Assembly (NCBI GenBank): GCA_963697165.1
Contig: CAVOMX010000006.1
Location: forward strand, 5,206 to 69,205
Origin: Candidatus Bathyarchaeota archaeon
GTDB taxonomy: Archaea; Thermoproteota; Bathyarchaeia; Bathyarchaeales; Bathyarchaeaceae
Reading direction: 5' to 3'
DNA length: 64,000 nt
Part shown: positions 1 through 64,000 of the stretch, piece after piece
How the letters are laid out: every line of letters begins with the position of its first letter
Position numbering within the stretch: the stretch's first letter is position 1
Made by a program: the position numbers and the translations under genes
The notes under the pieces: model-generated
The model's input: the letters and a program-made list of their open reading frames with translations, nothing else
Told to the model about the DNA's origin: nothing
Database searches by the model: none

Positions 1-591
1 CACTTTATCACGACGTATGAGAGCACGAACACGGTCTAACACTGTATTAAGTGAGACACCTAATAGATTCGCAACCATTTCTTGATGACCTATTACTGCA
101 GTCTCTATATGGCCTTCTTCTGTAGGTTCTATTAGCATAAGCCTCTTGTCTACTCCTGAATTACGTTTTTCTTTTCTGAGTTCCGAAAGGGACGCTTCGC
201 CTCCAAACTTGTAGAACTCCTTTTCTACTGGACGTAGCTTCACCAAAGGAAATGATAGACTAGTTTGGTGATCCAATTCGATGTATCCTTTCAGGGCATA
301 AAGGGGAGTAGCTTGTATAATTTTTCGTTGATAAGGCTGAAAACCTGACCGTTCAAGCGCCGTTTCTATGCTAAAAGAGGAGGGAGGCTCTGGCAAATAG
401 ATGTCAATATCGCTCATTTCTGAAACGTCGCCGCGGACGATACTTCCGTGAACAATAGAACGCAGATGTAAGTTGTCTAGCTTCTCCATTGTTTGAATTG
501 TTTCTAACCTTAATTTCTGGAAAAGCTTCCAGTGTTTACTGTCGTAAATAATCTCTTCTTGTTCGGCTCTTTGCATCGGCTTTTTAGCCAT
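1..591 (-). CDS. Predicted nucleotidyltransferase (COG2413-like), 3' end outside the window
   Basis: Manual translation from ATG 591 gives MAKKPMQRAEQ...HGSIVRGDVSEMSDIDI (GS..DxD motif); frame is open to the window edge, so it is absent from the ORF track. Confidence 0.8.
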   Translation of the reverse strand, partial: MAKKPMQRAEQEEIIYDSKHWKLFQKLRLETIQTMEKLDNLHLRSIVHGSIVRGDVSEMSDIDIYLPEPPSSFSIETALERSGFQPYQRKIIQATPLYALKGYIELDHQTSLSFPLVKLRPVEKEFYKFGGEASLSELRKEKRNSGVDKRLMLIEPTEEGHIETAVIGHQEMVANLLGVSLNTVLDRVRALIRRDKV

Positions 592-593
592 TT

Positions 594-917
594 TTATTTC
601 ACCGGTTCAAGGCAAGCCTTCATCCAGTCTAGGTACGATTGAGACCCCTCCACTATTGGAAGTGCCAGAATCTCAGGAATCTCATAGCTGTGTAGTTCCT
701 TTATTTTATTTGAGAGATTTTTGAAGAATTTTTGATGTGACTTCATTATAACTAGTACCTCTTTTTCTTCTTCTATCTTTTCTTTCCAACAGAAAAATGA
801 AGAAACAGGATCTATTATGTTGGCGCAGGCGATTAACCGTTTTTCTAGTAGAGTATGAACTATCTTCACGGCTTCTTCTTTGTTGCTGGTTGTCATTAAC
901 ACAATCAGGTATGACAT
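594..917 (-). CDS. cutA: Divalent-cation tolerance protein CutA
   Basis: LIACAN and HSYEIPEILALPIVEG motifs. Confidence 0.93.
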   Translation of the reverse strand: MSYLIVLMTTSNKEEAVKIVHTLLEKRLIACANIIDPVSSFFCWKEKIEEEKEVLVIMKSHQKFFKNLSNKIKELHSYEIPEILALPIVEGSQSYLDWMKACLEPVK

Positions 918-1087
918 ATATTCTCCTACAATGATTATATCTGAACACTATTTTAAGTGAATCAATGTGATGATGTAAATCCTGTAAAATATCTCTGTAA
1001 TTATGTAAAATTTGGCCCTTTAAAAGGAAAATCTTAAATTAGATCCCTTAAGTACATAGTAGTCGTTAAAAATCGAGAGATGAAAAA

Positions 1088-3715
1088 ATGGAAATTCTAA
1101 AAAATAAAACAAAATTGACCGCAATATTCGTAATAGTTCTTTTGACAGCATCTACTTTTATGCTAATGGCAAATCCACTACAAGCTCAGGATGATCATGG
1201 AGGAACTCCAGCGCAGACAGGAATGGCAGGTAGTGTGGTCGGATCCGCACCAGCAAACGCAAACATCACATGGTACTTTGACCCCCAAGCACGTCTTGCT
1301 TTCACTCCTAACCCTGTAGGTGTAAACCAGATATTCACAATTAACTTATGGATTACACCACCACCAAGTGCAGAACGCTACATGAAAGACTACCAAGTAG
1401 AAATCACAAAACCTGATGGCACATCAAACACAGTAACAATCGATTCATATGTAGCCGACGGAACAGCATGGTTCCCTTACCTAGCCGACCAAGTAGGAGA
1501 ATGGAATTTACAATTCTTCTTCCAGGGACAATACAACCCAGCAGGATTTTACAGTGACGGAGAATGGCGAACAGAAGAATTCCAAGGCTCAATGTGGTAC
1601 GACGGAGACTACTACAGACCCACCCAAACTGCAGTACAAACACTTACCGTACAAGAAGAATTCGTGTACTCTTGGCCACTTATTGACCTACCAACCGACT
1701 ATTGGACCCGTCCAATATCGCTGGAACACAGAGAATGGGCAGCAATCGCAGGCAACTATCCATGGAATGAACAGGAAACAAACTCTGAATGGAGCGGTGA
1801 TCCCGACTGGTATGGTCCCTACGTCACGGCACCAAACACTTCACACGTTGTCTGGAAACGACAACAAGACATAGCAGGTATTATAGGTGGAGAAGCTGGT
1901 GTATACGGTGATCTTGCTAGTGTAGATACTCCTAATGTAATCTATTTGGGACGATGCTACGATCAGGTCTACCGTCCTATAGTAGGCGAAACAGCCAGAT
2001 GCTATAATCTACGCACAGGAGAAATCTACTACGATATACCCGTCTCAGAAGGTGGAATCACACCGATGTGGATTGCCTACGATAAGCCAGCAGACACTGC
2101 AGTTCCTGGCGCAGGCGCGGCCCGCGCAGTCACAGCCACACTTATTGCAGTAGATAGCACTGCTAACCCAACTGAACTGTATAAGATCAATCCATTCTCT
2201 GGGATAGTAAGCAGCTATGACCTAACAGCCGCTGGCGGACCTGGACGAATACTGGCCTTCAGAAACGATTACTTCCTAAGCGTACGAGATTCAAGTGACA
2301 GCGTTGTTGATCCTTACATGATGTCTCATTTCTGGAACCGCACAAGCATCCAAGATAATGGATATCCAACTTACCTCTATAACTGGACAGTTATCCCTAA
2401 CACCAACAACTTCGTCAGCAGACTAAATAGCAACATAACCTTCAGACTATGTCCAAGCTTCAGAGGCTCAGCATATCCAGAAAGCTCTAAATGGAACTGG
2501 TATGGACGAATGGGTACTGCCGACTTGGATTCAGGTTACACTGTAATCACAAGACGATTCTTTGATAACGCAGTTTGGGGCGGAAATGCATAGGTGTAAG
2601 CCTATATACTGGTGAGGTACTATGGGAAAGATACTTCGATAAATGCACCATACAGCCCATCGAACAACAGTCGCTGAAGATGGAGTCGCAGTTATCTGCT
2701 TTAACCAAGGAGAAGTCGTGGGACTTGACATGGCAACAGGCGCAATAAAATGGACAAACAATGGAAACTCTTATCCATTCGGTGGATTCTGGGGATACGA
2801 CGAAGCCGCAGCTTACGGCATGGCATACTTCTGGTCATACGATGGAGTTCAAGCCTTTAACTTACAGGACGGAACTCTAACATGGCACTACAATGATCCA
2901 GCAATACCCTTCGAAACAACATACTATGGCACAACAGGCGTAGAAGCTTACTCCTTTAACGGAAATGGTGTTGTTGCTGATGGAAAAGTTTTCACACGAA
3001 ACAGCGAGCACACAGCTACTGCACCATATACAAGAGGTTGGAGTCTTCACTGTCTAGATGCCTATACTGGTGAAAAGATATGGAAGATTGCAGCACCAAT
3101 GAATCCTGGTGCAGCAGCAGACGGTTACCTAACAGCAGGCAACAGTTATGATGGATACCTATATGTCTTCGGCAAGGGCAAGAGTGAGACCACTGTTTCA
3201 GCTCCTAATGTTGCAGTACCAAAAGGAACTGCAATGATGATAACTGGATCAGTTTTGGACATATCTCCTGCTCAGAAAGGCACTCCATGTGTATCTGATG
3301 CATCTATGGACACTCAGATGAACTTCTTACACATGGTAAGACCAGTAGATGGAATCTATCACAACGAAACGATCACCGGCGTTCCAGTAATGCTAACAGC
3401 TATCGGAACAGACGGCACTTATGTCGAAATTGGCACAACCACAACAGACGGATACTATGGCGACTTTGCATCATGCGTGGACACCAGAAAAGGAAGGAAC
3501 ATACAGAATTCTCGCCCAATTTGTTGGATCCGAATCTTATGGTAGCTCAGGAGCAGCAGTTGGAGTTGTAGTCGGTCCAGCAGCATCACCAGGAGGCACC
3601 AATAGAACCAGAACCCACTCCATTGATCAGCACCGAAGTAGCTATCGCAATAGGTGTGATTGCAGTCGCAATCATAGCCGCAGTCGGATACTTAGTACTA
3701 CGAAAACGAAAATAA
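1088..3715 (+). CDS. Secreted PQQ-like beta-propeller surface protein with C-terminal TM anchor (frameshifted near 2590, 3480, 3600)
   Basis: Signal peptide, LPTDYWTRP, repeated LDAYTGE-type blades, terminal TM + RKRK; ORFs 1088-2593, 2643-3545 and 3421 onward join into one gene; paralog at 25878. Confidence 0.8.
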
Positions 3716-4186
3716 ATCCCAAAATAATCTTCCATCCCCTTTTTTTTGGGGGGGAGATCCCTTTTTTATGTATACATAAACATGTTTGAAGAACAAATAT
3801 GAAATTAGTTTTTTATATCGGAATCGGAACAGATAGAGTAAACAATAGTATATTCTGTTTTGTTTGAAGATTAATTAATGCTTTAAAGAAAAGGTAAAAG
3901 TGGTTTAGTATTATATCGTCCTGATTTCTGTTTGGTCTATTGCATACTAGAAGATCAAGTTTCAAGATAAGGAAAAAACTCGCTATTAAAAGGAGTGCGC
4001 GGTTTTCAAACATATGCATATTCTGTTTAAAATTTTTTTCTATATTTTTCTCTAAATTTTGGCAGCATTAATCTCTTCCTAACTGAGACTTCTTTTTAGA
4101 ACCGAAGAATATTTAGTGAAACAACCACACACAAGAGAAAGCAAGAACAATATGGATGCATCTATTCATTGGCGAAGGTTTTCAAA

Positions 4187-4849
4187 ATGATGATATCTGG
4201 AGTTGACGAAGCCGGTCGCGGATCTGTTATTGGGCCTTTAGTTATAGCAGGTATTTCGATTAATGAGAAAGATTTACCTAAGTTGATAGACATTGGCGTG
4301 AAGGATTCAAAGCTCCTTTCGCCTTGTAGACGAGAAGAACTTGCTATACAAGTAAAAGATTTGGCTCTGATCTATCATGTCGTGTTTTTGTCTCCTGGTG
4401 AGATTGACATAGTTGTTGAAAGTAAAAGAAGACTGCATAAGTTGAATCGTCTTGAAGCTAAAGCAATGGCTAAAGTGATAACAATTCTTAAACCCGACGT
4501 GATCTATGTAGACGCATCAGACGTTCTAGCAGATAGATTTGGAGAGCACATCGCAGAAAACCTCAACTTCAAACCCAAAATAATCTCTGAACATAAGGCA
4601 GACCTAACATATCCTATCGTATCAGCTGCATCTATCATAGCCAAAGTAGAACGAGACCAGGTGATTTCACAGTTGCAAAATAAACATGGTAACATAGGCT
4701 GCGGCTACCCCAGCGACCCGAATACAATAAAATTTCTAGAAAACTGGATAATAAAGTTTGGTTCCTACCCCGATTTCGTAAGAAAATCTTGGAAAACCGC
4801 AAAAAGACTTAAGGACAAAGCAGATTCAAAACAAAAAAAACTACAGTAA
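4187..4849 (+). CDS. rnhB: Ribonuclease HII
   Basis: GVDEAGRG, DSK, VSAASIIAKV and GYPSDP motifs. Confidence 0.96.
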   Translation: MMISGVDEAGRGSVIGPLVIAGISINEKDLPKLIDIGVKDSKLLSPCRREELAIQVKDLALIYHVVFLSPGEIDIVVESKRRLHKLNRLEAKAMAKVITILKPDVIYVDASDVLADRFGEHIAENLNFKPKIISEHKADLTYPIVSAASIIAKVERDQVISQLQNKHGNIGCGYPSDPNTIKFLENWIIKFGSYPDFVRKSWKTAKRLKDKADSKQKKLQ

Positions 4850-5139
4850 AGTTGCAATTGGTTGTGTGAGAATCAGGTTTAATTAAGATTTGCGAAGGGT
4901 TCTTCCTTTTGCTTCATTGTGGATATTACTCCATGTGACGTCTAATGTAACTATTGTCTATCATTTCAGAACCATAAATGTGTTAGATGTCCAACTTTCG
5001 GCTATTATCGAGGTCCACTTAAAGGGTGAATGAACTCTACAACGGCACTAGCATCAGTCGTTGTTTTTGGAACGCTATCTTTTTTGATTGCAGAGAATTA
5101 ACGTAGCTAAGCGGCCCACATCCTTGATCTGAACTGTGT

Positions 5140-6240
5140 TTATCTTATGGCTTTACACATTTTCGTGTCTTTACAAAGAACCCTATGAATTGCCGTTTCA
5201 GCTATTTCTGATCCTATTTCAGCTATTCTTCGAGCCCCCCACAATAGGAAGCTTATTTGAGCGACGGCACAAGCTTCTATCGGTCTTTTACCCTTGAAAT
5301 ATTTGCTCACCGAGAAATTTTTTCCATGCAAATAAGCAGAACTACATATCCTTTCCTGCAACATCTCTTCCGTTTGCTGAATCTCAAGGTATGTCTCTAT
5401 TGCTTTATTTGCCAGTTGGATATCGCTGGAGAAGAAACTGTTTATTGCTTCATGGCATATTCCATAAGTTCGTTCGTTAATCTCAATTATTTTTTGAATT
5501 AATTCTTCTCCAATGATTTCCTTGGATTTGTTTAAAGCAATAATTTTTTCTGCGGTTTTATTTGCCCAATCAGCGATAAGCCGCAAATATTGGGCTATCA
5601 AGCGATACCAGATAATTAGAGATGGGTTGTCTATTTCCATCTGGCTGGCTATGCCTTTGTCTCGTTGGCAGCTATTTAATAAGCGAACTATTACCCAGAA
5701 CATTGTGTATGCTTCTTTATCTCTGCGTATTGCTTCGCCTGCAAGTTCCACATCTAAATTCGGTAGAGAATCTATCATTTCTCTGTGCATAGTAGAGCTG
5801 ATTATGAACAGTCTTCTAAGCAGAGTGTTTATGGGAAATTTTGTTGTATCAATAGAGCATTGGATCAGGAGCGAATTGGGTGTTTCCTCCATTATGCCCA
5901 TACCCATCAGTTCACGTGTGATGGTCCTGATTTTGTTTACCTGCTCGCTGCTCAGCCTGTTTGTTGAAACTATTTTTATGCTATCGTATCCAAGGGAATA
6001 GACACCCATTAGAGCCCTACCCAACATTTTGGGGTCTTTACAAAAATCTCCGTTCAATTCAACTGTTGAGTCTGGCTGTTTTTCTATTTGTCCTGGGGTC
6101 ATTATTTTAAGTATGTTGCCTTCATCTTCTTTAAAGAAGACAAGTTGTCCCTTTTTTAAACCAACTTCTTTTACCCATTCATTAGGAAGTGAAACAGCTA
6201 AACTAGAAGATCCTACGCGTTGAACTTTTCTGGATTCCAT
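5140..6240 (-). CDS. AbrB-PhoU family regulator
   Basis: N-terminal RKVQRVGSSSLAVSLP (AbrB-like) followed by two helical PhoU-like domains. Confidence 0.85.
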   Translation of the reverse strand: MESRKVQRVGSSSLAVSLPNEWVKEVGLKKGQLVFFKEDEGNILKIMTPGQIEKQPDSTVELNGDFCKDPKMLGRALMGVYSLGYDSIKIVSTNRLSSEQVNKIRTITRELMGMGIMEETPNSLLIQCSIDTTKFPINTLLRRLFIISSTMHREMIDSLPNLDVELAGEAIRRDKEAYTMFWVIVRLLNSCQRDKGIASQMEIDNPSLIIWYRLIAQYLRLIADWANKTAEKIIALNKSKEIIGEELIQKIIEINERTYGICHEAINSFFSSDIQLANKAIETYLEIQQTEEMLQERICSSAYLHGKNFSVSKYFKGKRPIEACAVAQISFLLWGARRIAEIGSEIAETAIHRVLCKDTKMCKAIR

Positions 6241-6272
6241 AGTATCTCTCTCTTATCTGTATTTACGGTAAT

Positions 6273-6322
6273 GGTTAGTATATATACATTATTACTTTAA
6301 TCACGTAATGTATATACTAACC
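6273..6322. promoter_or_regulatory. Inverted repeat in the divergent promoter region (candidate operator)
   Basis: GGTTAGTATATATACATTATTAC ... GTAATGTATATACTAACC. Confidence 0.55.
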
Positions 6323-6353
6323 CTTCTATGTTATTATAATCAAGGCGATAAAA

Positions 6354-6893
6354 ATGTTCAAGAATATATCAATGTTAAAAACGGATCAAAATGATGCAGC
6401 CCAAAAAGAATACCTTTTCCAGTGCGAGGGGAAAACGGTTTGCGTTAAGACTAACAGAGACTACACAAAAACTCACATGTGGACAAAGAATACTCTTGAA
6501 GGAAATCAAAAAATTGGAATAACTGATTATGCTCAGCAGCATCTAAGGGAAAAAGTAGGTCTAGTAGAGATCTCCAAGAACACCACAGTTGGTGAAGATG
6601 TTGAGGTCGGAGAAGTCTTTGGCACTGTTTATGGAAGACCCTGTGCAGACCTTGACGAGATGCGATGTGAGTACGTTGCCTTTGATCTTATAGCCCCAAT
6701 TAGCGGCAAAATAGTTGACATCAACTGGCGAATAATGGAAACTCCTGATATCATAAACAATAGCCCTTACGATGAAGGGTGGATTGTAACTATTGCCCCT
6801 AAAAATAAGACTGACTTAAGCGAGCTCATCACCGCGAAGGCCTACAAAAAATTGCTTGAAAAACAGGAGAAATCTCCCTTCAGAGTCTTGTAA
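6354..6893 (+). CDS. Glycine cleavage H-like protein lacking the lipoyl lysine
   Basis: YTKTHMW, IGITDYAQ, APISGKIVDIN and INNSPYDEGWI are GcvH motifs; the ES-V-K hairpin is replaced by YGRPCADLDEMRCEY. Confidence 0.85.
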   Translation: MFKNISMLKTDQNDAAQKEYLFQCEGKTVCVKTNRDYTKTHMWTKNTLEGNQKIGITDYAQQHLREKVGLVEISKNTTVGEDVEVGEVFGTVYGRPCADLDEMRCEYVAFDLIAPISGKIVDINWRIMETPDIINNSPYDEGWIVTIAPKNKTDLSELITAKAYKKLLEKQEKSPFRVL

Positions 6894-6920
6894 TATAGAA
6901 CGATCTAGTAGGTTCCCCAA

Positions 6921-7487
6921 ATGCAGAAATCTATAGTTCTTCCATCTACGGCAGAGAATGAACTGCGGCAGTTCATCTTTAAGACAACAACAGATGCTGC
7001 TCGGAAGGATTTGATTCAAGTGCTTCAAGCAGTTCAAGAAAGATACGGATATTTACCAAAAGAAAGCTTGCGAATGATTGCAATCAATCTGAGAGTCTCT
7101 TTTAGTGAAGTCTATGGTGTTGCCACTTTCTATCACCAATTCAGGCTTCAACCCCCTGGAATGTATGTGATCCAAGTGTGCATGGGAACTGGTTGCCATG
7201 CAAAAGGGAACGCCGACAACTTTGAGCACCTCAAATTGCTTCTTGATCTCAAGCCTGATCAATACATTACCAAAGACAAAGTTTTCAGTCTTGAATCAGC
7301 AAGATGCTTCGGATGTTGTAGTTTAGCACCTGTACTTGCGGTTACTGATAGCACTGGCAATTACCGGCGACTATACGGGAATGTTGACCAGAAGGTATTG
7401 AAGAAAATTTTAGCTGAATACAGAGAGAAAGCCAAACAAGAGGAGAGTGAACCAAAACGCGAAATAATAGTTTGCCCGAAGAGTTAA
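6921..7487 (+). CDS. NuoE/HydC-like [2Fe-2S] subunit
   Basis: VYGVATFY, VCMGTGC and RCFGCCSLAPV motifs. Confidence 0.92.
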   Translation: MQKSIVLPSTAENELRQFIFKTTTDAARKDLIQVLQAVQERYGYLPKESLRMIAINLRVSFSEVYGVATFYHQFRLQPPGMYVIQVCMGTGCHAKGNADNFEHLKLLLDLKPDQYITKDKVFSLESARCFGCCSLAPVLAVTDSTGNYRRLYGNVDQKVLKKILAEYREKAKQEESEPKREIIVCPKS

Positions 7488-9335
7488 TCTATGGCAAGAC
7501 AGGGTTTAAAATCAGAGTTCCCCTAGGTAGTTGCACAATTGCTGCGGGCGCTAACGAAGTTTTACAAAGTATAAATACAATTGTCAATTCAATGGGTTTG
7601 GATGTTGAGATAACTCCAGTAGGCTGTATGGGACTAGATTTCATTGATCCTTGGATTGAAATAACAAAGAAGGGCTATCCTTCCGCAATTTATGCTAATG
7701 TAACGCCAGACATTGTTGAACAAATTATTCGTGAATATTTAGATGAAAACTTCTCAAGCGCTTACGCATTCAGGTTCGGAAAAACCGTAGAAGAAAACGT
7801 TCCTTTACTAGATGAACTTGATGTGTGGAAGAATCAGGTCAGATGGATTTCTGGAAAATGCGGAATAATTAATCCCGAATCAATAGACGACTACACAACA
7901 GTTGGGGGCTATGAGGGCCTTAAAAAATGTTTGAGCATGAAACAGGAAGAAACAATAGAAGATCTAAAGAAAGCCAACCTCAGAGGTAGAGGCGGAGCAG
8001 GTTTTCCAACATGGATCAAATGGAACATATGCAAAGAACAGACAAACGACATAAAATACATAATTGCCAACTGTGATGAAGGTGACCCAGGCGCATTCAT
8101 GAATAGACTTCTGGCAGAATCAGACCCGCACAGAATCTTGGAAGGACTAATTATAGCAGGGTACACAATTGGGGCTCACAAGGGATTCATCTTTGTACGC
8201 GCAGAGAAACCTTTGGCTGCCAAACGGCTACTAAAAGCTGCTGAAGACGCAAGAGAGAAAGGTTTCCTAGGCGGAAACATTCTGGGCAGCGGTTACTGTT
8301 TTGACATAGAAGTTTTTCTGAGTGCTGGCGCTTTCGTTTGTGGCGAAGAAACCGCTATGATCGCTGCAATACAGGGCGAAAGAGCTACTCCTATCCAAAG
8401 ACCACCCTTTCCTGCCGTTAAAGGTCTATGGGGCATGCCTACAATAATCAACAATGTTGAAACACTCGCTCACGTGGCAACAATCATGACTGAAGGATGG
8501 GAAAAATTTGCCGCATTAGGAACTGAGAAAAGCAAAGGAACTAAGATGTACTGTGTCACTGGCTCTGTGAAAAGAACTGGAGCTTATGAAGTTCCAATTG
8601 GAACCCCAATAAAGAAGCTATTATATAATATAGCTGGAGGACCTCCCGAAGCTAGAAAAATCAAAGCTGTTCAGTTGGGTGGACCCAGCGGTGGCTGTAT
8701 TCCCGTAGACATGTTTGACTTACCCATGGATTATGACAGCCTCCAAAGTGCAGGAGCCATTATGGGCTCGGGCGGTATGGTGGTCCTGGATAACACAAAC
8801 TGTATGGTGGACATGGCTCGTTTCTTTCTTTCATTCACTACTGCTGAGTCCTGTGGTAAATGTTCTGTTGGACGTATAGGAACACGGCTAATGTATGAGA
8901 CATTGAAGCGGATCACTAATGGTGAAGGTACTGCTGATGACGTCGAATTATTGAAGGAAACCAGCGATGTCATTCAAAAAGCGAGTTTATGTGCACTAGG
9001 CAGAACAGCATCCAACCCAGTACCTGACAACACTTAGATACTTCGAGAAAGAATACGCTGATCACATCGAAGCTAAGAAATGCGAAGCAATGGTCTGTAA
9101 ACCACTTCTAACTTATCACATTAATTCTGAGAAATGCAAAGGCTGTCTAGTATGTGCCAAAAGCTGTCCTGTGCAGGCGATTTCAGGCGAGAAAGGCTCT
9201 ACACCCACAATAGATCAAACTAAATGTATCAAATGTGGAACTTGCGCAGTTAGCTGCCCCTTTGGTGTAATTGAAAATGTGCCTGGTAGACTTGTTGACC
9301 AGTCAGTAATACTTGAGGAGGGTTGCCGTAAATGA
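7472..9335 (+). CDS. NuoF/HydB-like FMN/NADH-binding subunit with C-terminal 2x[4Fe-4S] (frameshift near 9025)
   Basis: LRGRGGAGFP, DEGDPGAF, GAFVCGEETA; removing one C restores VLTTLRYFE..HIEAKKC and joins ferredoxin ORF 9090-9335. Confidence 0.9.
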
Positions 9336-9811
9336 TCTTTTCGAAAATTGAGCCCTATGAAGAAATAATTAAGAAACTGAATAAAAAAGAAGACAAGATA
9401 GCTATAATAAGCTGCAATACTTGTGCCCGAACCTGTGGAAATGGTGGACTAAACAAACTCAACGAGCTAGGTCTAAGATTGATACGTGATGGGTACTATG
9501 TGACCGATGAAGCTGTCGTATTATATGCTTGTTCAGAACCTATGCTCAGGGAAGCCAAGCTCGATCTGGAGGCTAACACAATTATTGTTCTTTCGTGTTC
9601 TGCAGGTTGGTCATGCTTTACGCGGAACTTTCCTGAAAAGAAAGTGTTGAAAGTCACAGAGGACATTGGCTTGGTTATGACTGACACGGACAATGAAATC
9701 TTCAAAGTTGTGATGCCCTACAAGAATCATGAATCCGAGATGGGAAAAGAGTACAGGATAAACACTGGAGAGCCCCTTGTTGGCGAAAAAATCAAAGTGA
9801 GGTGTGTCTAG
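9332..9811 (+). CDS. MetV-like N-terminal domain protein (Cys-rich)
   Basis: SCNTCARTCGNGG ... YAC ... VLSCSAG pattern resembles the N-terminus of the methylene-THF reductase partner MetV; no C-terminal Cys domain. Confidence 0.6.
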   Translation: MIFSKIEPYEEIIKKLNKKEDKIAIISCNTCARTCGNGGLNKLNELGLRLIRDGYYVTDEAVVLYACSEPMLREAKLDLEANTIIVLSCSAGWSCFTRNFPEKKVLKVTEDIGLVMTDTDNEIFKVVMPYKNHESEMGKEYRINTGEPLVGEKIKVRCV

Positions 9812-11011
9812 TTGATAATATCTGTTCGTTCATTATCATATGATCAACTTAAACGAAACTTAAATCCCGATGAAAAAATTATAATCTGGAGCTGCGATAC
9901 GTGTGTGAAGCACTGTGGCATCGCTGGAATGGAAAAGATGACTGCCCTAGAGGACTTGCTCAAGGAGGATGGCTACAATGTCCTTAAAAAGGAGCTTATC
10001 AGCGAATCTTGCCAGATCAACCTCGCTAAGAAACACAAGGCAACAGAAGAAGAAGTATTCAACGAAGCCACTGCAATAATTGTCCTCACATGCGAAATTG
10101 GCTATCAGTGCGTAAAAACTGTGTTTCCATACAAGAAGATTATTGGAACTGCGAAAACCTTCGGATCAGGAAACTTCAGCAACAAAAAAGGGCCAATCTT
10201 AACTTCACCTCTACCAACTACAGGTTTAGCCCTGGAACCAGAAGGTTACACTCTAAACAAGTTAGTGGAAGATTTCAATCTGTATCCCAAGTTCTTCGAT
10301 GCTGACAAAGTGCCTAACCCAGAAAAGATCACCATAACCGTAGATGGCAAACCTCTCGAAGTAAAGAAAGGCGGTAATTTGCTGGATGAGCTGGAGGCTA
10401 ATCGGATAAGAATCCCCCATCTGTGCTACGACTCCAGTTTAGGATCTATTGGAGCCTGCCGAATGTGTCTTGTAAAAATTGAAGGCAAAAGAGGCTTAAT
10501 CCCATCATGCTGCACTCAGATCGAAGAAGGTATGAACGTCACAACCGAAGATGAAGAGCTTGAGCGTCTTCGAAGGTCAGTACTGCAGATAATTATCGCT
10601 GAATGTGGAAATGAGATACAGCAAAGCAGAGACATCCGTTTCTGGATGCGTAGATACAAAATAACCGAAAACAGGTTCAGGCTCTCCAAAAAGGATCAAA
10701 TCGTCGACGACTCCAACGAGGTTCTTATCATGGACCCCAACCGCTGTATTCTTTGTGGAAGATGTGTTCGTGCCTGCGCTAATTTATCAGGTCAAAAAGT
10801 TATCAACTTCGCTTACAGAGGAAGCAACACTGTTGCAATCACTGGATTAAACGACGCTTTCGGTAACACCGATTGTGCACACTGTTTAGCATGTTCTCAC
10901 TACTGTCCAACAAATGCGATAACGCCTAAATCAGTCTCCAAGAAGATCTCAGGCTATCCATTCTGGACTCAAATTTCATATCCAAAGAAGATGGTACGCA
11001 CAAGCCAATAG
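9812..11011 (+). CDS. Fusion of a MetV-like domain and a NuoG/HydA N-terminal Fe-S domain
   Basis: SCDTCVKHC N-domain paralogous to 9332-9811; IPHLCY..GACRMCLV [2Fe-2S]; CILCGRCVRAC and CAHCLACSHYCP; no H-cluster or Mo domain. Confidence 0.75.
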   Translation: MIISVRSLSYDQLKRNLNPDEKIIIWSCDTCVKHCGIAGMEKMTALEDLLKEDGYNVLKKELISESCQINLAKKHKATEEEVFNEATAIIVLTCEIGYQCVKTVFPYKKIIGTAKTFGSGNFSNKKGPILTSPLPTTGLALEPEGYTLNKLVEDFNLYPKFFDADKVPNPEKITITVDGKPLEVKKGGNLLDELEANRIRIPHLCYDSSLGSIGACRMCLVKIEGKRGLIPSCCTQIEEGMNVTTEDEELERLRRSVLQIIIAECGNEIQQSRDIRFWMRRYKITENRFRLSKKDQIVDDSNEVLIMDPNRCILCGRCVRACANLSGQKVINFAYRGSNTVAITGLNDAFGNTDCAHCLACSHYCPTNAITPKSVSKKISGYPFWTQISYPKKMVRTSQ

Positions 11012-11098
11012 ATCAATACACGTAAAAGACTGCTGCTAGACGCCATCTATAAAGAGAATGCGCGTTTAGCCCCTTTTTTCCTGCTCATTTTTTTTTTT

Positions 11099-13031
11099 TT
11101 AGATTGTAAGTAGCCTGAAGGCTATTCCTCCAAGTAGAAGGGCTAGCGCGATTTCAAAAACAGTGATAAGTAATGCCTTCTTCCAGCCGAATTCTTTGAC
11201 CAATGCACCTATAGTCGCTACGCAGGGTATGTATAGCATTACCACTAGAGTGAAGACAATCATTTGAGCTTCAGTCATGACCAGAGCAAAGTTTGTGGTT
11301 CCCAACAGCGTAGCAAGCATTACCAACGTCAGTTCCTTTCTTAACACACCAAATATGAGAGCTATTCCCGTAACTGCTGGCAATCCAAGCCAAGTAACCG
11401 TTACGGGGCTAAATATGCTTGCGATTGGTTCTAACACGTTTGCAATCTCTGCAATTTTGATTACGAAGCTGCCCGCAATTATTAGCGGAAACGCCATTAC
11501 TATGAATTCTTGTAGTCTGAACCAAGTTTGCTTTGCAACCGTTTTCATGTGTGGTATTCTGTAGTCGTTCATCTCCATTATCAGTTCAGTTGGTTCGCCT
11601 GGAAGGGCTTTGAATGCTATCCTTCCGAGAACGAAGATTATGATTAGGTTTATGATGTAAAGCGCGAGCGCCCATTGGATCCCTACAAATGCCCCTACTA
11701 GTCCAAGGATGACGACTGATGTTGCAGCGCATGGTACGAGTGTAACAACAAATGCGGTTAAGAGTCTTTCACGGGTGGTCTCCATTATTCTGCATCCTAG
11801 ACACCCTGGAACATTGCAGCCGAAGCTGAGCATAACCGGAATGAATGCTTTTCCATGCAAACCCATTTTGTGCATTAAATTATCCATCAGAAAGGCAATT
11901 CGGCTCAGATACCCTGAATCTTCAAAGAGATACAACATGAAATAGAACGGAAGAATGTAAGGCAATGCAACTGTGACTCCGCCAATGATGCCTTCTATTG
12001 CTCCTCCCCAGACTAGTTCTCCAACGATTCCTGTTCCAAGAACACTGTCAAAAGCTTGGTTTCAAACCAAAAAAGAAGTCGCCTAAAAGAGCAGATGTGA
12101 AGTCCCCGAAACTGAATATTGCAACAAAAACGGATAGGATCGTCGTTAACATTATCGGATAACCGAAAACTCTGTGTGTTGTCGCAGTGTGCAGTTTTTC
12201 TCTCATGGGCATCTTCAGCGGCTTTGTTATCTCCTGAATTTCTTTCGAAATTCTGCTTGCCACTTCGTATATCTCAGACGTAACAACAGTTGGGCAGGAG
12301 TGACCATGAATCTGTTCAAGTTCTGCCCTAAGCTTTTCGGCAACTGCCACAATTTTTGGATTTGCTTCAAGAACCTCTTTTTCAACTTCTTTGTCTTCGT
12401 CTAGAAGTTTTATTGCAACCCATCTGGCGGGGTACCTCAACTGAGTTTTGTTAAGAAGTTTAACAAGTTTTTCAATTCTTTCTTCGATTTCTTTTCCGTA
12501 TCGTGGCTTCAGAGGGTCTATTTTTCTTTTTTTCTCGATAACTTCGATTGCTGTTTCCAGCATCTCATAGACGCCCTTTCCGCTGACTGCAACTGTTGGA
12601 ACAACTGGTACCCCTAGAATCTTCTCTGCCTTAGCATAATCAATAATAATGCCCTTTTTCTTTGCCATGTCAATCTGGTTTAAGGCTACTATAAGGGGGG
12701 TTTCCAGTTCCAGAAGCTGCAAAGTGAAGAACAGGTTTCTTTCAAGAAGCGAAGCGTCTACAACATTTATCACTAAATCGGGCTTTTCGGTTGCGATGTA
12801 CTCCCGTGAAATTAGCTCCTCCATGGAAAATGTTGACAACGAGTAGATTCCAGGCAAATCAACAAAGTCTATTGTGTAGCCTTTGAAATGTAGAGTTCCC
12901 TCAGCTTTTTCAACTGTTTTTCCGGGCCAGTTTCCGATATGCTGATGAAGGCCTGTTAATTGATTGAATATGACTGATTTTCCTACGTTTGCGTTTCCTG
13001 CCAAGGCAATTGTAAAATGGTTGTCGCTCAT
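11099..13031 (-). CDS. feoB: Ferrous iron transporter FeoB (frameshift near 12045)
   Basis: GNANVGKS, GNWPGKTVE and DLPG GTPase motifs; membrane part has FGCNVP and LYIPC. Confidence 0.93.
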
Positions 13032-13324
13032 CTTTCTGCATCCACAAGTATTCTGCTAGCCATTCCTCTGCCTATGGCTAACCTTGAACCCCTAACGCAA
13101 ACTTCTAGTGGTCCATTGAAAGGCGCTGACTTTACAACAGTTACTTCTGTGCCAGGGGTTAGACCCAAATCTGTAAGTCTTTTGACGCAGCGAGAGGTCG
13201 TAAAATGCTTTTTCCAACCTTTTCCTGCTCTATGTCCACACATCGGTTGTCCTTCTGAATTGAGGTCTGTGGATGTTATGACTCCAGTTTCGCCGTTCCT
13301 CAACGCTGTTAGTGGCAGCTCCAT
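13028..13324 (-). CDS. feoA: FeoA
   Basis: RLTDLGLTPG..APFNGP motif, adjacent to feoB. Confidence 0.9.
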   Translation of the reverse strand: MELPLTALRNGETGVITSTDLNSEGQPMCGHRAGKGWKKHFTTSRCVKRLTDLGLTPGTEVTVVKSAPFNGPLEVCVRGSRLAIGRGMASRILVDAER

Positions 13325-13402
13325 TAGTTTCTCACTTCTCCTTCACTTTTCTTAACATAGATGATCGATGCTACATCATGGTCGATTGTGCAGATTTTGT
13401 TC

Positions 13403-14023
13403 CTAACTCCGAATTGTAACAGAACCTCTAGGAACTATGTTTTCGATTTGCACTCTTTCTCCGGGTTTGAGTTTTAATTTGGTAAGTTGTTGTAGGGTCT
13501 CAGTTTTTTCTTCAGTTATCTTAACAATAACTCCACTAGTTTTGGCGTCAAGTTCAGTGAGAGCTACTGTTTCGTCTTCAAGGATTCCTCCACAACCTGT
13601 CGGTATCGGGTTTCCATGAGGGCATCTTTTTGGGTGCCCTAACGCTTTCTCTAGTGGCTTGAGTATTTCTGGTGAAATGGCATGTTCTAGTTTGCAGGCT
13701 GGGTCGTGGACCTCGCTCCAGTCTAGATGTAAAAAATCTGTTAATAGTCGTTCTGCGAGTCGGTGTCTCCTTAGAATGCTTGAAGCAATTTTTTGTCCAT
13801 TATCAGTTAACTTTACTCCTTTGTATGGTTCATGAATGACCAGTCCTTTTCTTTCCAAGTTTTCGATTGTGTTTGTAATCGAACCAGGAACTACTCCCAA
13901 TTCTCTGGAAAGATCCATTGTTCTGGCGAATCCTACTTTGCTTTGTAAGCGGTAGATTGCCTCTAGATATTCTTCGGCTTGGTTGGTGACTTGTTTCTCT
14001 TCGGTGTTCATGACTTTCACCAC
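13403..14023 (-). CDS. DtxR/MntR metal-dependent repressor
   Basis: EEYLEAIY, RRHRLAE, CKLEH, CPHGNPIP, FeoA-like C-terminus. Confidence 0.92.
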   Translation of the reverse strand: MVKVMNTEEKQVTNQAEEYLEAIYRLQSKVGFARTMDLSRELGVVPGSITNTIENLERKGLVIHEPYKGVKLTDNGQKIASSILRRHRLAERLLTDFLHLDWSEVHDPACKLEHAISPEILKPLEKALGHPKRCPHGNPIPTGCGGILEDETVALTELDAKTSGVIVKITEEKTETLQQLTKLKLKPGERVQIENIVPRGSVTIRS

Positions 14024-14107
14024 CTAGAAATTACGACCTCTCGTAATTTTATTTGCTGCATAATTATAGATAAACCTTACCATATACATCTACTAAAACA
14101 CCAAAAA

Positions 14108-14784
14108 CTATCTCATACGCTCTGATAAATGCACATGAAGACCTGCCGAAATAAGTAAAGAATAGTTTTTGTTACTTTTCTTTGCTTCTACTTTGAAATG
14201 TTTTTGGAAAACTTGATAGATTTCTTCTGGATTTTCCAGTATAAAGATGCCGTCCATGGCAGCCAGCTTTTTGACATGTTCAACATCTTCTTTTCTTACA
14301 CGTATTTTCATTTCGCTCCCGTCGGGAAGCTGCGTAACGGTTACTCCTTCTTTGTAGTCACAGGGCATTATATAGACTGGAACAAAGGCTTTCAGAGCCA
14401 TTATCGCAGAGTTACAGTTAGTAAAGTGTCCGATATTCCATTTGCGAGTTTTGCAACTGTATTAGATGTAGCCGGAGCAATCAACAAAAATTCGATTTTT
14501 CCACTCTGAAGCTGAACCGCAAGGGTTGGTATATTAGAGTTAATTTCAACCCGACTTTTGTCAAATTCTTCCTGCAGCTCTTTAAAAAGATGATAATATT
14601 TTATAACCAAGTCTCCTGCCTTGGAAAGGTAAACTGTAATTCTGAAGTCATCTTGGTGTTGGTTTTTTATTTGCTTCATGACATCAAATACTTCAAGAAG
14701 ACGGTCTCCACTTCCTGTGATTCCCCAAGCAACTCTCTTCTTCTTTTGTTGCTTTTTTTCTCTTTCCACGTTTCCAGCAGCCAT
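14108..14784 (-). CDS. afpA: Archaeoflavoprotein AfpA (frameshift near 14410)
   Basis: VAWGITGSGD, APATSNTVAK; the second ORF continues PVYIMPCD..RVRKEDVE. Confidence 0.8.
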
Positions 14785-14791
14785 TTTTCTA

Positions 14792-15394
14792 TCACTTTAA
14801 CTCTTGCTTTTTTATCTCAATTCTATTCATCGCATCAGCGAATCTTTTGAGGGTTTTTTTTAAACTTCTAAAACCTTCCATGTCCTCTTTTACGCCTTCT
14901 AGTGAATCTTTTGACCAGAAGTTTGCTCCCAAGTTTGCTCCAAAAGCACCACCACTTATAGGTATCATCCCATTTAGGACGTAAAATGTATGGATTTGCT
15001 GGATTGCCAGTTCCTGTCCTCCAATTCTGTCTCCTCCAACAGTTATTGCTGCACCTATTTTGTATTTCAAGACATTGATGTCCGTAGCTAAAAGTGCTCT
15101 ACATCTATCTAAAATTGCTTTTGTTTGGGCGCTCATTCCCCCATTGTAGACAGGAGTGGCAAAAATTATCCCATCGGCGTCTTTTAATAGACTGTAAACG
15201 GTGTTCATATCATCCTGTATTATGCATTCTTTATGTTTCAAGCAATGGTCACAGTGTGTGCAGAATCCGATTTTTTTGTTTCTAACTGTGAAAAACTCAG
15301 TTTTGAAGCCCATCGTTTCCAGTGTGTTCAGGGCTTCTTTTAGAACATGTTCTGTTGCACCTTTTCTAGGGCTTCCGCATATGCCAACAATCAT
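14792..15394 (-). CDS. Iron-sulfur flavoprotein (multimeric flavodoxin family)
   Basis: GSPRKG, CTHCDHC..C and ATPVY motifs. Confidence 0.9.
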   Translation of the reverse strand: MIVGICGSPRKGATEHVLKEALNTLETMGFKTEFFTVRNKKIGFCTHCDHCLKHKECIIQDDMNTVYSLLKDADGIIFATPVYNGGMSAQTKAILDRCRALLATDINVLKYKIGAAITVGGDRIGGQELAIQQIHTFYVLNGMIPISGGAFGANLGANFWSKDSLEGVKEDMEGFRSLKKTLKRFADAMNRIEIKKQELK

Positions 15395-15618
15395 TGAGGT
15401 TCATCAGTTTAATATTCACTAAACTCAATAAATGTTACTAAGAAGTGGTAAATTGCATTTTAAACATAATGTAGATTTTTCCCTCTTTCTATCTTCCCTT
15501 GTGTAGGCTTCCTTTTGTAGTGCAAAGAATATATAAGAATGCAAAATAAGCCTTTACTATTTTTATAATGCATTCTGAATCGTTGAATTTAGACCACATA
15601 GACAGACGTGAATTTTTT

Positions 15619-15652
15619 TGGTAAAATTTTAATCCCAATCCCAAACCCAAAC
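15619..15652. repeat. Degenerate GGGTTAAA-W-TTTAACCC palindrome with CCCAAA tail
   Basis: TGGTAAAATTTTAATCCCAATCCCAAACCCAAAC. Confidence 0.55.
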
Positions 15653-15879
15653 TCGAGGGTCCCAAAGTATCTGATGAGCTCGTGTTTCCCATGAATTTGT
15701 TACTTTTGGTCATCTGTTATGTGAAATAGGTTACATTTTTAGTCACTAGTTATTATTTTGCAAAGATTATGGTTTTTTCATAATGAATAGTATCATTTTG
15801 TGTAACCAAATACGCGTAATTAGGCGAGATTAGAAAAATTTATTTAAAGCGATCAAAATATATATTATATCTGAATTTA

Positions 15880-16713
15880 TTGGAGGTTTTGAAAATAAAT
15901 AAAATCAAAGCAACAACTTTCTGTATGATGATGGTGTGTAGTCTATTTTTGGCATCAATAACTGGAATAGTATTGGCTCAGAAAGCAGGATACACATTAG
16001 AACATTATAGGATGGAAACCATACCAACTATCGATGGAACCTGGACTACCTCTTTTGAATGGGCAGATGCAAATGAAAAACAGCTAGACGGCGAGATTGA
16101 AGCTATTTTCAGATCTAAATATGATTTTGAACTTATTACCAGTGCCATAATAAATCATTATTTCCTTATCGAGGTTTTCGGTGATACAACCGACGATTCA
16201 GGCGATTATTTACAAATATGTATTGCTGCAGCGAATCAGGTTGGTGGCGTTCCAACTGGAGGCACTACTCCTCAGTCAGATTGTACAAGATTTGATTATG
16301 TAGGACACAGTAATAGTGGTTTTGCGTTTTACAGAGGTGATGGCTCAGCATGGGTCGAAAGTTCAGCTTACAGTTGGGGACCTGACGTGCAAATAGTTGA
16401 TTCCTTTGGCACGTCTCCTCTATCTAATACTCCTCACTTGATTATCGAGGTTAAGATAGCACGGGAGGCCTTTAGTATAAATCCTGAATTTTGGATTAGA
16501 GTAGCAACATACGATCAAAGCAATTCTGCTGAGGGAGTCCAAGCCTGGCCAGAAGGTTCTAGAGATAATCCGAACGATTGGGGATTAGTAGATACGGTCA
16601 ATGAGACTATTCCAGAATTTCCAGCATGGATTATATTACCAATGTTCGTAATGGCAACTTTAGTAATCATAATCGGTAGAAAAAGACTGACAAAAAGTGG
16701 AACACTGACTTAG
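15880..16713 (+). CDS. Secreted protein with PEF-CTERM sorting signal
   Basis: Signal peptide; C-terminal IPEFP + TM + RKR. Confidence 0.8.
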   Translation: MEVLKINKIKATTFCMMMVCSLFLASITGIVLAQKAGYTLEHYRMETIPTIDGTWTTSFEWADANEKQLDGEIEAIFRSKYDFELITSAIINHYFLIEVFGDTTDDSGDYLQICIAAANQVGGVPTGGTTPQSDCTRFDYVGHSNSGFAFYRGDGSAWVESSAYSWGPDVQIVDSFGTSPLSNTPHLIIEVKIAREAFSINPEFWIRVATYDQSNSAEGVQAWPEGSRDNPNDWGLVDTVNETIPEFPAWIILPMFVMATLVIIIGRKRLTKSGTLT

Positions 16714-16744
16714 ATTTATGGCAACGGCTATTCATTCCCTGATT

Positions 16745-16820
16745 GTGATATCACCCGCGGTTCTTCCGCAAAACTTCCCCTTTTTTTAAGGGCTAAAATT
16801 GAACCCCAAACCCAAACCCA
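16745..16820 (+). repeat. Composite repeat: GTGATATCAC palindrome, CGCAA, C/T tract, then the GGGTTAAA palindrome with tail
   Basis: GTGATATCACCC..CGCAAAACTTCCCCTTTTTTTAAGGGCTAAAATTGAACCCCAAACCCAAACCC. Confidence 0.7.
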
Positions 16821-16920
16821 ATTACGGTTCCATACATTAACTTAGGGTCGTTAACAGAAATAAGTTTTAGTTATCCTTGAAATAGAAACTCATAAGATTC
16901 AGTGACTGGAAGTTTAGGTA

Positions 16921-17812
16921 GTGTTGAATGTAAGAAGGCTCTACTTAGTCGTCATCATGTTGCTGATTATATTTCCATCTTGTGTGGTTCTTGCTTCTTT
17001 CAAGACAGGAGCACAGAACAGAATACTCCATAGATTTTAGAGGATACACGTGGAACCATTCAACAATAAGCGTCAGCATACTTCCACAAGAGAATGAGAC
17101 ATGGTGGGAACCGTCCTATCTCAATGCTACGCTTCACGCAATAGCCCAGTGGAACGATGCAATCCAAGAATTCACATCTAATCACGCCAACTTTTCGTAC
17201 CTTTCAAATCTCCATCTTGTTCCAACAATATCTTCTGAAGAAGTTTCTGACTTCGACATTTACGTCCAGTGGAACTGCGAGTGCGAAAGCGACGCATTGA
17301 TAGGACAATCTCACGCGACAGTTCAATCGTCATGTATCATCACCAATAGCAGGGTTAGCCTAACGGCAAAAGCCCCAAGCGGTCACGTTATGACAGAAGT
17401 CGATATGCAAAACATTGTTGTCCACGAAATAGGGCACACACTTGGGTTATCTCACTCCAACCATTTTAACGATGTCATGTACGCCTCTGTTGACTATCGA
17501 GAAACTGTTAAACCGGTTTCCTCGCTTGATATCTATGCTCTCTCCCAAATTTTCGAGTGGATGACCAATTCTACACAGTTCAGTTCTACAATTAAGTGCC
17601 CTCAAGAATCGGTATTAACTTTGCCGCCAAGCATCAGTTACGTTCACTTCAAGATAAATGCTGAAAATCTTCCAGTCTCTTCTCCTCAGAACCTAATTGA
17701 AGATGTCCTCGGATTATTTTCACGTCCAGAAAGCTTTGCATTTATCATATTTATAGTGACCCTGATTGCCGCTACGGCGATAATCCTAAAGAAACGAAAG
17801 AAGCCAGAATAA
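16921..17812 (+). CDS. Membrane-anchored matrixin-family (M10) zinc metalloprotease (probable frameshift near 17000)
   Basis: HEIGHTLGLSH + Met-turn DVMY; C-terminal TM + KKRKK; signal peptide lies in an upstream frame. Confidence 0.85.
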
Positions 17813-17841
17813 TTTTCGGGATCACTTAACACGCGGTTTTT

Positions 17842-17860
17842 GGGGTTAAATTTTAACCCC
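17842..17860. repeat. Palindrome site (perfect arms)
   Basis: GGGGTTAAA T TTTAACCCC. Confidence 0.85.
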
Positions 17861-18099
17861 CCCAAACCCAAGGCTAACGCTTGATAATGAAAAATGAAAT
17901 AGCGTCAGCATATGATAGAAAGCAGTGATCTGTTCAGGAATATTACACTAACCTGATTTAATGCAGATTCCCACTAACGAATTGTTGCGCGCGCCGCGCG
18001 TGTACAGCAACAGAAATGTTTATTATGTATTACGACGTAATATTTAGATTGGGGAAGTTTAAGTTAAGGTGTTACTTAAAGCCCTGATCTGATGTATAA

Positions 18100-18519
18100 A
18101 TGAACTGGTTAATAATTACGTTGGACATCATGTTTGCTTTGGTTGCCGCGGTTTTAGGCATTCTAGGTCATGGAACTTTCAAATCTATTAAACATCTTGA
18201 CGTAGGAAAGTCTTTTTGGATCCCCATTTTTGTATCAGGTATTCTTTTCGTATTTGGGTCAGTTGTAAGAATTTTTCACGAATTTGCAGTTGAGTACAGT
18301 TGGGTAGCAATGACTTATACCGACGAGTTAATCAGAATAAGTTGGCTTCTTGCGATCACAATTCTCTTCGGTTCCATCTATAACTACTCCAAAAAGGTAA
18401 AAATAATTATTAAAGCAACAACACCACAGGCACAAAACGAGGCGGAATTGACAGGATTAAAAAAGCAGACACACGATCTCCTAAAACAAATCGAAAAACT
18501 AAAAGCCGAACAAAAATAG
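18100..18519 (+). CDS. Hypothetical 3-TM membrane protein with coiled-coil tail
   Basis: Three hydrophobic segments, charged heptad-like C-terminus. Confidence 0.65.
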   Translation: MNWLIITLDIMFALVAAVLGILGHGTFKSIKHLDVGKSFWIPIFVSGILFVFGSVVRIFHEFAVEYSWVAMTYTDELIRISWLLAITILFGSIYNYSKKVKIIIKATTPQAQNEAELTGLKKQTHDLLKQIEKLKAEQK

Positions 18520-18834
18520 ACATTTTGACTGGATATTTTTTTCTGTCTTTTTCCGAATAGGGTTACAACCGAAGCACTTAGAAGAATAATGCCTATTGTA
18601 TTCTAAAATGCTCGTTCACAGGCAGAAAATATACTGCTTATTTCAGTCAAAGACACATCCCAAAAAGAATGCGTAGCTAATGTATTCACGTACATTCCCC
18701 ACCCGAGGTAGGTAAAAGATCAGGAAAAAAATGTGAGAAAGATGCGAACATAACATTACATCTAGTTTGTTAGAAGTCTATGTGTTTTCTTATTGTTTTT
18801 CGTTTACACTTTTCTTGAGATCTGGCTTATTGAT

Positions 18835-20253
18835 TTACCAATATTCGGTTTTCCATTTTTCGAGGCTCTCATCTAAAGTGGATGACCATCTTTTTGTCGT
18901 TTTAATGCTGGATGGAGGATTTTGCTTAAGCCATTCCCAAAAAACATTCCATTCTTGAGTAGTCATATCTATTGTTCCAGTCTGAGTTTTCCACAGCTGC
19001 AATTGACCTTCTAAAGGTTCATTCCAATCTTCCTTTTGCCATCCTGGAGGATTTTGCTTTAGCCACATCCAGAACACGATCCAATCTTCGGCAGTCATTT
19101 CATTAGATGGAGGAGGTGGAGGTGGCAAGGATTCTAAGTTTAACTCAAAGAATGCTGGTTTAGGAATTCCACGTCTTTTACATATGTTATATTTTTCATC
19201 TTGACTATTATGAACCCACACCCAACTAAAGCACCTGTTCACTCCCAGATTTTGAAATATGTGAATAGTTGACTCGTAATAAATCCTTTGCACTTCAGTC
19301 TTCCTGTTGTTGTTCCCAAATTCACTCACCCAAAATGGGTACCCAGCATTTTTTGTATCTTCTACTGCCTGAACAAAATCATCCCAAGTTGTACCTTGCC
19401 AAGTTACACTAGATCCAAAATCTTGTGGATCCGCAAATGTGTTTATGCTCATAAAATCCAGCGATTGCATGACACGATCAAAATCAACAAAGGTGCTATA
19501 GTCACTACCAGTACGAGTGTGCCATGGACTATAGGGCAATGTAAATTTGATGGTGATAGGTCGATTATCACGGAGGCGAATAACATCACTTCCTTGCTCT
19601 ATGAGAACATGAAACTCTTCTCTTTCGATCGCGAGCTGACTAGAACTATAGCTCCCAGAATGCATCGGTTCATTAAGCAAGGACCAACTATTAATGGCTG
19701 AACTGTACCTGAATTCATCAACCAAATATCCAATCATCTCCAAAAAGTATCCTTTAGTCGTTTCATCGCGCACAATAGCTATGTAACGTTGATTACCCGT
19801 CTGAGGATCTATACTCCAACTGGGAACTCCCGTAATGGTGTCCATCCAATATTGAAAGAAGCTCATACAGACACCAATCTCATATTGTTCTGCCTTTGCA
19901 AGTACACGTTTAACATTGTTTATGTTTAACTCGTTGTATATAGGCGGATTAACACCAGTCTGAAATGCTGACCAAATAAGATTTATAATAATAGAATCCA
20001 CATTGTTTTCTTTGAACAATTGAAAATCTTGCTCTATTTCACCATCTGAAATTGAATAAGACCAATCATATGGCCCCTCATAGTTTACACCAGTTGACAT
20101 ATCAGGCGTTTCTTGAGAGTACACAGAAGGAAAAGAAAACATTCCAATCATCAGTGCAAACAGAATCAAGGTTTTAATCCAGTTATGCACATCAATACGC
20201 TTTACTGATCTTACTTTTTCAAGGAAATAAATATTGGAAGATACATTCTTCAA
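18835..20253 (-). CDS. Secreted clan GH-A (GH5-like) glycoside hydrolase with Trp-rich C-terminal repeats
   Basis: WSLLNEP acid/base and WVSEFG nucleophile motifs; signal peptide; poly-Pro linker. Confidence 0.8.
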   Translation of the reverse strand: MKNVSSNIYFLEKVRSVKRIDVHNWIKTLILFALMIGMFSFPSVYSQETPDMSTGVNYEGPYDWSYSISDGEIEQDFQLFKENNVDSIIINLIWSAFQTGVNPPIYNELNINNVKRVLAKAEQYEIGVCMSFFQYWMDTITGVPSWSIDPQTGNQRYIAIVRDETTKGYFLEMIGYLVDEFRYSSAINSWSLLNEPMHSGSYSSSQLAIEREEFHVLIEQGSDVIRLRDNRPITIKFTLPYSPWHTRTGSDYSTFVDFDRVMQSLDFMSINTFADPQDFGSSVTWQGTTWDDFVQAVEDTKNAGYPFWVSEFGNNNRKTEVQRIYYESTIHIFQNLGVNRCFSWVWVHNSQDEKYNICKRRGIPKPAFFELNLESLPPPPPPSNEMTAEDWIVFWMWLKQNPPGWQKEDWNEPLEGQLQLWKTQTGTIDMTTQEWNVFWEWLKQNPPSSIKTTKRWSSTLDESLEKWKTEYW

Positions 20254-20365
20254 ATGACCATTTCCTTTTCATTTTATTCTAGTTAGTGTACATATTCGGT
20301 TTTGCATATTAGAGTTACTCAGTTCCAATGTTTGGGATAAGGTTTGGGAGTGTTTGGGGTTTGGG

Positions 20366-20382
20366 GTGTTAAAATTTAACCC
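20366..20382. repeat. Palindrome site with left GGGTTT tail
   Basis: TTTGGGGTTTGGGGTGTTAAAATTTAACCC. Confidence 0.75.
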
Positions 20383-20469
20383 TCAAAATCAAACGTATTG
20401 ATGTGTACGTCTACAAATTTTCTCAAGTTCTTGCATCTGTTTCGTGTTTGTATAACTTCTTTTTTAAGG

Positions 20470-21301
20470 TCACTGTTTTAGTTTCTTTCTGTAGGTAATA
20501 ACTCCCAAAGTTGCTGTCACAAATAATGGAAGAATTATCCATGAGGGAAACTCTGGAATAATTGGTGCTTCTGTTTGAATCAGCAATGCATAGTCTGTAA
20601 TTTCATATGCGAGGGAGCGCATTTCATTTTCTAATTCGGGTATGGCATCAACTGTGTTTAATGTGAATGAAGTGGTCTGACCAGCCTGTAAAGAATCTGG
20701 AGTCAAATAATCAGAGAAGCCTGTTGCGATTACTGATCCTGTAGAATTGTAGAACGTGCCTACAACCCAGAGTTTGCCTGCGGCTTGATTTCCTGTGTTC
20801 TGTACGCGTCCCGTGATTGTATATATTCCATTTGAATCGATGTGTGGAGAATCGTTTATGATTTCTAAGTCGGGATACTGATAATTATCAGTCTCATTAC
20901 TGATGATAACTTCGAACTCAACATTGTTCAGGTTACCTGAAATCCAATTGAAATCTTCTGAAATGCTAGTGTCAGTGAAAAAATACATGACAAAAGGCAC
21001 TTTCTGTTGTGGAAGAATTTCACTAGAATATGGTACCGAGGTGCTCCATGCCTGATCTTCACCATCAGTTGAATTCAAAAATCCACGCAGAGCTATATAT
21101 TCAATATTATTGGGACCTACGTTTTTGTACTTCACCGACAACAATAAAACTGTTGATTGAGGAAATGTACCAACTATAGTCTAGAACTTCAACGTTTTCT
21201 GATTGACTGATTACACTTGGAACTAAATTTACAAACAAAGAAATCATAACAACAAACATAAGAGAAATAACTACAGTTCTTTTCAACAGTTTTAACTCCA
21301 T
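20470..21301 (-). CDS. Secreted FxLYD-like domain protein with PEF-CTERM (frameshift near 21125)
   Basis: Two GEVQN/GRVQN Ig-like repeats; IPEFP + TM; ORFs 21107-21301 and 20470-21144 join. Confidence 0.75.
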
Positions 21302-22073
21302 TCTTTAAACTCTCCAACATTTTGTGACTTAAAAATTTTGTTCAGAATTTTGTTAAAATATTAATTTGTTAAAAAAACTAATTTTATCCCCCAAATATCG
21401 TGGCTACTTATGCAACGATTCGCTACTTACCATATTCGACTATGAACATATGGGAGATATGTTATTCTATACGAGATGTTTTATGAGCGGAATTAATTTG
21501 TATCCCATTTTTATAGAAACAAGTTACATTTCAGGTGACTAATTATTATAATAAACTAAACATGTTGCTAAAGCATGTTGAAGGTAACATATAAAGTGAC
21601 TAACGTCCCAAAACATCCTAATATCTAACCCATATTTTTTACCTAACAATGTGCTACTGTTATCTATAGAGCAAATGAACTGATCCTGTAGATGTTATGA
21701 CCGCATGGAAAAGCAGTCTTTGTTATATATGTAACAAAAAAATTGAAATTATCAAAAATAGGTGATGTGTAGATTTGATGGAGTGCCCCATTAGGTGCAG
21801 TCACCATATGTTCCCTAATCACTTCAACTTTTGTCCATATTGTGGATCTAAATTGGATAATGTTTACGACAAGAAAGAGTATAAAAGTCAATAATAATGA
21901 AAACTAACGAATAACTGAATGAATATACGGGTCCACAAAAGACTAAATGTATTATTCCCTGATTTTTAGGGACCCTTTAGGTCAGTTATCGCGAAAATGG
22001 TTGTTGCTAGGTTTTTGTTTCCCTAACTACTAGGGACAACACCTAAAAGCAAGAGATAACCGACTTAGCCTTT

Positions 22074-22928
22074 ATGGAAAAGAAACAAGTTGCACTTTTA
22101 GCCGTAATTTTCGGCATCGCTATTTTTGGAATAAAACTAGTAGCCTATTCTATTTCCAATTCTGTAGCTCTGCTTTCTGATGCTCTAGAATCCATTGTTA
22201 ACATAGCCGCTTCAGGACTAATGCTGTTCTCCGTTTGTGTTTCAGGAAGAGCCCCAGACAGTAGCCACAAGTATGGTCACGAAAAAGTCGAAGACCTGTC
22301 CAGCCTTGTGGAGGGCATCTTCATAATCCTTGCTGCTATTCTCATTATAAATGCCGCCGCGGGACGCTTATTTGAATCCGTTGAATTGTTCAAACTCGAT
22401 CTGGCCATTGGAATCTCAATGTTCGCTACGGCCCTGAATGCTGGGCTTTCTTGGTTATTAATCAAAACTGCTAAGAGCTGCGACTCAGCGGCTCTTGAGG
22501 GCGACGCGAAACACCTATTCTCTGACGTAATCTCAACTGTGGGTGTATGGATAGGTCTATTTGTTGCCCAATTAACGGGTTGGGCCTTCTTGGATTCCTT
22601 CTTGGCATTTGTGGTTGCAGCCTTGGTTATGAGAGTGGGTGTGGGGCTTATTTTGAAGTCTTCAAATCGTTTAATGGATCAATCATGCATAGATGAAGAG
22701 AAGAAGATATTGGAAGTAATTGGTAGGCATTCATTCCATTTTATTGACTGTCATAATTTGAGAACCCGCCGACATGGGAATCAAGTTTTTGCTGAGTTAC
22801 ATCTTTCAGTTGATGGATCATTGAGTGTTAAAGATGCTCATGATCTTACGGATCATTTAGAGGATGAACTAAATGAAGAGCAGCCAAACGTGCACATGAC
22901 AATTCATGTTGAGCCACCCAAAAAGTAG
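22074..22928 (+). CDS. Cation diffusion facilitator transporter
   Basis: SVALLSDALES, HKYGHEK, HLFSD and IHVEP motifs. Confidence 0.93.
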   Translation: MEKKQVALLAVIFGIAIFGIKLVAYSISNSVALLSDALESIVNIAASGLMLFSVCVSGRAPDSSHKYGHEKVEDLSSLVEGIFIILAAILIINAAAGRLFESVELFKLDLAIGISMFATALNAGLSWLLIKTAKSCDSAALEGDAKHLFSDVISTVGVWIGLFVAQLTGWAFLDSFLAFVVAALVMRVGVGLILKSSNRLMDQSCIDEEKKILEVIGRHSFHFIDCHNLRTRRHGNQVFAELHLSVDGSLSVKDAHDLTDHLEDELNEEQPNVHMTIHVEPPKK

Positions 22929-23139
22929 CATGTGGAAAAAACCCTTTCAGTTGTTGAAATACTTTTTTCATAATGTCTCTTATCTTTTAGCGCGTATTGT
23001 ATATTAATATAAGCAATATTAGGTGAACAAGAAGCTGCAAAAGCATTGTGGAACAAAAAGAAGGCCAATCAGAACCCCCAGTGATCTGTTGGAGTCATCT
23101 CCAACAAACCTCCTTTTCTCTTTTCAATCTGGACTTATA

Positions 23140-23718
23140 TTACCATCGTAAAATATTTGCCATCGTCTTCTTGCTAACAGCCTCAGTGACCTGTTTTCCT
23201 GCCAATTTCTCTGCCAGTTTAAGAGCAAACGGAAGAGCTGTTGCAGGTCCTCTACTTGTTATGATATTGCCATCAACTACAACCATTTCCTGTTTTGGTT
23301 TGCCTCCACCATTCTCCAGTTCGTTCTCCATTCCCGGATAAATCGTGCAAGCTTTGCCTTCCAAAACACCAGCGTCTGAAAGAACCGCAGGAGCAGCACA
23401 GATTGCAGCCACTATCTTGTTGGACTTGAACGCCTCTTTGACTATATCTATTACTCGTGGGTCATTTCTAAGATTCTTATAGCCCGGATTCCCTCCAGGA
23501 ACTATTACTGCATCAAAACAGTCTACTTTCACCTCGTCGATTGGTTTGTCTGGAACAATCTTTATTGCATGTGCCCCTTCAATCACATTGGATGTCAAAC
23601 CAGCAACTGTGACATCTACGCCAGCTCTTCTAAGCACGTCTACAATTGTTACTGTTTCGATTTCTTCAAATCCTGTTGCAAGAAAAACTAATGCTTTAGC
23701 CAAATAGAATCCATCCAT
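23140..23718 (-). CDS. DJ-1/ThiJ/PfpI family protein
   Basis: GFEEIE, VPGG, AICAAP and TSRGP motifs. Confidence 0.93.
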   Translation of the reverse strand: MDGFYLAKALVFLATGFEEIETVTIVDVLRRAGVDVTVAGLTSNVIEGAHAIKIVPDKPIDEVKVDCFDAVIVPGGNPGYKNLRNDPRVIDIVKEAFKSNKIVAAICAAPAVLSDAGVLEGKACTIYPGMENELENGGGKPKQEMVVVDGNIITSRGPATALPFALKLAEKLAGKQVTEAVSKKTMANILRW

Positions 23719-23729
23719 TATTTTTTTGA

Positions 23730-24479
23730 TTAATGTTTTAATTCTTCAACCAGTTTCACGATCTGATCGATAACATACTCGTTTATTTTCTGTCCCTTCT
23801 CAGCCGACGCTATTGTCGGGTCGCCCATGACCCCGCTTGGGAAGTAACGTTCAGGGTCTGGAACAACCTCAAAGCGGGGCAGATTCGGAAAACTTGGCTC
23901 TCCTTTTCCTTTCAGCAAGTCTGATCGAATAGCTATTACTCTTGAAGTCTCTATTGTACCTGCGTGGGAATCTCTGTCATCAAAGTCTTTACCTCTAAGA
24001 TCGAAAGCGAAGTCATAATCTGAGCAAACCATAATTCTTGGTTTATTCTCTTCGTTAATGTGATTCATTACAACTGTTTTGGCTGCAAGCTTAATTGCAG
24101 TCATATGTGACCCGCCTGCGTGACCCGTTATAACCAGCAATCTCTTGAAACCATTACGGACGAAATCCTCAAGAATATCAGCCATTATGCTCCGTAGCGA
24201 ATCGAAACTTATCGTGATGGTGCCCGGAAAGTTTCTTGTAGAATTACAAAGACCATACCTCAACGGGGGCGCAACCAAGCAGTCGGCTTTTCTGGCGACC
24301 CCCAAAGCTACATACTCTGCTTGAAGGCTGTCTGTACATAGAGGCAGATGTGTTCCATGCTCTTCAATACTTCCACATGGGATAATCACAACTTTTCCTT
24401 CTTTAGCAGCTTTTTCTGCTTCAGGCATACTTAATTCATCAAACCAAACTGTTCTGTTTTTGCTCAAATCTGCACACAT
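23730..24479 (-). CDS. Creatininase family amidohydrolase
   Basis: GSIEEHGTHLPLCTD, GHAGG and HAGTIETS motifs. Confidence 0.92.
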   Translation of the reverse strand: MCADLSKNRTVWFDELSMPEAEKAAKEGKVVIIPCGSIEEHGTHLPLCTDSLQAEYVALGVARKADCLVAPPLRYGLCNSTRNFPGTITISFDSLRSIMADILEDFVRNGFKRLLVITGHAGGSHMTAIKLAAKTVVMNHINEENKPRIMVCSDYDFAFDLRGKDFDDRDSHAGTIETSRVIAIRSDLLKGKGEPSFPNLPRFEVVPDPERYFPSGVMGDPTIASAEKGQKINEYVIDQIVKLVEELKH

Positions 24480-24746
24480 GCTTTATCTTTCTCCTTTTGG
24501 TTACAGAAACTGCGTACACTATTTCATTCTTTGAAGTTTTTTATTTTCAGTAAACTAATTCGTTATTTTTAAGTTTATAATTAACTTTAACTGCTCTTTT
24601 TCAGAGCTATTTAGAGTAATATAAATAAGTTTACTTATAAAGAAAATTGTGAAAATTAAGATTTACAAAGAATCTTTTCAATATCCACGGCATTTCACCA
24701 ATTTTTTGATGTTAACCTTTTCTATGGAAACGTCTCCGCGTATAGA

Positions 24747-25229
24747 TCATGAAATTTTATCAGTATCTGGTTCAAATAGTTGTATATTGTTGTATTCTTC
24801 TTTAAGAGGATAAGACGTGTCATCAGTTAATGAAATTTCAATTTTTTCCTCGTAAGGCATTAATCTAATTTTATCAATCACTCCCTTGATTTCTTTTATA
24901 TCTCTAAATGCTACCATAGCTAACATATCAAATGCTCCAATAATTTCTGATATCAAGAACACGTTTGGGATCTGATTAAGCGCTTCTGCAATCTTTTTTT
25001 TATCGTATTCTTTGGAAGCCTTCAAAAACAAAAATGCTTTCCCAGTATACCCAATTTTCGAAAGATCAATTAATGTAGTCATTCCAAAAATAATGCCATC
25101 TTTTTTCATTTTTTCATATCTTTTTTGGACGGTTATTGATGATATTCCAATTTCTTTTCCAATTTTTAGAAATGATTTGCTCCCATTCTTTTTTAGTTTG
25201 TTTATAATGTCCAGATCAATTCTGTCCAA
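24747..25229 (-). CDS. Lrp/AsnC family regulator
   Basis: MDRIDLDII HTH domain + RAM domain (GAFD). Confidence 0.88.
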   Translation of the reverse strand: MDRIDLDIINKLKKNGSKSFLKIGKEIGISSITVQKRYEKMKKDGIIFGMTTLIDLSKIGYTGKAFLFLKASKEYDKKKIAEALNQIPNVFLISEIIGAFDMLAMVAFRDIKEIKGVIDKIRLMPYEEKIEISLTDDTSYPLKEEYNNIQLFEPDTDKIS

Positions 25230-25234
25230 AAAAT

Positions 25235-25693
25235 TCAGGCTCCTATTTTTAAGTCGACATTACTATAATTCATATACAGTTCATTCCAGATATTCACATC
25301 AATATTCTTCACGCTTCTCTGATTCCTTATTAAAGATTTTAATCTGTCCAAATCACTGATGTTTTTTGCAAAGACAAATAGGCAAAGATCATATTTACCG
25401 ATTGTTCGATCAATTCCAGCTACTTGTGCATGTTTTTTGAATATTTTGATGATTTTTTGCTCTTGTTTAGGATCTAAATTAACCCCAATTAAAACAATCA
25501 AAGGGTATTTAAAAAAAGCCATGTTTAAGTTTAAAACTGGTTTAACTATTAAACCACTTTTCTTCATTAGCACAATTCTATTTTTTATTGCTGTTGACGA
25601 TAATTTGCAGTCTTTTGCTATATCAACCAGTTTTGAGCGTCCGTCTTTTAATAATGTCCGAAGGATTTTGGCATCAGTTTCATCGATTTTCAT
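25235..25693 (-). CDS. Lrp/AsnC family regulator
   Basis: MKIDETDAKIL..DGR HTH, GKYD; start taken at ATG 25693. Confidence 0.88.
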   Translation of the reverse strand: MKIDETDAKILRTLLKDGRSKLVDIAKDCKLSSTAIKNRIVLMKKSGLIVKPVLNLNMAFFKYPLIVLIGVNLDPKQEQKIIKIFKKHAQVAGIDRTIGKYDLCLFVFAKNISDLDRLKSLIRNQRSVKNIDVNIWNELYMNYSNVDLKIGA

Positions 25694-25877
25694 TGTCAAT
25701 ACTTCCGTTAGGTTTTTTATTTGTAGGCATATAACCCTTTGCTTTAGACTAGCGTTAAAAAAATCAATTATAATCAACATTATAATTGTTTTTTTACATT
25801 TTTTTAATCTATTTTGCACAAACATTAAATACCGTTTGAATCCATCTGGTTAAATATAAAAATTAAGAGATGAAAAA

Positions 25878-28545
25878 ATGGAAATTCTAAAAAGTAAAAC
25901 AAAATTGACAGCAATATTCATTATGGTTCTTTTAACAACTTCTGCAATTGCTTTAATGGCTACTCCCATCAACGCACAAGATGATCATGGAGAAACCGTC
26001 TTCGAAAATCAGGGCTCAATACCCCTACCCAGTGGAGTCACTCCTGATCTGACCCTTACATCGATAAGCCACCTTAGCTTTAGTCCTACAACCGTAGGTG
26101 TTAACCAAGAATTCATCATAAACATTTGGCAACAACCACCAATCCATAACAGTCGAAAACTTACAGATTACAAAGTAACAATAACAAAACCTAGTGGAAC
26201 CGAAAATGAAGTTGTCCTAGATTCCTATCTAGCAGACGGAACAGCATGGTTCCCATACATAGCCGACGAAGTAGGCACATGGACAATCAAATTCGACTTC
26301 CCAGGCGGCTACTTCCCAGCAGGAACCTACTCACGAGTACGCGAAGGACAAGCTACCGTATTCACAGAATTTGAAGAATCAGTCTATTACACACCTAGCA
26401 GTGACGGACCCTACGAACTCACCGTTATAGACGACATAGTTTATTCTTGGCCAGACGCTCCGCTTCCAACCGACTACTGGACAAGACCCGTATCAGCTTA
26501 CAACCGAGAATGGTGGTCTATTCTAGGAAACTGGCCTTGGACTGGTGTCGGAGGAGGAGAATATTGGCCAGAAATGTATCCGAAACGAACATCTACGCCA
26601 GCAACTACCGGTTTACCCCCTATGTTCAAGGACCCGAAAGCGCACACGTAGTATGGAAACAATATCAGTACGCAGGTGGTCTCATCGGAGGCGACTTGGG
26701 AACAATAAGCTATTGGCCAGCCGGTGGATTCACCCGATCTCCAGAGCTACCAGACTTAATCTTTGCAGGAAGGGTCTACCAAGGAGATCTTAACAAAGTC
26801 ATCGATGGTGTACCAAGAAGTGACGTATGGCAATGCTATGATCTGCGAACCGGCGAAATCATCTGGGAACAGTACCCCGTCACACAGGAACCAACTTACA
26901 TTACTTACACTGAACGCTCAAATGTCGCTACACCTGGCGAAACGGCTCGTAAATCCGGTTTGAGCGTAGATCTTCTCTACGTAGGCCAAGGTCGATTACA
27001 TAAAATATGACCCATGGACAGGAGCATGTGATACTTGAACGTTTCAATTGCACCCTTAAGCTACAGGTGCTCTATACGCTGATCCATGGCTATTAAGCAC
27101 ACAGAACATGGGCGGCGGAGACTATCGTTTAATCAACTGGACCGTAGGAAGAGATGACAATGGAGTGACCCGAATGATAGTGCAAAACAACATTACATGG
27201 CCTTTCAGTAACTTAGGCGATGTACAAGATTTCGAAGCCATGGAATAGCTCTTGACGCATCAGGAATATCTTCCGAATCTACAGGTGTAAGTGACAATTA
27301 TCGACTGGTAGCTGCTAGCCTGACAACAGGACAGGTGCTATGGAATAAGACAACAGACCTTGGATTTGGCTTTTTCAGTGGAAGCACGGATGTTGCTGAC
27401 CACGGAAAATAGGCTGTTCGTTTCAATGACGGAAAATGGCATTGTTGGGATTTACGTACAGGAGATTACCTATGGGAAAGTGAGGAGTCAAGTTGGCCAT
27501 GGTCAACCTTCGGTTGCTATAACGTCGAATCAGCATACGGCTTACTATACTCTAACCAATACGACGGTGTCGTTGCCCTTGATTGGGACACTGGAGAAGT
27601 AGCTTGGTGGTACCAATCACCCAACTGAATTCGCGTATGAAACACCATACCAGAGCAGATACCCATTCTTCAGCGATTCATATGTTGCTGACGGAAAGTA
27701 CTACACATTTAGTAACGAGCATTCAATCAGCCAACCTCTATTCAGAGGACTAAAGAGCATCTGCCTTGACGCTAGAACAGGCGAAGAAATATGGAAATGG
27801 ACGAATTTTGCCCAGCCAGTTGCTATCGCTGACGGCTATTTAATCCAACACGGCATGTATGACGGGTATCAATATGTTATCGGCAAGGGTGAAAGTGAAA
27901 CAACAGTCACAGCACCAAAGACTAGTATACCTAGAGGAACCGCCCTGACGATTGAAGGCACAGTTCTTGACCTGTCTCCTGCTCAACCAGGTACTCCATG
28001 TGTATCCCAAGAATCAATGGGAACCCAAATGGACTACTTACACATGCAGATGCCAATCGACAGCGTTTGGCACAATACAACGATAACTGGTGTTCCAGTG
28101 ACCTTAACAGCAATGGGTCCAACAGGCAATTACATTGACATTGGCACAGTTACAACTGAGGGCTATTATGGCACCTTTGGTCTTTCATGGACTCCAACAG
28201 CGGAAGGAACTTACAAGATACTCGCAACTTTTGCAGGAGACGAATCTTATGGCAGCTCAGGCGCAGCAACATATGTAACAGTCGGACCAGCACGCTTCAA
28301 GCTGGTGGACCAATAGAACCTGAGCCATCACCTTCACCAGAGCCTTCACCATCGCCATCACCTTCACCAGAGCCTTCACCATCGCCATCACCTTCACCAG
28401 AACCTTCACCATCGAACCATCACCTTCACCAGAACCAACACCTGAAACACCATTGATCACCACTGAAGTAGCAATCATCGCAGCAGTCGCAATCGCCAGC
28501 ATAATTGGCGTAGTCAGCTTCTGGGCACTCCGAAAACGAAAATAA
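25878..28545 (+). CDS. Second PQQ-like beta-propeller surface protein (many frameshifts)
   Basis: N-terminus nearly identical to the 1088 gene; LPTDYWTRP, CYDLRTGE, GYQYVIGKG; ends in TM + RKRK. Confidence 0.78.
28322..28442 (+). repeat. Coding tandem repeat: Pro/Ser linker (EPSPSPSPSP)n
   Basis: 30-nt unit GAGCCTTCACCATCGCCATCACCTTCACCA repeated. Confidence 0.85.
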
Positions 28546-28751
28546 ACCCAAATTTTCCCTCCCCTTTTTTTGGGAGTAAAAAATTACAGAAATGAAGGGA
28601 CTGAAAAGGCTCGACCACCGGAAGTGTGAAACATGATTCTCCTCTATTGTTGTTGGAATCGTTTCATGCACTCATCAACAAACGCCTGTGTGAGAGCCTC
28701 AGATATCCCTTCTTCCTTTAGTTTACCCATAATTGTCTCTTTTTTTTAAAA

Positions 28752-29829
28752 TTATTGAATTACTTTTAAGGTTTGTTCGTAGTAGCGGGGACCATAACTT
28801 AAGGTAATTTGATGGAACACGTTTGTTCCATTTACAACCTTCTCAATGTTTCCTTCAACCAGCACCTGTTCCCCCTGTTTTGCCTGCATCCTAAACTCTT
28901 CCATATACGAGAAAATTCGCTGGATATCATCAACTTTTGGTCCATCTAAGACATCCTTTACTTCAATCTGGTAAATCGATGGAATAAACGGTGCATCTTT
29001 GTCGTCAGTTATCTCGACAATCGCCTTTATCCATCCAACATGGAATATCCTAGTGAATGGGCTGTATTCGTTGCAGATTTCTTTCCAGTTCTTCACCGGC
29101 TCAAACTCTGCCTTAACAACTCTACCCGCATCCTTTGAATCAAAGTAAGCATAAATCATTTTTCTTCGCTGATGCCAAAGATACTCCTTTAAGCTGTAAT
29201 TCACGAACTTCCAATCTTTTGTTGCAACAGCCTTCATGCTGTCAAACTCGTTTCGTAGACAATTATCTTCACGGTAAAGCTCCTCTAGTGCCTCAGAGAG
29301 CCGATTCAGGTTATCTTTGCCATAGACTGTGAGGTCTAAGTCTGAAAAGTTGGGATGATAGAAGCCATGAAGAAGCGAACCAAAAACCCCAAAATCGTCT
29401 TCTGATAATCCTGACTTGGACGAAACCAACGTAAATAGGTCCTGCAGCGCCTTATGCAAAATGTCATCTGGTTTCTTGGCAAGCAACTCTTGTAATCCAT
29501 CTGTCCGGTTTACGGACTTCCATTATGTCGTTTTCGTTTACGCCCACCAGACATTTCTGTAATGGCCAAAAGAAAATTGTGTACTTCGGGTAGTTATTTT
29601 GAATAAGTTTCATTCCTTCATCTGCGAAGAACTTGCAGTAACAAAGCTTATTTTTTCCTCTACATGCCCTAGGATTAGATGACTTGAAGATTGTTGGCGT
29701 TGCATATTCTGGGTCACAAACGTATGCACCTTCAGGGTGAATGTAACCGTAAACCCTGAAAATGATGCCGTCCTCTGTGATTATTGAATCTCTGTCTCTA
29801 AGCCTAAACATTTTCATCTTACCTATCAA
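28752..29829 (-). CDS. Predicted nucleotidyltransferase (COG1665-like; frameshift near 29480)
   Basis: LRDRD N-terminus; GVFGS..SDLDLTVYG motif. Confidence 0.8.
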
Positions 29830-29832
29830 ATG

Positions 29833-30867
29833 TTAAATGGGTTCAATGTATTCATTTCCATGTATGCCCGTGCCCACCACAACATGATAATACGTGTCGC
29901 CTGTTTCAACGTTTTCCACCAGTTCCAACGCTCCAGAAACCCTTATTCTGTCTCCCTTGCGTGCCACGTTTCGGTAATATCCTATCATAGAGACAACGCT
30001 TGTTGGAATTTGGTCTTCTGGAAGCTCTGACTCTGAATCAAGCGACTGATAATCTTTGATTGGGTAAATTGCTGGCCTGAACATGTTCTCGTTATCATCA
30101 ATAACTTCGCAACAGAATGCAACATTTTTGATTGGAATATAACGTAGTCGTCCATGCTGGGTACTTATTTCTTCAGGCTTTCGCACCGCGTTATAGACAA
30201 ATCGTCTCTCGTTATAGCGTCCCCTGTGCTTTCTTGCGTGGTCAATCTTTTTAGTGAAAACATGCGTGAACACGCCCTCTTCTGCAAGACTATTAACTGC
30301 ACTTTCTAGCCTTTTGAAGTTCTGGGCGCCGTAAACAACTAGGTCAATGTCAGAATGCTCATTATGCATGTTTAAGCCGACAGAACCATGGATGCCAAAA
30401 TCTTGGATTGGCACCTTCGACTCGCCTGAAAGAAGCTGAACCAGCTCCACAGCTTCTGTCTGTAACGTATCTTTGTTTTCATTTTCAAAAATCCTCTGCA
30501 GACACGTGTTTGACGCATACACTTTCTTTATGTTGTTTAGTGGTACGCTCAAAACCTCTTTTCCCCTGTAGGGACAGAAATAGAGGTATTCCGGAAAGTT
30601 GTTTCGAAGAGTAACCAAGAATTTTTGGTAGTTCTGGGCTGTGTATAGTTTTTCTGGTCTAGAAAGTTCTATGTTTTCAAGATTCCATTTGTGACTTAGA
30701 AAACGTACAGGAAATTTGGGTGCAAACCGCGAAGGAATGTATTTCAGGAAAGCTAGAACCCTGTTGTCTGGGTGCTCATATCCGAAAACGTAGAATATGA
30801 AGCCCTCCTTCATAAGAAGGGTGTCTCCGTCCCTAAGAAGCATCTCAATTATCTCCATGACTTTCAT
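29833..30867 (-). CDS. Predicted nucleotidyltransferase (COG1665-like)
   Basis: [26 protein letters not shown]-like C-terminus. Confidence 0.85.
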
Positions 30868-31326
30868 CCTCAGCTAAAAGCGTAATATATTGCATATTGT
30901 TTCTCTGCATCTTTTCCCGTTTTTTCGCCCTTAAACATTCCTGAATAAATCTGCTGACATTTAAGAGCAAACAAAGCGAAAAGGAGCGCGAACATTACCT
31001 CACGTCTGGTCAGGTTTGGTAGGCGGAGTGGTCTCCACCGAAAAACATACTGAAAGAGCTTGAAGACTGTTGTCTACAAAAGTTAACTGATCTAATAGAA
31101 CCGCCCAGAACTGTTGGGTGCGCCTCAAGATCGCACAAAGTACCTCTCTGCCATCTCACCACCGCGTTATGCCCGTGCAGAAACATTGATTTTTTCTTAA
31201 AACTCCTTACTGGATTCTTCCCTGAAACAGTCTCAGAAGTGCATTTCAAAGCATAAGTATTTGAGAAACGATTTGCCTCCTATTTTTCGACTTACGATTT
31301 TAATAAATTCTGGAAGTAGTTTTGGA

Positions 31327-32184
31327 ATGAATGAAATGAACGCTAAAGTCTGTATTGTCACTGGTGGCAACTCGGGAATCGGAAAAGAAACAGCTTTAGC
31401 CTTGGCAAAAATGGGTGCAACGGTTGTTCTAGTCGTACGTGACCAAGAACGCGGCGAAAAGGCTAAAGCGGAAATAGTAAGCCAGAGTGGAAACAAGTCT
31501 GTCAATGTCATGATATGTGACCTTTCGTTAATGAATTCAATAAGGCGTTTCGCAGGGGAATTTAAATTGAAATATGGTCGACTGGACGTGTTGATAAACA
31601 ATGCAGGAGCGGTTTTCAACAAGCGAGAGGTCACATCTGAAGGTTTTGAACGAACCCTTGCCGTAAACTATCTGGGGTCATTTCTTCTAACGCACGAGTT
31701 GTTGGGTTTGTTGAAAGCCAGCGTTCCTTCTAGAGTAATCAACTTGAGTTCTGGACTTGCTAAGAATGGTAAGATAGACCTTGACGATCTGCAGAGCGAG
31801 AGGAATTATGGCGGAATGAAGGTTTACTCCAAGGCAAAGTTGATGGTGATGATGTTTACTTACCAACTGGCAAGGCGGCTTGAAGGTACTGGCGTGACGG
31901 TGAACGTGCTAATGCCGGGTTTTGTCGCTACAAATTTGGGGAAAAACAGCGGTAGCCTCCGTTCATCGATACTGTTCAAAATGGTTCGTCCAATGCAAAT
32001 AAGCCCGAAGAAGGGAGCAGAAACGTCCGTATACCTAGCTTCATCAGATGAGATCAAGATTACAACGGGAATGTGCTTTGCCAAGAAAAAGGAAACCACG
32101 ACCTGCCCGATATCATACGACGAGGAACTCCAGGAACGGTTATGGGATAAAACCGCGAGGATGCTTGGTTTAGCTTCAGAATAA
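31327..32184 (+). CDS. Short-chain dehydrogenase/reductase (retinol dehydrogenase-like)
   Basis: TGGNSGIG, NNAG and YSKAK motifs. Confidence 0.93.
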   Translation: MNEMNAKVCIVTGGNSGIGKETALALAKMGATVVLVVRDQERGEKAKAEIVSQSGNKSVNVMICDLSLMNSIRRFAGEFKLKYGRLDVLINNAGAVFNKREVTSEGFERTLAVNYLGSFLLTHELLGLLKASVPSRVINLSSGLAKNGKIDLDDLQSERNYGGMKVYSKAKLMVMMFTYQLARRLEGTGVTVNVLMPGFVATNLGKNSGSLRSSILFKMVRPMQISPKKGAETSVYLASSDEIKITTGMCFAKKKETTTCPISYDEELQERLWDKTARMLGLASE

Positions 32185-32395
32185 CCACGAAAGCTCTAAG
32201 AACAGCAGCAGCCAGATTCATGACTTAGAAAATTCAAACCACCCATAAAACGGGTGCAAATACAAACAAAATATCAAATACTAATAATACCAAATAGAAC
32301 TGAATCTAGCAGGTGTCTCGTTTGCCTAAGAAAATGTTATGGCCTGAATTATTGTTCAGCTTTTTCCAATCGATAAGAAAAAATTTTGGCAACAG

Positions 32396-33350
32396 TTGCT
32401 ATCAAGATTCCTCTTTCTTTTCCTGCTTTGGTTCTCAGGTTTAGTGGCATATGCAGTAAATGGATTAACAACCACTTATTTGTTTGCGGTAAACATTTAT
32501 GTTCGTATTTTCGGAATGCTTTTTCTCATATTAATTGGATCATATTATGTGCAATACACTCTAAGGAAAATTATTCAGAATTTTAGACCAATGCTAAAAC
32601 TGGATGCTTCACAATATCAGAAGTTTTCTGCAAAACTGGAACGATACACATACAGTTTTCTCCCTTGCTTTATTATCGCTATCATTTTTTCCCTCTTTAG
32701 AGGTGCCTTTTCCAATTCCAAACAGTATTAGCTGAAGGTTTAGAGTTATATGTCATATGGAACTCTTTTTTGACTCTTTTGCATCACTTTTGGTGGGAAC
32801 TGTAATCTGGATGTTTGCGTCAATTTGGCTAACAATCTTTCTTATTTCAAGACAACAATTGATTGTGCCGTTATCAAAGGAAACAATAACCCGATTCCGT
32901 GAGCTAAGCATGTTTGCGTTATTGTTTGGGTTATTCTATTTTATTGGTATTTCAATAGGGAATATTTCCTTTCTTACTAATGTTCAAACATTGACTCTAT
33001 ATGACATTGTTATATCTCAACATCTTATTTTTGTCATAATAGGTATAGTGGGAATTCTATTTCCCTTTTTTAATCTTCACAATACTCTACTCAATATGAA
33101 AAATGAAGAACTAACAAGGATCTCTAAAGAATCTGAACATCTGCTTCAGACTTTAGATGAAGCATTAGAAAAAAAAGATAACAACCAAACACTTTCAGTT
33201 TCAGCTCGTCTTTTCAGCCTGCAACTCAAAGAAAAACAGGTAAAGGGAGCACAAGAATGTCCTATCGATGTAAGTTTTCTCTCAAAACTGATTGTTATAG
33301 GTCTTATACCCATATTAAGCAGGATTATGGCAATGTTACTTATCTCCTAA
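32396..33350 (+). CDS. Hypothetical polytopic membrane protein (frameshifted)
   Basis: Adjacent hydrophobic ORFs 32396-32731 and 32757-33350. Confidence 0.55.
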
Positions 33351-33374
33351 GAAATCTAAGACTATATGTGTATG

Positions 33375-33393
33375 AGGGTTAAATTTTAACCCT
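33375..33393. repeat. Palindrome site (perfect arms)
   Basis: AGGGTTAAA T TTTAACCCT. Confidence 0.85.
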
Positions 33394-33522
33394 TAACAAA
33401 TGTTAAGTAATCTGTTATCCCCAAATTTTTAACGGTGATACTAACCTTGAAGTCTAGCGCGCGCAAATTTTATAACTTTAAGCCATCCAAAAGGGTTTGA
33501 GGAAAAGGTAGGTCTACAAATA

Positions 33523-34005
33523 ATGTGCCCAATAAACCAAAATTTACCATCTGAAATTAGCCAACGCGTTCGTGAAATTATAAATGAGTTAAATAAATAT
33601 GGAATATCTGCCGAAAACGTCGAACCAGATGCCCAATTGAAAGATTTTTGGAATGTTATAGTTGGAGGTTTCGACCTTGAAAATATATCACAAGAATATA
33701 AAAAATCTATTAAAGGTCCCACGTCGAGTGGTTCAGAATCCATAAAAGGAAAAAACCTTCAGGTTAAATATACATTGTTTCAAAACGAGCAAGTTTTACT
33801 ATTGAAAGGGTCCGACCTCAGAAATATGGGAATCACACTAATCAACCCTCAGATTATTCATGGACTGATGAGACCTATGCCAGTTTTCGACTTCTCCAAA
33901 CCGAAATTGGGCTCTGGTTCATATCTGACAGATGAGCCCCTGTCTGAGCCGCAACATACGTATGGTTTCGGCGATGGGAGCCCCTACGAACGAAATTCTG
34001 AGTAA
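33523..34005 (+). CDS. Hypothetical protein
   Basis: 160-aa ORF, no recognised motif. Confidence 0.5.
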   Translation: MCPINQNLPSEISQRVREIINELNKYGISAENVEPDAQLKDFWNVIVGGFDLENISQEYKKSIKGPTSSGSESIKGKNLQVKYTLFQNEQVLLLKGSDLRNMGITLINPQIIHGLMRPMPVFDFSKPKLGSGSYLTDEPLSEPQHTYGFGDGSPYERNSE

Positions 34006-34175
34006 CCAAATTAGCAAATCATTTTTAAAAAAATGGACTATAATCCACTGACGACTAAAAAATGATAATTGATTGATAAAGCTACCTAGGGAAGAACGAA
34101 CTTAAATCCTTAAATGAAATGCGCGCACGAGGCATACCTCGTTTATTTTTTACCGAAGTTTGTTGAACAAAGAAA

Positions 34176-34703
34176 TTACATTTTTGATATGATTATTTCT
34201 AACAATCGCTTCATGATATCAAGGGATAATCCCCTATCACTGGTTGTAACCGCTTGTAGAACATCTTGTCCTTTCCGAACAAAAAATACTGCATTGCTAT
34301 CTGACCAGTAAGCTTCATCACCAAAACCTTTGACTGCCTTTAAATTTGGAGTTACTTCTTTAAAATAACTCAAAACACCTTCAGGATTATAGCCATCCAC
34401 GTCTTTTCGAGTAAACCAAACCTGAAAATAAGTGTGGATTTTGGGATTACTACTTGTATAGACACCGCCTTCCCAGTCTTCATCCTCATATTGGCTATAA
34501 TCATCAATAGGTAATTTAGTGATTTGGGCAACCTCATCAATGCTGAGGTATTTTCTTAAATCAAGGCCTTCCACGGGTGTTGTTTTTTGCTCTTTTGGTT
34601 TATCTTTTGGAGTTTTCTCAGTCTTTTTCTTTGGTTCCCATTCTTTAGCAATTTTATCCAAATGTTTAGTTGCTTTCTCTAATTCTTTAAAAAAATCTAC
34701 CAT
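34176..34703 (-). CDS. Hypothetical protein
   Basis: 175-aa ORF with natural composition. Confidence 0.6.
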   Translation of the reverse strand: MVDFFKELEKATKHLDKIAKEWEPKKKTEKTPKDKPKEQKTTPVEGLDLRKYLSIDEVAQITKLPIDDYSQYEDEDWEGGVYTSSNPKIHTYFQVWFTRKDVDGYNPEGVLSYFKEVTPNLKAVKGFGDEAYWSDSNAVFFVRKGQDVLQAVTTSDRGLSLDIMKRLLEIIISKM

Positions 34704-35133
34704 AAACCATACTACTAATATGAATTCTTTTTAAGTATTTCCAACACCTTTCAGTTCTACAGCCTTTTTTAAATCTATAAAATAGCAGTTAATACAGTCA
34801 GGTGAAGGACCCGGACAAGTTTTATGACACATGGTCTAACCACCCTTTTTAATAATATTAAAAACTTGCTACTCCTTTTTTTCTGAATTATCATACCATT
34901 TCCACATTTTTTCAATAGCTTTTGTGGAATATCCTCTTTCCTTTAGCATTTGATTAAAAGTCTTAGAGGATTTCATTTTAGTAACGTATATATTTGTGCC
35001 TTAAGAAAATTGCTAATTATAAAACTATATCTGTATTTTTGTATAACGCAAATACCCAATCAACAAAAATTATTCAATCACAGTGAAATAGAAAAAAATT
35101 AATCAAAATATAGAACATTATTATAGAAAAATA

Positions 35134-37092
35134 TTAAGGTGGAGCATAGAGGAGGGCGCAATCAACTTCCCAGCTATCTTGAGTTGTATCATTTATTTCT
35201 GAAGTTCCCAAAAACCTTAAGGTAACAGTTTCTTCAGTTATTGACCGAGTGACATTATTCCATTGATTAGATGCAAGATCAGTTATGAGACTGTCCCATG
35301 ATGCTCCATTCCAAATATAAACATCAAGAATTTCTCCACTTGCAGATCCAGTAAATATTGATATTTCATTGTAGTTGTTACTAACATCGACTTCAGTGAA
35401 TTGAATTTCAAGGTCCAATTCATAGTTTGCGTCAGCTAAACCTGAAAGATTAATTACCCCAAACCTGTAAGTTCCTGTGTTTCCTGTTCTATGTGACCAT
35501 TCGGCAACATTTGTTGTGGATGTTAAATATCCTCCTGATGATCCTCTAGCATATGCTGTTCCTGTTCCATCAGTATACACATACCATTCCAGAGCACTTT
35601 CATCTAAACTTGTAAGTCCTGAAACAGTATGATTGTCAGATGTTGGAATAGATTGTGAATCGGTGTATCTGTTAACATTAATATTGTCATTTTGGATTAC
35701 ATGAACAAAAACTTCTGTGCCTCCTAATCCTGCTGTGCTGTCAAAAGTTATAGTTACCCCAGTAGTGCTTCCTGATTGTGGCTCTATAACAAATCCTGTA
35801 TCCTCTAAAGCATGATCTCCAGAAACATCTCCAGACATTGATGCTTCTATAAAAGCTGTATCCCAATCTCCAACATCAAAACTGCTTCCTGTTCCATCTG
35901 AACCATCAACCAAAGCTACATTATTAGCTCCTGTGGATAATGAAGAACCTAAAGCGTGTCCAACATCCCAGTTTGATCCAGTAAATTCTACAACAACAAC
36001 ATAAACTTTTACTTCTGTTCCTGTTTCTCCACGTTCAACTATTAGGTTATCGCTTGAATCAATATGTGCATGAGAAATAACTCTGTTTCCATCATTTCTA
36101 CTGTTTATATTTCCGATTACTCCTTGAACGAAGGGAACACATTTATCTTTATCAGATATTCCAGAAACAGCTTGAGAGTTTGTTTTAGATCCAGAAGCAA
36201 TAGTAACTGCTCCTCTCCATCTAACAACAAACTCGTTTGGTCCTCCAACTGATCCATTGTATCTCCATACTTCACCTCTAATTCTAACTGTTGCGGTTTG
36301 TCCTGTTGCTCGGTATACTGTTAATTCATCTGTGTCTGTTAATTGAGCTCCAGCAGAAAAAACATTCCAGTTAGTATTTGAGCTAGATCCTGTTGGTCCA
36401 GCTGAAGTTCTTCTTGCAACATTATTTCTAAAGAAGGCATTTTCCAAATCTCCAACATCATTTACAGAAGTTGTTGAACCTCCAGCCCCAAAATCAAATT
36501 GTATGTGTTCAACTTTTATTACTGCTTCAGCTCCTCCATTTGTTTCTGTTAAAGTATCAAATATGCTGTCAGGACCAACTCTTTGATCAGCAAAGTTCCT
36601 GTGAGTTCCCTTGTCTGAAGAACTGTCAATATTCGAAGTTGTGTTTACATAATGAGTTGAAGCAAAGCTTTGAACAACTGAAGAGGACGGTGAACTTGAA
36701 ATGTATGCAACATTTGTGCCAATTGCAGTTGTAATCACAAACTCATATTTTGTGGACTGGCTGAAACTTTGAGTCACTCGTAGAACTGTAGTTGCTCCTG
36801 CATCCAAAGATGAGCTACCTGAGATTATGGTTACATTATTTGCTGAGTTGCCATTTACTTTTACTTCGTTTATTGTAGCAGATTCTGTTCCAAAATTGTT
36901 GACTTTTAAATCAGCATATGAAACATCTGAGGTCCATTGACAATTAGTTATTTCAAGTTCTTCTACAGACATAAACGAGATTGTCATAGAACCCAACCAC
37001 GTTGTTGCTGCTATAGCCACAGCTACCGTTACTGCAATTAGAATAATGCCTGAAATAACTGGACTCAAGGCTCTCTTATCTCTAAGAATCAT
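35134..37092 (-). CDS. Archaeal type IV pilin-like protein with a large beta-rich C-terminal domain
   Basis: Class III signal peptide KRA/LSPVISGIILIAVTVAVAIA; S/T/G-rich extracellular region. Confidence 0.85.
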   Translation of the reverse strand: MILRDKRALSPVISGIILIAVTVAVAIAATTWLGSMTISFMSVEELEITNCQWTSDVSYADLKVNNFGTESATINEVKVNGNSANNVTIISGSSSLDAGATTVLRVTQSFSQSTKYEFVITTAIGTNVAYISSSPSSSVVQSFASTHYVNTTSNIDSSSDKGTHRNFADQRVGPDSIFDTLTETNGGAEAVIKVEHIQFDFGAGGSTTSVNDVGDLENAFFRNNVARRTSAGPTGSSSNTNWNVFSAGAQLTDTDELTVYRATGQTATVRIRGEVWRYNGSVGGPNEFVVRWRGAVTIASGSKTNSQAVSGISDKDKCVPFVQGVIGNINSRNDGNRVISHAHIDSSDNLIVERGETGTEVKVYVVVVEFTGSNWDVGHALGSSLSTGANNVALVDGSDGTGSSFDVGDWDTAFIEASMSGDVSGDHALEDTGFVIEPQSGSTTGVTITFDSTAGLGGTEVFVHVIQNDNINVNRYTDSQSIPTSDNHTVSGLTSLDESALEWYVYTDGTGTAYARGSSGGYLTSTTNVAEWSHRTGNTGTYRFGVINLSGLADANYELDLEIQFTEVDVSNNYNEISIFTGSASGEILDVYIWNGASWDSLITDLASNQWNNVTRSITEETVTLRFLGTSEINDTTQDSWEVDCALLYAPP

Positions 37093-37272
37093 CTTTTTAC
37101 ACGATTATCATTAAGTTCTAGTTTATTTTTGAAATAGATTATGAATTAGAGGAACATATTTGAGAAATGAATTCTAAAATAACGGAGGCTTTCTTTTTCT
37201 CTCTTACTTACTCACCCTCACGTGTGAAACGCGCGCGCAATTATCAATATGCACGCTCAAAAGGGGTAACCC

Positions 37273-39864
37273 TTATTTATTCGTAAAGACCAGTTTCCCG
37301 TTCTTCTCATCGACGACAATTACCGAGTTTTTATTAACTTTTTCTTCAAGAATCATTTTTGACAATTCATTCTCTAGGTTTTTTTGAATCACCCGCTTGA
37401 TCGGTCGTGCGCCGAACTGTGGATCAAACCCGATCTTGGCGATATAATCCACGGCTTTTTTCGTGACCGTCAATTTAATATTGCTATTTTCCAGCATCTT
37501 TTGGACAAGTTTGAGTTGAAGTCCCACTATTTTCCGCACTTCCTCCTGTGTCAGTGGTTGAAACATGATAATCTCGTCGACGCGGTTCAGGAATTCAGGT
37601 CGAATGCTTTGTTTCAGCAGATCGAAGACCTGTTCTCGTGTCTGATTCACGATCTCTTCGCGGTTTTGTTCATTTACTCGCTGGAGGTTGTCCTGAATTA
37701 TGTGGGAACCAAGGTTGGATGTCATGATGATGATGGTGTTTTTGAAATCCACGGTCCGTCCCTTGTTATCCGTCAATCGGCCATCGTCCAGCACCTGAAG
37801 CAGGATATTGAAGACATCCGGATGAGCTTTTTCGATCTCATCAAGAAGGACCACAGAATAGGGTTTTCTTCTTATCGCTTCGGTGAGCTGCCCGCTTTCC
37901 TCATACCCAATGTAACCGGGGGGAGCACCGATAAGCCGTGAAACTGTGTGCCGTTCCTGATACTCTGACATGTCAATCCGCACTATGCTGTTTTCGTTAT
38001 TAAAGAGGAATTCTGCCAAAGCTTTGGCTAATTCGGTTTTTCCAATCCCTGTGCTGCCTAGGAAGATGAAAGATCCGATCGGTCGTTTGGGATCCTGCAG
38101 ACCAGCCCGGCTTCTCCGAATGGCATCAGCGACGGCCTTGATAGCTTCATCCTGGCCGACAACCCGCATATGAATTTCCGTTTCTAGATTAAGCAATTTC
38201 TGCTTTTCGCTTTGGAGCATTCGGCTCACAGGGATACCTGTCCAGCGAGAAACGACTTCAGCGATCTCTTCCGCATCGACTTCCTCATTCACCATGGCGG
38301 ATTCTTTCTGTAGCTTAGACAGTTTGTTCTTTAGAGTTTCAATGGTCTTCTCTGCTTCTGGAATTCTAGCATACTCAATTTCAGCAACCTTTCCTAGGTC
38401 CCCAATGCGGTTCGCACTCTCCGCCTCAAATTTCAGTTGTTCAATCCTATTCCGTTTAATCTGAATCTTATCCACAAGATCTTTTTCAGACAGCCACTTC
38501 GCCCGCAGCTGATCCCGTTCCTCACTAAGGTTCGCGATCTCCTCATTCAGCGATTCCAGTTTTGTCTCATCTTTCTCCCGTTTAATGGCTTCCCGTTCAA
38601 TCTCTAACTGGCGAATCTTCCGGTCTATAGTCTCCAGTTCTTCAGGAACCGAATTAATTTCGAGTTTAAGTTTCGAGGCTGCCTCATCAATCAAGTCGAT
38701 GGCCTTATCCGGGAGGAACCGGTTGGAAATATATCGCTGCGAAAGTTCAACTGCGGCAATGATCGCCTCATCTTTTATCCGCACATGATGATATGTTTCA
38801 TACCGCTCCTTCAACCCTCGAAGGATGGAAATCGCGTCCAGCGTATCAGGCTCATTAACCATCACTGGCTGGAACCGCCTTTCCAGCGCTTTGTCTTTTT
38901 CAAAATATTTCTGGTACTCATTGAGCGTCGTGGCGCCGATTGCCCGTAATTCGCCCTTAGCTAGTGCGGGTTTTAGAATGTTCGCGGCATCCATTGCTCC
39001 TTCACTGGCACCGGCTCCGACGAGGGTGTGAATCTCGTCGATGAAGAGTACGATTTCGCCCTCAGCCGAAACCACTTCCTTGATCACGCTTTTCAATCGT
39101 TCTTCGAATTCACCTTTATATTTTGCACCGGCGATAAGCGCTCCCATGTCGAGTGAATAAATTTGCTTTGATTTCAGATTCTCCGGGACATCGCCATCAA
39201 TTATCCGGTGAGCAAGTCCCTCTACGATGGCGGTTTTGCCAACTCCTGCCTCGCCGATGAGGATTGGATTGTTTTTTGTTCGTCGCGATAGGATCTGAAG
39301 GACTCTTCGGATCTCCTCATCGCGACCGATGACTGGGTCAAGTTTTCCCATTCGAGCCAGATCATTTAGGTTCAACGCATATTTATTCAATGAATTGTAG
39401 GTCTCTTCGGCAGTTTGTGAATTCACAGTCGATCCTTTCCGCAATTGCTTAATTGCCGTCCTCAAATCCCCTTCGGTGATCCCGCTACTCTCGAGCAGTC
39501 TTGAAGCGATATCATTTAAAGGTATGATTCCTAAAAATAAATGTTCGATAGAAATGAAATCATCCTTGAATTCAGAAGCAAATTCTGATGCCTTCTGAAG
39601 GGCTTGGTTAGCACTAGATGAAAAATATTGTTGTCCACCAACAACCTTAGGAAAGGAATCAATTAGCTTATCAAGCCCCTTTGATAATCTATCGGGGTTT
39701 ATATTTAATTTTCTCAATAAATAGGGAACTATATTTTCATCAACCAGCAACATACCTTTCAACAAATGCGTGGGCTCAATTGATTGGTTTTGTTTAGCCA
39801 TGGCGATTTCCATGGCTTTTTGGATGGCTTCCTGCGCCTTAATAGTAAAATTATTCAAATTCAT
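37273..39864 (-). CDS. clpB: Chaperone ClpB
   Basis: Two AAA+ domains (GEAGVGKT, GSTGIGKT) and a coiled-coil middle domain. Confidence 0.96.
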   Translation of the reverse strand: MNLNNFTIKAQEAIQKAMEIAMAKQNQSIEPTHLLKGMLLVDENIVPYLLRKLNINPDRLSKGLDKLIDSFPKVVGGQQYFSSSANQALQKASEFASEFKDDFISIEHLFLGIIPLNDIASRLLESSGITEGDLRTAIKQLRKGSTVNSQTAEETYNSLNKYALNLNDLARMGKLDPVIGRDEEIRRVLQILSRRTKNNPILIGEAGVGKTAIVEGLAHRIIDGDVPENLKSKQIYSLDMGALIAGAKYKGEFEERLKSVIKEVVSAEGEIVLFIDEIHTLVGAGASEGAMDAANILKPALAKGELRAIGATTLNEYQKYFEKDKALERRFQPVMVNEPDTLDAISILRGLKERYETYHHVRIKDEAIIAAVELSQRYISNRFLPDKAIDLIDEAASKLKLEINSVPEELETIDRKIRQLEIEREAIKREKDETKLESLNEEIANLSEERDQLRAKWLSEKDLVDKIQIKRNRIEQLKFEAESANRIGDLGKVAEIEYARIPEAEKTIETLKNKLSKLQKESAMVNEEVDAEEIAEVVSRWTGIPVSRMLQSEKQKLLNLETEIHMRVVGQDEAIKAVADAIRRSRAGLQDPKRPIGSFIFLGSTGIGKTELAKALAEFLFNNENSIVRIDMSEYQERHTVSRLIGAPPGYIGYEESGQLTEAIRRKPYSVVLLDEIEKAHPDVFNILLQVLDDGRLTDNKGRTVDFKNTIIIMTSNLGSHIIQDNLQRVNEQNREEIVNQTREQVFDLLKQSIRPEFLNRVDEIIMFQPLTQEEVRKIVGLQLKLVQKMLENSNIKLTVTKKAVDYIAKIGFDPQFGARPIKRVIQKNLENELSKMILEEKVNKNSVIVVDEKNGKLVFTNK

Positions 39865-39979
39865 TTTCTTTTATCCTCATCCGACTATTTTCGAATTTCA
39901 TTAATCGGAATTGAAAAGCTCAAACTGTAACCTCATTCATTTTAATTATAAACTTAATCTAAATATTTTTTTGTGTGTA

Positions 39980-40006
39980 GAGTTAGAATTTAACCCCAAA
40001 CCCAAA
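39980..40006. repeat. Palindrome site with CCCAAA tail
   Basis: GAGTTAGAATTTAACCCCAAACCCAAA. Confidence 0.7.
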
Positions 40007-40016
40007 TTTTAATCCA

Positions 40017-40268
40017 TTAATCCTCTCCATATTCGTCTTCTGCTAATTCGACTGACACTGAATCTTCATGGCTAGATTTTTTAAGGCGTTTTGCAGTTTT
40101 GGGTGTCATTTCTCTTCCTCTCATAAAACCGTCTTCTGCAGCAGTGATTTCATCGTCTTGCAGCATTTCTTCTCTTTGTTCATCATTATAGATGTCTTCT
40201 GTTTCAAGTTCATTGGACACTTTAGAATCGTCAGTTAAAACGAACCGTTTCTTCTTTTTTGCTGTCAT
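40017..40268 (-). CDS. Small acidic hypothetical protein
   Basis: 83-aa ORF with DDEITAAEDGFMRG. Confidence 0.65.
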   Translation of the reverse strand: MTAKKKKRFVLTDDSKVSNELETEDIYNDEQREEMLQDDEITAAEDGFMRGREMTPKTAKRLKKSSHEDSVSVELAEDEYGED

Positions 40269-40305
40269 TAAATCACATCTTATATAACTGTTGAACTTCT
40301 ATAAA

Positions 40306-40321
40306 GGGTTAAATTTTAACC
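40306..40321. repeat. Palindrome site
   Basis: GGGTTAAATTTTAACC. Confidence 0.8.
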
Positions 40322-40435
40322 AAAAAAAAATTACGCTGCTTATGTAACTTGAATTTCAACGGATGAAAAGTAGCATTACAACGAAATTAAAGTGGAATGA
40401 AAAAGAAAAAAAGAGTGTTGTTAGTTTTGTTTTTC

Positions 40436-41281
40436 TTATGATGTTTCTTTTGTCATTTTCTTTGCGAGGTTGTAGATTACGGGAACAAGCATTATACCCA
40501 TAGCAATTGCGAAAGCCCATGAAATGTTAGCAATTATATTTGTTACTCCCGAGAATGTAGCGAAGATAGCACCTGCACCAATAATTAGGAAAATGCTGTA
40601 TAGAACAAATTTTGCGTATCCTGCAACTGGCACAAATTCTTTATGATCATCAGTTATAGATTTTATTAGTCCGTCAGTTAAAGCAATTCCAGCGCCAATA
40701 ATTACGAAACCAAGAATCAACGAATAAACAAGGTCTCCTCCTAGTAGCATAATGTCAAGAGCCATCATCAAGATTACAGCGAGTAAGCCAATCTGTAACA
40801 GATTTTTTAGCATATCAGCAATTTCTTCTTTAGCTTCGGTAAAAACAGGTTTTAGCGTATTACCTACTAGAGTCGCCAAGAATCCAACAAGGACTGTTCC
40901 CAAGACGATTATTACGACTCCACCCAATAGCCTAGGTAAGTATGCTGCGATATCCACCAAGAAATTGCCTACTGTTCCGCCAATGTTGAGGATTTGTATA
41001 GCTAGAACTATAGAAATTACTATTATGAAAGCTGTTGTTATGCCGCCAATAAATGATGACAAGTCCATTCCGCTTTTTTTGAAAGATTTTCCAGTGTCTG
41101 TTTCGTCAAAACTCTTCTCAAGACCCATCTTTTCGACAACTTTGTTTACTGTTCTTCCAAGAAATTTTCCAACAACATACCCAATGATAACCACTATGAT
41201 AGCTGCGATTATTGCAGGTAAAGCACTAGTAACATCAGAAAGAAAATCATTTAACATTACTCCAAGATCCACATAAACCAC
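40436..41281 (-). CDS. MscS-associated TM-helix repeat membrane protein (CmpX-like)
   Basis: Repeated LPAIIAA / YLPRLLGG TM motifs. Confidence 0.7.
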   Translation of the reverse strand: MVYVDLGVMLNDFLSDVTSALPAIIAAIIVVIIGYVVGKFLGRTVNKVVEKMGLEKSFDETDTGKSFKKSGMDLSSFIGGITTAFIIVISIVLAIQILNIGGTVGNFLVDIAAYLPRLLGGVVIIVLGTVLVGFLATLVGNTLKPVFTEAKEEIADMLKNLLQIGLLAVILMMALDIMLLGGDLVYSLILGFVIIGAGIALTDGLIKSITDDHKEFVPVAGYAKFVLYSIFLIIGAGAIFATFSGVTNIIANISWAFAIAMGIMLVPVIYNLAKKMTKETS

Positions 41282-41715
41282 CAGTTATTATATCAAAGGA
41301 TTTGCTTAAGATACTTGTTATAGCCGACACATGAAATTTAATCCAAATAGCTCGTGCGTTGATTCTCGATGAAAAAGTCAACTCTTTTTTCCATAAACTG
41401 CATCATAAGTTACTTCTGCCCCCAAAGTCACTAGTAACGCAGCAATTACTGTAGCGAGTTCTGGACTAATTATTATCGATATCCCAACCAGTATTTCCGA
41501 GAAAAGAATATTATTCAAATAGTTTTGAATGAAACTCTGGAAAAAAAAGCTATTTTCAATCGATTTTTTTCTACAATGGGTGATGTTGTGATGTTTTGTG
41601 ATTTTGTGTTGTGCGTATAAAGAAAGAAAAAAGGATTAGAAAGTAGACAAAAACTAGAGAAAACAGAAAAACGAATGTATACAGACAGGAAACAAGACAG
41701 AAAACAGAGAGATAA

Positions 41716-41737
41716 AGGCTAAAATTTAACCCCAAAC
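41716..41737. repeat. Palindrome site
   Basis: AGGCTAAAATTTAACCCCAAAC. Confidence 0.7.
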
Positions 41738-41889
41738 ATTTTAGAAGCTGCAAACCATTGGTCTTACAATTAACAATCACTCAAGTCTCTAAACAAAGTG
41801 CCTTTGTTATTGTCTTACTACAGCCACATATATTTAAGAGAGCTTGAACCTGTTCAGAGATTGTTTAGGTGTAATATACGAAAGAAAAA

Positions 41890-42966
41890 GTGATCTTAAG
41901 GATGGCGCGGTTTTCAAACTATTTCGTTGAAGAAAAAAAAACTGATTGCTATCAAGAAAAGTTATGGCTGGGGCTGAGGATCTATCGTGGACTATTATTA
42001 AACTTGTTTGGAAGAAGGATTCCGCTGTTTTGTGGGCACAAATTAACCTATAAATGTAATCTTCAATGCAAGATGTGTCCTTTCTGGCAAAGACCCAGCG
42101 GAGATTCTAGTATAGAGCAGGAAAAAGCGATTCTAAGGCAAATCTATGCTTCAGGTGCTTGTGGGATCGCGTTTGAAGGCGGAGAGCCTCTTCTGAGAAA
42201 GGATTTGGCGGAAATTCTTGCTTTTTCTCGGTCGTTGCCTTTGCACACAAGCCTTGTCACTAATGGAACTCTCCTCGAATCCAGAATAGACGAGATAGCC
42301 CCATTCATAAACGGCGCTGTCTACGTTTCGTTAGACGGTCTAGAAAAAACGCATGACACGATTAGAGGCGTTAGTGGTTGTTTTAGAAAAGCGGTAAGAG
42401 GCATAATGGCGTCCAGAGAGAAGGTCTCAGTGACAATCAACACGACGATAATGGCTGAGAATATCCACGAGATTGAAGATTTGGTGAAGTTGGCAAATGA
42501 ATTGGATACAGTAATATCGGTGGCTGTAGCGCATGAGTACGGTCAAGCCAAGGCTTCCGCAGCTGCCAGTCGCGAAATCAGAGAAATAGCTGGAAAACTT
42601 GCCAAGATGAAAAAGAGTGGGTATCCCATTATTAATTCACCCAGTTATTTTAAAGTCATTGCTAAAGAGAAAAACTGGACCTGTAAACCTTGGGTATCAG
42701 TTAATGTTAGTCCAGAGGGCAATTTGGTCCTGCCCTGTTATGTTCGGAATGAATACGCGAGTAGCGTTTCGGTTTTTGAAACCGATATCAAAACTGCAAT
42801 CTCTGGATTTGACTGGAAGGAAACACAGAACTGCCAAAACTGCAGTCTCCATTGTTATGTAGAGCCTTCTCTGGTACTTTCAGGGGATTTTCGAACTTTC
42901 CTGAATTGGGTGGCTCAAATTAGCGGGCTCAACTCTAAAAAAGTAAGAGCTAAAAAAGTCGTTTAA
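41890..42966 (+). CDS. Radical SAM protein with SPASM/twitch-like tail
   Basis: CNLQCKMC, GGEP, TNG, SLDG motifs and C-terminal cysteines. Confidence 0.9.
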   Translation: MILRMARFSNYFVEEKKTDCYQEKLWLGLRIYRGLLLNLFGRRIPLFCGHKLTYKCNLQCKMCPFWQRPSGDSSIEQEKAILRQIYASGACGIAFEGGEPLLRKDLAEILAFSRSLPLHTSLVTNGTLLESRIDEIAPFINGAVYVSLDGLEKTHDTIRGVSGCFRKAVRGIMASREKVSVTINTTIMAENIHEIEDLVKLANELDTVISVAVAHEYGQAKASAAASREIREIAGKLAKMKKSGYPIINSPSYFKVIAKEKNWTCKPWVSVNVSPEGNLVLPCYVRNEYASSVSVFETDIKTAISGFDWKETQNCQNCSLHCYVEPSLVLSGDFRTFLNWVAQISGLNSKKVRAKKVV

Positions 42967-42997
42967 CTTGAATCAAATATATTTTACTGGTAAATTA

Positions 42998-43023
42998 GGC
43001 TGCGAATCCCACTCCCCACACCA
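42998..43023 (+). other. Possible degenerate tRNA 3'-end fragment (att scar)
   Basis: GGCTGCGAATCCCACTCCCCACACCA resembles the T-arm/acceptor/CCA end of an archaeal tRNA-Leu; no 5' half present. Confidence 0.35.
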
Positions 43024-43111
43024 TTATTTGATGCAGTTTTTAGTAATCTTTAAATCGTGTCGTCTTTTTTTTCGACCTTGATTAGCGATGGATGTTGTTA
43101 CGGCTGTTCTT

Positions 43112-43140
43112 GTTTGGGTTTGGGGTTAAAATTTAACCCC
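43112..43140. repeat. Palindrome site (perfect arms) with left GGGTTT tail
   Basis: GTTTGGGTTT GGGGTTAAA A TTTAACCCC. Confidence 0.85.
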
Positions 43141-43369
43141 CCCTTGACGGAACGACGGACGATCTGAACGACGGCGTCCAACGTGGGCGACGAACGACGG
43201 ACCAAACGACGACGGACGGGATGTAACTGTATACACGGTTTAGGTACTACCTGTTACCTATTTCCTTTGGACTGGGACTAATTCTGGTTCGCATATTATG
43301 AAACAAATAATGAAAAAATAACTATACTAAAAAGCTTTAAATCGGCCTATAAAATATTAGAAGTAGAAA

Positions 43370-46334
43370 ATGTGGAGACAAAAATTGTTTAAAAAAGTTT
43401 GTTTTCTAATTTTGCTGATGCTAGTCTTCTCTCTCTTTATTTCTTCTGCTTTTAGCCAAACCGATAATCAGGTTCCTGTTGCTGATGCAGGTGGTCCATA
43501 TTCTGAGATCGAAGGAGCGGTTGTTAGTTTTGATGGTACTGGATCTTACGATCCTGACGGAAATGTGACTTCTTATTATTGGATTTTTGGTGATGGAGAA
43601 AACGGTTCAGGAGAAACAGTTGCTCATACATACAGCCAAGAAGGAAATTATAATGTTACTTTGACTGTCTACGATGATAATTTCGATTACAGTACAGATA
43701 CAACATTTAGTAAATATCGAGGACGTCGATCCTATAGCCAATTTTTCTGCTTTTCCCACTTCTGGAAATGCACCATTAAATGTAACATTTTATGACCAAA
43801 GTAGTTCATATGACGGATTAATTTCTTGGGAATGGAAACTTGATAACGGTCAAATTTCTTACGATCAAAATCCTGTCTTCACTTATGATAGAAAAGGAAA
43901 ATATACTATAGAATTAAAAATAACGGAATCTGATGGTGATGAGGACACTTTTAGTATAAATGATTATATTGAAGTTTTTGTTCCAAATCAGGTTCCTGTT
44001 GCTGATGCAGGTGGTCCATATTCTGAGATCGAAGGAGCGGTTGTTAGTTTTGATGGTACTGGATCTTACGATCCTGACGGAAATGTGACTTCTTATTATT
44101 GGATTTTTGGTGATGGAGAAAACGGTTCAGGAGAAACAGTTGCTCATACATACAGCCAAGAAGGAAATTATAATGTTACTTTGACTGTCTACGATGATAA
44201 TTTCGATTACAGTACAGATACAACATTAGTAAATATCGAGGACGTCGATCCTATAGCCAATTTTTCTGCTTTTCCCACTTCTGGAAATGCACCATTAAAT
44301 GTAACATTTTATGACGAATCTTTATCTTATGATGGCGTGGTCTATTGGTTCTGGGACTTTGGGGATGGGACAACTAGCGAAGAGCCAAACCCTAGTCATG
44401 TTTACACGGAAGGAGTTTACACAGTAAATTTGACTGTAGAAGAAATTGATGGAGATTTCTATAATTATTCAATGCCGGACTTAATTAACGTAGGGCCTCG
44501 TCCTAATGCTTCTCCAGTAGCCAATTTTATTATCGAATCAGTTAATCCAAAAATAAATGAACAAATAGTCTTTACAGACACTTCAACTGACTCAGATGGT
44601 TCAATCACATTCTGGTATTGGAACTTTGGAGATCAAACAACTTTAACTATAAGAAATCCTATGCACCAATACCAAAACCCCGGTGTTTATAATGTAACGC
44701 TTACAGTAACAGATGATGATGGAGCAAATCAAAACACAACACAGCAAATATCAATATCTGAAAACACTCCACCAATAACTTCTCATGATTATGATGGATT
44801 GTGGCATAACACTACTTTTACAATAAATTTGAAAGCAACTGACATCCACAACAGTATACTTGAAACATTTTATAGAATAAATGACGGTCAATTGAAAAAA
44901 GTAAGTGTTGATGGTCAACCCCAGATAACCCTAGATGGTTCAAACAATAAACTTGAGTTCTGGAGTGTTGATATCTTGGGAAACGATGAAATACATAAAA
45001 CAATTTCAAACATAAAACTTGATAAAACACCTCCAGTTGCCGATGCAGGGCAAGATGTTTCAGTTAATGAGGATGCTATCATAACCTTAGATGGAAGTAA
45101 TTCTCATGACAACTTGGGAATTAACAACTACACTTGGATTCTTAATGATGAAACTCTTCAACAACTAAATTCAGTTACTCCTCAATACATTTTTCATACA
45201 CCAGGAGTTTATATTGTGGAATTAATTATCGCTGATTTTGCTAACAATTTAGCACTTGATGCCATTAAAATAAACGTCATGGATACCACTGACCCAATCG
45301 CTAATGCAGGTAATTATTCAGTAGTCAACCAAGGAGAAACATTGACATTTGATGGATCAAAATCAACAGACAATGTTAAAATAACTAATTTTGTCTGGAG
45401 TATTAATGATGAGACACCCCAAATAGTAGAAGAAGTAAATGCAACACACACATTTAGATTTCCAGGGGTTTATGAAATCAATTTAACAGTTTTTGATGAA
45501 CAAGGCAATTTTGGTACAGACAATATTTTTGTTACAGTAATAGACAATACTTGGCCAGTGGCAAATGCGGGTCTTGACCAAAATGTTGAGGAAGATACAT
45601 TGGTATATTTAGATGGTTCAGCCTCTTTTGATAATGTTGGAGTTGTAAGTTATCTTTGGTCTTTCATCGATGGTGAAGTTCAATCCTTGAATGGAATTAC
45701 TTCCAGTTATTCTTTTGAAACCCCAGGAACATTCGAGATCACTCTAACTGTTTCAGATACAGAAGGTCATTCTGCTAACGATACTGTTATTGTAGTTGTT
45801 AGAGATATTACTGCTCCAAAAATTGAATTTACGGAATTTAATAAAATAATCGAAGGAATTCCCACAACTTTTGATGCTAGCAAATCATATGATACATCTG
45901 GCATCGATAGTTTTTATTGGATTTTTGGGGATGGAAATGTAGAAAACGGTTCTGATTCTTCAGTTTCCCATGTTTATAATGAATCTGGCACATACAGTTT
46001 GAAGTTGTTTGTAACTGATAAAGCTGGAAATGTTAACTCTGGCGCGATTTCCGTTAACGTTTACTCGGATCCTAACAATTATCCTTCATCCGAAACAAGA
46101 CGAAGTAAATCCTGAACCGGAAAATCCAAAACCCTTAGATGCTGACATCAATCCAGATGATGGAGGGCTGAATGAACCAGAAGAATACGAGAATAAATAT
46201 AAATTCTGAAGATAATGATTCCTCTAGGTTTTATTTTAGCAGATATTTTGACAATAATAATAATTGTATTACTAGTGGGGTATGTACTGTACACAAAACG
46301 GCAAGTGCTTATTGATAAAATTAATGAGTATTAA
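43370..46334 (+). CDS. Large surface protein with many PKD domains and a TM anchor (frameshifts near 43707 and 46100-46200)
   Basis: Signal peptide; repeated PVADAG / WDFGDG / HxY..G.Y.VTLTV; TM tail MIPLGFILADILTIIIIVLLVGYVLYTKR. Confidence 0.85.
43466..44315 (+). repeat. 330-bp intragenic direct repeat (43466-43796 and 43986-44315)
   Basis: Copies appear identical except one extra T in copy 1 (CAACATTTAG vs CAACATTAG). Confidence 0.9.
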
Positions 46335-46565
46335 GCTACCTTTTTATAAATTTTAAAGATGGAAAAAACATCTATAAGAAAAAAGACCGAAAAACACAGA
46401 ATTTAACATTAGTTTTCATCGTTTATATAAGAAAATGGACAACCAAAAAAACAAAAAAGAAACGAATGTAGAGAAGTTTTCTAGACTATTCTACTGTTTT
46501 GTTTCTCACGTTATGTTTTCGTTGAAAGAAACTAAATTATTTCACCGCAAGGCATTATTAAAAAA

Positions 46566-46605
46566 TGTTAAAATTTAACCCTTAAAAAAGAAGGATGTTG
46601 CGGGA
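46566..46605 (-). repeat. Palindrome site with adjacent CGCAA/C-T tract
   Basis: Reverse strand reads TCCCGCAACATCCTTCTTTTTTAAGGGTTAAATTTTAACA. Confidence 0.7.
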
Positions 46606-46755
46606 ATTTTTTCGGAATCCTTTCTTGACTCAAGTTCAAATGTAAGACATTGTATTCCGCTGCAAACGTCTAACTTATTTACAATAGTGTGTCTTCAAAT
46701 CTGGGCGATGCGGGCGCTAATCTATTCTTAAATTTTTGGAGGGGGGAAGTAAAAA

Positions 46756-46959
46756 ATGGGGGGATGTTACGGGACTGAAGTTGTGATGGAATATAGACTT
46801 ATTCGAAAATTTGAGAAAGCCGGAGCAACTTCGAAAGAAAGAGCTGTAACCTTTGATGAAGCAAAGTTAGACATTATGGAACAGTATTGGCTAGATTATT
46901 TTGCAGGAGTTTTTCTTGGCAAAATAAAAAAGACAAAAAATCATCTATACTACATTTAA
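46756..46959 (+). CDS. Small hypothetical protein
   Basis: 67-aa ORF with a purine-rich upstream region, alone between two palindrome sites. Confidence 0.6.
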   Translation: MGGCYGTEVVMEYRLIRKFEKAGATSKERAVTFDEAKLDIMEQYWLDYFAGVFLGKIKKTKNHLYYI

Positions 46960-47103
46960 TATTGGTTCATCAATTTCTTCATTCAGCGGCTCTGGGCGTA
47001 TAATTTCTTTTAGGGGGTGAGAGAGCAGGCGCGCGAGCGGGCGGGCGTAACCACACACGTACACGCGTACACATTCGTAAATACGAACACGAATGTGTGT
47101 GTT

Positions 47104-47120
47104 GGGGCTAAATTTTAACC
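47104..47120. repeat. Palindrome site
   Basis: GGGGCTAAATTTTAACC. Confidence 0.7.
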
Positions 47121-47293
47121 TCAAATCAAAGCGCACCCCTGTACACGAATCTACGTATCTTTTTCCCTCTTTCTAACTTTCTAGAAAACATTAACATTGG
47201 CTTAATTTTTTTGTTTCTTTACTTCCGATTTCTCTTTGAAGTCTATTTGATAAGAAAAGAGTTGTAAGCGTATGCATGCGGTTTCCAACACGC

Positions 47294-47854
47294 TTAGTCA
47301 TATGATATCAATTCTTTTTCCTCAACTTGTTTATGAAGTTTAGCGATAGCTTTGTAAACGTTTTCCTCTTTTGTGGCTCCTGTGCAAACAATTTTCCCGC
47401 TTGCGAAGATAAGAATCACAACTTTTGGTTCATCCATTCTGTAAATGAGACCCGGAAACTGTTCGGGTTCATACATGGTTCTTTCGAGACTATAAGTAGC
47501 TTCTTCAAGCTCTATTCTCCCTAAAAGGTCCGCTGAGGCAACCATGTTCACTATTTTGATTTCGGGTTTTCCAGGTATGATTATTCCGCTTTTTTTCAGT
47601 TCTTTTACAACTTTCAGAACAGCTTTTTTTGATTCATTTTCAGACTTGGCTCCGGTGCAAACCATCTTCCCCGTACTGAAGATTAGGATGGCGGTCTTAG
47701 GCTTTTTTAGTCTGAAAACTAGACCTGGAAACCTTTCTGGACGATACTCAACTCCAGGATTCCCCTTAACAATCGCATTCAAGTCAAACCTTTGATTTAA
47801 CGTTACAGATGCCACAACATTTTCGATCCTGATAGAATCTTCAACAGTAGTCAT
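47294..47854 (-). CDS. tbp: TATA-box binding protein
   Basis: Two TBP repeats (NVVAS..YRPERFPGL; NMVAS..YEPEQFPGL). Confidence 0.97.
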   Translation of the reverse strand: MTTVEDSIRIENVVASVTLNQRFDLNAIVKGNPGVEYRPERFPGLVFRLKKPKTAILIFSTGKMVCTGAKSENESKKAVLKVVKELKKSGIIIPGKPEIKIVNMVASADLLGRIELEEATYSLERTMYEPEQFPGLIYRMDEPKVVILIFASGKIVCTGATKEENVYKAIAKLHKQVEEKELISYD

Positions 47855-47956
47855 TCATATCCCCATCATAGACATCATATTTTTTGCTTCTGTTAAGCCT
47901 TTTGACCCAAAGTTCTGTCTCATATACTGAGAGAACCGGAAAAAATTCCTATGAGA

Positions 47957-47979
47957 TGTTAAATTTTAACCCCAAATCC
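47957..47979. repeat. Palindrome site
   Basis: TGTTAAATTTTAACCCCAAATCC. Confidence 0.75.
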
Positions 47980-48038
47980 AGAGTAATTTAACTTTGTGGC
48001 AACAACAGTCCCTTTATGCTAAATTAAATTTTAGTCAG

Positions 48039-49028
48039 TTACACTCGAAGGCGGTTTATATCTTCATCACTAGCGGCAGTAGATCTAATGATTGTTACAT
48101 TTCCAGCTAGTACCCGTTGTACATTCACTTCCTCACAATTTTCAACATCCGAATACCTTATTGTTATCTCAGCTGCTTTCTTTGTAACCTTACCAGAACA
48201 ATTTTCTTCCAGTAATGTAATTGGACCCATGTAATCAACAACTTCAAGGTGTGGTAGTTGTTTTCGATTGCTAATCATTAAAAGAGACTGGTTTTCTTTC
48301 TCATTTCTCCCTACAATAATTTTTTTTCCATCAAATCGAAAATGTCTCCCTATTTTCAAAAGATTAACATCATCTATTTTTAGGTCTTTTTTGTATTTTA
48401 ATAAATCCTTTAGTCTTTCAGCAAACTTAGGGTCGGTTAGTAAACATCCACCTGATGGACATGGGTAGTCTTTTACGCCCCATTTGTTAGCTAAATCCAT
48501 TTGTGGCAATCGTCTTCGCCCTTGAATTGAATGCAGCTTCTCCCTATTCACTTGCCCGCTTTTTTCTATCTCTGTTTCAGGTAGAAGTTTTGCAGATAAA
48601 GGTCTCAGAATCATTCCTTCCATTTCGGCCTTCCTTTCAATAAGATCCATTGCCCTTTTGGTTTGAGAGAATGGTCTTTGATCCAAAACCTCCCCGGTTA
48701 CAACGCATTTAGCTCCCAGTTTTTGGGCTAATTCTTTAGCTTTTCTCATCATCATAATTCTACAATCTATACACGGATTCATTTGACTGCCATATCCACG
48801 AGGAGGATTAGCAATTAAATCCAAATATTCTTGACCCAATATGACTGTATGCGCCTTAATTCCAAAAGTCTTGACTACCGATCCTGCAGAACATTTATCA
48901 CAAAGACAAAAAGGGGTAGTAAAAATTGCTGCTTCTACATCTAGGTCTTGATCAATCATTGCTTTAACGGCCAATGTACTGTCTAAACCTCCAGAAAGTA
49001 GAACTAACACTTTGGATTTTTCATTCAT
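48039..49028 (-). CDS. PP-loop tRNA thiolation enzyme (ThiI/MnmA-like, no THUMP domain)
   Basis: SGGLDS, NPCIDCR, TGEVLDQRP and GGCLLTD motifs. Confidence 0.8.
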   Translation of the reverse strand: MNEKSKVLVLLSGGLDSTLAVKAMIDQDLDVEAAIFTTPFCLCDKCSAGSVVKTFGIKAHTVILGQEYLDLIANPPRGYGSQMNPCIDCRIMMMRKAKELAQKLGAKCVVTGEVLDQRPFSQTKRAMDLIERKAEMEGMILRPLSAKLLPETEIEKSGQVNREKLHSIQGRRRLPQMDLANKWGVKDYPCPSGGCLLTDPKFAERLKDLLKYKKDLKIDDVNLLKIGRHFRFDGKKIIVGRNEKENQSLLMISNRKQLPHLEVVDYMGPITLLEENCSGKVTKKAAEITIRYSDVENCEEVNVQRVLAGNVTIIRSTAASDEDINRLRV

Positions 49029-49205
49029 TATATTATCACCAATTAAATATTAACTGATAATTTGGTCAGAATTTGTTCAGTAAAATCTTATTTATAGAAT
49101 TCATGAAGACACCAATTCAATATTCGTCAGTTATAACGAAACAGAATGATGATATAACACCGTTATATATTTTTTCTTTTAAAGGCATAGATGTTTCAAC
49201 AGAGA

Positions 49206-49245
49206 TGTTAAATTTTAGCCACCAAATTCAAATCCAAAACCAAAC
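49206..49245. repeat. Degenerate palindrome site with tail
   Basis: TGTTAAATTTTAGCCACCAAATTCAAATCCAAAACCAAAC. Confidence 0.55.
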
Positions 49246-49418
49246 ACACACTATAGACAGCTATTACAATTAGCCATTGCTAATTGTGGAAAAACAATAA
49301 TTTAAAATAATAATACTTCATTGCTAAAAACAGTCTTTTTTCCAGAAAAACAGCGAACCTTAAAGGTTAATAGAAAACTTGACCACCTAACTAGTATTCA
49401 CTTTGGGAGCGGACATTA

Positions 49419-50129
49419 ATGAAGACTCAGTCTGGCTGGAGAGCATCAATAGCGATCGTTTGTTATGTCTCTTTGATTGTTGGAATTTTTTTTGGAAGCA
49501 TAATAGTTGCACTAATAGTTTTTTGCTTGGGCATTGACTTTCAAGAATTATCTTTTCCAGCATCCCTAATATCCCTACCCATCACTGAAGGATTAATCTT
49601 AGGAATCACGTTTTTTTTTGCTAAACATAAAGGTGCAAATTTACAAAAATTGGGATTAAAAAAGCCCCGCCTTAAAACAATATTGATTGTTTCAGTTGTT
49701 GCTCTGCTTCTTATTCTGCTTGCTGGAACCATCTCTGTCTTTGAAGAGGTTGTTCTGGGTCCAGACCCTATGGCTGAAGACCTCTTGACTGTTCTGTTGC
49801 CTCGAGATTCATTTCAACTGGTTGCTCTGGTCGGAATTTCAATATTTCTGGTTGGTCCCGCTGAAGAGTTAGCATTTAGGGGCTTCATCCAGCGGGGGTT
49901 TGAGAACTCGTTTGGCAAGATGAGTGGTCTGCTGATTGCCTCCCTACTGTTTGGGCTCTTGCATGGTCTCAATTCTCTGCGTGCCATCATTCCCGTTACT
50001 GTGATCAGCCTGATTTTGGGTTATGTCTGGCAAAAAACTGATGGCAACACCACAGCTTGTGCTTGGATGCATGGACTATACGACGCAGTAACCATAACCT
50101 TGGCATATCTTGCTTCCGTTTACGTCTAA
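49419..50129 (+). CDS. CPBP/CAAX (Abi) family intramembrane metalloprotease
   Basis: EELAFRG, FGLLH and MHGLYD motifs. Confidence 0.9.
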   Translation: MKTQSGWRASIAIVCYVSLIVGIFFGSIIVALIVFCLGIDFQELSFPASLISLPITEGLILGITFFFAKHKGANLQKLGLKKPRLKTILIVSVVALLLILLAGTISVFEEVVLGPDPMAEDLLTVLLPRDSFQLVALVGISIFLVGPAEELAFRGFIQRGFENSFGKMSGLLIASLLFGLLHGLNSLRAIIPVTVISLILGYVWQKTDGNTTACAWMHGLYDAVTITLAYLASVYV

Positions 50130-50191
50130 ATCACGTGACATCTAGCCTTCTTCGATCAATATAATAACCCGTTATCAAGAATAATGAGGTT

Positions 50192-51242
50192 ATGCGAGGT
50201 TTCAGGGATCGCGATTTTATTCAAACCAGCGAAGGACTCTTTTTTTGTGTAGTTGGGCCACTACATCCGCCGAAGCGGGTCATCTCCTACATTAAGTACG
50301 TTCCATCAGAGTCCGGAGTTTGGGGAAGCGGAGAAAACAAATTCAGCAGAATATTACAGAAATACACGATTCCTAATCTGTTGGAAACATTCAATTTTCT
50401 TGAGCAAAACTATCCGTATTACCTGTTCCATTCTCCTGTATACAACATAACTATAACCGCTGTTCCTTACGAATGCATAAAGGAGACATTTCAAGCCAGA
50501 ACAAAAGTTGGCTCAACTGAGGCAGGCTCAGCAACTGGATTCGTTACAAGAGAAGCTGATCCGTTTCACAATGTTTTTAGAGGAAATAAGTGGTGTTCCC
50601 GCAGCGTCTTTTGGTGTGACAGGTTCTCTTCTTCTTGATATTCATCAACCAGTATTTTCGGACCTTGACATAACGGTGTATGGCGTAGATGACAGTTGGA
50701 CTCTGCATAAAGCATTGACTGAAAATCGAGGTTCTGACTTGCCCATGAAACGTCTCAAAGGAAAATCTCTGGAAGACTGGTGCCTCAAGAAGGCTGAGCA
50801 GTATCCGTTGTCTCCCGCGGAAGCATCAAAAATTTACCATCGGAAGTGGAACCTAGGAGTTTTTGAAGACCGCTGGGTTTCTATACATCCTGTTTATCTT
50901 GAAAGCAATGTTACAGAAGAATACGACCAAAATTCTTACATTCCGTGTGATCAAGTAACAATACAAGCTGTTATAGGCGACAATACAGGTTCCCTTTTTC
51001 TTCCCGCGACATATAAGATTGAAGACGTGAAGTTTCTGGTTGGTCAGCATTTAGATAATGTTACTGAGGTGGTTTCTTACGAGAGCCTCTATGATAGTCT
51101 AGCTGAAAACGGCGAAACCATCCAAGCTAAAGGCAAACTTGAGAACGTGTCATTGAAAAAGGAACCAAACTAGAGCATTACCGTGTTCTGATAGGTTCAG
51201 CCTGAAGGCAAAGGCAAGGAATACATAAAATTGGTGGATTAA
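50192..51242 (+). CDS. Predicted nucleotidyltransferase (COG1665-like; frameshifted)
   Basis: FRDRD N-terminus; GVTGS..SDLDITVYG; paralog of the 28752 and 29833 genes. Confidence 0.8.
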
Positions 51243-51256
51243 CCAAAAAAGGGTGG

Positions 51257-52156
51257 TTACTCCAGATTCAACACTTCTTTTAGATTTGCTTTAAACGGAC
51301 CAAGCTTGCCTCCGTAGTTACCAGCAGTAATCTTTATGACTCCAGGAACTTTGATTGCAGCCTGTATTCCTTCACCCATAGCAGCTTTCACAACTTTCTG
51401 GTTCAAACCATTTATTACAATCTCGTAGACGCTATTAACACCGTCTGGAACCATAGAGTCAGACACCAATTTCTTGATGGTTGGACAATATTGATGGCTT
51501 GTAGATGCAGGAAGCTTATAGTTAAGAGATCCAATTTTCGATCCTGCCCTGCATAGACCGCCGGGGAAGGGCATAATTACTCCCCGAACATTCTTACTGA
51601 TGGCTTCTTTAGCGTCTTCCGATGCCTTTAGAGCAACCTCCCAGTCTTTTGCTAATATAAGCATGTTTCCACTGGCAACTGCTTTCATGATTCCGAAGGT
51701 ATCTTCAACTATGAATTCGCCTTCCATAACTGGTATTCGCCAAACTTTCCTTCCAGCAACCTCGTCACTTTTCTGGAAGCCGTCTCCGAATAGGCGTAGG
51801 CTTCTGCCAATTTTGACTCTTCTTTTTGCTTTGGGTAACGCGTCGAAGGCTGCTGTTGTTGGGCAGGTCATGATGCATTGTCCGATTCTTAAACTCATTT
51901 GGTGCTTGAGATCGCCTCTTGAGCTGTGGTAGATTTGAATGATGGCTCCTGGACGTCCGTCTGGAGTTTCTTTTGGAGATACAAGTCCTTCTACTGATGC
52001 CTCTGCTGGTGACATGATGATGGATGAAGCGAAGCCTGATGCGGTTCTTGCTGCGATTAATGCCCATTTTTCATTGGCAGCAGTTATCAGTATTCGACCT
52101 GCCCACATTGGAAACATTTCGGCGAATGTATCCTCTATGGTGCAGAATGTTTCCAT
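51257..52156 (-). CDS. ftr: Formylmethanofuran-tetrahydromethanopterin formyltransferase (start uncertain; homology extends to 52208)
   Basis: IEDTFAE, TPDGRPG, RIGQCIMTCPT, PFPGG..GSK and ITAGNYGGKLG motifs. Confidence 0.93.
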   Translation of the reverse strand: METFCTIEDTFAEMFPMWAGRILITAANEKWALIAARTASGFASSIIMSPAEASVEGLVSPKETPDGRPGAIIQIYHSSRGDLKHQMSLRIGQCIMTCPTTAAFDALPKAKRRVKIGRSLRLFGDGFQKSDEVAGRKVWRIPVMEGEFIVEDTFGIMKAVASGNMLILAKDWEVALKASEDAKEAISKNVRGVIMPFPGGLCRAGSKIGSLNYKLPASTSHQYCPTIKKLVSDSMVPDGVNSVYEIVINGLNQKVVKAAMGEGIQAAIKVPGVIKITAGNYGGKLGPFKANLKEVLNLE

Positions 52157-52209
52157 TCTCGGTTTTAACTATGAAGTCTCCGTTATCTTCTCTTTTGATA
52201 ACTTCGAGT

Positions 52210-53373
52210 TTACTTTCTTTTTCTGAAGATTTTGATTCCGTCTCTTTCTGTGACATACTCGAAACCTGCCATTAACAACTCTTCGTCTTGTTTTAAACTT
52301 TTAGATGTTGCGGTGTGATACTCGTCACTCTCAAAGTTCACAAAATGGGTGTAAATAAGTGTAGATGTTATGTTCCTGTGTCCAAGTCTCTCTTTAACAT
52401 GAAGAATGTTTTTTGTTTTGAAGTATTCCAATGAACCATAGAGATGTCGAAGAGTGTGAAAGGTGATTTTGTCTATTCGGGGATTCTGTAGTTTATTGGC
52501 TACATGTTTTCGTTGTTGCCTGAAGTTTTTTCTGAAATGTTTTAGTTGAGTATTTCCGAATATTTTCTCTCCTGTTTTCGGTAGCATATTAAGCATTGAA
52601 ATTAGTTTGCCTGATATCTTGAATTGACGTGGTAAACCATTTTTTTCAGGTTTGTTGATTGTTAGGATTCCTTTCTCCTGGTCAAAATCTATCCATGTTA
52701 ATTGCCATGCTTCTCCATACCTGCAACCTGTCTCGTTCAATAATTGAATGAATGTCGCAACTTTCCGACTACAACCGCCAATTAATGCCTCGATTTCTTT
52801 TGTTTGTGGTAGCCACGGTAATTTTTCTTGTTTTTTCCCCATGTTTCAAAGTTGATTTGTTCAGAAATCTGTATGTTACATATTTGGCAAAATGATTTGT
52901 AAGCAATTGCAGAGTTTTTTTTAGCTCCATCAGTCCAGTTCTTTTCTGTTACTGTTCTGGTTTTATGGCTGAATTTTTTGGCCTTGTTAATAATGTGAAA
53001 GACACTTTCAGGGTTTGTTAAGGTTGCTCCACGTTTTTGCAGTAACTTCAACACGTTTACTCGGTTTATGATTGTTTTAGGTTTCAGTCCTTTAAGAATC
53101 AGTTTTGCTTCATAGTTTACTAAATGTCCTTTTGTGGTCGATTCTCCCGCAGTCTGTTTTTCGTTTTGTTTTGACTGCGTCCAAGTTTTTCACTCTCTCT
53201 GTTTCGAGAGCGCATATTTGGCGACCACGTGTTATCTGGTAGTCTTTATAATATTTTTCATTGAAACGATAACCACAGCTTCGACAAAGATATCTTTGAA
53301 ACACCTTGCCCTGAACGTAACGTAGACCATCTTTCCAAATCATAGAGTTGGTACATTCAGGACAAACCAGCAT
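52210..53373 (-). CDS. Tyrosine recombinase/integrase with N-terminal Zn ribbon (two frameshifts)
   Basis: CPEC..CRSC; catalytic GCR, FHTLRH, LGH, TLIY; three ORF pieces join. Confidence 0.88.
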
Positions 53374-53855
53374 TATTGCTGGGTCTCCTTGCCTTTTTTT
53401 CGTTCAGATTTATATTTCTCTACGCATGGTTGGCACGCTAGCTTGCCATCTATTATTGAAAGATTCTTCAATAAAATTGGTTTATTACAGATAAAACAAA
53501 CTTGGATATGCCCTGTTTCGTTTCCCGTTTGTTCAGGGAGAAGTTTATTTGGCTTATTTTTCGATTCTGATGACGTTTCTTTGCTCTGTTTGAGGATTCT
53601 CACGTTCTCATAAGGGTATAGAAATGCTTTCTTTTTTACAACTACTCTCGGTTTTCCTTCATGGATAATAATGTCAATTTCGTTACCGGTAATTGGGTCA
53701 ATAAAAGAGCCCTCTATAGGGTAGCGAGAAAGTGAGAAGTTAGTAATAACGCCTAATACTTGCTCTATTTGCTTTTCCGCATCTTCTACATTTCCCCCTT
53801 CAGAAACAAGAAGTGTTTTAGGCGTATTTTCCGTTGTATAAAAAACATAAGACAA
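53373..53855 (-). CDS. Hypothetical element protein with C-terminal CxxC..CxxC
   Basis: CFICNK..CQPC; stop codon overlaps the integrase start. Confidence 0.6.
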   Translation of the reverse strand: MSYVFYTTENTPKTLLVSEGGNVEDAEKQIEQVLGVITNFSLSRYPIEGSFIDPITGNEIDIIIHEGKPRVVVKKKAFLYPYENVRILKQSKETSSESKNKPNKLLPEQTGNETGHIQVCFICNKPILLKNLSIIDGKLACQPCVEKYKSERKKGKETQQ

Positions 53856-54276
53856 AAATTAACAATAATGTTTTCGATTTAATTGAGAACAAGGATGTTG
53901 TGTTACACCATCGGGGAAAAGATTTGAACAAAGCAAAACGAAGTATGACTTCTTATTCTTAGAAGCTACACAACTATATTCTGTCTTTTTTCTGAATTCG
54001 GGTATTGTATTCTTTATGTTTTCTGTCATTGTCTCGTTTTTGTATTTGTGTATTCTTCTGTTTTCTAACTGCCTGTATACAAGAATTACCTAGGTAAAAC
54101 TCTCTGTCTTTTGTATGTGTTCTGTTATGTCAAATTGTCTTGTCTGTTTTCGTGAGTGTCTACTTTTTGTCTGTTTCTATTCTGTAGGTTTGTCCATTTT
54201 CTTGTTTTTCTAAAATAAATGTAATATAGTGTCGGATGTGTTAGATAAATAGCCTCAGGATCGGAGACCATGTAAC

Positions 54277-55272
54277 TTGAGTAATCTTAGATGTTTTATT
54301 AGTTATTCTTGGGATCACCAAAAACACAAAGATTGGGTTAGATTATTAGCAGAAGAATTAAGAAAAAACGGCGTAGATGCAAAATTAGATCAATGGGATT
54401 GCCAGCTCGGAATGGATTTGGCAAATTACATGGAAACTGGCATACGGGAATCCGATTTTGTTCTTTTGATATGTATCCCCATTTTTTGTGAGAAAGCTAA
54501 TTCTGGAACGGGTGGGGTTGGATATGAGAAATGTATTGTTACAGGTGAAATATTTCAGGGAACTGACCCTAGGAAGTTTATCCCAATTCTCCGTGAAGGT
54601 ACTCCAAAAGAATCCATGCCATCATACCTTAAATCAAAAGTTTACATAGATTTTCGAAACGATGGAGAATTTGATTCAAATTTGGAAGATTTATTGAGAC
54701 CGATTTATAAAAGTCCCAAATATGTTAGACCTCCACTTGGATTTAAACCACCTTTTAGTAATGATTCCCAACAATCTGGAATCAGTGGGAAAAAAGTTAA
54801 GATTTGGGATTTTAGAACATACCGACTAGTTTATGATTATGCTATTAGTTATTTTGGAATGAAGTTACTTCCAGAACAAGCAAGAGAGTTTGCCGACGAA
54901 TGGATGTTCAAACACTCGGATAGAAATTTTGAGGACTACAAACAGGTCTACGAGTATGCTGTCAGTTTTATTGGAATGAAATTACTTCCTTCAGCTGCGA
55001 GATTGTTTGCTGATAAATGGATGACTGAATACGCGGATAGAAATTTTGATGGCTACAAACAGGTCTACGAGTATGCTGTTGGCTATTTTGGAATGAAGTT
55101 ACTTCCAGAACAAGCAAGAGAGTTTGCTGACGAATGGATGTTCAAATATTCCAAGACAGATTTTGGTAATTTAAAACAGATCTACGAGTATGCTGTCAGT
55201 TCTATTGGAATGAAATTACTACCTTCAGATGCAAAAGAATTTGCTTTGGAAAAAATTAAAGAACAGATTTAA
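54277..55272 (+). CDS. TIR/SEFIR-domain protein with C-terminal ~39-aa repeats
   Basis: FISYSWD, LDQWD, GGVGYE; four YEYAV..GMKLLP repeats. Confidence 0.88.
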   Translation: MSNLRCFISYSWDHQKHKDWVRLLAEELRKNGVDAKLDQWDCQLGMDLANYMETGIRESDFVLLICIPIFCEKANSGTGGVGYEKCIVTGEIFQGTDPRKFIPILREGTPKESMPSYLKSKVYIDFRNDGEFDSNLEDLLRPIYKSPKYVRPPLGFKPPFSNDSQQSGISGKKVKIWDFRTYRLVYDYAISYFGMKLLPEQAREFADEWMFKHSDRNFEDYKQVYEYAVSFIGMKLLPSAARLFADKWMTEYADRNFDGYKQVYEYAVGYFGMKLLPEQAREFADEWMFKYSKTDFGNLKQIYEYAVSSIGMKLLPSDAKEFALEKIKEQI

Positions 55273-55392
55273 GCAGTCCAAGATACTTTTTTTCTTCCTC
55301 ATTTTGTTCCACCCAAAATTACCTAGGTAAAAAGCTAGTCAACAACAAAATTACCTATGTAAAGTTCCAAACGATTAGGGAATACTATAAAA

Positions 55393-55408
55393 AGTTAAAA
55401 TTTAACCC
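55393..55408. repeat. Palindrome site
   Basis: AGTTAAAATTTAACCC. Confidence 0.7.
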
Positions 55409-55557
55409 GTAATTAAAAAAATTAAATGGTTTAGTTATTAAATTACGATTAATTGTATATCCGTACATTCATTCTTGATTAGAGAAATGAAAAAAACTGT
55501 ATACAGGGACTATACTATGTAAAGAAACTTGAAAGGCTAACATGGAGGTTTAAAGAA

Positions 55558-55770
55558 TTGGGTTTATGGCAAAAAATAATTCAACGAATTAGACGTAGAT
55601 TATTGCTCCCAGGAGAAAATTGGGGAAATAAAAAACATGGAGAATGCTTCAACTTTGATAATGGAACATGTCTAATCATACCAAGGGCATTTAAAAGAAG
55701 AAATTTGGACCCAAAATGGCCAGCATGCCCCCATTTCAAAGCAAAAAATAATCAAAGGAACAATATCTGA
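55558..55770 (+). CDS. Small Cys-containing hypothetical protein
   Basis: 70-aa ORF preceded by GGAGG; lies between two palindrome sites. Confidence 0.5.
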   Translation: MGLWQKIIQRIRRRLLLPGENWGNKKHGECFNFDNGTCLIIPRAFKRRNLDPKWPACPHFKAKNNQRNNI

Positions 55771-55806
55771 AATGTTGTAGAATAAAATTTCAACTTAGGA
55801 CTTATC

Positions 55807-55870
55807 GGTTTGGGTTAAAATTTTAACCTTTAGAAAAAAAGTGGACTTGTGGGAGATATCACCACTGGGG
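55807..55870 (-). repeat. Composite repeat (GGTGATATCTCC + C/T tract + palindrome)
   Basis: Reverse strand reads CCCCAGTGGTGATATCTCCCACAAGTCCACTTTTTTTCTAAAGGTTAAAATTTTAACCCAAACC. Confidence 0.7.
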
Positions 55871-56167
55871 TGAGAATCCATGCTAGACCATGACCCAATA
55901 TGTTCTGTCTTTCTTATTTGAATAGCTTTCAAAATTTAAAAAAAGGAGGAGTTGCGGGATTTAGTGGCGATGTCTCCAACCATTAAGGGAATGGCTGTTA
56001 CCTAAACGGTGGACACATGACCACTTGGTTTTTTGCAAAACCCCCCCTTTTTTTGGAATAGGCAATTTACTAACATAAGAATGCTAAATGTATATTTAAC
56101 TAACTAAACTGACTGACAACCAGCTTAGTCAAAGTAGATAAATATTCTTTTTATTACATGTTTATAG

Positions 56168-56431
56168 TTGAAAGGTGGGGAAGAAAGAATGACGTTTCTT
56201 ATTTGGTTTTTTAACAAAAATCATAAACATCATCATTCTGCAATGATCATCTATTGTTTTTTGTTTGGATTAAGTATGATATTTATTGGTATTGTTGGAA
56301 TTAGTATTTCTGAAATTCTTGCACTTACTTGTTTTATTCTAAGCGGTGTGTCTTTTGTTTCTGGATTTTATTATATCATAGATAAGAAAAGGAAAAAAAC
56401 AGTTAAGAAAATGTCCAGTAATAGCTCATAA
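56168..56431 (+). CDS. Small 2-TM membrane protein
   Basis: Two hydrophobic helices and a basic tail; flanked by 31-bp direct repeats. Confidence 0.55.
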   Translation: MKGGEERMTFLIWFFNKNHKHHHSAMIIYCFLFGLSMIFIGIVGISISEILALTCFILSGVSFVSGFYYIIDKKRKKTVKKMSSNSS

Positions 56432-56593
56432 GAATGGTAAATGTATATTTAACTAACCAGTCTCTTCATGGAATGGCTGTTCTCTTAAGGAGGGTGATAT
56501 CACCCCGTCCATTTCGCAAAACTCCCCTTTTTTCAAGGGTTAATATTTATCTTTCTAGATATACATTCCATAATTGCCAAGGATTGAAGATCT

Positions 56594-57079
56594 ATGTTTA
56601 ATAAGATACTTGTTCCTTTAGATTGTTCCAAATATGCAGAAACTTCTTTGAAAGTAGCGATTGAGATAGCTAAGAAATTTAAGAAAGTAGCGATTGAGAT
56701 AGCTAAGAAATTTAATAGTAGTCTTTCTTTAGTGCATGTTGTTTCATCTCGTAAAGAGTATTGTAGATCTGGGATTACTGGAAAACTTAGAGTCAAATGT
56801 AACTTAGACGAAGTTACTGACAAAGACATCCCAAAGATTTGTAATGCACTTTTAGATACAAGTAAAAATACAGTTATTGCTGAAGGAGTTTCAGTAAATA
56901 CAATACTGAAAGAAGGTAAAGTTGTAGAAGAGATACTGAATACGATTAAGGAAGGAAAATTCGATTTAGTTGTAATGGGTTCTAGAGGTCAGGGTTTGAT
57001 AAAAAAAATATTCTTAGGGAGTGTTAGTGAAGGAGTTAGTAAAGAAGCTATATGTCCGGTTTTATTGACAAGAAATTAA
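56594..57079 (+). CDS. Universal stress protein with an 11-aa tandem duplication
   Basis: MFNKILVPLD, DLVVMGSRG, LGSVS and CPVL motifs. Confidence 0.92.
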   Translation: MFNKILVPLDCSKYAETSLKVAIEIAKKFKKVAIEIAKKFNSSLSLVHVVSSRKEYCRSGITGKLRVKCNLDEVTDKDIPKICNALLDTSKNTVIAEGVSVNTILKEGKVVEEILNTIKEGKFDLVVMGSRGQGLIKKIFLGSVSEGVSKEAICPVLLTRN

Positions 57080-57205
57080 GGTTTACAAGAATATTCACAG
57101 CAAAGATTGTGACGTCGCCCCGGGCTTTCCTGCAAAACTTCTTTTTTCAAAGATTAAAATGTAATCCCAAAAATATTTAAGAATTTAAAATTAAAGATAG
57201 CAAAT

Positions 57206-57430
57206 ATGAAAACAGTATATTTGAAGGTCTTAGGTTATGTTGGCGAAATTCTGGGTAATTTTATAATAATAGCAGGATTTTTTCTAATGTTCAATGATCC
57301 AAGCCAAGAATATAGATCGCTTGAAATTGTTTTGTTTTCGGTTGGTGCAATTCTATTGGGAATAGGACTAATTAGTTATATATTATTCCGCAACAAAACT
57401 ACGGGAATTATGTTCCAGAAGGCATGTTGA
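57206..57430 (+). CDS. Small 2-TM membrane protein
   Basis: 74-aa hydrophobic ORF. Confidence 0.5.
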   Translation: MKTVYLKVLGYVGEILGNFIIIAGFFLMFNDPSQEYRSLEIVLFSVGAILLGIGLISYILFRNKTTGIMFQKAC

Positions 57431-57581
57431 AACCTACATATTTTATGCTAGTATGCCCTACCTAAACCGATTAAAATTCAAATACGAAAATTAGGTGAAA
57501 AGCAAGACTTCTCTTTTTTAAACCATTTGCCTAAAATTATCTCATTTCAAGCAAGGAAAAATTATTGCTGGATTTGAAGGA

Positions 57582-57788
57582 ATGTTTGGCGGAGAAGTTA
57601 CTGCCTATAGTTCTGAGGTAGAAAAAGCTAGAAACGAGTCAATGGAAAGATTGATCGAGAACGCCAAAAGTGTAGGTGCAAATGCAGTTGTTCGCACAGA
57701 TTTTGAAACAAGCGATATACTAAACGGAACAGTCACAATATTTTCTGCCTACGGGACAGCGGTGATTATTAATCCTCTTAAAAAGTAG
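57582..57788 (+). pseudogene. 5'-truncated YbjQ/UPF0145 family gene
   Basis: GGEVTAY..AR..A...GANAVV..AYGTAV matches the C-terminal part of YbjQ; N-terminus not found. Confidence 0.65.
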
Positions 57789-57854
57789 GCTTAATCAGAG
57801 ATAATAAAATTCAGCAAATTAAAAAAAGGGAATTTTTGCGGGAGATGTCTCCAC

Positions 57855-57965
57855 TATGGGGAACATTTCAGCGAATGTATCCTCTATTCTTACTGGGTCT
57901 TGTTTTCCGGGTACTTTTACAATGAAATCGTTATCTTCTTTTTTAATAACTTCAAGAGATGCCAT
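57855..57965 (-). pseudogene. ftr: Displaced 5' fragment of ftr
   Basis: Translates MASLEVIKKEDNDFIVKVPGKQDPVRIEDTFAEMFP; upstream GGAG and TATAAATA box. Confidence 0.8.
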
Positions 57966-58088
57966 TATCTTTTACTCCATTAACTCTATCTTCTTCCACT
58001 CTGGGAATTATCTGAGCGTGATTTGAGAAGTTCTCATCTTTATTTATACTTTTAGTTGTTGCGGTGTTGGTTTAATTGTACTGTTATG

Positions 58089-59153
58089 TTAACTAATCTG
58101 TAATGTGTCAATAGGTGTTTTGAGGCGCTTTGGTTTGTCGGAGATTTTATTGATAAAACGTGTTTCAAAGAGGTATATGATAGATAGGTAGGCAAACATC
58201 CAGGCAATGAAAAAGAATTCTCCATAAAACTCGTGAAACAATTTAGCTGGTGAGTCTCCACCATGAATTCCTAATACATAAATCGTTACTATTCTGAGGA
58301 TGTTGACGAAAAATGTTCCAGCTGCTCCTACGATAACGTAAATTATTTTTCTGATACGGGATATGCTGGTACCCCTGAGGAACAACATAATCATAAACGA
58401 ATACAGGAAGAGGCTGTGGCTTCCAGCACAAGACCATGCCACATAAGCTGAATAGCTATTGATTCCGTTAGATGCATAGAGACCCAGAGTGTTGTCGATT
58501 CCCGAGAATGTACGAGTCGCGTAGCCCAACAGATTCAGGATAAACTCTGCTCCTGATGCTGTAATGGGAACAAGGGACTGCAAAACAGTGAATGTGCCAT
58601 TGGGATAGAATGTGTCAATCATGTAAAAGATTCCTACGCCTCCTATAAAAAAGGAGGAGACAGAGAATATCTTCAGTCCCTGACCTCCATACAGAAGCCA
58701 AATTGATGCCACAAAAAATACTGCAAAGAGAATATACTCAAGGGAGAAAGGCCAAGAATGAGTCAAATACCATGTATCTCCATCTATAATGGGTACACCA
58801 ACGGCTCTTCCCAGTTCAATTATTCCCGACTGTAAACCAAAGTTAAGTCCAACCGCGTATATTGTAGGCAGAAGCAAAGTTACTGCTGCTAACACTGTTT
58901 TTTTGGTCCAGACCTTTGGGTGTTCTGTTTTGAGTTTTTTCCATCCGAGGGCTACCTCTAAGGAGAATAGCCAGAGAAAGAGAAGGTACGGCGCTCTGCC
59001 CTTCCACAGGTAATTGAAGGAGTCAGCGTCTATGATATAAATGGTTAGCAGTGGAACAATGAAAGCTGCAAGAACGAGGGCAGTCTGTAGAAGAAACGGG
59101 CGATCTATTCTGGAAATGAGTAATTTTAGTTGTTCTTTTGAGGAGGTTATCAT
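58089..59153 (-). CDS. Archaeosortase/exosortase family protein
   Basis: Multi-TM; VAWSCAG catalytic Cys, NILRI Arg, FHE His; PEF-CTERM proteins in the same window. Confidence 0.85.
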   Translation of the reverse strand: MITSSKEQLKLLISRIDRPFLLQTALVLAAFIVPLLTIYIIDADSFNYLWKGRAPYLLFLWLFSLEVALGWKKLKTEHPKVWTKKTVLAAVTLLLPTIYAVGLNFGLQSGIIELGRAVGVPIIDGDTWYLTHSWPFSLEYILFAVFFVASIWLLYGGQGLKIFSVSSFFIGGVGIFYMIDTFYPNGTFTVLQSLVPITASGAEFILNLLGYATRTFSGIDNTLGLYASNGINSYSAYVAWSCAGSHSLFLYSFMIMLFLRGTSISRIRKIIYVIVGAAGTFFVNILRIVTIYVLGIHGGDSPAKLFHEFYGEFFFIAWMFAYLSIIYLFETRFINKISDKPKRLKTPIDTLQIS

Positions 59154-59252
59154 AGTGGTTAAGTCCTACCGAACATGAGGTAACGTCCTACAGAGAATAC
59201 CCTTATTTCCATTAGCAATAAAATAACAATTTTGTTCTATAGATGCTGAAAA

Positions 59253-59655
59253 TCATTCTTTCTGTTCCTTAAAATTTAGGGATATCGAGTTGATACAGAA
59301 ACGTTGACCAGTAGGCGTTGGGCTGTCGTCGAAGATGTGTCCAAGGTGTCCGCCACATTTTTTGCAGGTCACCTCGATTCTATGCATTCCAAAACGGTTA
59401 TCTCTTTTTTCTTCGATATTGTCCTTCGATACTGTACCCCAAAAACTGGGCCAGCCTGTTCCCGAATCAAATTTTGTGTCTGAACTAAAAAGTTCGTTTC
59501 CGCAGCCACCGCATACATAAATGCCTTTTTTCTTGTTCTTTAGATACTTTCCGGTGAAGGCAGGTTCGGTTCCTTTTTCTCTAAGCACATGATATTCTTC
59601 TGGAGAAAGAAGTTCCTTCCATTCATCTTCTGTTTTTGTTTTGATGGCTTTTCAC
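59253..59655 (-). CDS. msrB: Peptide methionine (R)-sulfoxide reductase (5' end has a probable frameshift)
   Basis: GTEPAFTG, KFDSGTGWPSF, HLGHIF, RFCINS; frame extends upstream as KTEDEWKELLSPEEY. Confidence 0.93.
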
Positions 59656-59746
59656 TTCCCTGACGTTTCATGATTTTCAAAACTTAATCGTTACCATGGC
59701 GGGTTTGTTACAAATCTTATATTTATTGTTGCTTTAAAAGTTATAC

Positions 59747-60169
59747 TTGAACAAAGAAAGTGGTGAATTGAGCGAATTCAAATATCCTGCCTCCTTCAAG
59801 GGAAAATATCTAGGTGTTCTTGTTTTGGTTATTGTACAGTTTTTAGGGGGGATTGTTCACGCTATTATCGGTTTTTTTCTCATATACGCAGTTTCTGGAG
59901 TACTTGTCTATAACATTTACACGTTTCTCTATGGCATTTTTAGCATGATTTTCGTGTATGGTCTTTGGACCGGCAAAAAATCAGGCTGGTTAGGCACCAT
60001 AATTTTGTCCCTTTTCGTTATTGTAGTAGATGTTTCTACCGTTTTGAATTTGCAACTGATAGCTGGGGTTCCGAAGAGTGCCGCGTTCGGCGAAATTTTC
60101 GTCAGCATTATATTTATTGCATATCTGCTTCAACACAAAGTTGTTCGCGTGTTCAAGGAAACCAACTAG
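59747..60169 (+). CDS. Hypothetical 4-TM membrane protein
   Basis: Four hydrophobic segments. Confidence 0.65.
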   Translation: MNKESGELSEFKYPASFKGKYLGVLVLVIVQFLGGIVHAIIGFFLIYAVSGVLVYNIYTFLYGIFSMIFVYGLWTGKKSGWLGTIILSLFVIVVDVSTVLNLQLIAGVPKSAAFGEIFVSIIFIAYLLQHKVVRVFKETN

Positions 60170-60208
60170 CTTTCTGCTATCCCTTAACTTGATAGAACAG
60201 CTGTCACG

Positions 60209-60425
60209 CTATTGGCTTTTCTCTCTTTCTACAATGAAAGAAATTTTTACATCAGCGTTGTATTCCACAATTTTGTTATTTTTAACCTTAGCAGTACATC
60301 GCTTTACATGGATTCCTTTGATGTTCTTTATGGTCTTAGCTGCTTCTGTGACAGCATTTTGTGCAGCTTCGCTCCAGCCAATTGTGAGAACTACCTATCA
60401 ACTCGATAATTTTTACAACAGACAT
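60209..60425 (-). CDS. Dodecin family flavin-binding protein (frameshift near 60385; missed by the ORF track)
   Basis: MSVVKIIELIGSS / GWSEAAQNAVTEAAKTIRNIKGIHV..KIVEYNADVKISF. Confidence 0.85.
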
Positions 60426-60578
60426 AACTTCACCTCCCCAATTAACTAAATATCTATACACTGATTTCAGTTTTTCGATTGTCAAGCTTAACTTTTATTG
60501 CACTAAAACACAGAATTTTTTGATGTTTTCTGTTAACTTGGTATACACATTTATTTCTGGTTGAGTATTAATTACTTC

Positions 60579-60642
60579 GCCGGATGACGAAAAGGCATTA
60601 GCTTGACGCTTCAGGATGAAATCTCAGAGTTACTCTGACGGC
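60579..60642 (+). ncRNA. Box C/D methylation guide sRNA
   Basis: Terminal stem GCCG/CGGC, C box ATGACGA 60584, D' TTGA 60603, C'-like GATGAAA 60615, D box CTGA 60635; guides complementary to 23S-like sequence. Confidence 0.75.
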
Positions 60643-61012
60643 ACCTATTGAGTTATTTTAGATGTCTCTATACCATAGCATTGTCCACATCAGAGCCACG
60701 CCTGCGAGTAGACTCCAGTCCTACAACACCGAAGTTTAGCGGAAATTGGGTCACCACAAATAGCCAGACAGAAAAGACTACCCACATAATCGCGAGCCAC
60801 ATCAGGAATATCTTGTTTGACAGCCTCATTGTTCATCTTTTATATCTTTTTTATATTTAATAGAAAAAGTCTATGAACCAAAAATATTGATTCTGAATAA
60901 TGACTTCAAAAAATTGGGAATAAGGTTTTCTGAATTGCTTTAGGTTATCTGCGTATATATGTAGTAATATTATATATACCCTCTAATTGTATCTGAACAG
61001 TAGTGGTGAAGT

Positions 61013-62029
61013 ATGGATCAACGCAAAATCATGTCTCTTGGAAGGTCCTCATTAGTTGTTTCTCTACCTAAACATTGGACGAAGCTGAACGAATTAAAGC
61101 AAGGTGACGTTGTTTCCTTAGCCATTCAACGTGATCGTTCCCTAGCAATTTTTCCTGGGATGGGAAGTAAAAAAGGTGCGAAAGAAACATCGTTACATAT
61201 AGATCCAAATGAAAAAGCTAGCACAATTAAGAGAAACATAATTTCAATTTATTTAAATGGATATACAAGCGTAATACTTTTTTCAAAGGGTATCTTTCCA
61301 GTTTTTCAACAGAAGGCAATACGTAACATAGTTCAGAGGCTTTATATGCGAATTATGGAATGCGATGCCAAGACCATGCATATTGTAAGTCTTATGGACG
61401 AAACAAAGGCCTCTGTACCTTCTGGTATACAACGGATGCATATACTTTCTAATTCGATGCTTCAAGAGGTTTTATCTTCCCTGGAAACTCAAGACCCCGA
61501 TTTGGCAAAAACAGCATTTCAATTAGAAGATGATGTCAACCATTTCTCTTATTTTATTCTCAGAACACTCCGAAGAGCAGCATTAGAGCCGGCATTTGCA
61601 AATAGCTTGGATTTAGAGATGACTGACTGCTTTGACTATCAGATGCTTGTTTATCGTATTAAACAAGTTGCTAACAGCACTAGTGACATAGCCAAGCACA
61701 TAGTAATGTTAAGTCAACAACAACTAAAAATCTCTGATCAACTAATAGAATTAATGCAACATGCTGGCAAAAACGCACACGAACTCTATACTCAAGCGTT
61801 CAAAGCTTATTTTTCAAACACTGTTGGCAAAGCTGAGGAATTGATTGAACGCGGAAAAATTGTAGTGAAATCAGATCAAGAAATTGCCACATGGGCTTTT
61901 TTACATGAAAAAAAGAATCCTGTTATTCTCTGTTCTACCTGTTCAATACGCGAGAACATAAAGAGTATTGCAGAATATGGAATTAAGATTGCAGTAACTA
62001 CTATCGATCGTTCCTTTAGCCCAAAATAG
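61013..62029 (+). CDS. AbrB-PhoU family regulator
   Basis: RKIMSLGRSSLVVSLPKHW followed by PhoU-like domains. Confidence 0.85.
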   Translation: MDQRKIMSLGRSSLVVSLPKHWTKLNELKQGDVVSLAIQRDRSLAIFPGMGSKKGAKETSLHIDPNEKASTIKRNIISIYLNGYTSVILFSKGIFPVFQQKAIRNIVQRLYMRIMECDAKTMHIVSLMDETKASVPSGIQRMHILSNSMLQEVLSSLETQDPDLAKTAFQLEDDVNHFSYFILRTLRRAALEPAFANSLDLEMTDCFDYQMLVYRIKQVANSTSDIAKHIVMLSQQQLKISDQLIELMQHAGKNAHELYTQAFKAYFSNTVGKAEELIERGKIVVKSDQEIATWAFLHEKKNPVILCSTCSIRENIKSIAEYGIKIAVTTIDRSFSPK

Positions 62030-62067
62030 AGGTTTATAGCCCCCAGTTGGGGGCTAATTCGATTCAT

Positions 62068-63804
62068 TTATTTTTTATTGGGGAAGTTGAGGACTAACTC
62101 TAGTGCACTTGATTTTATTGTTTTCTGTTGTAGTTTTCTAGCTAGTTCCATCGCGAAGTTGTAGTTATATTGGCCTTTTCCTGTTCTTCGAACTTCTTTT
62201 AGCATTTCAATTTCTGTTTCATGTTTGAGTTGTCCTATCGCTAATGCACCAATTCCATAAATTCCTTGCGCGATTTCGCGCATATCATCGTGCGGTTTTA
62301 TGCCTTCAACTCCAAGTGGTGGAATGGCGTTTATGTCTGCTAAAACTTTTAGAAGCCTTACTTTTTGTAGCATATCTTTATCTATGATTTGAATTCCACG
62401 GGTTCCTGCACAGAATATTACTTCAGCTTTTTCGAAGAGCTCAAATTTTTTCTCAGCGTTAGGCGCGAAAAATCCTTTAACGTTTACTCCATATTTTGTG
62501 TTTATTTTTTCTGCAAGTTCTGCTGCATATTCATCGCCATTTTGTCTATTGGGATTCAAGCTCGCAATCGTAACATCAGACCCAAGTTTTGCTAACAAGA
62601 CAGAGATTATTCTTCCTACAGAACCTGTGCCGAAAACTGCACAAGTTTTATTGCCTAGATTTCCAAGGTTATTAGAAGATATTGCTTCTTCTACTTTGGC
62701 AACCGCTGCTGCTGCAGTTGTATATGCACCCGCTGGATCTATTACGACACTTGCGTTGAATGGGGCAAACATTGCTTTTGTTATTACATTTGCGGTTTCT
62801 TCTGCTTGATCAATGTCTTTTCCTCCAACGAAAAAGGTGGTTCGTTTTACTCCTTTTGGACCTCTTGAAAAAACTGCATCTTCAACTATAGTTTTGGCGT
62901 CTTTTGAGTTAACGTTTTCGTATGGTATTACTGCATCATATCCTGCGTCATATGCCATGCAAACGTCGAATGGGCTGGCTATTTTGTCTGAATCTAGGAA
63001 AAACAACAGGTAAGGTAATTCTATTGACTCTTTTTTAAGTGTTGGTTTTACTTTAATTTGCATAGCCTGTACTAGTTCATCTATGCTTTTCATTTGTGAC
63101 GCATCTTGGAAGGGTAAATTCACTTCCTTTGAAACTGTTATTGTTTCAACTGTGACGTTTAATTTTTCTAATAGTTTTGCTATTCCTTTTGAATGTTCAG
63201 GGCTACTAATGTGAATAGACATCAATTCTTTGTTTGAATTTATGTTTCTTGCTGTCTCTAAAATTTTCATAACAATCCATCTTTCTCTTACAGAGAAATT
63301 TACTTCATTTTCTTGTTTTTCTAGTTCACTCTGCAGATATTGGCCATATGCAATCATGTATTCTTCTTCAATACGGGACTCAGATTGTTTTTCTTTTTTC
63401 GTAAAACGAGCATTCAATTCTTTAATGATTTGATCTCTAAGTTGTTTCTTTTCATCTAATTGTTGAGCTATATATGATTTAGCATTTTCTTCGATATCAG
63501 CTGGGAATAAAGAAATGTTATTTTTACTAAAGACTGGTAATAGATTATTGTTATCGTTAAACTCTTCAATTGAACGCATGCCCAGCTCATCTGTAGCAAA
63601 ATTTGGTTTAACCTTTTTGATCAATTTTTCCAGAAAACCAGTGAAAGCAATAGATGGTTTCTGAAGTGCACTCAGTTCATTGTGAGGTTTGTTGGTAGGT
63701 TCTATCAACCCGAAGGGTTCATTATATTCTTTTTCAACTAATAGAACTGTTAATTTTTTGTCTTTTAATTGTTTCAGTTCCAATGACTCCATTTTTCTCA
63801 CCAA
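62068..63804 (-). CDS. NAD(P)-dependent methylene-H4MPT dehydrogenase (MtdA/B-like) fused to a ~260-aa N-terminal domain
   Basis: SPFDVCMAYDAGYD, FSRGP, DPAGAYTTAAA, GTGSVG, ADINAIPPLG and GIGALAIGQLK motifs. Confidence 0.82.
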   Translation of the reverse strand: MVRKMESLELKQLKDKKLTVLLVEKEYNEPFGLIEPTNKPHNELSALQKPSIAFTGFLEKLIKKVKPNFATDELGMRSIEEFNDNNNLLPVFSKNNISLFPADIEENAKSYIAQQLDEKKQLRDQIIKELNARFTKKEKQSESRIEEEYMIAYGQYLQSELEKQENEVNFSVRERWIVMKILETARNINSNKELMSIHISSPEHSKGIAKLLEKLNVTVETITVSKEVNLPFQDASQMKSIDELVQAMQIKVKPTLKKESIELPYLLFFLDSDKIASPFDVCMAYDAGYDAVIPYENVNSKDAKTIVEDAVFSRGPKGVKRTTFFVGGKDIDQAEETANVITKAMFAPFNASVVIDPAGAYTTAAAAVAKVEEAISSNNLGNLGNKTCAVFGTGSVGRIISVLLAKLGSDVTIASLNPNRQNGDEYAAELAEKINTKYGVNVKGFFAPNAEKKFELFEKAEVIFCAGTRGIQIIDKDMLQKVRLLKVLADINAIPPLGVEGIKPHDDMREIAQGIYGIGALAIGQLKHETEIEMLKEVRRTGKGQYNYNFAMELARKLQQKTIKSSALELVLNFPNKK

Positions 63805-64000
63805 TTTTTTTATTAATTTTTCCGTGATATGCTGTCACTCTAAAAAAATATATACTTTTTCGATATATTGTATGTAATGATTAATACTATATATACAAAA
63901 TCGCTAGAAATTACGCCCTTTTTCACTAAATTATATAAGCTCCATTATTACATGACACTATGTAATAAATCAGGTGATTGCATGGAGACCTCGATTCAAA

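Follow-up and report, generated by a model that had tools for sequence, protein, structure and literature searches.

A lysine-less H-protein paralog encoded ahead of a NuoEF-type operon in Bathyarchaeia and its possible role as a partner subunit

H-proteins and their relatives are swinging-arm carriers defined by a single lipoylated lysine. In this work, an H-protein paralog without this lysine (179 amino acids; positions 6354..6893, + strand) was observed as the first gene of an operon for NuoEF-type proteins in the window, i.e., the whole 64,000-nucleotide stretch of DNA that was analysed. What can such a protein do when its carrier residue is gone, and what ties it to an NADH-type iron-sulfur enzyme? 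The gene product matches PF01597 (GCV_H) in Pfam with an E-value of 2.6e-23 and 82.7 bits (cut-off 22.2). Its NCBIfam scores lie below the respective cut-offs, namely 95.8 bits against 117 for NF002270 (GcvH), 74 against 115.85 for TIGR00527 (GcvH), 35.1 against 150 for GcvH_rel_desulf (NF045810), and 34.5 against 144.05 for not_gcvH (TIGR03077). The structure prediction proposed in an earlier note on this DNA gave an AF2 model of moderate confidence (mean pLDDT 69.4), and all 22 Foldseek matches of this model in the PDB at E<=0.001 are H-proteins, with 1onl_A at the top (E 2e-10). The 179-residue protein has the H-protein fold. It shares with GcvH this fold and the scaffold motifs H-x-W, GITDYAQ, and PYxxGWI, at 32–41% identity and an hhalign probability of 99.95%. 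On the other hand, it differs from GcvH in the absence of the lipoyl-lysine, in an 11-residue insertion, in an N-terminal extension and a SPFRVL tail, and in its operon partner, which is of the NuoEF type and not GcvT/GcvP. A search of the ESM Atlas with PF01597 clusters excluded reached a top score of 0.79 and returned nothing usable. No fused forms of the protein were found among longer proteins at E<=1e-5, a search that is weak evidence.

The place of the lipoyl-lysine turn is taken by an elongated hairpin (residues 93–107, YGRPCADLDEMRCEY; 6630..6674, + strand) within residues 86–118 of the protein (GEVFGTVYGRPCADLDEMRCEYVAFDLIAPISG). No lysine occurs between residues 76 and 118, the closest being K75 and K119, and the canonical E-S-V-K turn is missing. 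Relative to canonical GcvH, the 11-residue insertion was obtained in all four kinds of alignment. The residue opposite the canonical lysine differs between them, being Y107 by MAFFT alignment A1 and by phmmer against 1onl, R104 by phmmer against the E. coli H-protein, and P96 by MAFFT alignment A4 and hhalign, and in none of them is it a lysine. C97 (6642-6644) and C105 (6666-6668) form a C-x7-C within the insertion region, so the description in the earlier note of a GcvH-like protein with a two-cysteine loop and no lysine was accurate. The insertion is common to 81 distinct family sequences, 74 of which have no hairpin lysine at all; the remaining seven have one at varying places. Because the hairpin carries no conserved lysine, the usual role of a lipoyl carrier is excluded, as that note had anticipated.

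The note had also inferred a dithiol or metal carrier, and the specific C-x7-C dithiol did not survive comparison of the 81 family sequences: cysteines that vary among homologs, an outcome which the note had named as refuting, are what was seen. C97 is kept in 56 of them, all belonging to a Bathyarchaeum-type clade nested within the family tree, and outside that clade position 97 is occupied by Y, H, F, R, or K. C105 is kept in 69 sequences, being replaced elsewhere by W, Y, T, F, or L, and C107 is present in 15. The hairpin contains two cysteines, at differing positions, in 64 sequences, one in 13, and none in four (P0050, P0051, and P0224 among the latter). Orthologs in the same NuoEF context as the window show other patterns: Y97/C105/C107 in L009, L011, L013, and L084, Y97/C105/Y107 in L083, and C107 as the sole hairpin cysteine in L085 and G117. 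Nearly invariant in the hairpin are residues other than cysteine, namely Y93 (79/81), A98 (77/81), L100 (74/81), E106 and F110 (78/81 each), and D111 (76/81), with D101, M103, and R104 at 71/81 each. At positions 97, 105, and 107, cysteine swaps with Tyr, Trp, Phe, or His, and this alternation with aromatic residues resembles buried or packing positions. DSSP pairs strand 97–99 with strand 104–107 in the AF2 model, in which C97 and C105 would point to opposite faces of the hairpin. The C97-x7-C105 pair of the window is best read as a clade-specific decoration and not as the functional core. A direct contact or Cys-Tyr crosslink behind the 97/107 Cys-Tyr swap was considered and rejected, since it rests on one clade-level event and, by the DSSP strands of the model, the two residues do not lie opposite each other.

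Two further additions are specific to the family. The N-terminal extension (residues 20–31, YLFQCEGKTVCV; 6411..6446, + strand) has no counterpart in canonical GcvH in the alignments, holds C24 and C30, and was modelled by AF2 as a beta-hairpin at low confidence (block pLDDT 52–55). The C-terminal tail SPFRVL (6873..6890, + strand) likewise has no counterpart in canonical GcvH and is found as SPFR[VI][LVI] or near variants family-wide, including the divergent P0209, P0224, L014, and L085. The best-kept cysteines are C24 (73/81) and C105 (69/81), and C30 is present in 60/81. C24 is missing in L011, P0055, and P0209, and L014 has C104 and C29 in place of the usual cysteines.

In a tree of 22 family rows and 50 canonical rows, the family is a single group set off by a long stem (UFBoot 99 / SH-aLRT 92), and its members come from Bathyarchaeia plus one Baldrarchaeota record. 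The gene is under purifying selection. The whole-gene dN/dS was 0.10–0.20 in three of four pairwise comparisons, dS being saturated in the fourth, and the hairpin showed a dN of 0.014–0.058 against a dS of 0.22–1.34. Moreover, the lineage is apparently transcribed, as contigs from three RNA libraries of three studies cover the gene. A sigma-70 promoter scan gave 10 sites against 9.6 expected, and the sigma-70 model is not applicable to an archaeon. Among 1.84 billion proteins, 6272 matches were obtained at E<=1e-3 and eight representatives at E<=1e-30. A scan of one genome per species over 185,579 species yielded 12 family loci, to which G117, absent from the scan, is additional. In a metagenome scan with the 10-sequence alignment A6, three of 80 loci among the matches listed belong to the family and the rest are lysine-bearing GcvH. 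The family is rare, and its general reach is thus limited.

Which enzyme does the gene accompany? The gene order is AbrB/PhoU regulator, H-like gene, NuoE, NuoF-ferredoxin, a 159-residue Cys-rich protein, and a fusion of the same domain with HoxU. The putative regulator (5140..6240, – strand) is divergent from the operon and combines an AbrB/MazE-type DNA-binding domain (PF04014, E 2.4e-8) with a PhoU domain (PF01895, E 1e-10). The NuoE/HoxE-like thioredoxin-like [2Fe-2S] subunit (6921..7487, + strand; PF01257, E 1.2e-39) scores below every NCBIfam equivalog cut-off and begins 27 nt downstream of the stop codon of the H-like gene, and spacing in the operon is tight or overlapping. The NuoF-like FMN/[4Fe-4S] subunit with a C-terminal 2x[4Fe-4S] ferredoxin domain (7472..9335, + strand; PF01512, PF10589, PF10531, Fer4) is cut in the window by a 1-nt insertion near 9023 into ORFs 7472-9037 and 9090-9335. 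Contigs of runs X5, X1, and X18 have one base fewer at 9023, and the orthologs are single ORFs of 591–625 amino acids with the ferredoxin domain fused. Its N-terminal ~130 residues contain two cysteines only and do not match PF01257; the NuoF paralog on contig 17 does match it.

The next gene encodes U159, a 159-residue Cys-rich protein (9332..9811, + strand) in which C28, C31, C35, C67, and C89 are invariant. No Pfam or NCBIfam family was found for it. However, it matches residues 1–94 of a MetV that is encoded beside MetF (BLASTP E 4e-8), making U159 a relative of the MetV N-terminal domain. Its Atlas link to PF12225 is weak (score 0.80, 14% of members), and PF12225 gave no match in U159 or in the N-terminal domain of the 399-residue protein even at E<=10. 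The AF2 model of U159 (pLDDT 90.8) has a Rossmann-like fold; Foldseek returned nothing in the PDB at E<=0.001, and the wide VIA-align search returned generic Rossmann-like or periplasmic-binding-protein folds only, with Z up to 9.9. Stand-alone U159-like genes of 128–137 amino acids also occur in related genomes, in a gene context that is uninformative. The last gene (9812..11011, + strand) encodes 399 residues, a U159-like domain (~residues 1–120; 34% identity to U159, BLASTP E 2e-16) followed by a module like HoxU and the NuoG N-terminus with [2Fe-2S] and [4Fe-4S] sites. This protein matches PF13510 and Fer4 families, its HoxU and FeFe-hydrogenase A6 N-terminal matches are below cut-off, and Pfam and NCBIfam showed neither an H-cluster nor a pterin or FrhB domain in it.

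U159 and the N-terminal domain of the 399-residue protein resemble the first ~95 residues of MetV, the Fe-S subunit of the MetFV methylene-THF reductase, which operates together with NuoF/RnfC-like NADH modules. In RnfC2 of Acetobacterium woodii, a MetV domain is fused to an RnfC/NuoF-like domain, and NuoEFG-metFV clusters have been recorded (PMC8515935). In contrast to MetV, both lack the Cys-rich C-terminal PF12225 domain with its 'NGPCGG'. The operon as a methylene-THF reductase was rejected, since neither MetF nor PF12225 gave a match in the genome. GcvT and GcvP (PF01571, PF02347) were not found in this genome either, which is 81% complete. The NuoE-like protein, the NuoF-like protein with its C-terminal 2x[4Fe-4S] domain, and the HoxU-like protein with an extra domain are reminiscent of BfuABC and HydABC, with the difference from Bfu that the extra module of the operon is the pair of MetV-N-like domains together with the H-like protein. 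The main text of the Bfu paper (PMC9304861) makes no mention of GcvH, glycine cleavage, lipoyl, MetV, or methylene. The F420-Bfu layout described there is that of the second NuoE/NuoF cluster of the genome, a HoxU-FrhB fusion cluster which lacks an H-like gene; hence, what the H-like gene accompanies is the MetV-like module and not NuoEF in general.

The operon could also be a detached NADH-input (N) module of a membrane-bound Nuo/Hfo-like complex, with the H-like protein as an accessory subunit there. It would agree with the annotation of the NuoEFG cluster of Bathyarchaeum tardum (WGM89840-42) as a possible NADH module (PMC10477458), where the available part of the NuoEFG account leaves GcvH unmentioned, and with a NuoCD-like gene on another contig of the genome. 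However, the NuoF begins with a domain of the HydB/Bfu type and ends in a di-cluster domain, and the 'NuoG' is short, resembles HoxU, and is joined to a MetV-like domain. Moreover, when 301 genomes of the class were sampled, the operon cluster was found in only two (G000 and G117; U159 identity of at least 50%), a count which concerns the operon only and makes no comparison with the membrane complex. We consider such an N module very unlikely. It concerns the operon and would be compatible with the role that we propose below for the H-like protein.

The linkage of the H-like gene to nuoEF, which the earlier note had seen in one locus, extends across the family. Of the 15 family loci whose downstream DNA could be read, 14 have NuoE directly after the H-like gene (the window, L003-L007, L009, L011-L013, L083-L085, and L193, with L083-L085 among the matches listed), and the linkage holds down to 44–47% identity. 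Conversely, no NuoE or NuoF was found beside canonical GcvH in L086-L162 (77 loci, among the matches listed). L003-L014 (12/12) and L084 have an ortholog of the regulator upstream of the H-like gene, and so does L193, where it is on the same strand. The exception is L014, which keeps the regulator and the H-like gene without NuoEF downstream; instead, a DUF2096_N protein and a Nox/CoADR-like flavoprotein follow. This flavoprotein is 55–64% identical to one that usually comes directly after lysine-bearing GcvH on related contigs.

The regulator is therefore linked as tightly as NuoE, and the H-like protein might stand outside the mature enzyme, either as a regulatory or ligand-sensing partner of the AbrB/PhoU protein or as a maturation or assembly factor of the Fe-S enzyme. 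L014, with regulator and H-like gene but no NuoEF, fits such a role, as do other lysine-less GcvH-like domains that are fused behind N-termini which, judged by eye, resemble ribbon-helix-helix (P0210, P0213). Against it, the H-like gene is co-directional with NuoE at a distance of 27 nt and divergent from the regulator except at one locus, and its product has no DNA-binding or known sensor motif. We regard a regulatory or assembly function as quite unlikely.

We hypothesize, with confidence somewhat short of even, that a Bfu-like NADH/ferredoxin enzyme has the H-like protein as its dedicated, non-lipoylated partner subunit. This derived paralog would have lost the capacity for lipoylation and would now belong to the enzyme made from the next four genes, most likely as an accessory subunit in stoichiometric amount. 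That enzyme would be a soluble, NADH-linked and probably ferredoxin-linked iron-sulfur flavoprotein of HydABC/Bfu architecture, in which a pair of MetV-N-terminal-like Cys-rich domains may replace the hydrogenase, formate-dehydrogenase, or FrhB domain as the third module. It may depend on ferredoxin or bifurcate electrons. The tight lipoyl-lysine turn would have become a rigid elongated beta-hairpin 'finger', presumably without a redox role, which together with the N-terminal hairpin and the SPFRVL tail would dock the protein on the complex, probably at the MetV-like module. The gene linkage, the purifying selection, the stronger constraint on non-cysteine hairpin residues, and the nearness of H-protein genes to MetV elsewhere speak for such a partner, which would bind the enzyme physically. 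The use of carrier folds as fixed subunits has precedents, as complex I of mitochondria contains acyl carrier protein as a subunit, and in RnfC and NqrA a barrel-sandwich N-domain places a carrier fold within a redox complex; these would be conceptual parallels only. Three features speak against a mere subunit. A cysteine at 105 or 107 in most sequences together with C24 in 73/81 is more than a purely structural need would explain; the Nox/CoADR-like neighbour in L014 is a hint of a redox-substrate role for the H-like protein itself; and no catalytic domain for binding a substrate is recognisable in the enzyme, so its substrate could be the H-like protein.

These features bring back the thiols. 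Of the dithiol reading in the earlier note, the specific C-x7-C pair was lost, and a possible thiol role remained, given Cys105 or Cys107 in most sequences and C24 in 73/81. The main rival, a protein-thiol carrier, would use its own cysteines, C105 or C107 with C24, instead of lipoamide, with C97 and C30 also involved in the Bathyarchaeum clade. It may alternate between the dithiol and the disulfide state, or be loaded with a persulfide or a mixed disulfide. For the Bfu-like enzyme, it would be a shuttle or a 'third substrate' whose reduction or oxidation takes place at the MetV-like Fe-S module. All characterised H-protein relatives (GcvH, LbpA, and the OsmC donors) are carriers that serve an oxidoreductase (bioRxiv 10.64898/2026.10.01.755906). 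C107, which is found in 15/81 sequences, is present in all deep branches (P0209, L085, P0207/L010b, P0208, and G117), conserved cysteines sit in both family-specific additions, and two hairpin cysteines occur in 64/81. Furthermore, both H-protein paralogs of the lineage adjoin NAD(P)H flavoenzymes, and L014 joins the lysine-less form with an ortholog of the flavoprotein that normally follows the lipoyl form. However, no cysteine is invariant, as the hairpins without cysteine, the sequences without C24, and the C104/C29 of L014 illustrate; cysteine positions move between clades and exchange with aromatic residues; C97 and C105 would face opposite sides in the model; and non-cysteine residues are conserved above any cysteine. 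We therefore judge a protein-thiol carrier possible and yet doubtful. Its full form, a lipoate-free H-protein in which C105/C107 and C24 replace the lipoyl-lysine and which acts as third redox substrate or sulfur/electron shuttle of an undescribed, possibly bifurcating Bfu-type enzyme with a MetV-like Fe-S catalytic pair, appears rather unlikely.

Both a partner subunit and a thiol carrier have to be seen against other recruited H-proteins. LbpA of the sHdr system and the GcvH-like OsmC donors are, like the protein studied here, H-protein relatives recruited from glycine cleavage to another oxidoreductase. Both retain a strictly conserved lipoylated lysine, and LbpA has an extra pair of conserved cysteines near its termini, according to the accessible part of the preprint (bioRxiv 10.64898/2026.10.01.755906). 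The H-like protein differs from LbpA in that the lysine is gone, and a scan of the operon proteins and of further ORFs in the window gave no Hdr-family domain. In the literature, we found neither a lysine-less archaeal H-protein nor an H-protein in a NuoEF/Bfu operon, although the supplements on Bfu and B. tardum could list the cluster, which has so far been read simply as 'NuoEFG/Hox'.

In this lineage, which is conserved, under selection, and apparently transcribed, the carrier lysine was discarded, the arm was rebuilt as a protein hairpin, and the protein became tied to an NADH/ferredoxin-type iron-sulfur enzyme. It would mean that either a carrier fold turned into a fixed subunit or protein thiols replaced lipoamide; a lipoate-free carrier, if true, would replace lipoamide with a genetically encoded counterpart. 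Either outcome would offer a handle on an uncharacterised redox enzyme of Bathyarchaeia, including relatives labelled Bathyarchaeum, to our knowledge the sole genus of the class with a cultivated member. Proximity of H-protein and MetV genes is also seen outside the family, as the H-protein gene in L089 adjoins MetV/MetF, and H-protein genes lie beside MetV/MetF in the Wood-Ljungdahl clusters of acetogens (PMC8515935).

In this work, the first gene of the operon (6354-6893, plus strand) was found to encode a protein of 179 residues with an H-protein fold and without a lipoyl site, hereafter the H-like protein. It matches Pfam GCV_H (E 2.6e-23, 82.7 bits) and misses both NCBIfam GcvH models (95.8 bits vs 117, and 74 vs 115.85). 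Its AlphaFold2 model, built from 40 family sequences, has a mean pLDDT of 69.4, and all 22 Foldseek matches in the PDB at E<=0.001 are H-proteins. The E-S-V-K turn is absent, and alignments with solved and canonical H-proteins give it 11 additional residues. The residue opposite the canonical lysine varies with the aligner (Y107, R104 or P96) and is lysine in none; furthermore, no lysine occurs between K75 and K119. The earlier note, which quoted residues 86-118, had described a lysine-less H-protein with a hairpin insertion and a C97-x7-C105 pair, and as a sequence observation this stands. The available text of a preprint (bioRxiv 10.64898/2026.10.01.755906) describes GcvH, LbpA and GcvH-like relatives as lipoylation substrates and states the lysine to be strictly conserved in GcvH and LbpA, whereas it is lost in the H-like family. 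The literature searched yielded no description of a lysine-less archaeal H-protein and none of a NuoEF/Bfu operon that includes an H-protein; the novelty lies in this rare lysine-less archaeal form in a NuoEF/Bfu-type operon.

The family is small and distinct. A word-index search returned 56 clusters at 54-92% identity, followed by lysine-bearing GcvH at <=43%, and an exhaustive HMM search of 1.84 billion representatives gave 6272 matches at E<=1e-3, only 8 of them at E<=1e-30. A maximum-likelihood tree was computed from 22 family rows together with 50 canonical ones; it sets the family on one side of a branch (UFBoot 99 / SH-aLRT 92, the bootstrap being not fully settled) and places the lysine-bearing GcvH of the window's own genome in a separate clade. 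The named genome records with members belong to Bathyarchaeia/Bathyarchaeum, plus one labelled Baldrarchaeota. Twelve family loci were counted in a species-level genome scan that missed at least one genome (G117). The gene is under purifying selection, with dN/dS of 0.10-0.20 in three of four comparisons (the fourth is saturated) and hairpin dN of 0.014-0.058 vs dS of 0.22-1.34. Three RNA libraries, from three studies, yielded contigs over the gene, and one such contig agrees with 6385-6535 without any difference; this is consistent with transcription, DNA carry-over in those libraries being possible. Two further forms were seen. One is a different lysine-less GcvH-like type, seen in P0210 (417 aa) and P0213 (226 aa): it has two domains in tandem whose hairpins are of canonical length (GVVEDWLSTHDLYSP, GVVETWMFMFDLYSP), and in P0210 the segment ahead of each domain resembles, on visual inspection, a ribbon-helix-helix. 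Locus L010 (7282-8243) carries two tandem lysine-less copies, 59% and 44% identical to that of the window, and its contig ends inside the second.

The elongated hairpin is conserved and the termini are family-specific. Hairpin cysteines were counted over residues 92-109 (numbering of the window's H-like protein) in an alignment of 81 distinct members, fragments included, to which that of G117 does not belong. Two hairpin cysteines occur in 64/81, one in 13 and none in four (P0050, P0051, P0224 and the fragment P0217). C97 is present in 56/81 and C105 in 69/81, while position 107 is Tyr in 62 and Cys in 15. C97/C105/Y107 is the pattern of the Bathyarchaeum-type clade and Y97/C105/C107 that of a second group; C107 alone is found in L010, P0207, P0209, P0212, L085 and G117, and C105 alone in L083, P0042, P0046 and P0047. 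C97 is derived, as the clade that carries it has a nested position in the tree. The earlier note had proposed a C-x7-C dithiol or metal carrier independent of lipoate; the cysteines are clade-dependent and not conserved among homologs, and therefore, judged by that note's own criterion, the dithiol does not characterise the family. A weaker thiol signal persists, namely a cysteine at 105 or 107 in most members together with C24 (73/81) in a new N-terminal extension, where C30 (60/81) belongs to the Bathyarchaeum clade. None of the near-invariant hairpin residues is a cysteine (Y93 in 79/81, A98 in 77, L100 in 74, E106 in 78, F110 in 78 and D111 in 76). We hypothesize, tentatively, that the H-like protein would be a fixed, non-lipoylated partner subunit of the enzyme, docking through this hairpin finger (residues 93-107) and the tails; the binding, its site and any thiol chemistry are what we infer.

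The junctions of the operon are tight or overlapping. The H-like gene is followed 27 nt downstream by a NuoE-like gene (PF01257), then by a NuoF-like gene (PF01512, PF10589, SLBB and a 2x[4Fe-4S] ferredoxin domain), by the gene of a 159-aa Cys-rich protein, U159 (9332-9811, plus strand), and last by that of a 399-aa protein (9812-11011, plus strand) with an N-terminal U159-like domain (E 2e-16) and a HoxU/NuoG-N-terminal-like remainder. The proposed linkage to nuoEF was confirmed, since in 14 of the 15 listed loci whose downstream DNA could be read the H-like gene is followed by NuoE (the window, L003-L007, L009, L011-L013, L083-L085 and L193; the exception is L014). Outside these 15 are L010, with its tandem copy and contig end, and L008, whose contig breaks off within the gene. 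Among the matches listed (L086-L162), lysine-bearing GcvH never has NuoE/NuoF beside it. An AbrB/PhoU regulator gene lies upstream of the H-like gene in 12/12 genome loci, L084 and L193; a regulatory or assembly role for the H-like protein itself is improbable in our estimate and ranks below both the partner subunit and, second, a protein-thiol carrier.

U159 matches no Pfam or NCBIfam family. Its model (pLDDT 90.8) is a Rossmann-like domain for which the structure search found no specific PDB relative. The closest named relative is the N-terminal domain of a MetV (locus L089), matched by the first ~95 residues (E 4e-8); this MetV adjoins MetF, with a canonical GcvH gene divergent from the pair (L089:6950-9149). 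U159 lacks MetV's PF12225 part, and neither MetF nor PF12225 was matched in the window's genome (81% completeness). According to the accessible portion of one study (PMC8515935), MetV is a [4Fe-4S]-binding protein, RnfC2 of A. woodii joins MetV to RnfC in one fusion, and gcvH and lpdA adjoin metVF in acetogen Wood-Ljungdahl clusters, the coupling being unproven. Of 301 genomes sampled from the class, 2 have a U159 ortholog. Stand-alone U159-like proteins (112-148 aa, 35-38% identity) are encoded without NuoEF neighbours at L165-L170 in six related genomes (G160, G199, G187, G283, G139 and G290), two of the same genus as the window; at least five other high-quality genomes of that genus have no U159 match (G090, G098, G148, G202 and G262).

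The NuoE / NuoF-ferredoxin / HoxU layout is shared with HydABC/Bfu enzymes, as far as the available text of PMC9304861 goes. Linkage of the H-like gene to this Bfu-like operon, which also encodes MetV-like domains, is near-obligate. A second NuoE/NuoF cluster of the window's genome (contig 17, L194:5045-8894) has a HoxU-like subunit fused to FrhB domains, matching F420-Bfu, and contains no H-like gene; it is therefore the MetV-like module, and not NuoEF generally, with which the H-like protein is associated. The B. tardum genome paper (PMC10477458), in its available part, reads its own cluster as NuoEFG/Hox and leaves GcvH unmentioned. That the operon is the NADH-input module of a membrane Nuo/Hfo-like complex seems very unlikely to us; this reading concerns the operon, overlaps with the partner subunit and should not be summed with the remaining three.

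A lysine-bearing GcvH (TLESVKAVSDL) is encoded on contig 12 of the window's genome (L001, 91475-94792), beside radical-SAM, thioredoxin and Nox/CoADR-like flavoprotein genes, with a BPL/LplA-family match ~10 kb away. A Nox/CoADR-like gene lies just downstream of lysine-bearing GcvH in at least seven loci (L001, L127, L132, L142, L144, L157 and L161), at 1-21 nt in at least six and ~730 nt in L001. Since searches of the genome, 81% complete, turned up neither GcvT nor GcvP, the arrangement suggests a lipoyl-protein redox pair not serving glycine cleavage. A redox-partner role for the lysine-less protein itself is possible, and the best hint of it is a single locus, L014 (731-3151), which encodes a divergent lysine-less form (40% identity, an extra N-terminal insertion, hairpin C104). 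In place of NuoEF, a DUF2096_N protein and then a Nox ortholog (55-64% identical) come after it. This placement favours the protein-thiol carrier, in which C24 would act together with C105 or C107 and which we nevertheless consider rather unlikely.

Within the window, one extra base near 9023 (junction 9015-9035) cuts NuoF from its C-terminal di-cluster ferredoxin domain; this base is missing from contigs of three runs, and each ortholog is encoded by one unbroken ORF (591-625 aa). FeoB (11099-13031) is likewise split into two ORFs, its orthologs being single ORFs of 643-644 aa, and both splits are probably indel errors of the assembly. A second PhoU-domain protein (61013-62029) adjoins a 578-aa protein (62068-63804) with an Mpt_N domain (methylene-tetrahydromethanopterin dehydrogenase N-terminal domain), a pairing of PhoU-domain and redox-enzyme genes that echoes the H-like operon. 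A phage-integrase-family gene near a TIR/SEFIR-domain gene (52210-52842 and 54277-55272) possibly marks a small mobile or defence island.

Follow-up and report, generated by a model that had tools for sequence, protein, structure and literature searches.

A compact redox operon

The stretch of DNA analyzed here (the window, 64,000 nucleotides of a Candidatus Bathyarchaeota contig) carries a single tight operon on its forward strand at 6354-11011. In this Bathyarchaeum-like archaeon it encodes, in order, a GcvH-like protein, a NuoE-like subunit (BfuC), a long NuoF-like subunit (BfuB), a 159-residue cysteine-containing protein and a fusion in which the domain of this small protein is joined to a NuoG/HoxU-type Fe-S module (BfuA) (Table 1). 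The GcvH-like gene stops 27 nt ahead of the BfuC gene, and the following genes abut or overlap (a 16-nt overlap, a 4-nt ATGA overlap and a 0-nt gap). Open reading frames and Pfam matches bear out an earlier note on this DNA, which had listed NuoE, NuoF, a stand-alone cysteine domain and its fusion to a NuoG-type module. In a domain scan of 62 window ORFs, covering the operon proteins and 56 further ORFs, none of the domains looked for (H-cluster, NiFe, molybdopterin, MTHFR, Mer) turned up, in agreement with the same note, which had also seen no metF.

Table 1. Features of the operon, with positions in the window
Feature	Position	Strand	Evidence
First operon gene, GcvH-like protein, 179 aa	6354..6893	+	Pfam GCV_H, E 2.6e-23
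BfuC, NuoE-like [2Fe-2S] subunit, 188 aa	6921..7487	+	Pfam 2Fe-2S_thioredx, E 1.2e-39
BfuB, NuoF-like subunit, first reading frame, 521 aa	7472..9037	+	Complex1_51K, SLBB, NADH_4Fe-4S
Frameshift site, one extra C, GTAC[C]TGACA	9023..9024	+	DNA comparison with L002-L007, three-frame translation
BfuB continuation, +1 frame	9024..9335	+	Translation; colinear with residues 519-603 of intact orthologs
ORF of the 2x[4Fe-4S] ferredoxin tail	9090-9335	+	Pfam Fer4, 5.6e-17
Stand-alone MetV-N-type subunit, 159 aa	9332..9811	+	Profile search, AF2
MetV-N-type domain at the BfuA N-terminus, residues 1-133	9812..10210	+	BLASTP, Cys conservation, AF2
Linker LTSP ... FFDAD between MetV-N domain and BfuA module	10211..10324	+	Conservation in 17 fusion proteins
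Minimal BfuA/HoxU/NuoG-N module	10325..11011	+	Fer2_4 5.3e-20, Fer4 models
Whole fusion protein ORF	9812-11011	+	Residues 171-381 match Fer2_4 and Fer4 models

The arrangement is conserved in relatives. The small gene and the fusion gene stand side by side in 14/14 related loci from Archaea, Bacteroidales, Desulfobacterales and Chloroflexi, and BfuB lies upstream in all 12 loci whose upstream sequence suffices for a gene (in L001, where the contig end cuts the upstream ORF, it was counted as BfuB by position and length only). No hydrogenase, formate dehydrogenase or metF is found near the module in the 14 loci, so that the lack of a catalytic partner noted earlier extends to relatives, and no other known third module adjoins the operon in the window or in related loci. 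In the Bacteroidales loci L009 and L010 the four-gene module stands alone.

The GcvH-like gene has a narrower distribution. It heads the operon in 5/5 loci of the Bathyarchaeum lineage with upstream sequence and was not found before the Bacteroidales or L008 operons. Its product scores under the cut-offs of the NCBIfam GcvH models, carries an N-terminal CEGKTVC motif and has no lipoyl-lysine, in whose place stands the inserted loop GRPCADLDEMRCEY; aligned by HMMER to T. thermophilus GcvH (1onl_A), it shows a Tyr opposite the lipoyl-Lys and the loop as additional sequence. C24, C30, C97 and C105 are invariant in 6/6 Bathyarchaeia copies, while the loop cysteines are not kept in GcvH-like relatives of 54-59% identity (P0356-P0361). 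With the pairing confined to the Bathyarchaeum lineage and the loop cysteines not retained in more distant relatives, the proposal that the module feeds a Cys-loop H-protein is not supported by these data.

The BfuB-BfuC-BfuA core and its ligands

The first frame of BfuB comprises a degenerate N-terminal thioredoxin-like domain (GCMGLD), an FMN/NADH domain, an SLBB domain and the B1 motif ESCGKCSVGR ... LCALGRTA (Complex1_51K 9.5e-44, SLBB 7.1e-10, NADH_4Fe-4S 1.4e-23). From the extra C the reading continues in the +1 frame (LTTLRYFEKEYADHIEAKKCEAMVCK...) through the B2/Zn-site motif HIEAKKCEAMVCK into a C-terminal 2x[4Fe-4S] ferredoxin domain (clusters B3/B4). The gene broken here is unbroken in 6/6 relatives (591-625 aa); the long HydB-type NuoF described earlier thus stands as to its domains, but not as a single open frame, the extra C having been overlooked.

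For comparison with solved structures the intact BfuB ortholog L007 was used. It scores highest against the NfnB chains of Caldicellulosiruptor saccharolyticus (9bov_B, 680.7 bits) and Thermococcus sibiricus (9n5u_B, 679.7 bits), followed by 8oh5_B (656.3 bits; which we take to be the Sporomusa ovata enzyme), NiFe-Bfu 7t2r_B (621.1 bits), FeFe HydB (564-605 bits) and T. thermophilus Nqo1 (368 bits). BfuC has the four Cys of cluster C1, its motifs CmgtgCh and CfgCCslaP align with solved relatives, and its top matches are NfnC 9n5u_C (109.2 bits), NiFe-Bfu HydC 7t2r_C and C. saccharolyticus NfnC 9bov_C. These comparisons support the HydABC/Bfu-type core suggested before, with BfuB and BfuC nearest, among solved structures, to the NfnABC/StnABC enzymes, i.e., NADH-dependent ferredoxin:NADP+ transhydrogenases (9BOV/9BP5, 9N5U and 8OH5). 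The similarity extends to the domain order of BfuB (thioredoxin-like, FMN, SLBB, B1, H/C/C site, B3/B4 ferredoxin domain), to a BfuA starting with a [2Fe-2S] and ferredoxin-like module and, in the relatives L008 and L012, to a GltD/NfnB-type NADPH module. Yet, that module is located on BfuB in place of the B3/B4 domain, not on BfuA, the NADPH/FAD domain is missing from the window operon, BfuA stops after two [4Fe-4S] motifs, B1 has three Cys and B5 an Asp, and MetV-N sequence comes in addition, both as a domain at the N-terminus of BfuA and as a further subunit. HoxEFU and the NuoEFG N-module of complex I share the same three subunit families, and HoxU, NuoG, NuoE and NuoF NCBIfam models are among the top matches. 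However, all scores fall under the curated cut-offs (e.g., HoxU 149.4 vs 333, nuoF_fam 423.7 vs 558.65), no HoxYH or Nuo membrane genes lie near the operon, BfuB is extended at both ends by the domains that characterize Bfu enzymes, and neither system has a counterpart to the MetV-N domains.

BfuA is reduced to one [2Fe-2S] site and two 4-Cys [4Fe-4S] motifs with no catalytic domain, whereas solved BfuA subunits are described in PMC11829005 as holding at least three [4Fe-4S] clusters. Residues 172-374 align to the N-terminus of NiFe-Bfu HydA (7t2r_A, E 2.1e-36), but opposite its HfCmyC...C no H/C motif occurs. The missing His-ligated cluster had been noted before, and PF10588 is indeed absent at E<=0.01; it is likewise absent from 59 of 74 relatives and present in the other 15, and in 6/7 distant loci scanned. 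Relatives that retain the cluster show HxxC...C in the alignment.

The unusual ligands, CGKCSVG in NuoF and GCMGLD in its N-domain, had also been pointed out before and are genuine, not sequencing noise. All seven Bathyarchaeia examined (the window and L002-L007) carry ESCGKCS[VA]GR together with GC[MI]GLDF, B1 lacking its third Cys in each, whereas the four distant relatives L008, L009, L010 and L014 carry ESCGKC[VT]PCR and GCxGxC. Throughout the Bathyarchaeum lineage, CxxCxxG at B1, the Cys-to-Asp change at B5 and the loss of the His-ligated cluster are fixed, whereas distant relatives have the canonical state. Both the H/C/C motif of site B2 and the B3/B4 domain are present; B2-B5 sites are reported in section 5 of PMC9304861 to be missing from non-bifurcating homologs. 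The minimal bifurcation site has been proposed to be B1-FMN-C1, and bifurcation is uncertain here because B1 keeps only three Cys. With its core remodelled at B1, at B5 and by the loss of the His-ligated cluster, the enzyme of this lineage may therefore operate at other potentials than canonical Bfu enzymes, or not bifurcate.

MetV-type domains on a Bfu enzyme

The 159-aa protein has no Pfam, NCBIfam or PDB sequence match, and residues 1 to ~120 of the fusion are 34% identical to it (BLASTP E 1e-17). AF2 models it confidently (pLDDT 90.9, pTM 0.84) as an alpha/beta domain with C28, C31, (C35), C67 and C89, followed by a short beta subdomain and a tail; the model matches no solved fold at E<=1e-3. 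The fused domain, with C28, C31, C35, C67 and C94 invariant in the alignment of fusion proteins, is modeled confidently over residues 1-133 with the same order of strands and helices. The linker to BfuA has L130, P133, G145, F161 and F162 unchanged across 17 fusion proteins. The domain takes no fixed position relative to BfuA in the model (pTM 0.45), so no electron path can be drawn.

An exhaustive search with a 21-domain profile reaches 499 representatives at E<=1e-3 (112 at E<=1e-10), including MetV proteins at whole-library E-values of 1e-9 to 1e-15. Of the 38 matches of at least 187 aa among those listed, 37 were scanned; in 27 of these the C-terminal half matches PF12225 (for 26 above the gathering score), and residues ~1-120 match the domain profile. 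In the joint alignment with MetV, C28, C31, G39, L50, C67 and C89 are invariant in 17/17 sequences, and four Cys are retained in 154/159 domain sequences. By sequence, the MetV homology suspected before is confirmed for the N-terminal ~110 residues, which share the start MI(I/F)..., CxxC(xxxC)xxGG and two further invariant Cys. The C-terminal Cys-rich half of MetV, the MetF-associated half defined by PF12225, is missing from both window proteins, even at E<=10; Pfam is silent on the homology because PF12225 does not cover the N-terminal half. MetV finds no PDB match below E 0.7, hence no solved MetV structure is available for comparison. MetV N-halves form their own clade (support 0.974) with none of the Bfu-linked sequences inside. 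The small and fused domains, in turn, form separate clades with matching locus sets, and their pairwise identities correlate (r = 0.85, reached by 0/2000 label permutations).

MetV is described as an electron entry subunit with 8 conserved Cys (PMC3315566, PMC8760232) and as containing both Fe-S and zinc (PMC8760232). In the joint alignment its C-terminal half alone has about 8 Cys, and the 4-Cys site of the N-half could therefore be a structural Zn site. A close parallel is the type III reductase of Acetobacterium woodii (RnfC2-MetV-MetF), where a NADH-oxidising FMN/Fe-S subunit of the NuoF/RnfC kind likewise meets two MetV-type modules. One of them is a free protein, and the other belongs to the redox subunit itself, as a 220-aa MetV-like N-terminal extension on RnfC2, the NADH/FMN subunit (PMC3315566, PMC8760232). 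There, however, the modules are full length (N-half and PF12225), the fusion partner is the flavoprotein and MetF belongs to the operon, whereas here the N-half alone occurs and is joined to a NuoG/HoxU-type subunit, NuoE belongs to the set, and the neighborhood has no gene for MetF.

A proposed third electron port and its alternatives

Elsewhere in the Bfu family, the core is combined with a hydrogenase, formate dehydrogenase, NADPH or tungstopterin module. We propose, at about even chances, that the operon encodes a variant Bfu enzyme in which paired MetV-N domains serve as the third electron port. The product would be a soluble flavin/iron-sulfur oxidoreductase on a HydABC/NfnABC-type core. 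By homology, NAD(H) would react at the FMN of BfuB, and ferredoxin at the C-terminal two-cluster domain of BfuB together with BfuC. The shortened BfuA bears one MetV-N domain of ~130 residues at its N-terminus, and the paralogous copy, whose gene immediately precedes it, is a separate subunit. Each domain would hold a metal centre, most likely an Fe-S cluster, and the two jointly would form the port, paralleling MetV as the 'entry point for electrons' for MetF and the MetV-like RnfC2 extension of the NADH-dependent reductase. The acceptor would lie outside the four conserved genes; for the Bathyarchaeum lineage, no candidate is apparent other than the co-transcribed, lipoyl-less GcvH-like protein.

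The same domains could instead dock a MetF-type reductase encoded elsewhere, e.g., a MetF that has the PF12225 half as a fused domain or as a partner protein, so that a split MetV is rebuilt and the operon provides the NAD(P)H input of a methylene-tetrahydropterin reductase, analogous to RnfC2-MetV-MetF but with NuoEF replacing RnfC. The genuine MetV N-half homology fits this reading, as do the union of MetV-like domains with a NADH/FMN subunit in the type III reductase and the fusion of PF12225 to MetF in some organisms, both described in PMC3315566. ANME-1-type MetF is reported from uncultured archaea including Bathyarchaeota, and all ANME MetF are said to adjoin a MetV gene (PMC9012536). 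The window organism uses the H4MPT C1 route (Ftr at 51257-52156, Mpt_N protein at 62068-63804), and in L014 a gene with a homocysteine S-methyltransferase domain follows 6 kb downstream. We nevertheless consider such docking unlikely: neither the 62 window ORFs nor 76 ORFs of related loci (41 + 35) match MTHFR (PF02219) or PF12225, the operon itself lacks the MetF-associated half, the solitary Bacteroidales modules have no reductase beside them, and the MetV clade excludes all Bfu-linked domains. The earlier suggestion that the module feeds methylene-pterin reduction is thus not borne out by the window or the scanned flanks. Equally improbable, in our judgment, is a non-bifurcating NAD(P)H:ferredoxin (or NAD(P)H:dye-type) diaphorase lacking a third substrate, with MetV-N domains as structural Zn sites or extra wire clusters serving assembly or oligomerisation. 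A self-contained operon with no partner gene in four phyla, the ligand losses of the Bathyarchaeum lineage and core subunits whose every NCBIfam match is below the curated cut-off would agree with it, as would the Zn reported for MetV and, in place of clusters, at sites B2 and B5 of solved Nfn-Bfu enzymes. Against it, distant relatives retain all canonical Bfu ligands plus both MetV-N proteins, and the pair therefore did not come about through decay. B2, B3 and B4 are present, the four retained Cys and the duplication in 14/14 loci argue for a selected function, and in L008 and L012, where the NADPH module replaces B3/B4, the MetV-N end is the only free port.

That the operon is a decaying, functionless pseudogene cluster in this genome is very improbable. 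BfuB is frameshifted and the neighboring FeoB (11099-13031, minus strand) is also split, compared to 643-644 aa in relatives. However, the break comes down to one base in the length of a run (C versus CC), and no other codon of the five genes is disrupted, at 77-96% identity to relatives, which are themselves intact. The window also has several further pairs of ORFs that overlap on the same strand, which suggests assembly indels instead of decay.

The MetV-N pair on a hydrogenase-free NADH/ferredoxin-type Fe-S flavoenzyme represents a combination not described so far.

Operon organization and the interrupted BfuB gene

The operon consists of five forward-strand genes that overlap or almost touch each other, located between a regulator gene and a convergent FeoB gene, both on the reverse strand (see table). 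The nearest database records to the window proteins belong to 'Candidatus Bathyarchaeum' and Bathyarchaeota MAGs. Pfam assignments and the 34% identity (E 1e-17) between the 159-aa protein and residues 1 to ~120 of the 399-aa fusion bear out the gene-by-gene description of the earlier note. Within the fusion, the module at residues 171–381 matches chain 7t2r_A with an E-value of 2.1e-36.

Features of the module, its surroundings and related loci
Feature	Position	Strand	Domains and remarks
PhoU/AbrB-type regulator	5140-6240	-	divergent from operon
GcvH-like protein	6354-6893	+	Pfam GCV_H 2.6e-23
NuoE type (BfuC)	6921-7487	+	2Fe-2S_thioredx 1.2e-39
NuoF type (BfuB)	7472-9037	+	Complex1_51K 9.5e-44, SLBB, NADH_4Fe-4S
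2x[4Fe-4S] ferredoxin tail belonging to the NuoF-type gene	9090-9335	+	Fer4 models
159-aa protein	9332-9811	+	without Pfam, NCBIfam or PDB sequence match
399-aa fusion protein (BfuA fusion)	9812-11011	+	residues 171-381: HoxU/NuoG-N-type [2Fe-2S] + 2x[4Fe-4S] module
FeoB	11099-13031	-	split into two frames
FeoA and DtxR-type iron-dependent repressor	13028-14023	-	after FeoB
Formylmethanofuran:H4MPT formyltransferase	51257-52156	-	FTR + FTR_C
Phage-integrase-family gene	52210-52842	-	AT-rich stretch
TIR/SEFIR-domain protein	54277-55272	+	AT-rich stretch
578-aa protein	62068-63804	-	Mpt_N (methylene-H4MPT dehydrogenase N-terminal) domain
Mrp/NUBPL-type P-loop Fe-S carrier genes and two NifX/NifB-like 'Nitro_FeMo-Co' genes (Bathyarchaeia locus)	L003:1281-4643	-	upstream of regulator; one carrier with Fer4
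BfuB fused to GltD/NfnB-type NADPH module (unclassified archaeon)	L008:3148-6318		1056 aa; Fer4_20 + Pyr_redox_2
BfuB fused to GltD/NfnB-type NADPH module (unclassified archaeon)	L012:49-1707		Fer4_20 + Pyr_redox_2
Homocysteine S-methyltransferase domain gene (Chloroflexi locus)	L014:10281-11255	+	methyl-folate linked

The 'long HydB-type NuoF' described before exists as a single frame of 591–625 aa in 6/6 relatives, whereas the window copy is broken, a point that had been overlooked. Its frame ends at 9037 (...NPVPDNT*), while the canonical continuation, LTTLRYFEKEYADHIEAKKCEAMVCK..., starts from 9024 in the +1 frame; the DNA at this site reads GTACCTGACA in the window versus GTACTGACA or GTACTAACA in six relatives. 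Programmed frameshifting or recoding at 9023/9024 was rejected, since all six relatives have one C fewer and stay in one frame. FeoB, with a length of 643–644 aa in relatives, is likewise split, and several other overlapping same-strand ORF pairs occur in the window (among them 2643-3545/3421-3789, 25878-26651/26447-27010, 43370-43795/43674-46115, 50192-50638/50508-51173 and 59747-60169/60078-60449). Together, the breaks in BfuB and FeoB and these ORF pairs suggest single-base assembly indels rather than gene decay.

As judged by ORF sizes, an iron-uptake cluster convergent to the operon is present in the window and in five Bathyarchaeia loci (L002–L004, L006, L007). The Fe-S carrier and 'Nitro_FeMo-Co' cluster of L003 is matched by ORFs of equal sizes in L007 and is absent at the corresponding place in the window. 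The integrase and TIR/SEFIR genes possibly mark a mobile or defence island.

The small domain and the N-terminal module of MetV

The Pfam MetV model PF12225 does not match 9332-9811 or 9812-10330 even at E<=10, and the blanks returned by Pfam and NCBIfam, taken alone, would have led to a wrong dismissal of a relation to MetV. As PF12225 is silent on both copies, a profile was built from 21 copies of the domain itself (window, loci and related proteins) and searched against 1.84 billion representatives, yielding 499 matches at E<=1e-3 and 112 at E<=1e-10. The majority of the 499 are stand-alone proteins of 120–170 aa. Among the matches listed with at least 187 aa, 37 of the 38 were scanned with Pfam (the omitted one, P0118, is a known fusion). 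PF12225 was found at residues ~105–205 in 27 of these 37, in 26 cases above the gathering score, and it is residues ~1–120 of the same 27 proteins that match the domain profile. The remaining ten comprise three BfuA fusions, two fusion fragments, one HycI-like fusion and four proteins without a notable domain. The profile search called for in the earlier note thus reaches MetV proteins, via their N-terminal half.

When six window/locus domains are aligned jointly with ten MetV-type proteins and the HycI fusion, C28, C31, G39, L50, C67 and C89 are invariant. The four cysteines are retained in 154/159 domain sequences. Of the CxxCxxxC motif noticed before, the first two cysteines are invariant in the joint alignment, whereas the third is kept in just 103/159 domain sequences. 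The profile matches on residues ~1–120 and the shared invariant residues indicate that MetV is built of two modules, the N-terminal of which (MetV-N) is carried alone by the window proteins. The domains initially called MetV-like are therefore homologous to the N-terminal four-Cys alpha/beta domain of MetV, but the half covered by PF12225 is missing. The accessible text of Poehlein et al. (2012; PMC3315566) assigns residues 104–200 of A. woodii MetV to an 'MTHFR C-terminal' domain that is fused to MetF in some organisms, considers MetV the presumed electron entry point and reports a 220-aa MetV-like N-terminal extension in RnfC2.

In the domain tree, the small domains and the fused domains each have a clade of their own (SH-like support 0.947 and 0.613), the two containing identical loci, and a third clade (0.974) unites the MetV N-halves and includes no Bfu-linked sequence. 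P0304 (252 aa), a fusion of MetV-N and a hydrogenase maturation protease domain of HycI type (Pfam HycI 1.3e-11), is placed within the MetV clade.

The AF2 model of the 159-aa protein has a confident alpha/beta fold (pLDDT 90.9, pTM 0.84). Foldseek of this model against the PDB returned nothing at E<=1e-3; its best matches are generic Rossmann-like lobes (RecJ, solute-binding proteins, Dph2; TMq <= 0.45) and therefore give no fold-based function. An origin of the four-Cys alpha/beta domain from NuoB or the hydrogenase small subunit is likewise unsupported by this search. PDB sequence searches with the small protein or a MetV-type protein as query found no relatives and no solved MetV structure, and the ESM Atlas gave unnamed clusters and ordinary GcvH clusters, nothing else. 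Among plasmids, tblastn found no match to the MetV-N domain and 355 records matching the NuoG/FdhA-like part only. The AF2 model of the whole fusion (pTM 0.45) has a low-confidence [4Fe-4S] part and an unusable domain arrangement; a complex prediction of the small subunit, fusion residues 1–170 and the GcvH-like protein, run without controls, scored 0.17 against a mark of 0.32. The four-Cys site could hold Zn rather than an Fe-S cluster, because MetV is described as containing both in the accessible text of PMC8760232.

Bfu-type core, altered ligands and conservation of the loci

The Bfu family is defined by its domains and by an invariant BfuB/BfuC cofactor set, with non-bifurcating homologs lacking sites B2–B5 (Schut et al., 2022; PMC9304861, accessible parts). 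BfuB is described there as an NuoF FMN domain, SLBB, the NuoF 4Fe-4S region and a 4Fe-4S ferredoxin-type domain, and BfuA as at least a 2Fe-2S and a 4Fe-4S ferredoxin-type domain. All these BfuB domains are encoded in the window (Complex1_51K, SLBB, NADH_4Fe-4S and Fer4). BfuC is of NuoE type with four C1 cysteines and motifs that align with NfnC (9n5u_C), and residues 171–381 of the BfuA fusion match Fer2_4 (5.3e-20) and Fer4 models and align with HydA chains. Site B2 is present (TNCMVD and HIEAKKCEAMVCK, H..C..C), as are the 2x[4Fe-4S] tail with B3/B4 and C1.

With the intact BfuB ortholog of the Bathyarchaeia locus L007 as query, the closest solved chains are Csac NfnB (9bov_B, 680.7 bits) and Tsi NfnB (9n5u_B, 679.7 bits), followed by 8oh5_B (656.3 bits), deposited as 'NAD-reducing hydrogenase subunit HoxF' and presumably the S. 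ovata StnABC enzyme, NiFe-Bfu HydB (7t2r_B, 621.1 bits), the FeFe HydB chains 7q4v_B, 8a6t_B and 7p5h_B (564–605 bits) and complex I Nqo1 (2fug_1, 368.1 bits). NfnC is correspondingly the nearest solved relative of BfuC. Unlike the Nfn-Bfu enzymes (NfnABC/StnABC), the window operon lacks a GltD/NfnB-type NADPH-binding FAD domain. It also differs from HoxEFU/NuoEFG, as all NCBIfam scores fall below the curated cut-offs and the window contains no HoxYH or Nuo membrane genes. Entry 9bov is Csac Nfn according to the published structure (PMC11829005/PMC12018979, accessible parts).

The ligand deviations noticed before are real. At B1, the window reads ESCGKCSVGR (CxxCxxG), with the fourth Cys (LCALG) present, and Gly replaces the third Cys in 7/7 Bathyarchaeia; canonical CxxCxxC occurs in L008, L014 and the Bacteroidales loci L009 and L010. 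At B5, the window has GCMGLD versus GCxGxC in relatives and solved enzymes, and the deviation is shared by 7/7 Bathyarchaeia. The His-ligated cluster is gone from the window BfuA, and its model PF10588 is absent in 59/74 fusion relatives. All three deviations are fixed in the Bathyarchaeum lineage and canonical in distant relatives. Furthermore, the window BfuA has two [4Fe-4S] motifs only, while solved BfuA subunits contain at least three such clusters (PMC11829005, accessible text). The B5 change may be harmless, because two solved, active Nfn enzymes hold Zn at B2 and B5; in the accessible parts of the same reports, the B5 cluster is not required in solved Nfn-Bfu enzymes and the minimal bifurcation site is B1-FMN-C1 (PMC11829005, PMC12018979). 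The three-Cys B1 falls in the heart of this proposed site. Since BfuA is wired to the FMN through B1, we infer that B1 still binds a cluster, perhaps [3Fe-4S].

The N-domain alignment served as query in a single scan of 185,579 species genomes, which yielded 14 loci: seven from Bathyarchaeia, two from unclassified archaea, two from Bacteroidales and one each from Desulfobacterales, a genome labelled Herpetosiphon, and Chloroflexi. Operon conservation, a check proposed earlier, is complete for the pair, as the small gene lies immediately 5' of the fusion gene in 14/14 loci. A BfuB gene is located upstream in all 12 loci with enough upstream sequence, that of L001 being cut by the contig end and assigned by position alone. 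Across nine loci, the pairwise identities of the two paralogs correlate (r = 0.85, reached by 0/2000 permutations), which would reflect joint inheritance and not contact, since relatedness alone can give such a correlation. Hydrogenase, formate dehydrogenase, molybdopterin, MTHFR and PF12225 domains are absent from 76 related-locus ORFs and 62 window ORFs, so that neither metF beside the module nor a catalytic hydrogenase or formate dehydrogenase partner was found there. In L008 and L012, the NADPH module fused to BfuB replaces the C-terminal ferredoxin domain, and the two MetV-N genes come next, as in the other loci; the arrangement resembles a differently wired Nfn-like enzyme.

Candidate redox partners and biological meaning

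The anatomy is most probably that of a Bfu enzyme in which the 'third substrate' end is replaced: NAD(H) would react at the FMN, ferredoxin at B3/B4 together with BfuC, and two MetV-N domains would occupy the distal end of BfuA, which is shortened. We propose, on evenly balanced grounds, that the MetV-N pair is the port for a third redox partner, because MetV is considered to be the module through which electrons enter MetF and because a MetV-like extension connects the NADH flavoprotein RnfC2 to MetV-MetF (PMC3315566, PMC8760232, accessible parts). As the L008 and L012 enzymes are devoid of the usual ferredoxin domain, their MetV-N end would be the only free port. The earlier suggestion that the module feeds methylene-pterin reduction finds no support in 15 contexts, whose scanned ORFs contain no MTHFR or PF12225 domain, and is possible only if a MetF with the missing PF12225 half is encoded elsewhere. 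The organism is predicted to have parts of an H4MPT-dependent C1 pathway, and the window encodes a formylmethanofuran:H4MPT formyltransferase and an Mpt_N protein (see table); neither Mer nor MetF was found within the 64 kb. In the Chloroflexi locus, the homocysteine S-methyltransferase gene lies ~6 kb downstream of the module, past a 2-oxoacid:ferredoxin oxidoreductase pair.

The sole candidate partner specific to this lineage is the GcvH-like protein. Its gene precedes the operon in 5/5 Bathyarchaeia loci reaching that far and was not found before the Bacteroidales or L008 operons. It has Tyr at the lipoyl-lysine position, with an inserted loop, GRPCADLDEMRCEY, in its stead. The N-terminal CEGKTVC and the loop provide four cysteines that are invariant in six close copies, and both motifs occur in 45/56 close family members. 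Members at 54–59% identity keep the loop and lack its Cys pair, which weakens the argument that these cysteines have an essential redox role. A bolder and improbable extension of the port proposal is that the MetV-N pair forms the catalytic third site of a new Bfu class and that, in Bathyarchaeum, this site reduces or oxidises the GcvH-like protein devoid of lipoyl-lysine at a metal or dithiol centre (CX5C and the CX7C loop replacing the lipoyl-lysine). If true, the operon product would be an NADH/ferredoxin-linked 'H-protein reductase' that stands in, as a protein-borne system, for the lipoamide/L-protein couple and ties the NAD and ferredoxin pools to glycine and C1 metabolism. An archaeal version of the GcvH-MetV electron link, discussed and then set aside for clostridial MetVF, would also come back into consideration (PMC8760232, accessible text).

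Among the papers listed by full-text literature searches, none was found to describe a NuoEFG/Bfu complex bearing MetV-type domains, although supplements could list such clusters. In the accessible text of the Bfu classification paper, the word MetV has 0 occurrences and 17 BfuB clades are left without a third substrate (PMC9304861). One orphan Bfu type thus gains a defined, testable anatomy in the form of a four-gene module present in Archaea and three bacterial phyla, with the two MetV-N domains as its sole unexplained parts. Bfu enzymes determine how NADH and ferredoxin are balanced in many anaerobes. With its three-Cys B1, the Bathyarchaeum lineage provides a naturally occurring variant of a cluster that is part of the proposed B1-FMN-C1 bifurcation site. 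The MetV N-half occurs widely as a unit in its own right (499 representatives), and this modularity bears on the long-open question of electron entry into MetVF-type methylene-THF reductases; the finding is of clear interest to research on both electron bifurcation and MetVF. Bathyarchaeia are archaea that abound in sediments, and their energy metabolism has been deduced solely from genomes; a conserved NADH/ferredoxin enzyme without an assignment is a real gap in their metabolic reconstructions.

Follow-up and report, generated by a model that had tools for sequence, protein, structure and literature searches.

A palindrome of about 19 bp is dispersed through the intergenic DNA of this Bathyarchaeum-like genome (Bathyarchaeia), where it is a feature of the low-GC DNA gained by horizontal transfer rather than of the conserved backbone. 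Four of its copies lie in island A (15442..21440, right edge approximate), a block of acquired DNA inserted in the divergent spacer between an isf-like gene and a CDF transporter gene, and throughout the genus this spacer is a hot spot in which the gene content changes. The palindrome may well be a REP-like dispersed intergenic repeat of a mobile gene pool, probably bound by a protein. The motif counts given below cover the window (the whole 64-kb stretch of DNA that was analyzed) and 18 loci of relatives, of at most 21 kb each.

Anatomy and enrichment of the palindrome

The palindrome consists of a 13-bp core, GTTAAA-W-TTTAAC, extended by G/C clamps, and its conservation is confined to these ~19 bp plus a tail. 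It is often flanked on one side by a T-run or AAG and on the other by CCCAAA-type repeats. A run of five to nine T residues stands directly 5′ of the copies at 15618, 16789, 17842 and 40305 (minus strand), of the degenerate copies at 56537 and 57151, and of the copy at 9336 in the relative L005. The hexamer GTTAAA is present in 26–30 of the 30 half-sites of the 15 copies found in the window, and the central base is A in 8 copies and T in 7. In the recurrent variant GGCTAAA a C stands opposite an A and the pairing is broken; it is the sequence of the palindrome, rather than its pairing, that is conserved. RNA folding was unremarkable (z from −2.1 to +1.0 at seven sites, compared with shuffles), and no Rfam family matched the palindrome. 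A literature search found no earlier report of the repeat.

Searches allowing up to two mismatches in three length variants revealed 15 distinct sites in the window, all of them intergenic (0/15 in a called ORF); 200 first-order Markov simulations yielded 0.375 sites on average and never more than 3. With a 16-mer at up to three mismatches, 14 matches were found against 1.03 expected, a number reached in none of 100 shuffles, and the tail motif CCCAAACCCAAA gave 8 matches in the window against 0.42 expected. No other dispersed 11-mer family of the window comes close to the palindrome in number. The spacers are A/T-rich (35% GC), which might favor such sites by composition; a Markov model of the spacers only (300 simulations) nevertheless averaged 0.14 sites and never gave more than 2, against the 15 observed, which refutes an origin by chance or as a compositional artefact and leaves that explanation with practically no probability.

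Palindromes and genes of island A

At the left end of island A, similarity to the relatives ends after a conserved isf-side box (...AATAAATGTTACTAA) at 15441; at the right end it returns near 21440 in comparison with L008 and, read by eye, near 21592 in comparison with L014. The GC content of the block is 0.376, against 0.40–0.43 in the backbone. The conserved left flank is an isf-like FMN reductase gene (14792..15394, minus strand; PF03358, 1.1e-34), whose product is 72–87% identical in 13 relatives (14 including a partial copy in L004). The conserved right flank encodes a CDF cation efflux transporter (22074..22928, plus strand; PF01545 and PF16916), with 78–86% identity in L001–L016 and L018 and 67% in L017.

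The block contains four gene units and four or five palindrome sites. The initial annotation had placed four copies at 15619, 16790, 17842 and 20366, and these were recovered at 15618, 16789, 17842 and 20365; every one of them has a tail on one side. Copy 1 (TTGGTAAAATTTTAATCCC, 15618–15636, plus strand) is preceded by T7, has a right-hand CCCAAT/CCCAAA tail to 15651 and lies between the divergent isf (minus) and the first island gene (plus), 226 and 245 nt from the respective starts. Copy 2 (AGGGCTAAAATTGAACCCC, 16789–16807, plus strand), also preceded by T7 and with a right-hand (CCCAAA) tail to 16822, is located 78 nt past the stop of 15880–16713. Copy 3 (GGGGTTAAATTTTAACCCC, 17842–17860, plus strand; T5 precedes, right-hand tail to 17872) is perfect, with 9/9 pairs, and lies 31 nt past the stop of 16982–17812. 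Copy 4 (GGTGTTAAAATTTAACCCT, 20365–20383, minus strand), 88 nt past the stop of 20470–21144 (minus), is inverted with respect to copies 1–3, and its TTTGGG-type repeats stand on the left (20340–20364). Copies 3 and 4 form inverted repeats with 35-nt arms (86% complementary) that flank a two-gene unit; no palindrome site separates the genes at 18100–18519 and 18835–20253. An uncertain, possibly degenerate fifth copy (TTGTTAAAATATTAAT, 21350..21365) near the right edge was detected by a loose search and missed by stricter ones. Copy 2 is abutted by a member of a second repeat family (GTGATATCACC ... GCAAAACTTCCCC T7, 16744..16786, plus strand), and related modules are present at 55829–55880 (minus), 56493–56534 and 57103–57148.

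The gene at 16982..17812 (plus strand) encodes a matrixin-like zinc metalloprotease with a C-terminal membrane anchor (Peptidase_M10, PF00413, 4.9e-10; HEIGHTLGLSH), and that at 18100..18519 (plus strand) a small hydrophobic membrane protein with a coiled-coil tail (TM139), as judged by reading the sequence. The FxLYD-domain protein (20470..21301, minus strand) is encoded in two overlapping frames, 20470–21144 and 21107–21301; the former scored 26.4 bits with the FxLYD model NF038353 (cut-off 23). As the 64-aa upstream ORF resembles a signal peptide, the gene is either frameshifted here or wrongly assembled. The secreted product of 18835..20253 (minus strand), labeled GH5, gave weak matches to the endo-beta-1,4-mannanase 3wh9 (E 6.3e-5) and to BlGH5_18 (E 0.011) and matched no Pfam family at 1e-3, so that a GH5-like (clan GH-A) identity is plausible rather than proven. 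The first gene (15880..16713, plus strand) encodes a secreted protein with a PEF motif, a TM segment and a basic C-terminus (...IPEFPAWIILP...GRKRL) that matched no Pfam or NCBIfam family. Its C-terminus and that of 20470–21144 (PEF-type, ...IPEFPSWIILP...YRKKL) are of what we take to be the PEF-CTERM type; no PEF-CTERM model matched them.

Variability of the isf–CDF interval

A comparison of empty and filled sites across related genomes, as proposed in the initial annotation, revealed both types of allele at the isf–CDF interval. In the 14 relatives in which isf and CDF are adjacent, the gap measures from 99 nt to 2.0 kb, against 6.7 kb here; seven of these 14 have empty alleles of 99–136 nt, while L001, L005, L011 and L012 have alleles filled with different genes. 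None of the 18 close loci carries any of the five genes of island A, the sole match being a 28-residue PEF-CTERM-like stretch in L001. These are therefore not syntenic core genes of motif-less relatives, and the interval is a true hot spot.

In L001, L005 and L006 the CDF-side similarity ends at a copy of the motif. L006 has a solo palindrome site in a spacer of 202 nt. In L010 the CDF gene resides in another neighborhood and is flanked by two same-orientation copies. L005 contains a winged-helix gene flanked by two copies, a half-site ~60 nt past the similarity break, and a creatininase–NTP244 insert whose two genes are separated by a single site, with no site at either edge of the insert.

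Restriction of the palindrome to acquired DNA

Three islands (A, B and C) contain every one of the 15 copies and the two degenerate ones; they are blocks that are missing from the backbone of the relatives and have a GC content of 0.34–0.38, against 0.40–0.43 in the backbone. Island B (30935..49330, GC 0.378) holds the copies at 33375, 39979, 40305, 41715, 43122, 46564, 47104, 47955 and 49204; the corresponding interval, from the start of NTP344 to the start of CAAX, is 247 nt in L007 and ~1.4 kb in L001–L004. Island C (52108..57884, GC 0.343) is an integrative element lodged in ftr, at the 5′ end of the gene, with an att direct repeat (52108–52137 and 57857–57884, 26/28 nt identical) and a gene for a Xer-like tyrosine recombinase (52210–52842, minus strand), the only recombinase of the window, 31 kb from island A. 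It contains a run of single genes with a palindrome site after each (copies 55391 and 55811, degenerate 56537 and 57151). In L003 an archaeosortase gene directly follows ftr, without island C. The copies outside island A that had been listed at the outset were all located (at 33375, 55391 and 55811, and the two degenerate ones).

Islands A–C account for 57% of the intergenic bases, so that the probability of all 17 sites falling inside them is 0.573^17, or ~8e-5, in a post-hoc test; the restriction could partly reflect a lack of room, because the backbone spacers are short (median ~100 nt). In the relatives, nhmmer detected seven sites, in L001, L005, L006 and L010, all in variable intervals or flanking the relocated CDF gene, and in the other 14 close loci no match better than E = 14 (one weak match, in L003). 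Because it is located in stretches present in this archaeon and missing from its relatives, the palindrome marks acquired DNA.

The initial annotation had viewed the arrays as a system that collects cell-surface and polymer-degradation genes. The gene content does not bear this out, since the motif-bearing blocks also encode ClpB, TBP, MscS, a radical SAM protein, a TIR protein and USP, and the variable blocks at 24.5–28.7 kb and 1.1–4.0 kb hold genes for surface proteins and zero palindrome copies. Nor is the idea of a collecting system supported: there is no recombinase in or beside island A, the sites are not attC-like, the TM139 and GH5-like genes are unseparated, and it is in island A alone that the tails follow the direction of the genes. 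An integron-like capture machine is not supported.

Possible functions of the palindrome

As a REP-like repeat, the palindrome would act as DNA, as a binding site for a dimeric protein, and would travel with, or spread inside, mobile gene modules. It would come to lie at the joints between modules, with breaks and joins tending to occur at or beside it, so that blocks of single-gene modules would look like "arrays".

The palindrome has no fixed relation to genes. Tabulation of tail orientation against gene direction, suggested initially, gave agreement at all four sites of island A and at only 6 of the 11 tailed sites of the window, whose tails face a gene start. Twelve of the 15 copies lie 21–451 nt downstream of a gene stop and several are directly preceded by T5–T9, as might be expected of a transcription terminator or a 3′-end RNA hairpin of the island genes (a T-run, then a stem). 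However, about three quarters of the spacers hold a 3′ end, and 12/15 is therefore the chance level; three of the 15 copies occupy divergent spacers, where there is no 3′ end; and by our own tabulation the orientation agrees with that of the upstream gene in six cases and disagrees in four. In addition, shuffled sequences fold about as stably as the hairpins, palindrome variants disrupt pairing, and backbone genes lack the palindrome. A hairpin or intrinsic-type terminator was rejected on the z values, the broken pairs and the copies in divergent spacers, and we consider a terminator function improbable. It is likewise unlikely that the palindrome is a transcription factor operator or a bidirectional BRE/TATA-like promoter core. 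The symmetry of a 13–19-bp site is typical of dimeric regulators, GTTAAA beside a T/A-rich box fits the BRE pattern (RNWAAW), and in L005 a winged-helix gene lies between two copies; but the distance to the next start codon is 38–535 nt, mostly 100–250, a longer and more scattered spacing than archaeal core promoters or operators allow, the neighboring genes have no common function, and the one-sided repeat tails are left unexplained.

A possible, though doubtful, explanation is that a trans-acting site-specific recombinase uses the palindrome for crossover, in the manner of integron attC/attI sites or of Xer sites beside dif modules, and that genes are added, removed or inverted per motif-to-motif unit. 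This would be consistent with the empty and differently filled alleles of the hot spot, the loss of similarity at the motif in L001, L005 and L006, the solo site of L006, which resembles an empty platform, and the new context of the CDF gene between two co-oriented copies in L010. The 6-bp G/C-rich arms around a 7-bp A/T center recall minimal tyrosine-recombinase core sites, which have a similar architecture, and the A-or-T central base would supply direction. Island A, with four to five sites for its four gene units and copies 3 and 4 inverted around two genes, and island C, with its single genes separated by sites next to a Xer-like recombinase, point the same way. The breaks in similarity, the solo site, the placement of the CDF gene in L010, the number of sites per gene unit in island A and the run of single genes in island C suit a true recombination site better than they suit a REP-like repeat. 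Against it, islands A and B have no recombinase in or beside them, and the sole recombinase of the window comes with att repeats of its own in ftr and scores 54 bits, where the integron integrase model has a cut-off of 265. The palindromes are not attC-like; sites are missing between the TM139 and GH5-like genes and from the edges of the L005 creatininase–NTP244 insert, whose one site is internal; and the L005 half-site lies beyond the similarity break. Motif-less blocks (D and E) are also variable, and, except for the CDF gene in L010, no gene-plus-motif unit is common to two genomes at different places. In its fullest form, this explanation would posit an undescribed archaeal gene-cassette system, in which a Xer-like recombinase encoded elsewhere (e.g. 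in ftr-type elements) inserts, excises and inverts single-gene modules at the palindromes, so that arrays would form across Bathyarchaeia both in hot spots of the chromosome and inside mobile elements; the central A or T and the CCCAAA repeats would then give each site its direction. We regard such a system as rather unlikely.

Bathyarchaeia are abundant, mostly uncultured archaea of sediments, and little is known of how their accessory genes move. Here, several species have their acquired DNA marked by one short sequence, which also borders a hot spot of turnover in secreted and surface-anchored proteins. Were it a recombination site, it would represent a new and very compact mode of gene shuffling in archaea; if it is no more than a REP-like repeat, it still provides a practical marker for islands and mobile elements in the fragmentary genomes of this group.

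Comparison with known systems

Integron cassette arrays and CALINs have been reported in Archaea (PMC9668308). The islands share with them runs of mostly single, unrelated accessory genes with a repeated palindromic site after each, and a content that varies among relatives, as in the isf–CDF gap. The palindrome core also contains GTTAAAT, which fits the integron core-site pattern GTTRRRY. However, attC sites are folded, imperfect inverted repeats of roughly 55–140 nt with paired core sites and extrahelical bases, whereas ours are 19-bp near-perfect palindromes, which, judged from size and anatomy, are not attC sites. No integron integrase (IntI, a tyrosine recombinase with an extra domain specific to it) and no integrase-adjacent attI was found in the 15.4–21.4 kb region or its flanks, and the recombinase 52210–52842 scored 54.4 bits with TIGR02249 (cut-off 265) and 65.7 bits with archaeal XerA (cut-off 220). 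Further differences are the mixed orientation of the sites, both in island A and elsewhere, where integron cassettes and their sites all point one way, and the presence of adjacent genes without an intervening site. MITEs carry terminal inverted repeats on either side of an internal segment and a target-site duplication; the element, of 19–40 nt, is without an internal segment, and the ends of the 103-nt solo insert of L006 are weakly similar (a single case, read by eye).

In Neisseria, dRS3/NIME repeats and "minimal mobile elements" likewise combine short inverted repeats in spacers with defined spacers that hold different genes in each strain between conserved genes; the exchange is thought to proceed via homologous recombination of the flanks after transformation. 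The sequence and the domain of life are different here. The dif (pdif) modules of Acinetobacter plasmids, which belong with other Xer-exploiting elements, are bounded by 28-bp (11-6-11) sites that bind XerC/XerD. The likeness lies in small modules delimited by short core sites, in either orientation and in varied contexts, with the recombinase encoded elsewhere; our palindrome is shorter and has a tail. Its anatomy, GGGGTT-AAAWTTT-AACCCC, is compatible with Xer/dif-type arms around a 6–8-bp center.

The 15-bp core GGTTAAATTTTAACC is letter-for-letter the published consensus of E. coli Fis, a bending dimer (PMC2018646), and the sequence is therefore of a type that suits a dimeric DNA-bending protein. 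Fis is bacterial, and Pfam detected no Fis-type domain or HTH in the window's 78 ORFs; what is alike is the type of site, and this is not evidence for a Fis homologue.

Bacterial REP/BIME elements are palindromes of 20–40 nt, strictly extragenic, present in many copies and in either orientation, and sometimes clustered, for which protein binding, termination and recombination have been proposed as roles (PMC2817692, PMC3733652); both papers give archaea no more than a passing mention. Our palindrome lacks the GTAG or CGTC end tag in its flanks, has an A/T-rich center instead of a G/C-rich stem, carries one-sided CCCAAA repeats, and is confined to acquired islands of an archaeal host; among the 78 ORFs, Pfam revealed no RAYT (IS200/IS605-type Y1 transposase). 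What it shares with the REP/BIME elements is its nature as a short extragenic palindrome, with 15 copies in 64 kb and none in an ORF.

The isf-CDF interval and its palindromic repeats

The spacer between isf and the gene of the CDF transporter holds an insert (block A, 15442–21440) in which copies of a 19-bp palindrome, with a GTTAAA-W-TTTAAC core and G/C clamps, separate small groups of genes. The four sites named in the initial annotation are all present in the sequence. Fitted to GGGGTTAAA-N-TTTAACCCC, with mismatches counted over the 18 specified positions, they comprise copy 1 (15618–15636; four mismatches), copy 2 (16789–16807; three), copy 3 (17842–17860; none, a perfect palindrome) and copy 4 (20365–20383; two). 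One-sided tails accompany all of them: CCCAAA-type repeats on the right of copies 1 to 3 and TTTGGG-type repeats on the left of copy 4.

The palindrome forms the dominant dispersed 11-mer family of the window. A search with a 16-mer of it, allowing up to three mismatches, gave 14 matches against 1.03 expected, a number reached in none of 100 shuffles, and a search with three length variants (up to two mismatches) gave 15 distinct sites, none of them inside a called ORF. First-order Markov simulations of the whole window (200 runs) produced on average 0.375 such sites and never more than 3, and simulations of the spacers alone (300 runs) averaged 0.14 with at most 2. Searches with a 9-mer half-site were abandoned, as chance matches were too numerous for use. 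In the 30 pooled half-sites the GTTAAA positions are conserved in 26–30, and the outer three G positions in 24, 21 and 15. The half on the tail side is better conserved than the opposite half in many copies, which indicates that the element is directional. The centre base is A in eight copies and T in seven; with the tail placed on the right the counts are 9 T, 3 A and 2 G, which is not a significant association.

The gene content of block A agrees with the description in the initial annotation, apart from one enzyme. The genes encode a PEF-type protein (15880–16713), a matrixin-like zinc protease (16982–17812), a small membrane protein, TM139 (18100–18519), the supposed GH5 enzyme (18835–20253), a 472-aa protein that resembles a GH5 mannanase only weakly, and a protein with an FxLYD domain (20470–21301). 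At the C terminus, two of the proteins carry a PEF motif followed by a membrane helix and basic residues. The gene for the FxLYD/PEF-type protein is divided between two overlapping frames, a 224-aa ORF and a 64-aa ORF, the latter with a signal-peptide-like start. A comparison of block A with plasmid records gave no match. The idea that copy 1 is a gene remnant was rejected: CCCAATCCCAAT of two related loci (L005 and L012) codes for WDWD in a 116-aa gene that has no relative in the window, and the likeness is a coincidence.

Comparison with related loci

Relatives of the CDF transporter at 78–86% identity occur in Bathyarchaeia genomes, including Ca. Bathyarchaeum species and the complete Ca. 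B. tardum chromosome. Searches (tblastn) of the window proteins against the relatives' loci revealed a conserved backbone with, in order, the segments Fer2_4–FeoB–DtxR–afpA–isf, CDF–DJ-1–creatininase, NTP244–o121–NTP344, CAAX protease–o65–p221–ftr and archaeosortase–MsrB. The isf-CDF gap, measured from start to start in 14 relatives (L-numbers denote their loci) and the window, is 99 nt in L002 and L003, 104 nt in L009, 105 nt in L015 and L016, 134 nt in L018, 136 nt in L004, 202 nt in L006, 435 nt in L014, 457 nt in L008, 1021 nt in L012, 1615 nt in L001, 1760 nt in L011, 2013 nt in L005 and 6679 nt in the window. The content of the filled gaps differs: a periplasmic-binding-type protein in L001, a coiled-coil and a winged-helix protein in L005, membrane proteins in L011 and two small proteins in L012. 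The five block A genes are absent from all 18 close loci, save for a 28-residue PEF-type match in L001 (tblastn), and are therefore not syntenic core genes of the relatives. These results bear out the original observation, and the isf-CDF interval is a real hot spot.

Several other features were noted around this interval. A leader, GGGCAACACCTAAAAGCAAGAG (22025–22073), lies approx. 45 nt upstream of the CDF start and is strongly conserved in all close relatives (17 loci, e.g. L002 9950–10000); it is probably a promoter plus operator or leader, and matches no Rfam family. In one group of relatives (L008, L011 and L014) a conserved small ORF of approx. 38 aa (~21777–21893 in the window), encoding a zinc-ribbon-like protein (MECPIRCSHH..FCPYCG), separates the hot spot from CDF. 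Boxes of the form GTTAC-N6-8-GTGACTAA are repeated in the isf/CDF regulatory region (15415–15441, 15723–15756, 21516–21549 and 21584–21610). The 34-nt pair 15723–15756 and 21516–21549 (27/34 nt), which brackets block A, reaches a score of 33, where the highest of 100 shuffles was 31, a marginal excess; it may represent an att-type duplication or, alternatively, a group of operator sites. The afpA gene (14108–14784) is in two frames with a one-base overlap (14108–14401 and 14401–14784) and is a single 198-aa ORF in L005; either a frameshift or an error of sequencing accounts for the split. Seven relatives (L001, L004, L008, L014–L016 and L018) share a conserved secreted-protein gene of approx. 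800 nt between CDF and DJ-1; this gene is deleted from the window, with about 100 nt of each end left at 22929–23139.

Restriction of the palindrome to acquired DNA

Comparison with the relatives revealed two further insertions. Block B (30935–49330) separates NTP344 from the CAAX protease gene; these two genes are 247 nt apart in L007 and approx. 1.4 kb apart in L001–L004; no repeats above chance were detected at its edges. The start of its PKD-repeat gene contains two copies of a 242-nt segment, 100% identical and 520 nt apart (43466–43707 and 43986–44227); they result from a recent duplication or from faulty assembly.

Block C (52108–57884) lies between ftr and the archaeosortase gene, adjacent to each other in L003, and is a classical 5.8-kb integrative element in the 5′ end of ftr. 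It is bordered by a direct repeat (26/28 nt) in the ftr 5′ coding region (52108–52137 and 57857–57884), adjoined by a gene for a Xer-like tyrosine recombinase (52210–52842, reverse strand) that is shorter than the XerA profile by approx. 85 residues at the N terminus; the same recombinase is found beside ftr in L007. Comparison of block C with phage records gave no match. Its cargo includes a TIR/SEFIR protein, USP and YbjQ, and the former ftr upstream region is retained at 57885–58050. A small four-cysteine protein of this element (HGxC.NFDNGTC...ACPHFKAK; 55558–55770), flanked by two palindromes, also occurs in the isf-CDF hot spot of L012 (9578–9808; 54% identity over 46 residues), and is a candidate mobile-element protein.

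Of the 17 palindromes (15 copies and two degenerate ones), block A contains four, block B nine and block C four, and none was found in the backbone or in the variable blocks D (24.5–28.7 kb) and E (1.1–4.0 kb). Blocks A–C make up 57% of the intergenic bases, and the probability of all 17 falling there under a uniform distribution is about 8e-5; the same calculation with all five variable blocks gives about 2e-3 (both post hoc). The GC content of blocks A, B and C is 0.376, 0.378 and 0.343, against 0.40–0.43 in backbone segments, and that of D and E is backbone-like (0.40 and 0.44). The regions 1088–4019 and 24480–28751 are paralogous surface-protein clusters that are variable among relatives, lack the palindrome and share segments at 73–81% identity (e.g. 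1067–1206 with 25857–25996, and 3471–3558 with 28181–28268). When the relatives were scanned with a profile built from 12 window copies, sites were detected only in L001 (one), L005 (three), L006 (one) and L010 (two), all in variable intervals or flanking CDF; the other 14 close loci gave nothing better than E = 14, with one weak match, in L003.

A second repeat family, consisting of a GGTGATATCACC-like palindrome, a spacer, GCAAAACTYCCC and T6-7, occurs once in block A (16744–16786) and about six times in block C (56010–56055, 56493–56534 and 57103–57148, and on the reverse strand at 55829–55880, 55935–55980 and 57815–57870), including the right end of the ftr element. A pattern search gave five matches against 0.22 expected. 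The family adjoins the GTTAAA palindrome in four cases, and its presence in the islands indicates that these are generally rich in small repeats.

Possible roles of the palindrome

The main rival to a REP-like, probably protein-bound repeat, the best supported reading, is a true recombination site of gene cassettes, which we consider unlikely, although several observations favor it. An orthologous palindrome lies approx. 90 nt upstream of CDF in L001, L005 and L006; these loci are similar between CDF and the palindrome, with the tail included in two cases, and unrelated past it, and in L006 this solo site is the only one in the 202-nt spacer. In L010 the CDF gene lies among unrelated housekeeping genes, flanked by two co-oriented copies. 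In block A the four gene units are matched in number by four sites, to which a degenerate copy at 21350 may add a fifth; its two-gene unit is enclosed by copies 3 and 4 as inverted repeats, and block C has a series of single genes with a site after each. However, there is no recombinase in or near blocks A and B, and that of block C is explained by its own att, and its score is well short of the cut-off for integron integrases. The small size and the regularity of the sites do not fit attC. No site separates the TM139 and GH5-like genes, and in the creatininase-NTP244 insert of L005 a single site lies between the two genes, with no site at either edge of the insert. A second breakpoint test was provided by a tail-plus-half-site after CDF in L005, which lies approx. 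60 nt past the end of similarity and is thus no marker of the break. Tail direction follows the neighboring gene at all four block A sites, but window-wide at only 6 of the 11 tailed sites; a rule linking tail and gene direction thus holds only in this array. Moreover, blocks D and E are variable, with similar surface proteins, without the motif. On the features that could be tested, the repeat falls outside the integron family.

A terminator or RNA hairpin is a distinctly improbable alternative. Twelve of the 15 sites lie 21–451 nt after a stop codon and T5-T9 directly precedes several of them, but three occupy divergent spacers, orientation matches that of the upstream gene in six cases and is opposite to it in four, the predicted folding of seven sites is ordinary (z from −2.1 to +1.0), and the sequence variants disrupt pairing. 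Rfam searches returned no match at gathering scores and just two at chance level (E ~0.8), and no tRNA genes were found. We give equally little weight to an operator or promoter, since distances to gene starts (38–535 nt) are too long and too variable for a promoter and the neighboring genes have no common function.

In the portions of the literature accessible to us we found no report of this palindrome or of REP-like repeats in Bathyarchaeia; searches did not find Bathyarchaeota together with integrons, and those for palindromic intergenic repeats in Bathyarchaeia returned unrelated work only. The palindrome string was found in print only as the Fis consensus: the 15-bp palindrome core is identical in every letter to the E. 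coli Fis consensus given in PMC2018646, which may be taken only as a sign that the sequence suits a bending dimer. The REP papers, in the sections available, mention archaea only in passing (PMC2817692, PMC3733652). The best supported reading, to which we would give about an even chance, is that the palindrome is a REP-like, probably protein-bound repeat of the mobile low-GC gene pool of these archaea, located at the joints of acquired gene modules.

Follow-up and report, generated by a model that had tools for sequence, protein, structure and literature searches.

In the pdif (dif) modules of Acinetobacter plasmids, small gene modules lie between short, inversely oriented sites; such modules are encountered in varied contexts and in either orientation, lack a recombinase of their own and carry XerC/XerD sites of 11-6-11 geometry on bacterial plasmids. 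Integrons, including those of archaea, are arrays of mostly single, unrelated genes in which the cassette moves as a unit, and are described by Ghaly et al. (2022, PMC9668308) as possessing attC sites of 55-140 nt that form imperfect hairpins read as a folded single strand, with cassettes mostly co-oriented beside intI/attI. The archaeal Xer/dif system, as presented by Cortez et al. (2010, PMC2958812), employs a single tyrosine recombinase with no FtsK partner, and its dif site, present once per chromosome, is an inverted repeat that is AT-rich in the centre and has a 6-bp spacer between 11-bp arms. REP, BIME and REPIN-RAYT elements are described as short extragenic palindromes that are lineage-specific and sometimes located at rearrangement junctions (PMC2817692, PMC3116915); no description of REPs in archaea was found in the literature searched.

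The window analysed here is a stretch of 64,000 nucleotides from a Candidatus Bathyarchaeota archaeon (GCA_963697165.1, CAVOMX010000006.1:5206-69205), in which the original prediction, made from the sequence alone, had recognised an array of unrelated single genes delimited by a short intergenic palindrome and had proposed a cassette system. This palindrome may well be a dispersed site of recombination at which exchangeable gene modules in flexible islands begin and end, a reading that we hold with as much doubt as confidence.

The tailed palindrome and its copies in the window

Comparison of the copies indicated that the palindrome as first recognised is the core of an element that extends into CCCAAA tails: the full form is (TTTGGG)n-GTTAAAWTTTAAC-(CCCAAA)n, with the core spelled out as (TTTGGG)n-G-TTAAA-W-TTTAA-C-(CCCAAA)n, and the copies are mostly single-tailed. 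The sequence logo displays an 8-1-8 geometry, or 12-1-12 if the first tail unit is counted, and the conserved stretch of approximately 32 nt includes a 17-nt perfect palindrome, with information at background level beyond positions -4 to +27. Pairing in a hairpin does not appear to be conserved, since 10 symmetric changes were counted versus 6.4 +/- 2.3 in shuffles (a count equalled or exceeded in 183 of 2000), alongside 145 one-sided changes. Degenerate copies fold weakly (-1.3 to -2.3 kcal/mol), doublets at a fixed spacing were not seen, and Rfam models at gathering thresholds returned no match in the window or in L058. Identity as a MITE was considered and rejected: no target-site duplication was seen at the junctions of the radical SAM module (see below), a conserved interior of the MITE type was not found, and the long tails do not align into a single family. 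The proposed likeness to the integron core and the XerD arm holds for the letters, as the half-sites GTTAAAT/ATTTAAC fit GTTRRRY/RYYYAAC, but does not extend to the defining features of attC and dif. Unlike attC, the element has a perfect palindrome of 17 nt and shows no structural covariation and, while it shares with archaeal dif an inverted repeat with an AT-rich centre, it differs in geometry and in its approximately 100 copies.

The window contains three exact palindromes (0.00 expected) and, with up to three mismatches allowed, 15 matches representing 14 distinct sites versus 0.34 expected, the maximum in any of 100 shuffles being 2 matches. Seven of the eight copies originally assigned to the array were recovered at this threshold, while the eighth (49205/49206) has four mismatches and was recovered by the weight matrix only, its score of 17.9 bits being helped by a long C/A tail. 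The copy first placed at 43122 is the exact copy at 43123. The sites of the array, to which no strand is assigned, are as follows.

39980-40006: site 1, palindrome GAGTTAGAATTTAACCC (2 mismatches), then tail CAAACCCAAA on the right; 35.6 bits
40306-40322: site 2, 1 mismatch, lacks a CCCAAA tail and is followed by an A run; 19.8 bits
41716-41737: site 3, 2 mismatches, left edge of the radical SAM module; outer half AGGCT context-specific, inner half AAAATTTAACCCCAAAC common to all five copies
43110-43139: site 4, tail TTTGGGTTTG, then the exact palindrome (43123, 0 mismatches), right edge of the radical SAM module; 46.2 bits
46565-46581: site 5, weak, 2 mismatches, tail-less; 12.5 bits
47105-47121: site 6, palindrome with 2 mismatches
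47956-47980: site 7, 2 mismatches, weak tail CAAATCCA; 29.9 bits
49205-49245: site 8, degenerate palindrome, 4 mismatches, long C/A tail

To the left of site 6 lie approximately 145 nt of low-complexity DNA (46960 to 47104), which are ACGTGT-rich and then CTC-rich. As predicted, each of the seven intervals holds one main ORF, with both orientations represented (- - + + + - -). In order, the first is an 83-aa ORF without a Pfam match and the second encodes 281 aa with a TM helix of the MscS type; these are followed by a radical SAM/DUF3463 protein, a PKD protein of 813 aa, a 67-aa member of a multi-copy family, TBP and, last, a ThiI/NFACT-R protein. The motif occurs outside 39.9-49.2 kb as well, with further copies in the window at 15619, 16790, 17843, 20366, 33376, 55392 and 55812. 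Its reported absence from the housekeeping blocks is real and carries little weight (P = 0.069 for all 13 strong sites missing them by chance), because those blocks make up only 19% of the intergenic DNA of the window.

Distribution in the genome and the genus

The genome, which is 81% complete, contains approximately 100-120 copies in total, 90% of which are intergenic; with up to two mismatches, 62 copies were identified on 21 of the 25 contigs. The motif is limited to one genus of Bathyarchaeia, which are uncultured archaea: with up to one mismatch it is present in 16 of 18 relatives of the same genus, very unevenly at 0-36 copies each, and in none of the 12 genomes that represent other genera of the order. 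The exact 27-mer was retrieved from 27 public stretches, 25 of which are labelled Bathyarchaeota, Bathyarchaeia or Thermoproteota. Arrays of at least three sites number 13 in this genome and also occur in two relatives with highly contiguous assemblies, G003 (7 contigs) and G018 (10 contigs). One gene per site does not hold as a rule, since the 44 intervals in the 13 arrays contain no called gene (8), one (15), two (15) or at least three (6).

The 105 intergenic sites are distributed over the gene arrangements --/-+/++/+- as 33/27/25/20, the corresponding shares of intergenic length being 0.29/0.26/0.27/0.18, and placement therefore follows intergenic length irrespective of gene orientation. 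These sites keep no preferred distance from the start or the end of genes, the intergenic regions that bear them are long (median 346 nt versus 115 nt), and their 200 neighbouring genes are diverse, without a dominant family. The flat distances and the indifference to orientation agree with the earlier suggestion that the sites are module boundaries rather than operators or terminators, and speak against promoters likewise. They make it highly improbable that the motif is a promoter element, operator or bidirectional terminator of the adjoining genes, despite its intergenic location, its TATA-like centre (TTAAAWTTTAA) and the position of some copies directly after a T run. The diversity of the neighbours counts against such a role as well, as does the fact that the genome's own TATA signal (a TTTATA-type box approximately 45 nt upstream of the start codon) and its GGAGG-type ribosome-binding signal at about -15 are unrelated to the motif.

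The same data bear on the idea that the motif is bound by a genus-specific protein (a silencer or insulator, a nucleoid roadblock, or a TBP paralogue on the symmetric TATA-like core) that would demarcate the transcription units of the islands. A perfect dyad with an AT-rich centre and no hairpin covariation is what a dimer reading double-stranded DNA would be expected to recognise, the sites separate units of one to three genes that are often co-directional, and a site lies within approximately 600 nt of three of the five TBP paralogues. There is also an archaeal precedent, in which a nucleoid protein together with DNA structure is described as defining domain boundaries (PMC11840125). Nevertheless, we consider protein binding of this type improbable: distances to genes are not fixed, divergent and convergent regions are not enriched, ordinary promoters are of the TTTATA type, relatives in the genus with 0-2 copies manage without the motif, and a binding site would not cause homology to break within it in five contexts.

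The radical SAM module and its junctions

Those five contexts concern the third interval of the array.

41721-43141, + strand: mobile module, in which the radical SAM/DUF3463 gene (41890-42966) is accompanied by its own non-coding DNA on the upstream and the downstream side

Copies of this module that are 98-99% identical occur in five unrelated contexts, including G034:C32 and the metagenome contigs L072, L073 and L137, with four mutually unrelated flanks on the left and four on the right, whereas backbone genes compared with G034 and G003 are only 78-82% identical. It is bounded by tailed half-sites that face inward and constitute terminal inverted repeats of 21 nt (90% complementary). In each of the five contexts homology is lost within the palindrome, and the tails point towards the interior of the module. 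At the left junction the inner AAAATTTAACCCCAAAC is constant while the outer five bases are context-specific (AGGCT, AGATT, AGAAC, GGATT and GGAAT), and at the right junction the central base is either A or T depending on the context. A nearly unchanged gene that is bounded by two sites in several neighbourhoods suggests a form of gene shuffling that has not been described. The cassette proposal thus stands to the extent that the radical SAM interval is a discrete unit in five contexts, and falters in that the motif is genome-wide, the one-gene rule fails and no recombinase could be tied to the sites.

In its inverse flanking sites (21-nt arms, 90% complementary) and inward tails, the radical SAM module resembles pdif modules, from which it differs in its 8-1-8 palindrome (or 5-7-5 if read as arms and overlap), in its hexamer tails, in being chromosomal, archaeal and accompanied by approximately 100 copies, and in that no Xer protein above the curated cut-off was found in this 81%-complete genome. 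Movement of a gene together with its site as a unit, as in integrons, was observed for this module only. Homologues of the radical SAM gene at 67-87% identity have a site within 500 nt in only 5 of 77 cases, which argues against the module reading; moreover, the contexts derive from assemblies, and short-read assembly could mis-join at a repeat.

Islands and other homology breaks

Gene order over the sites is not conserved in relatives, in keeping with the original prediction, and sites of the window lie in several variable islands.

30946-49318, no strand: variable island of 18.4 kb, missing from the colinear loci G034:C28 and G003:C7 of two relatives
15619-20382, no strand: second array, with sites 15619, 16790, 17843 and 20366, inside the island 15442-22033
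33376-33392, no strand: exact tail-less palindrome, kept at the same position in G003 in a block that is 93% identical
55392-55829, no strand: site pair 55392 and 55812, within the island 52.1-57.8 kb
52210-52842, - strand: tyrosine recombinase, 210-aa ORF of which only the catalytic half matches, at the left edge of the island 52.1-57.8 kb

The 18-kb island contains the array discussed above and a ClpB block, and site 8 is situated approximately 110 nt inside its right edge. The intervals of the second array contain one or two genes apiece. At 55392, a 729-nt repeat that shares 99% identity with a copy on contig C14 ends precisely at the palindrome.

Among 57 unique internal match ends (at least 85% identity and at least 400 nt), from loci that were picked around site-rich regions, nine lie within 20 nt of a site centre, and these comprise 3 of 4 ends at 95% identity or above, 4 of 10 at 90-95% and 2 of 43 at 85-90%; half of the ends at 90% identity or above (7 of 14) are thus on sites. 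Module C25 163883-165347 matches G034:C10 at 94% with a break at the site, while its neighbour, starting at C25 165334, matches G034:C63 at 92%, and the C10 module 16561-18903 (98%) has a site directly at its right end. Within the genome, three repeats end at sites, although repeat ends overall are not enriched there (6 of 320 versus 3.7 expected). Several observations argue against the module reading: no palindrome is present where G034 and G003 have the 'empty' junction of the 18-kb island, the break upstream of ClpB is 75 nt off site 39980, the G034 copy of the C10 module has a palindrome at neither end, and the G034 copy of 'module A' is without the left site. In relatives, most homologues of the remaining array genes lack a nearby site, and 5 of 12 loci fetched were without any site.

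Accretion at a tRNA gene does occur in this genome. At C10 4.6-25.9 kb, seven att-like fragments, each a direct copy of the 3' part of tRNA-Pro(GGG), delimit modules of 1-6 kb beside the intact tRNA gene and an integrase fragment, and some of these modules start with the palindrome. The motif could accordingly be an arm or accessory site of tRNA-targeting integrative elements, with the islands as tandem accretions and the palindrome in the att arm rather than at the crossover. A conserved arm of approximately 45 nt follows each C10 fragment, with the palindrome directly next to it in four cases; all six C10 sites share one orientation, and fragments are located near other arrays also (C25 163200 and C11 99936). 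We regard this as quite improbable, since the arm accompanies only about 8-10 of 88 sites, a tRNA gene search of the window returned none, no tRNA fragment adjoins any of the eight array sites, and the edges of the radical SAM module are palindromes alone. In the array of the window, unlike at C10, the palindrome is the only recurrent boundary repeat.

Search for a recombinase

The tyrosine recombinase at 52210-52842 had been put forward as a possible partner of the motif; it could not be linked to it. Only its catalytic half is matched, and it is one member of a diverse family that has many copies and is typical of mobile elements. The copy number of PF00589 does not follow that of the motif (rho 0.37, p 0.12), as illustrated by G018 (36 sites, 2 matches) and G005 (2 sites, 8 matches). 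Four of the nine PF00589 matches, including that of the window, were scanned with integron-integrase models (the other five are fragments), and scored 26-62 bits with TIGR02249 (cut-off 265) and 21-33 bits with NF011946 (cut-off 435). None of these four reaches the integron-integrase cut-offs, and this, together with array genes in both orientations, sets the system apart from integrons. The best NF040815 (XerA) score in this 81%-complete genome was 88.5 bits against a curated cut-off of 220, and serine recombinases were present in only 2 of 25 genomes.

The absence of a cognate recombinase among these matches fits a REP-like selfish or structural intergenic repeat, in which case breaks at sites would be by-products of ectopic or inter-species homologous recombination and there would be no cassette system. 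Like bacterial REPs, the motif is an extragenic, lineage-specific palindrome of approximately 100 copies; its spread by intergenic length, its uneven copy number, the length of the site-bearing regions and the many sites away from detectable breakpoints fit equally. The differences are the CCCAAA hexamer tails, the absence of fixed-spacing doublets and of a hairpin kept by compensatory change, and the absence of a Y1 (RAYT-type) transposase, PF01797 returning no match in the 81%-complete genome. A repeat of this kind would also leave unexplained the inward-facing tails of the radical SAM module and a left break at one point inside the palindrome in all five contexts, with five different outer halves. 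We therefore judge it unlikely.

Proposed mechanism and implications

If the palindrome is a recombination site, exchange would take place in its AT-rich centre, with GGGTT and AACCC as arms and AAAWTTT as the overlap. Each junction would be a hybrid of the tailed half-site of the module and a target half-site that is often degenerate and tail-less, a circle, once excised, would bear a single site that is fully symmetric with two tails, modules could enter in either orientation because the core is symmetric, and repeated insertion would produce arrays such as that at 39.9-49.2 kb. The inward tail pairs predicted by such a scheme are few genome-wide (3 inward, 1 outward, 3 R-R and 2 L-L). The catalyst may be either a dedicated site-specific recombinase, for which a tyrosine recombinase is a guess made with more doubt than confidence, or general recombination on the repeat of approximately 25-35 bp. 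Arms of 5 bp are short for a tyrosine recombinase, which counts against the proposal.

It is possible, though rather doubtful, that these sites belong to an undescribed archaeal cassette system in which circles of one to three genes with a two-tailed site are re-inserted in either orientation by a dedicated recombinase, probably of the tyrosine type with a 7-bp AAAWTTT overlap. If so, the system would build arrays and move genes between species of the genus, and would amount to a counterpart of integrons and dif modules that is free of orientation and has many docking sites on the chromosome.

A palindromic element in the window and in its genus

The palindrome GGGTTAAAWTTTAACCC (17 nt) was confirmed to occur in the window far above chance, with three exact copies against 0.00 expected and, when up to three mismatches were allowed, 15 matches (14 distinct sites) against 0.34 expected; none of 100 dinucleotide-preserving shuffles contained more than two matches. 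The original prediction had described eight copies delimiting a one-gene-per-site array between 39.9 and 49.2 kb. Seven of these are recovered at this threshold (some displaced by one base), and the eighth, at 49205, carries four mismatches and is recognisable mainly through its long C/A tail. Seven copies beyond these were identified in the window at up to three mismatches (15619, 16790, 17843, 20366, 33376, 55392 and 55812); the array thus stands as an observation, although the motif is distributed much more widely than the stretch for which it was described. Each of the seven intervals was found to hold one main ORF, with both orientations represented.

Main ORFs of the seven array intervals
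83-aa ORF, no Pfam match
281-aa protein with an MscS-type transmembrane helix
Radical SAM protein with DUF3463
813-aa PKD protein
67-aa protein belonging to a multi-copy family
TBP
ThiI/NFACT-R protein

The region preceding the PKD-domain gene and the 5' part of that gene form a tandem duplication of approximately 520 nt (43466-44361), in which a 242-nt block occurs twice with 100% identity, followed by a 136-nt block that occurs twice with 85% identity. The 2-Mb genome to which the window belongs (G000) encodes five TBP paralogues, three of which have a palindrome site within approximately 600 nt.

TBP paralogues of G000
Window 47294-47854
Contig C23 19756-20297
Contig C11 101477-102009
Contig C18 58051-58602
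Contig C3 31192-31710

Alignment of all copies revealed that the palindrome represents only the core of the element, which continues on one side, and sometimes on both, as CAAACCCAAAC(CC), the opposite side tending to the mirror image, TTTG. The full form may thus be written as (TTTGGG)n-G-TTAAA-W-TTTAA-C-(CCCAAA)n; information content falls to background beyond positions -4 to +27, indicating that nothing longer is conserved. In G000 (1.99 Mb in 25 contigs, 81% complete), six exact copies and 62 copies at up to two mismatches were detected, the window's own contig, C6, being the richest with 13 of the 62. With a 32-nt weight matrix and a threshold of 14 bits, 104 sites were identified, against two in a shuffled genome, and 94 of the 104 are intergenic, yet 77% of the genome is coding according to crude gene calls.

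At no more than one mismatch, the motif is carried by 16 of the 18 other genus members compared (0-36 copies per genome) and by none of the 12 genomes sampled from the order's other genera. The exact 27-mer comprising palindrome and tail was retrieved from 27 stretches of a collection of species-representative genomes, 25 of which are labelled Bathyarchaeota, Bathyarchaeia, Bathyarchaeum or Thermoproteota. On this distribution, the source organism most likely belongs to the Bathyarchaeia. The two bacteria-labelled records, L019 and L036 ('uncultured bacterium'; Ignavibacteria bin), are probably misbinned archaeal contigs; L036, a 6.3-kb contig, has the 27-mer on both strands right at its beginning. 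A virus or plasmid origin of the motif was rejected on the basis of zero matches to a 22-mer in a viral contig collection.

Two further features were observed close to the sites. Low-complexity DNA extends for 100-190 nt after approximately 15 of 79 strong sites, with ACGTGT-rich, CTCTC-rich and CACGC-rich parts and an A run in fixed order; these tracts contain no gene and are not alignable as one family. Additionally, a conserved motif of approximately 45 nt, GTGAYATCACCCG-N8-CCGCAAACTCCCC-T6, is located 30-60 nt after stop codons, often directly 5' of the palindrome, and may act as a terminator or form the arm of an element.

Low-complexity tracts (examples)
Window 46960-47104
Contig C2 3392-3490
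Contig C9 33255-33350
Contig C19 37046-37150

Copies of the 45-nt motif in the window
16745-16789, 56491-56540, 57810-57880 (minus strand)

Position relative to genes and folding

The 105 intergenic sites scoring at least 12 bits are divided over --/-+/++/+- intergenic regions as 33/27/25/20, i.e. the same split as that of intergenic length (shares of 0.29/0.26/0.27/0.18), and they lie at no preferred distance from start or stop codons. The ordinary promoter of G000 has its TTTATA/TATATA box approximately 45 nt before the start codon, a GGAGG-type signal being found at about -15, and the motif's words display no positional preference upstream of start codons. A role as promoter, operator or terminator was rejected on these position statistics, and the promoter or terminator reading is barely credible. 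That the palindrome is a site for a protein acting as insulator or silencer is regarded as improbable. A tie to one gene family was likewise rejected, as no family dominates among 200 neighbouring genes.

Changes preserving complementarity between the palindrome halves numbered 10, compared with 6.4 +/- 2.3 in shuffles (183 of 2000 shuffles reach 10), and 145 changes were one-sided. Degenerate copies have folding energies of only -1.3 to -2.3 kcal/mol. A hairpin-dependent element was rejected owing to this lack of covariation and the weak folds. A structured RNA or tRNA was also rejected, since no Rfam match was obtained in the window or in L058 (a retrieved locus of contig C10) and no tRNA is present in the window.

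Islands, backbone and arrays

Two loci of relatives in the same genus, contig C7 of G003 and contig C28 of G034, are colinear with the backbone of the window, 20 kb of the former corresponding to the entire 64 kb.

Window segments colinear with the relatives
2-956
4175-4838
11104-15441
22028-24532
28751-30945
49319-52478
57851-59844
60202-63986

The DNA between these segments is absent from both loci, including an 18.4-kb island (30946-49318) that carries the array. Neither colinear locus contains a site, and the empty junction of the 18.4-kb island is devoid of the palindrome. Each of the window's 13 strong sites falls within an island, but as islands make up 81% of the window's intergenic DNA, this confinement is weak evidence (P = 0.069). 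Homologues of the array genes are dispersed across other contigs of the relatives.

Thirteen arrays of at least three sites were identified in G000; among their 44 intervals, eight have no called gene, 15 have one, 15 have two and six have three or more, and genes sharing an interval often form a co-directional unit. G003 (7 contigs) and G018 (10 contigs), both of the same genus, also carry arrays, the intervals of which hold one or two ORFs each.

Backbone genes of G000 are 78-82% identical to those of its two nearest relatives, G034 and G003, compared with 85-98% for island genes (ClpB 94%, radical SAM 98%, ThiI-like 86% and TBP 86%). This difference in sequence identity points to recent gene exchange between species of the genus.

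A separate island (52139-57850) begins with a tyrosine recombinase that matches by its catalytic half only, and encodes a TIR/SEFIR-domain protein (54277-55272), a universal stress protein and a YbjQ-like protein; its content suggests a small island for defence or stress. Within it, 729 nt (54680-55408) have a second copy on contig C14 at 99% identity. The island at 24.5-28.7 kb, which has no palindrome site, carries two adjacent genes for Lrp/AsnC-type regulators (24747-25825).

Palindromes at the ends of putatively exchanged modules

For the radical SAM module (41721-43141), which comprises the gene and its own non-coding DNA between two sites, boundaries, break point and multiple contexts can be read directly. 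The interval is 98% identical to a stretch of contig C32 of G034, with a site at each end in both and unrelated flanks. Among 80 loci retrieved by scanning metagenome contigs with the radical SAM protein, three (L072, L073 and L137) contain this module with a nucleotide identity of 98-99% and, once more, with palindromes at its ends; their flanks show no match to the window, to G034 or to one another. The module is thus seen with four distinct flanks on the left and four on the right. Its left junction always has AAAATTTAACCCCAAAC as the inner part, while the outer five bases are unlike in every context (AGGCT, AGATT, AGAAC, GGATT and GGAAT). Its right junction always has TTTGGGTTTGGG(G/A)TTAAA as the inner part, with A and T alternating at the central position and TTTAAC(C/T)C on the outer side before unrelated DNA begins. 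Constant inner and variable outer halves indicate that the break falls inside the palindrome, and that the tails are part of the module and face inward.

Five of the other 77 homologues (67-87% amino acid identity) have a site within 500 nt, many of the contigs being short-flanked, and many homologues lie in a conserved neighbourhood behind an ordinary TTTTTATTA promoter. Since these homologues mostly lack sites, the palindrome-bounded copy is a distinct mobile version of an otherwise vertically inherited gene.

Contig C25 of G000 holds a module (163883-165347) that is 94% identical to part of contig C10 of G034, in which the left site is absent; its neighbour, starting exactly at site 165334, matches contig C63 of G034 at 92%. 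When the unique internal ends of matches (at least 85% identity and 400 nt) were pooled over all foreign loci fetched, which had been picked around site-rich regions, nine of 57 fell within 20 nt of a site centre, chance being roughly estimated, rather than computed as a null, at about 9%. By identity, these are three of four ends at 95% or above, four of ten at 90-95% and two of 43 at 85-90%.

Other breaks do not coincide with the palindrome. That upstream of ClpB, in which G034 and G003 differ from G000, lies 75 nt from site 39980. Within G000, three repeats have ends at sites, and the total of six repeat ends in 320, against 3.7 expected, is not significant. Inward-facing tail pairs are few, and classifiable sites were too few for a pairing test. 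Most of the compared assemblies are possibly short-read, and the best share of the window in any sequencing run was 0.33 (0.05 in the only RNA run). Site-to-site joints (40006>41709, 40328>43123, 41738>43110 and 47984>49298) were rejected as circles or deletions and ascribed to cross-matching of the repeat, since their shorter sides measure only 20-27 letters, the repeat's own length, in short contigs.

tRNA-linked accretion on contig C10

Between 4.6 and 25.9 kb, contig C10 of G000 presents classic tandem accretion at a single tRNA gene, tRNA-Pro(GGG). The 3'-terminal ~32 nt of this gene, together with its 3' flank, occur in seven direct copies that delimit modules of 1-6 kb lacking an integrase (L058 covers 8.0-20.5 kb). 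The series runs up to the complete gene (25806-25884, minus strand) and a fragment of an integrase; the 45-nt motif also follows these tRNA fragments. One module (16561-18903; 98% identity in G034) ends 4 nt before site 18907, is bounded by direct 3' fragments of the tRNA, and has the palindrome at neither end of its G034 copy. In four cases on C10 the palindrome merely follows an att-like arm, as would suit an arm site of tRNA-targeting elements, a reading judged highly improbable.

Search for a recombinase

Tyrosine recombinases matched in 24 of 25 genomes of the genus, their number showing no significant correlation with motif count (rho 0.37, p 0.12). Four that were scanned fall below the XerA and integron-integrase cut-offs, two of them (L155 and L156) having an IS1-like zinc-ribbon N-terminus, and the match of the window's own enzyme is confined to the catalytic half. 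Identity within the integrase family does not exceed 52% between genomes and many members are fragments, hence no conserved candidate emerged. The suggestion that the nearby integrase serves the motif is thus unsupported, and the cassette reading retains one strong case, the radical SAM module, and several weaker ones. Serine recombinases were rejected as the motif's enzyme, being present in only two of the 25 genomes, as was a RAYT, since no Y1 (RAYT-type) transposase was found in G000 (81% complete).

A model for module exchange

Conservative recombination within the AT-rich centre represents the simplest account of the junction anatomy, from which we infer a circle, an overlap and an enzyme. 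Arms GGGTT and AACCC would surround a 7-bp overlap, AAAWTTT, and the module circle would carry a single symmetric two-tailed site. Its insertion into a chromosomal palindrome would yield two hybrid sites, each joining a tailed module half to a tail-less, often degenerate target half, a prediction that matches the observed junctions. The symmetric overlap would give no direction, which is proposed to explain genes in both orientations, and repeated insertion is proposed to explain the arrays.

Alternatively, general recombination on the 25-35-bp repeat could yield similar products, in which case the element would be a REP-like repeat that only draws rearrangements and whose breaks are incidental. 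Copy number, location and lineage specificity are as in bacterial REPs, but both a RAYT and a conserved hairpin are missing here, and this explanation is considered unlikely, if deserving of attention. The reading of the site as a recombination junction of exchangeable modules is evenly poised, and within it a dedicated site-specific system is put forward tentatively.

Comparison with known systems and significance

The element works most like dif modules and integron cassettes, and fails the defining features of both. Archaeal dif is described in PMC2958812 as 11-6-11 and single-copy, and the palindrome is neither. Integrons, including archaeal ones, have a folded attC beside intI and co-oriented cassettes according to PMC9668308 (which refers to archaeal attC sites tabulated in its Data S1 and S3), whereas the palindrome is not a folded attC, adjoins no intI and separates genes that are not co-oriented. 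No description of the motif was found in the literature on Bathyarchaeia intergenic palindromes, archaeal REP/RAYT and archaeal integrons or attC, supplementary files being outside this scope; among the matches listed for archaeal REP/RAYT, the great majority concern bacteria.

The present analysis partly supports the cassette reading, and describes gene modules bounded by sites in one of the major uncultured lineages of archaea. Bathyarchaeia belong to the most abundant uncultured sediment archaea and, to our knowledge, gene gain and shuffling in their genomes are poorly known. Even if only REP-like, the element would be a rare and clearly defined archaeal case of such a repeat family. If the module reading is true, a short site bounding modules that move between species would provide a concrete mechanism for the genome plasticity of Bathyarchaeia and a cassette system beyond the integron and Xer paradigms, and the palindrome would be a sequence tag by which flexible genes could be found in metagenomes.
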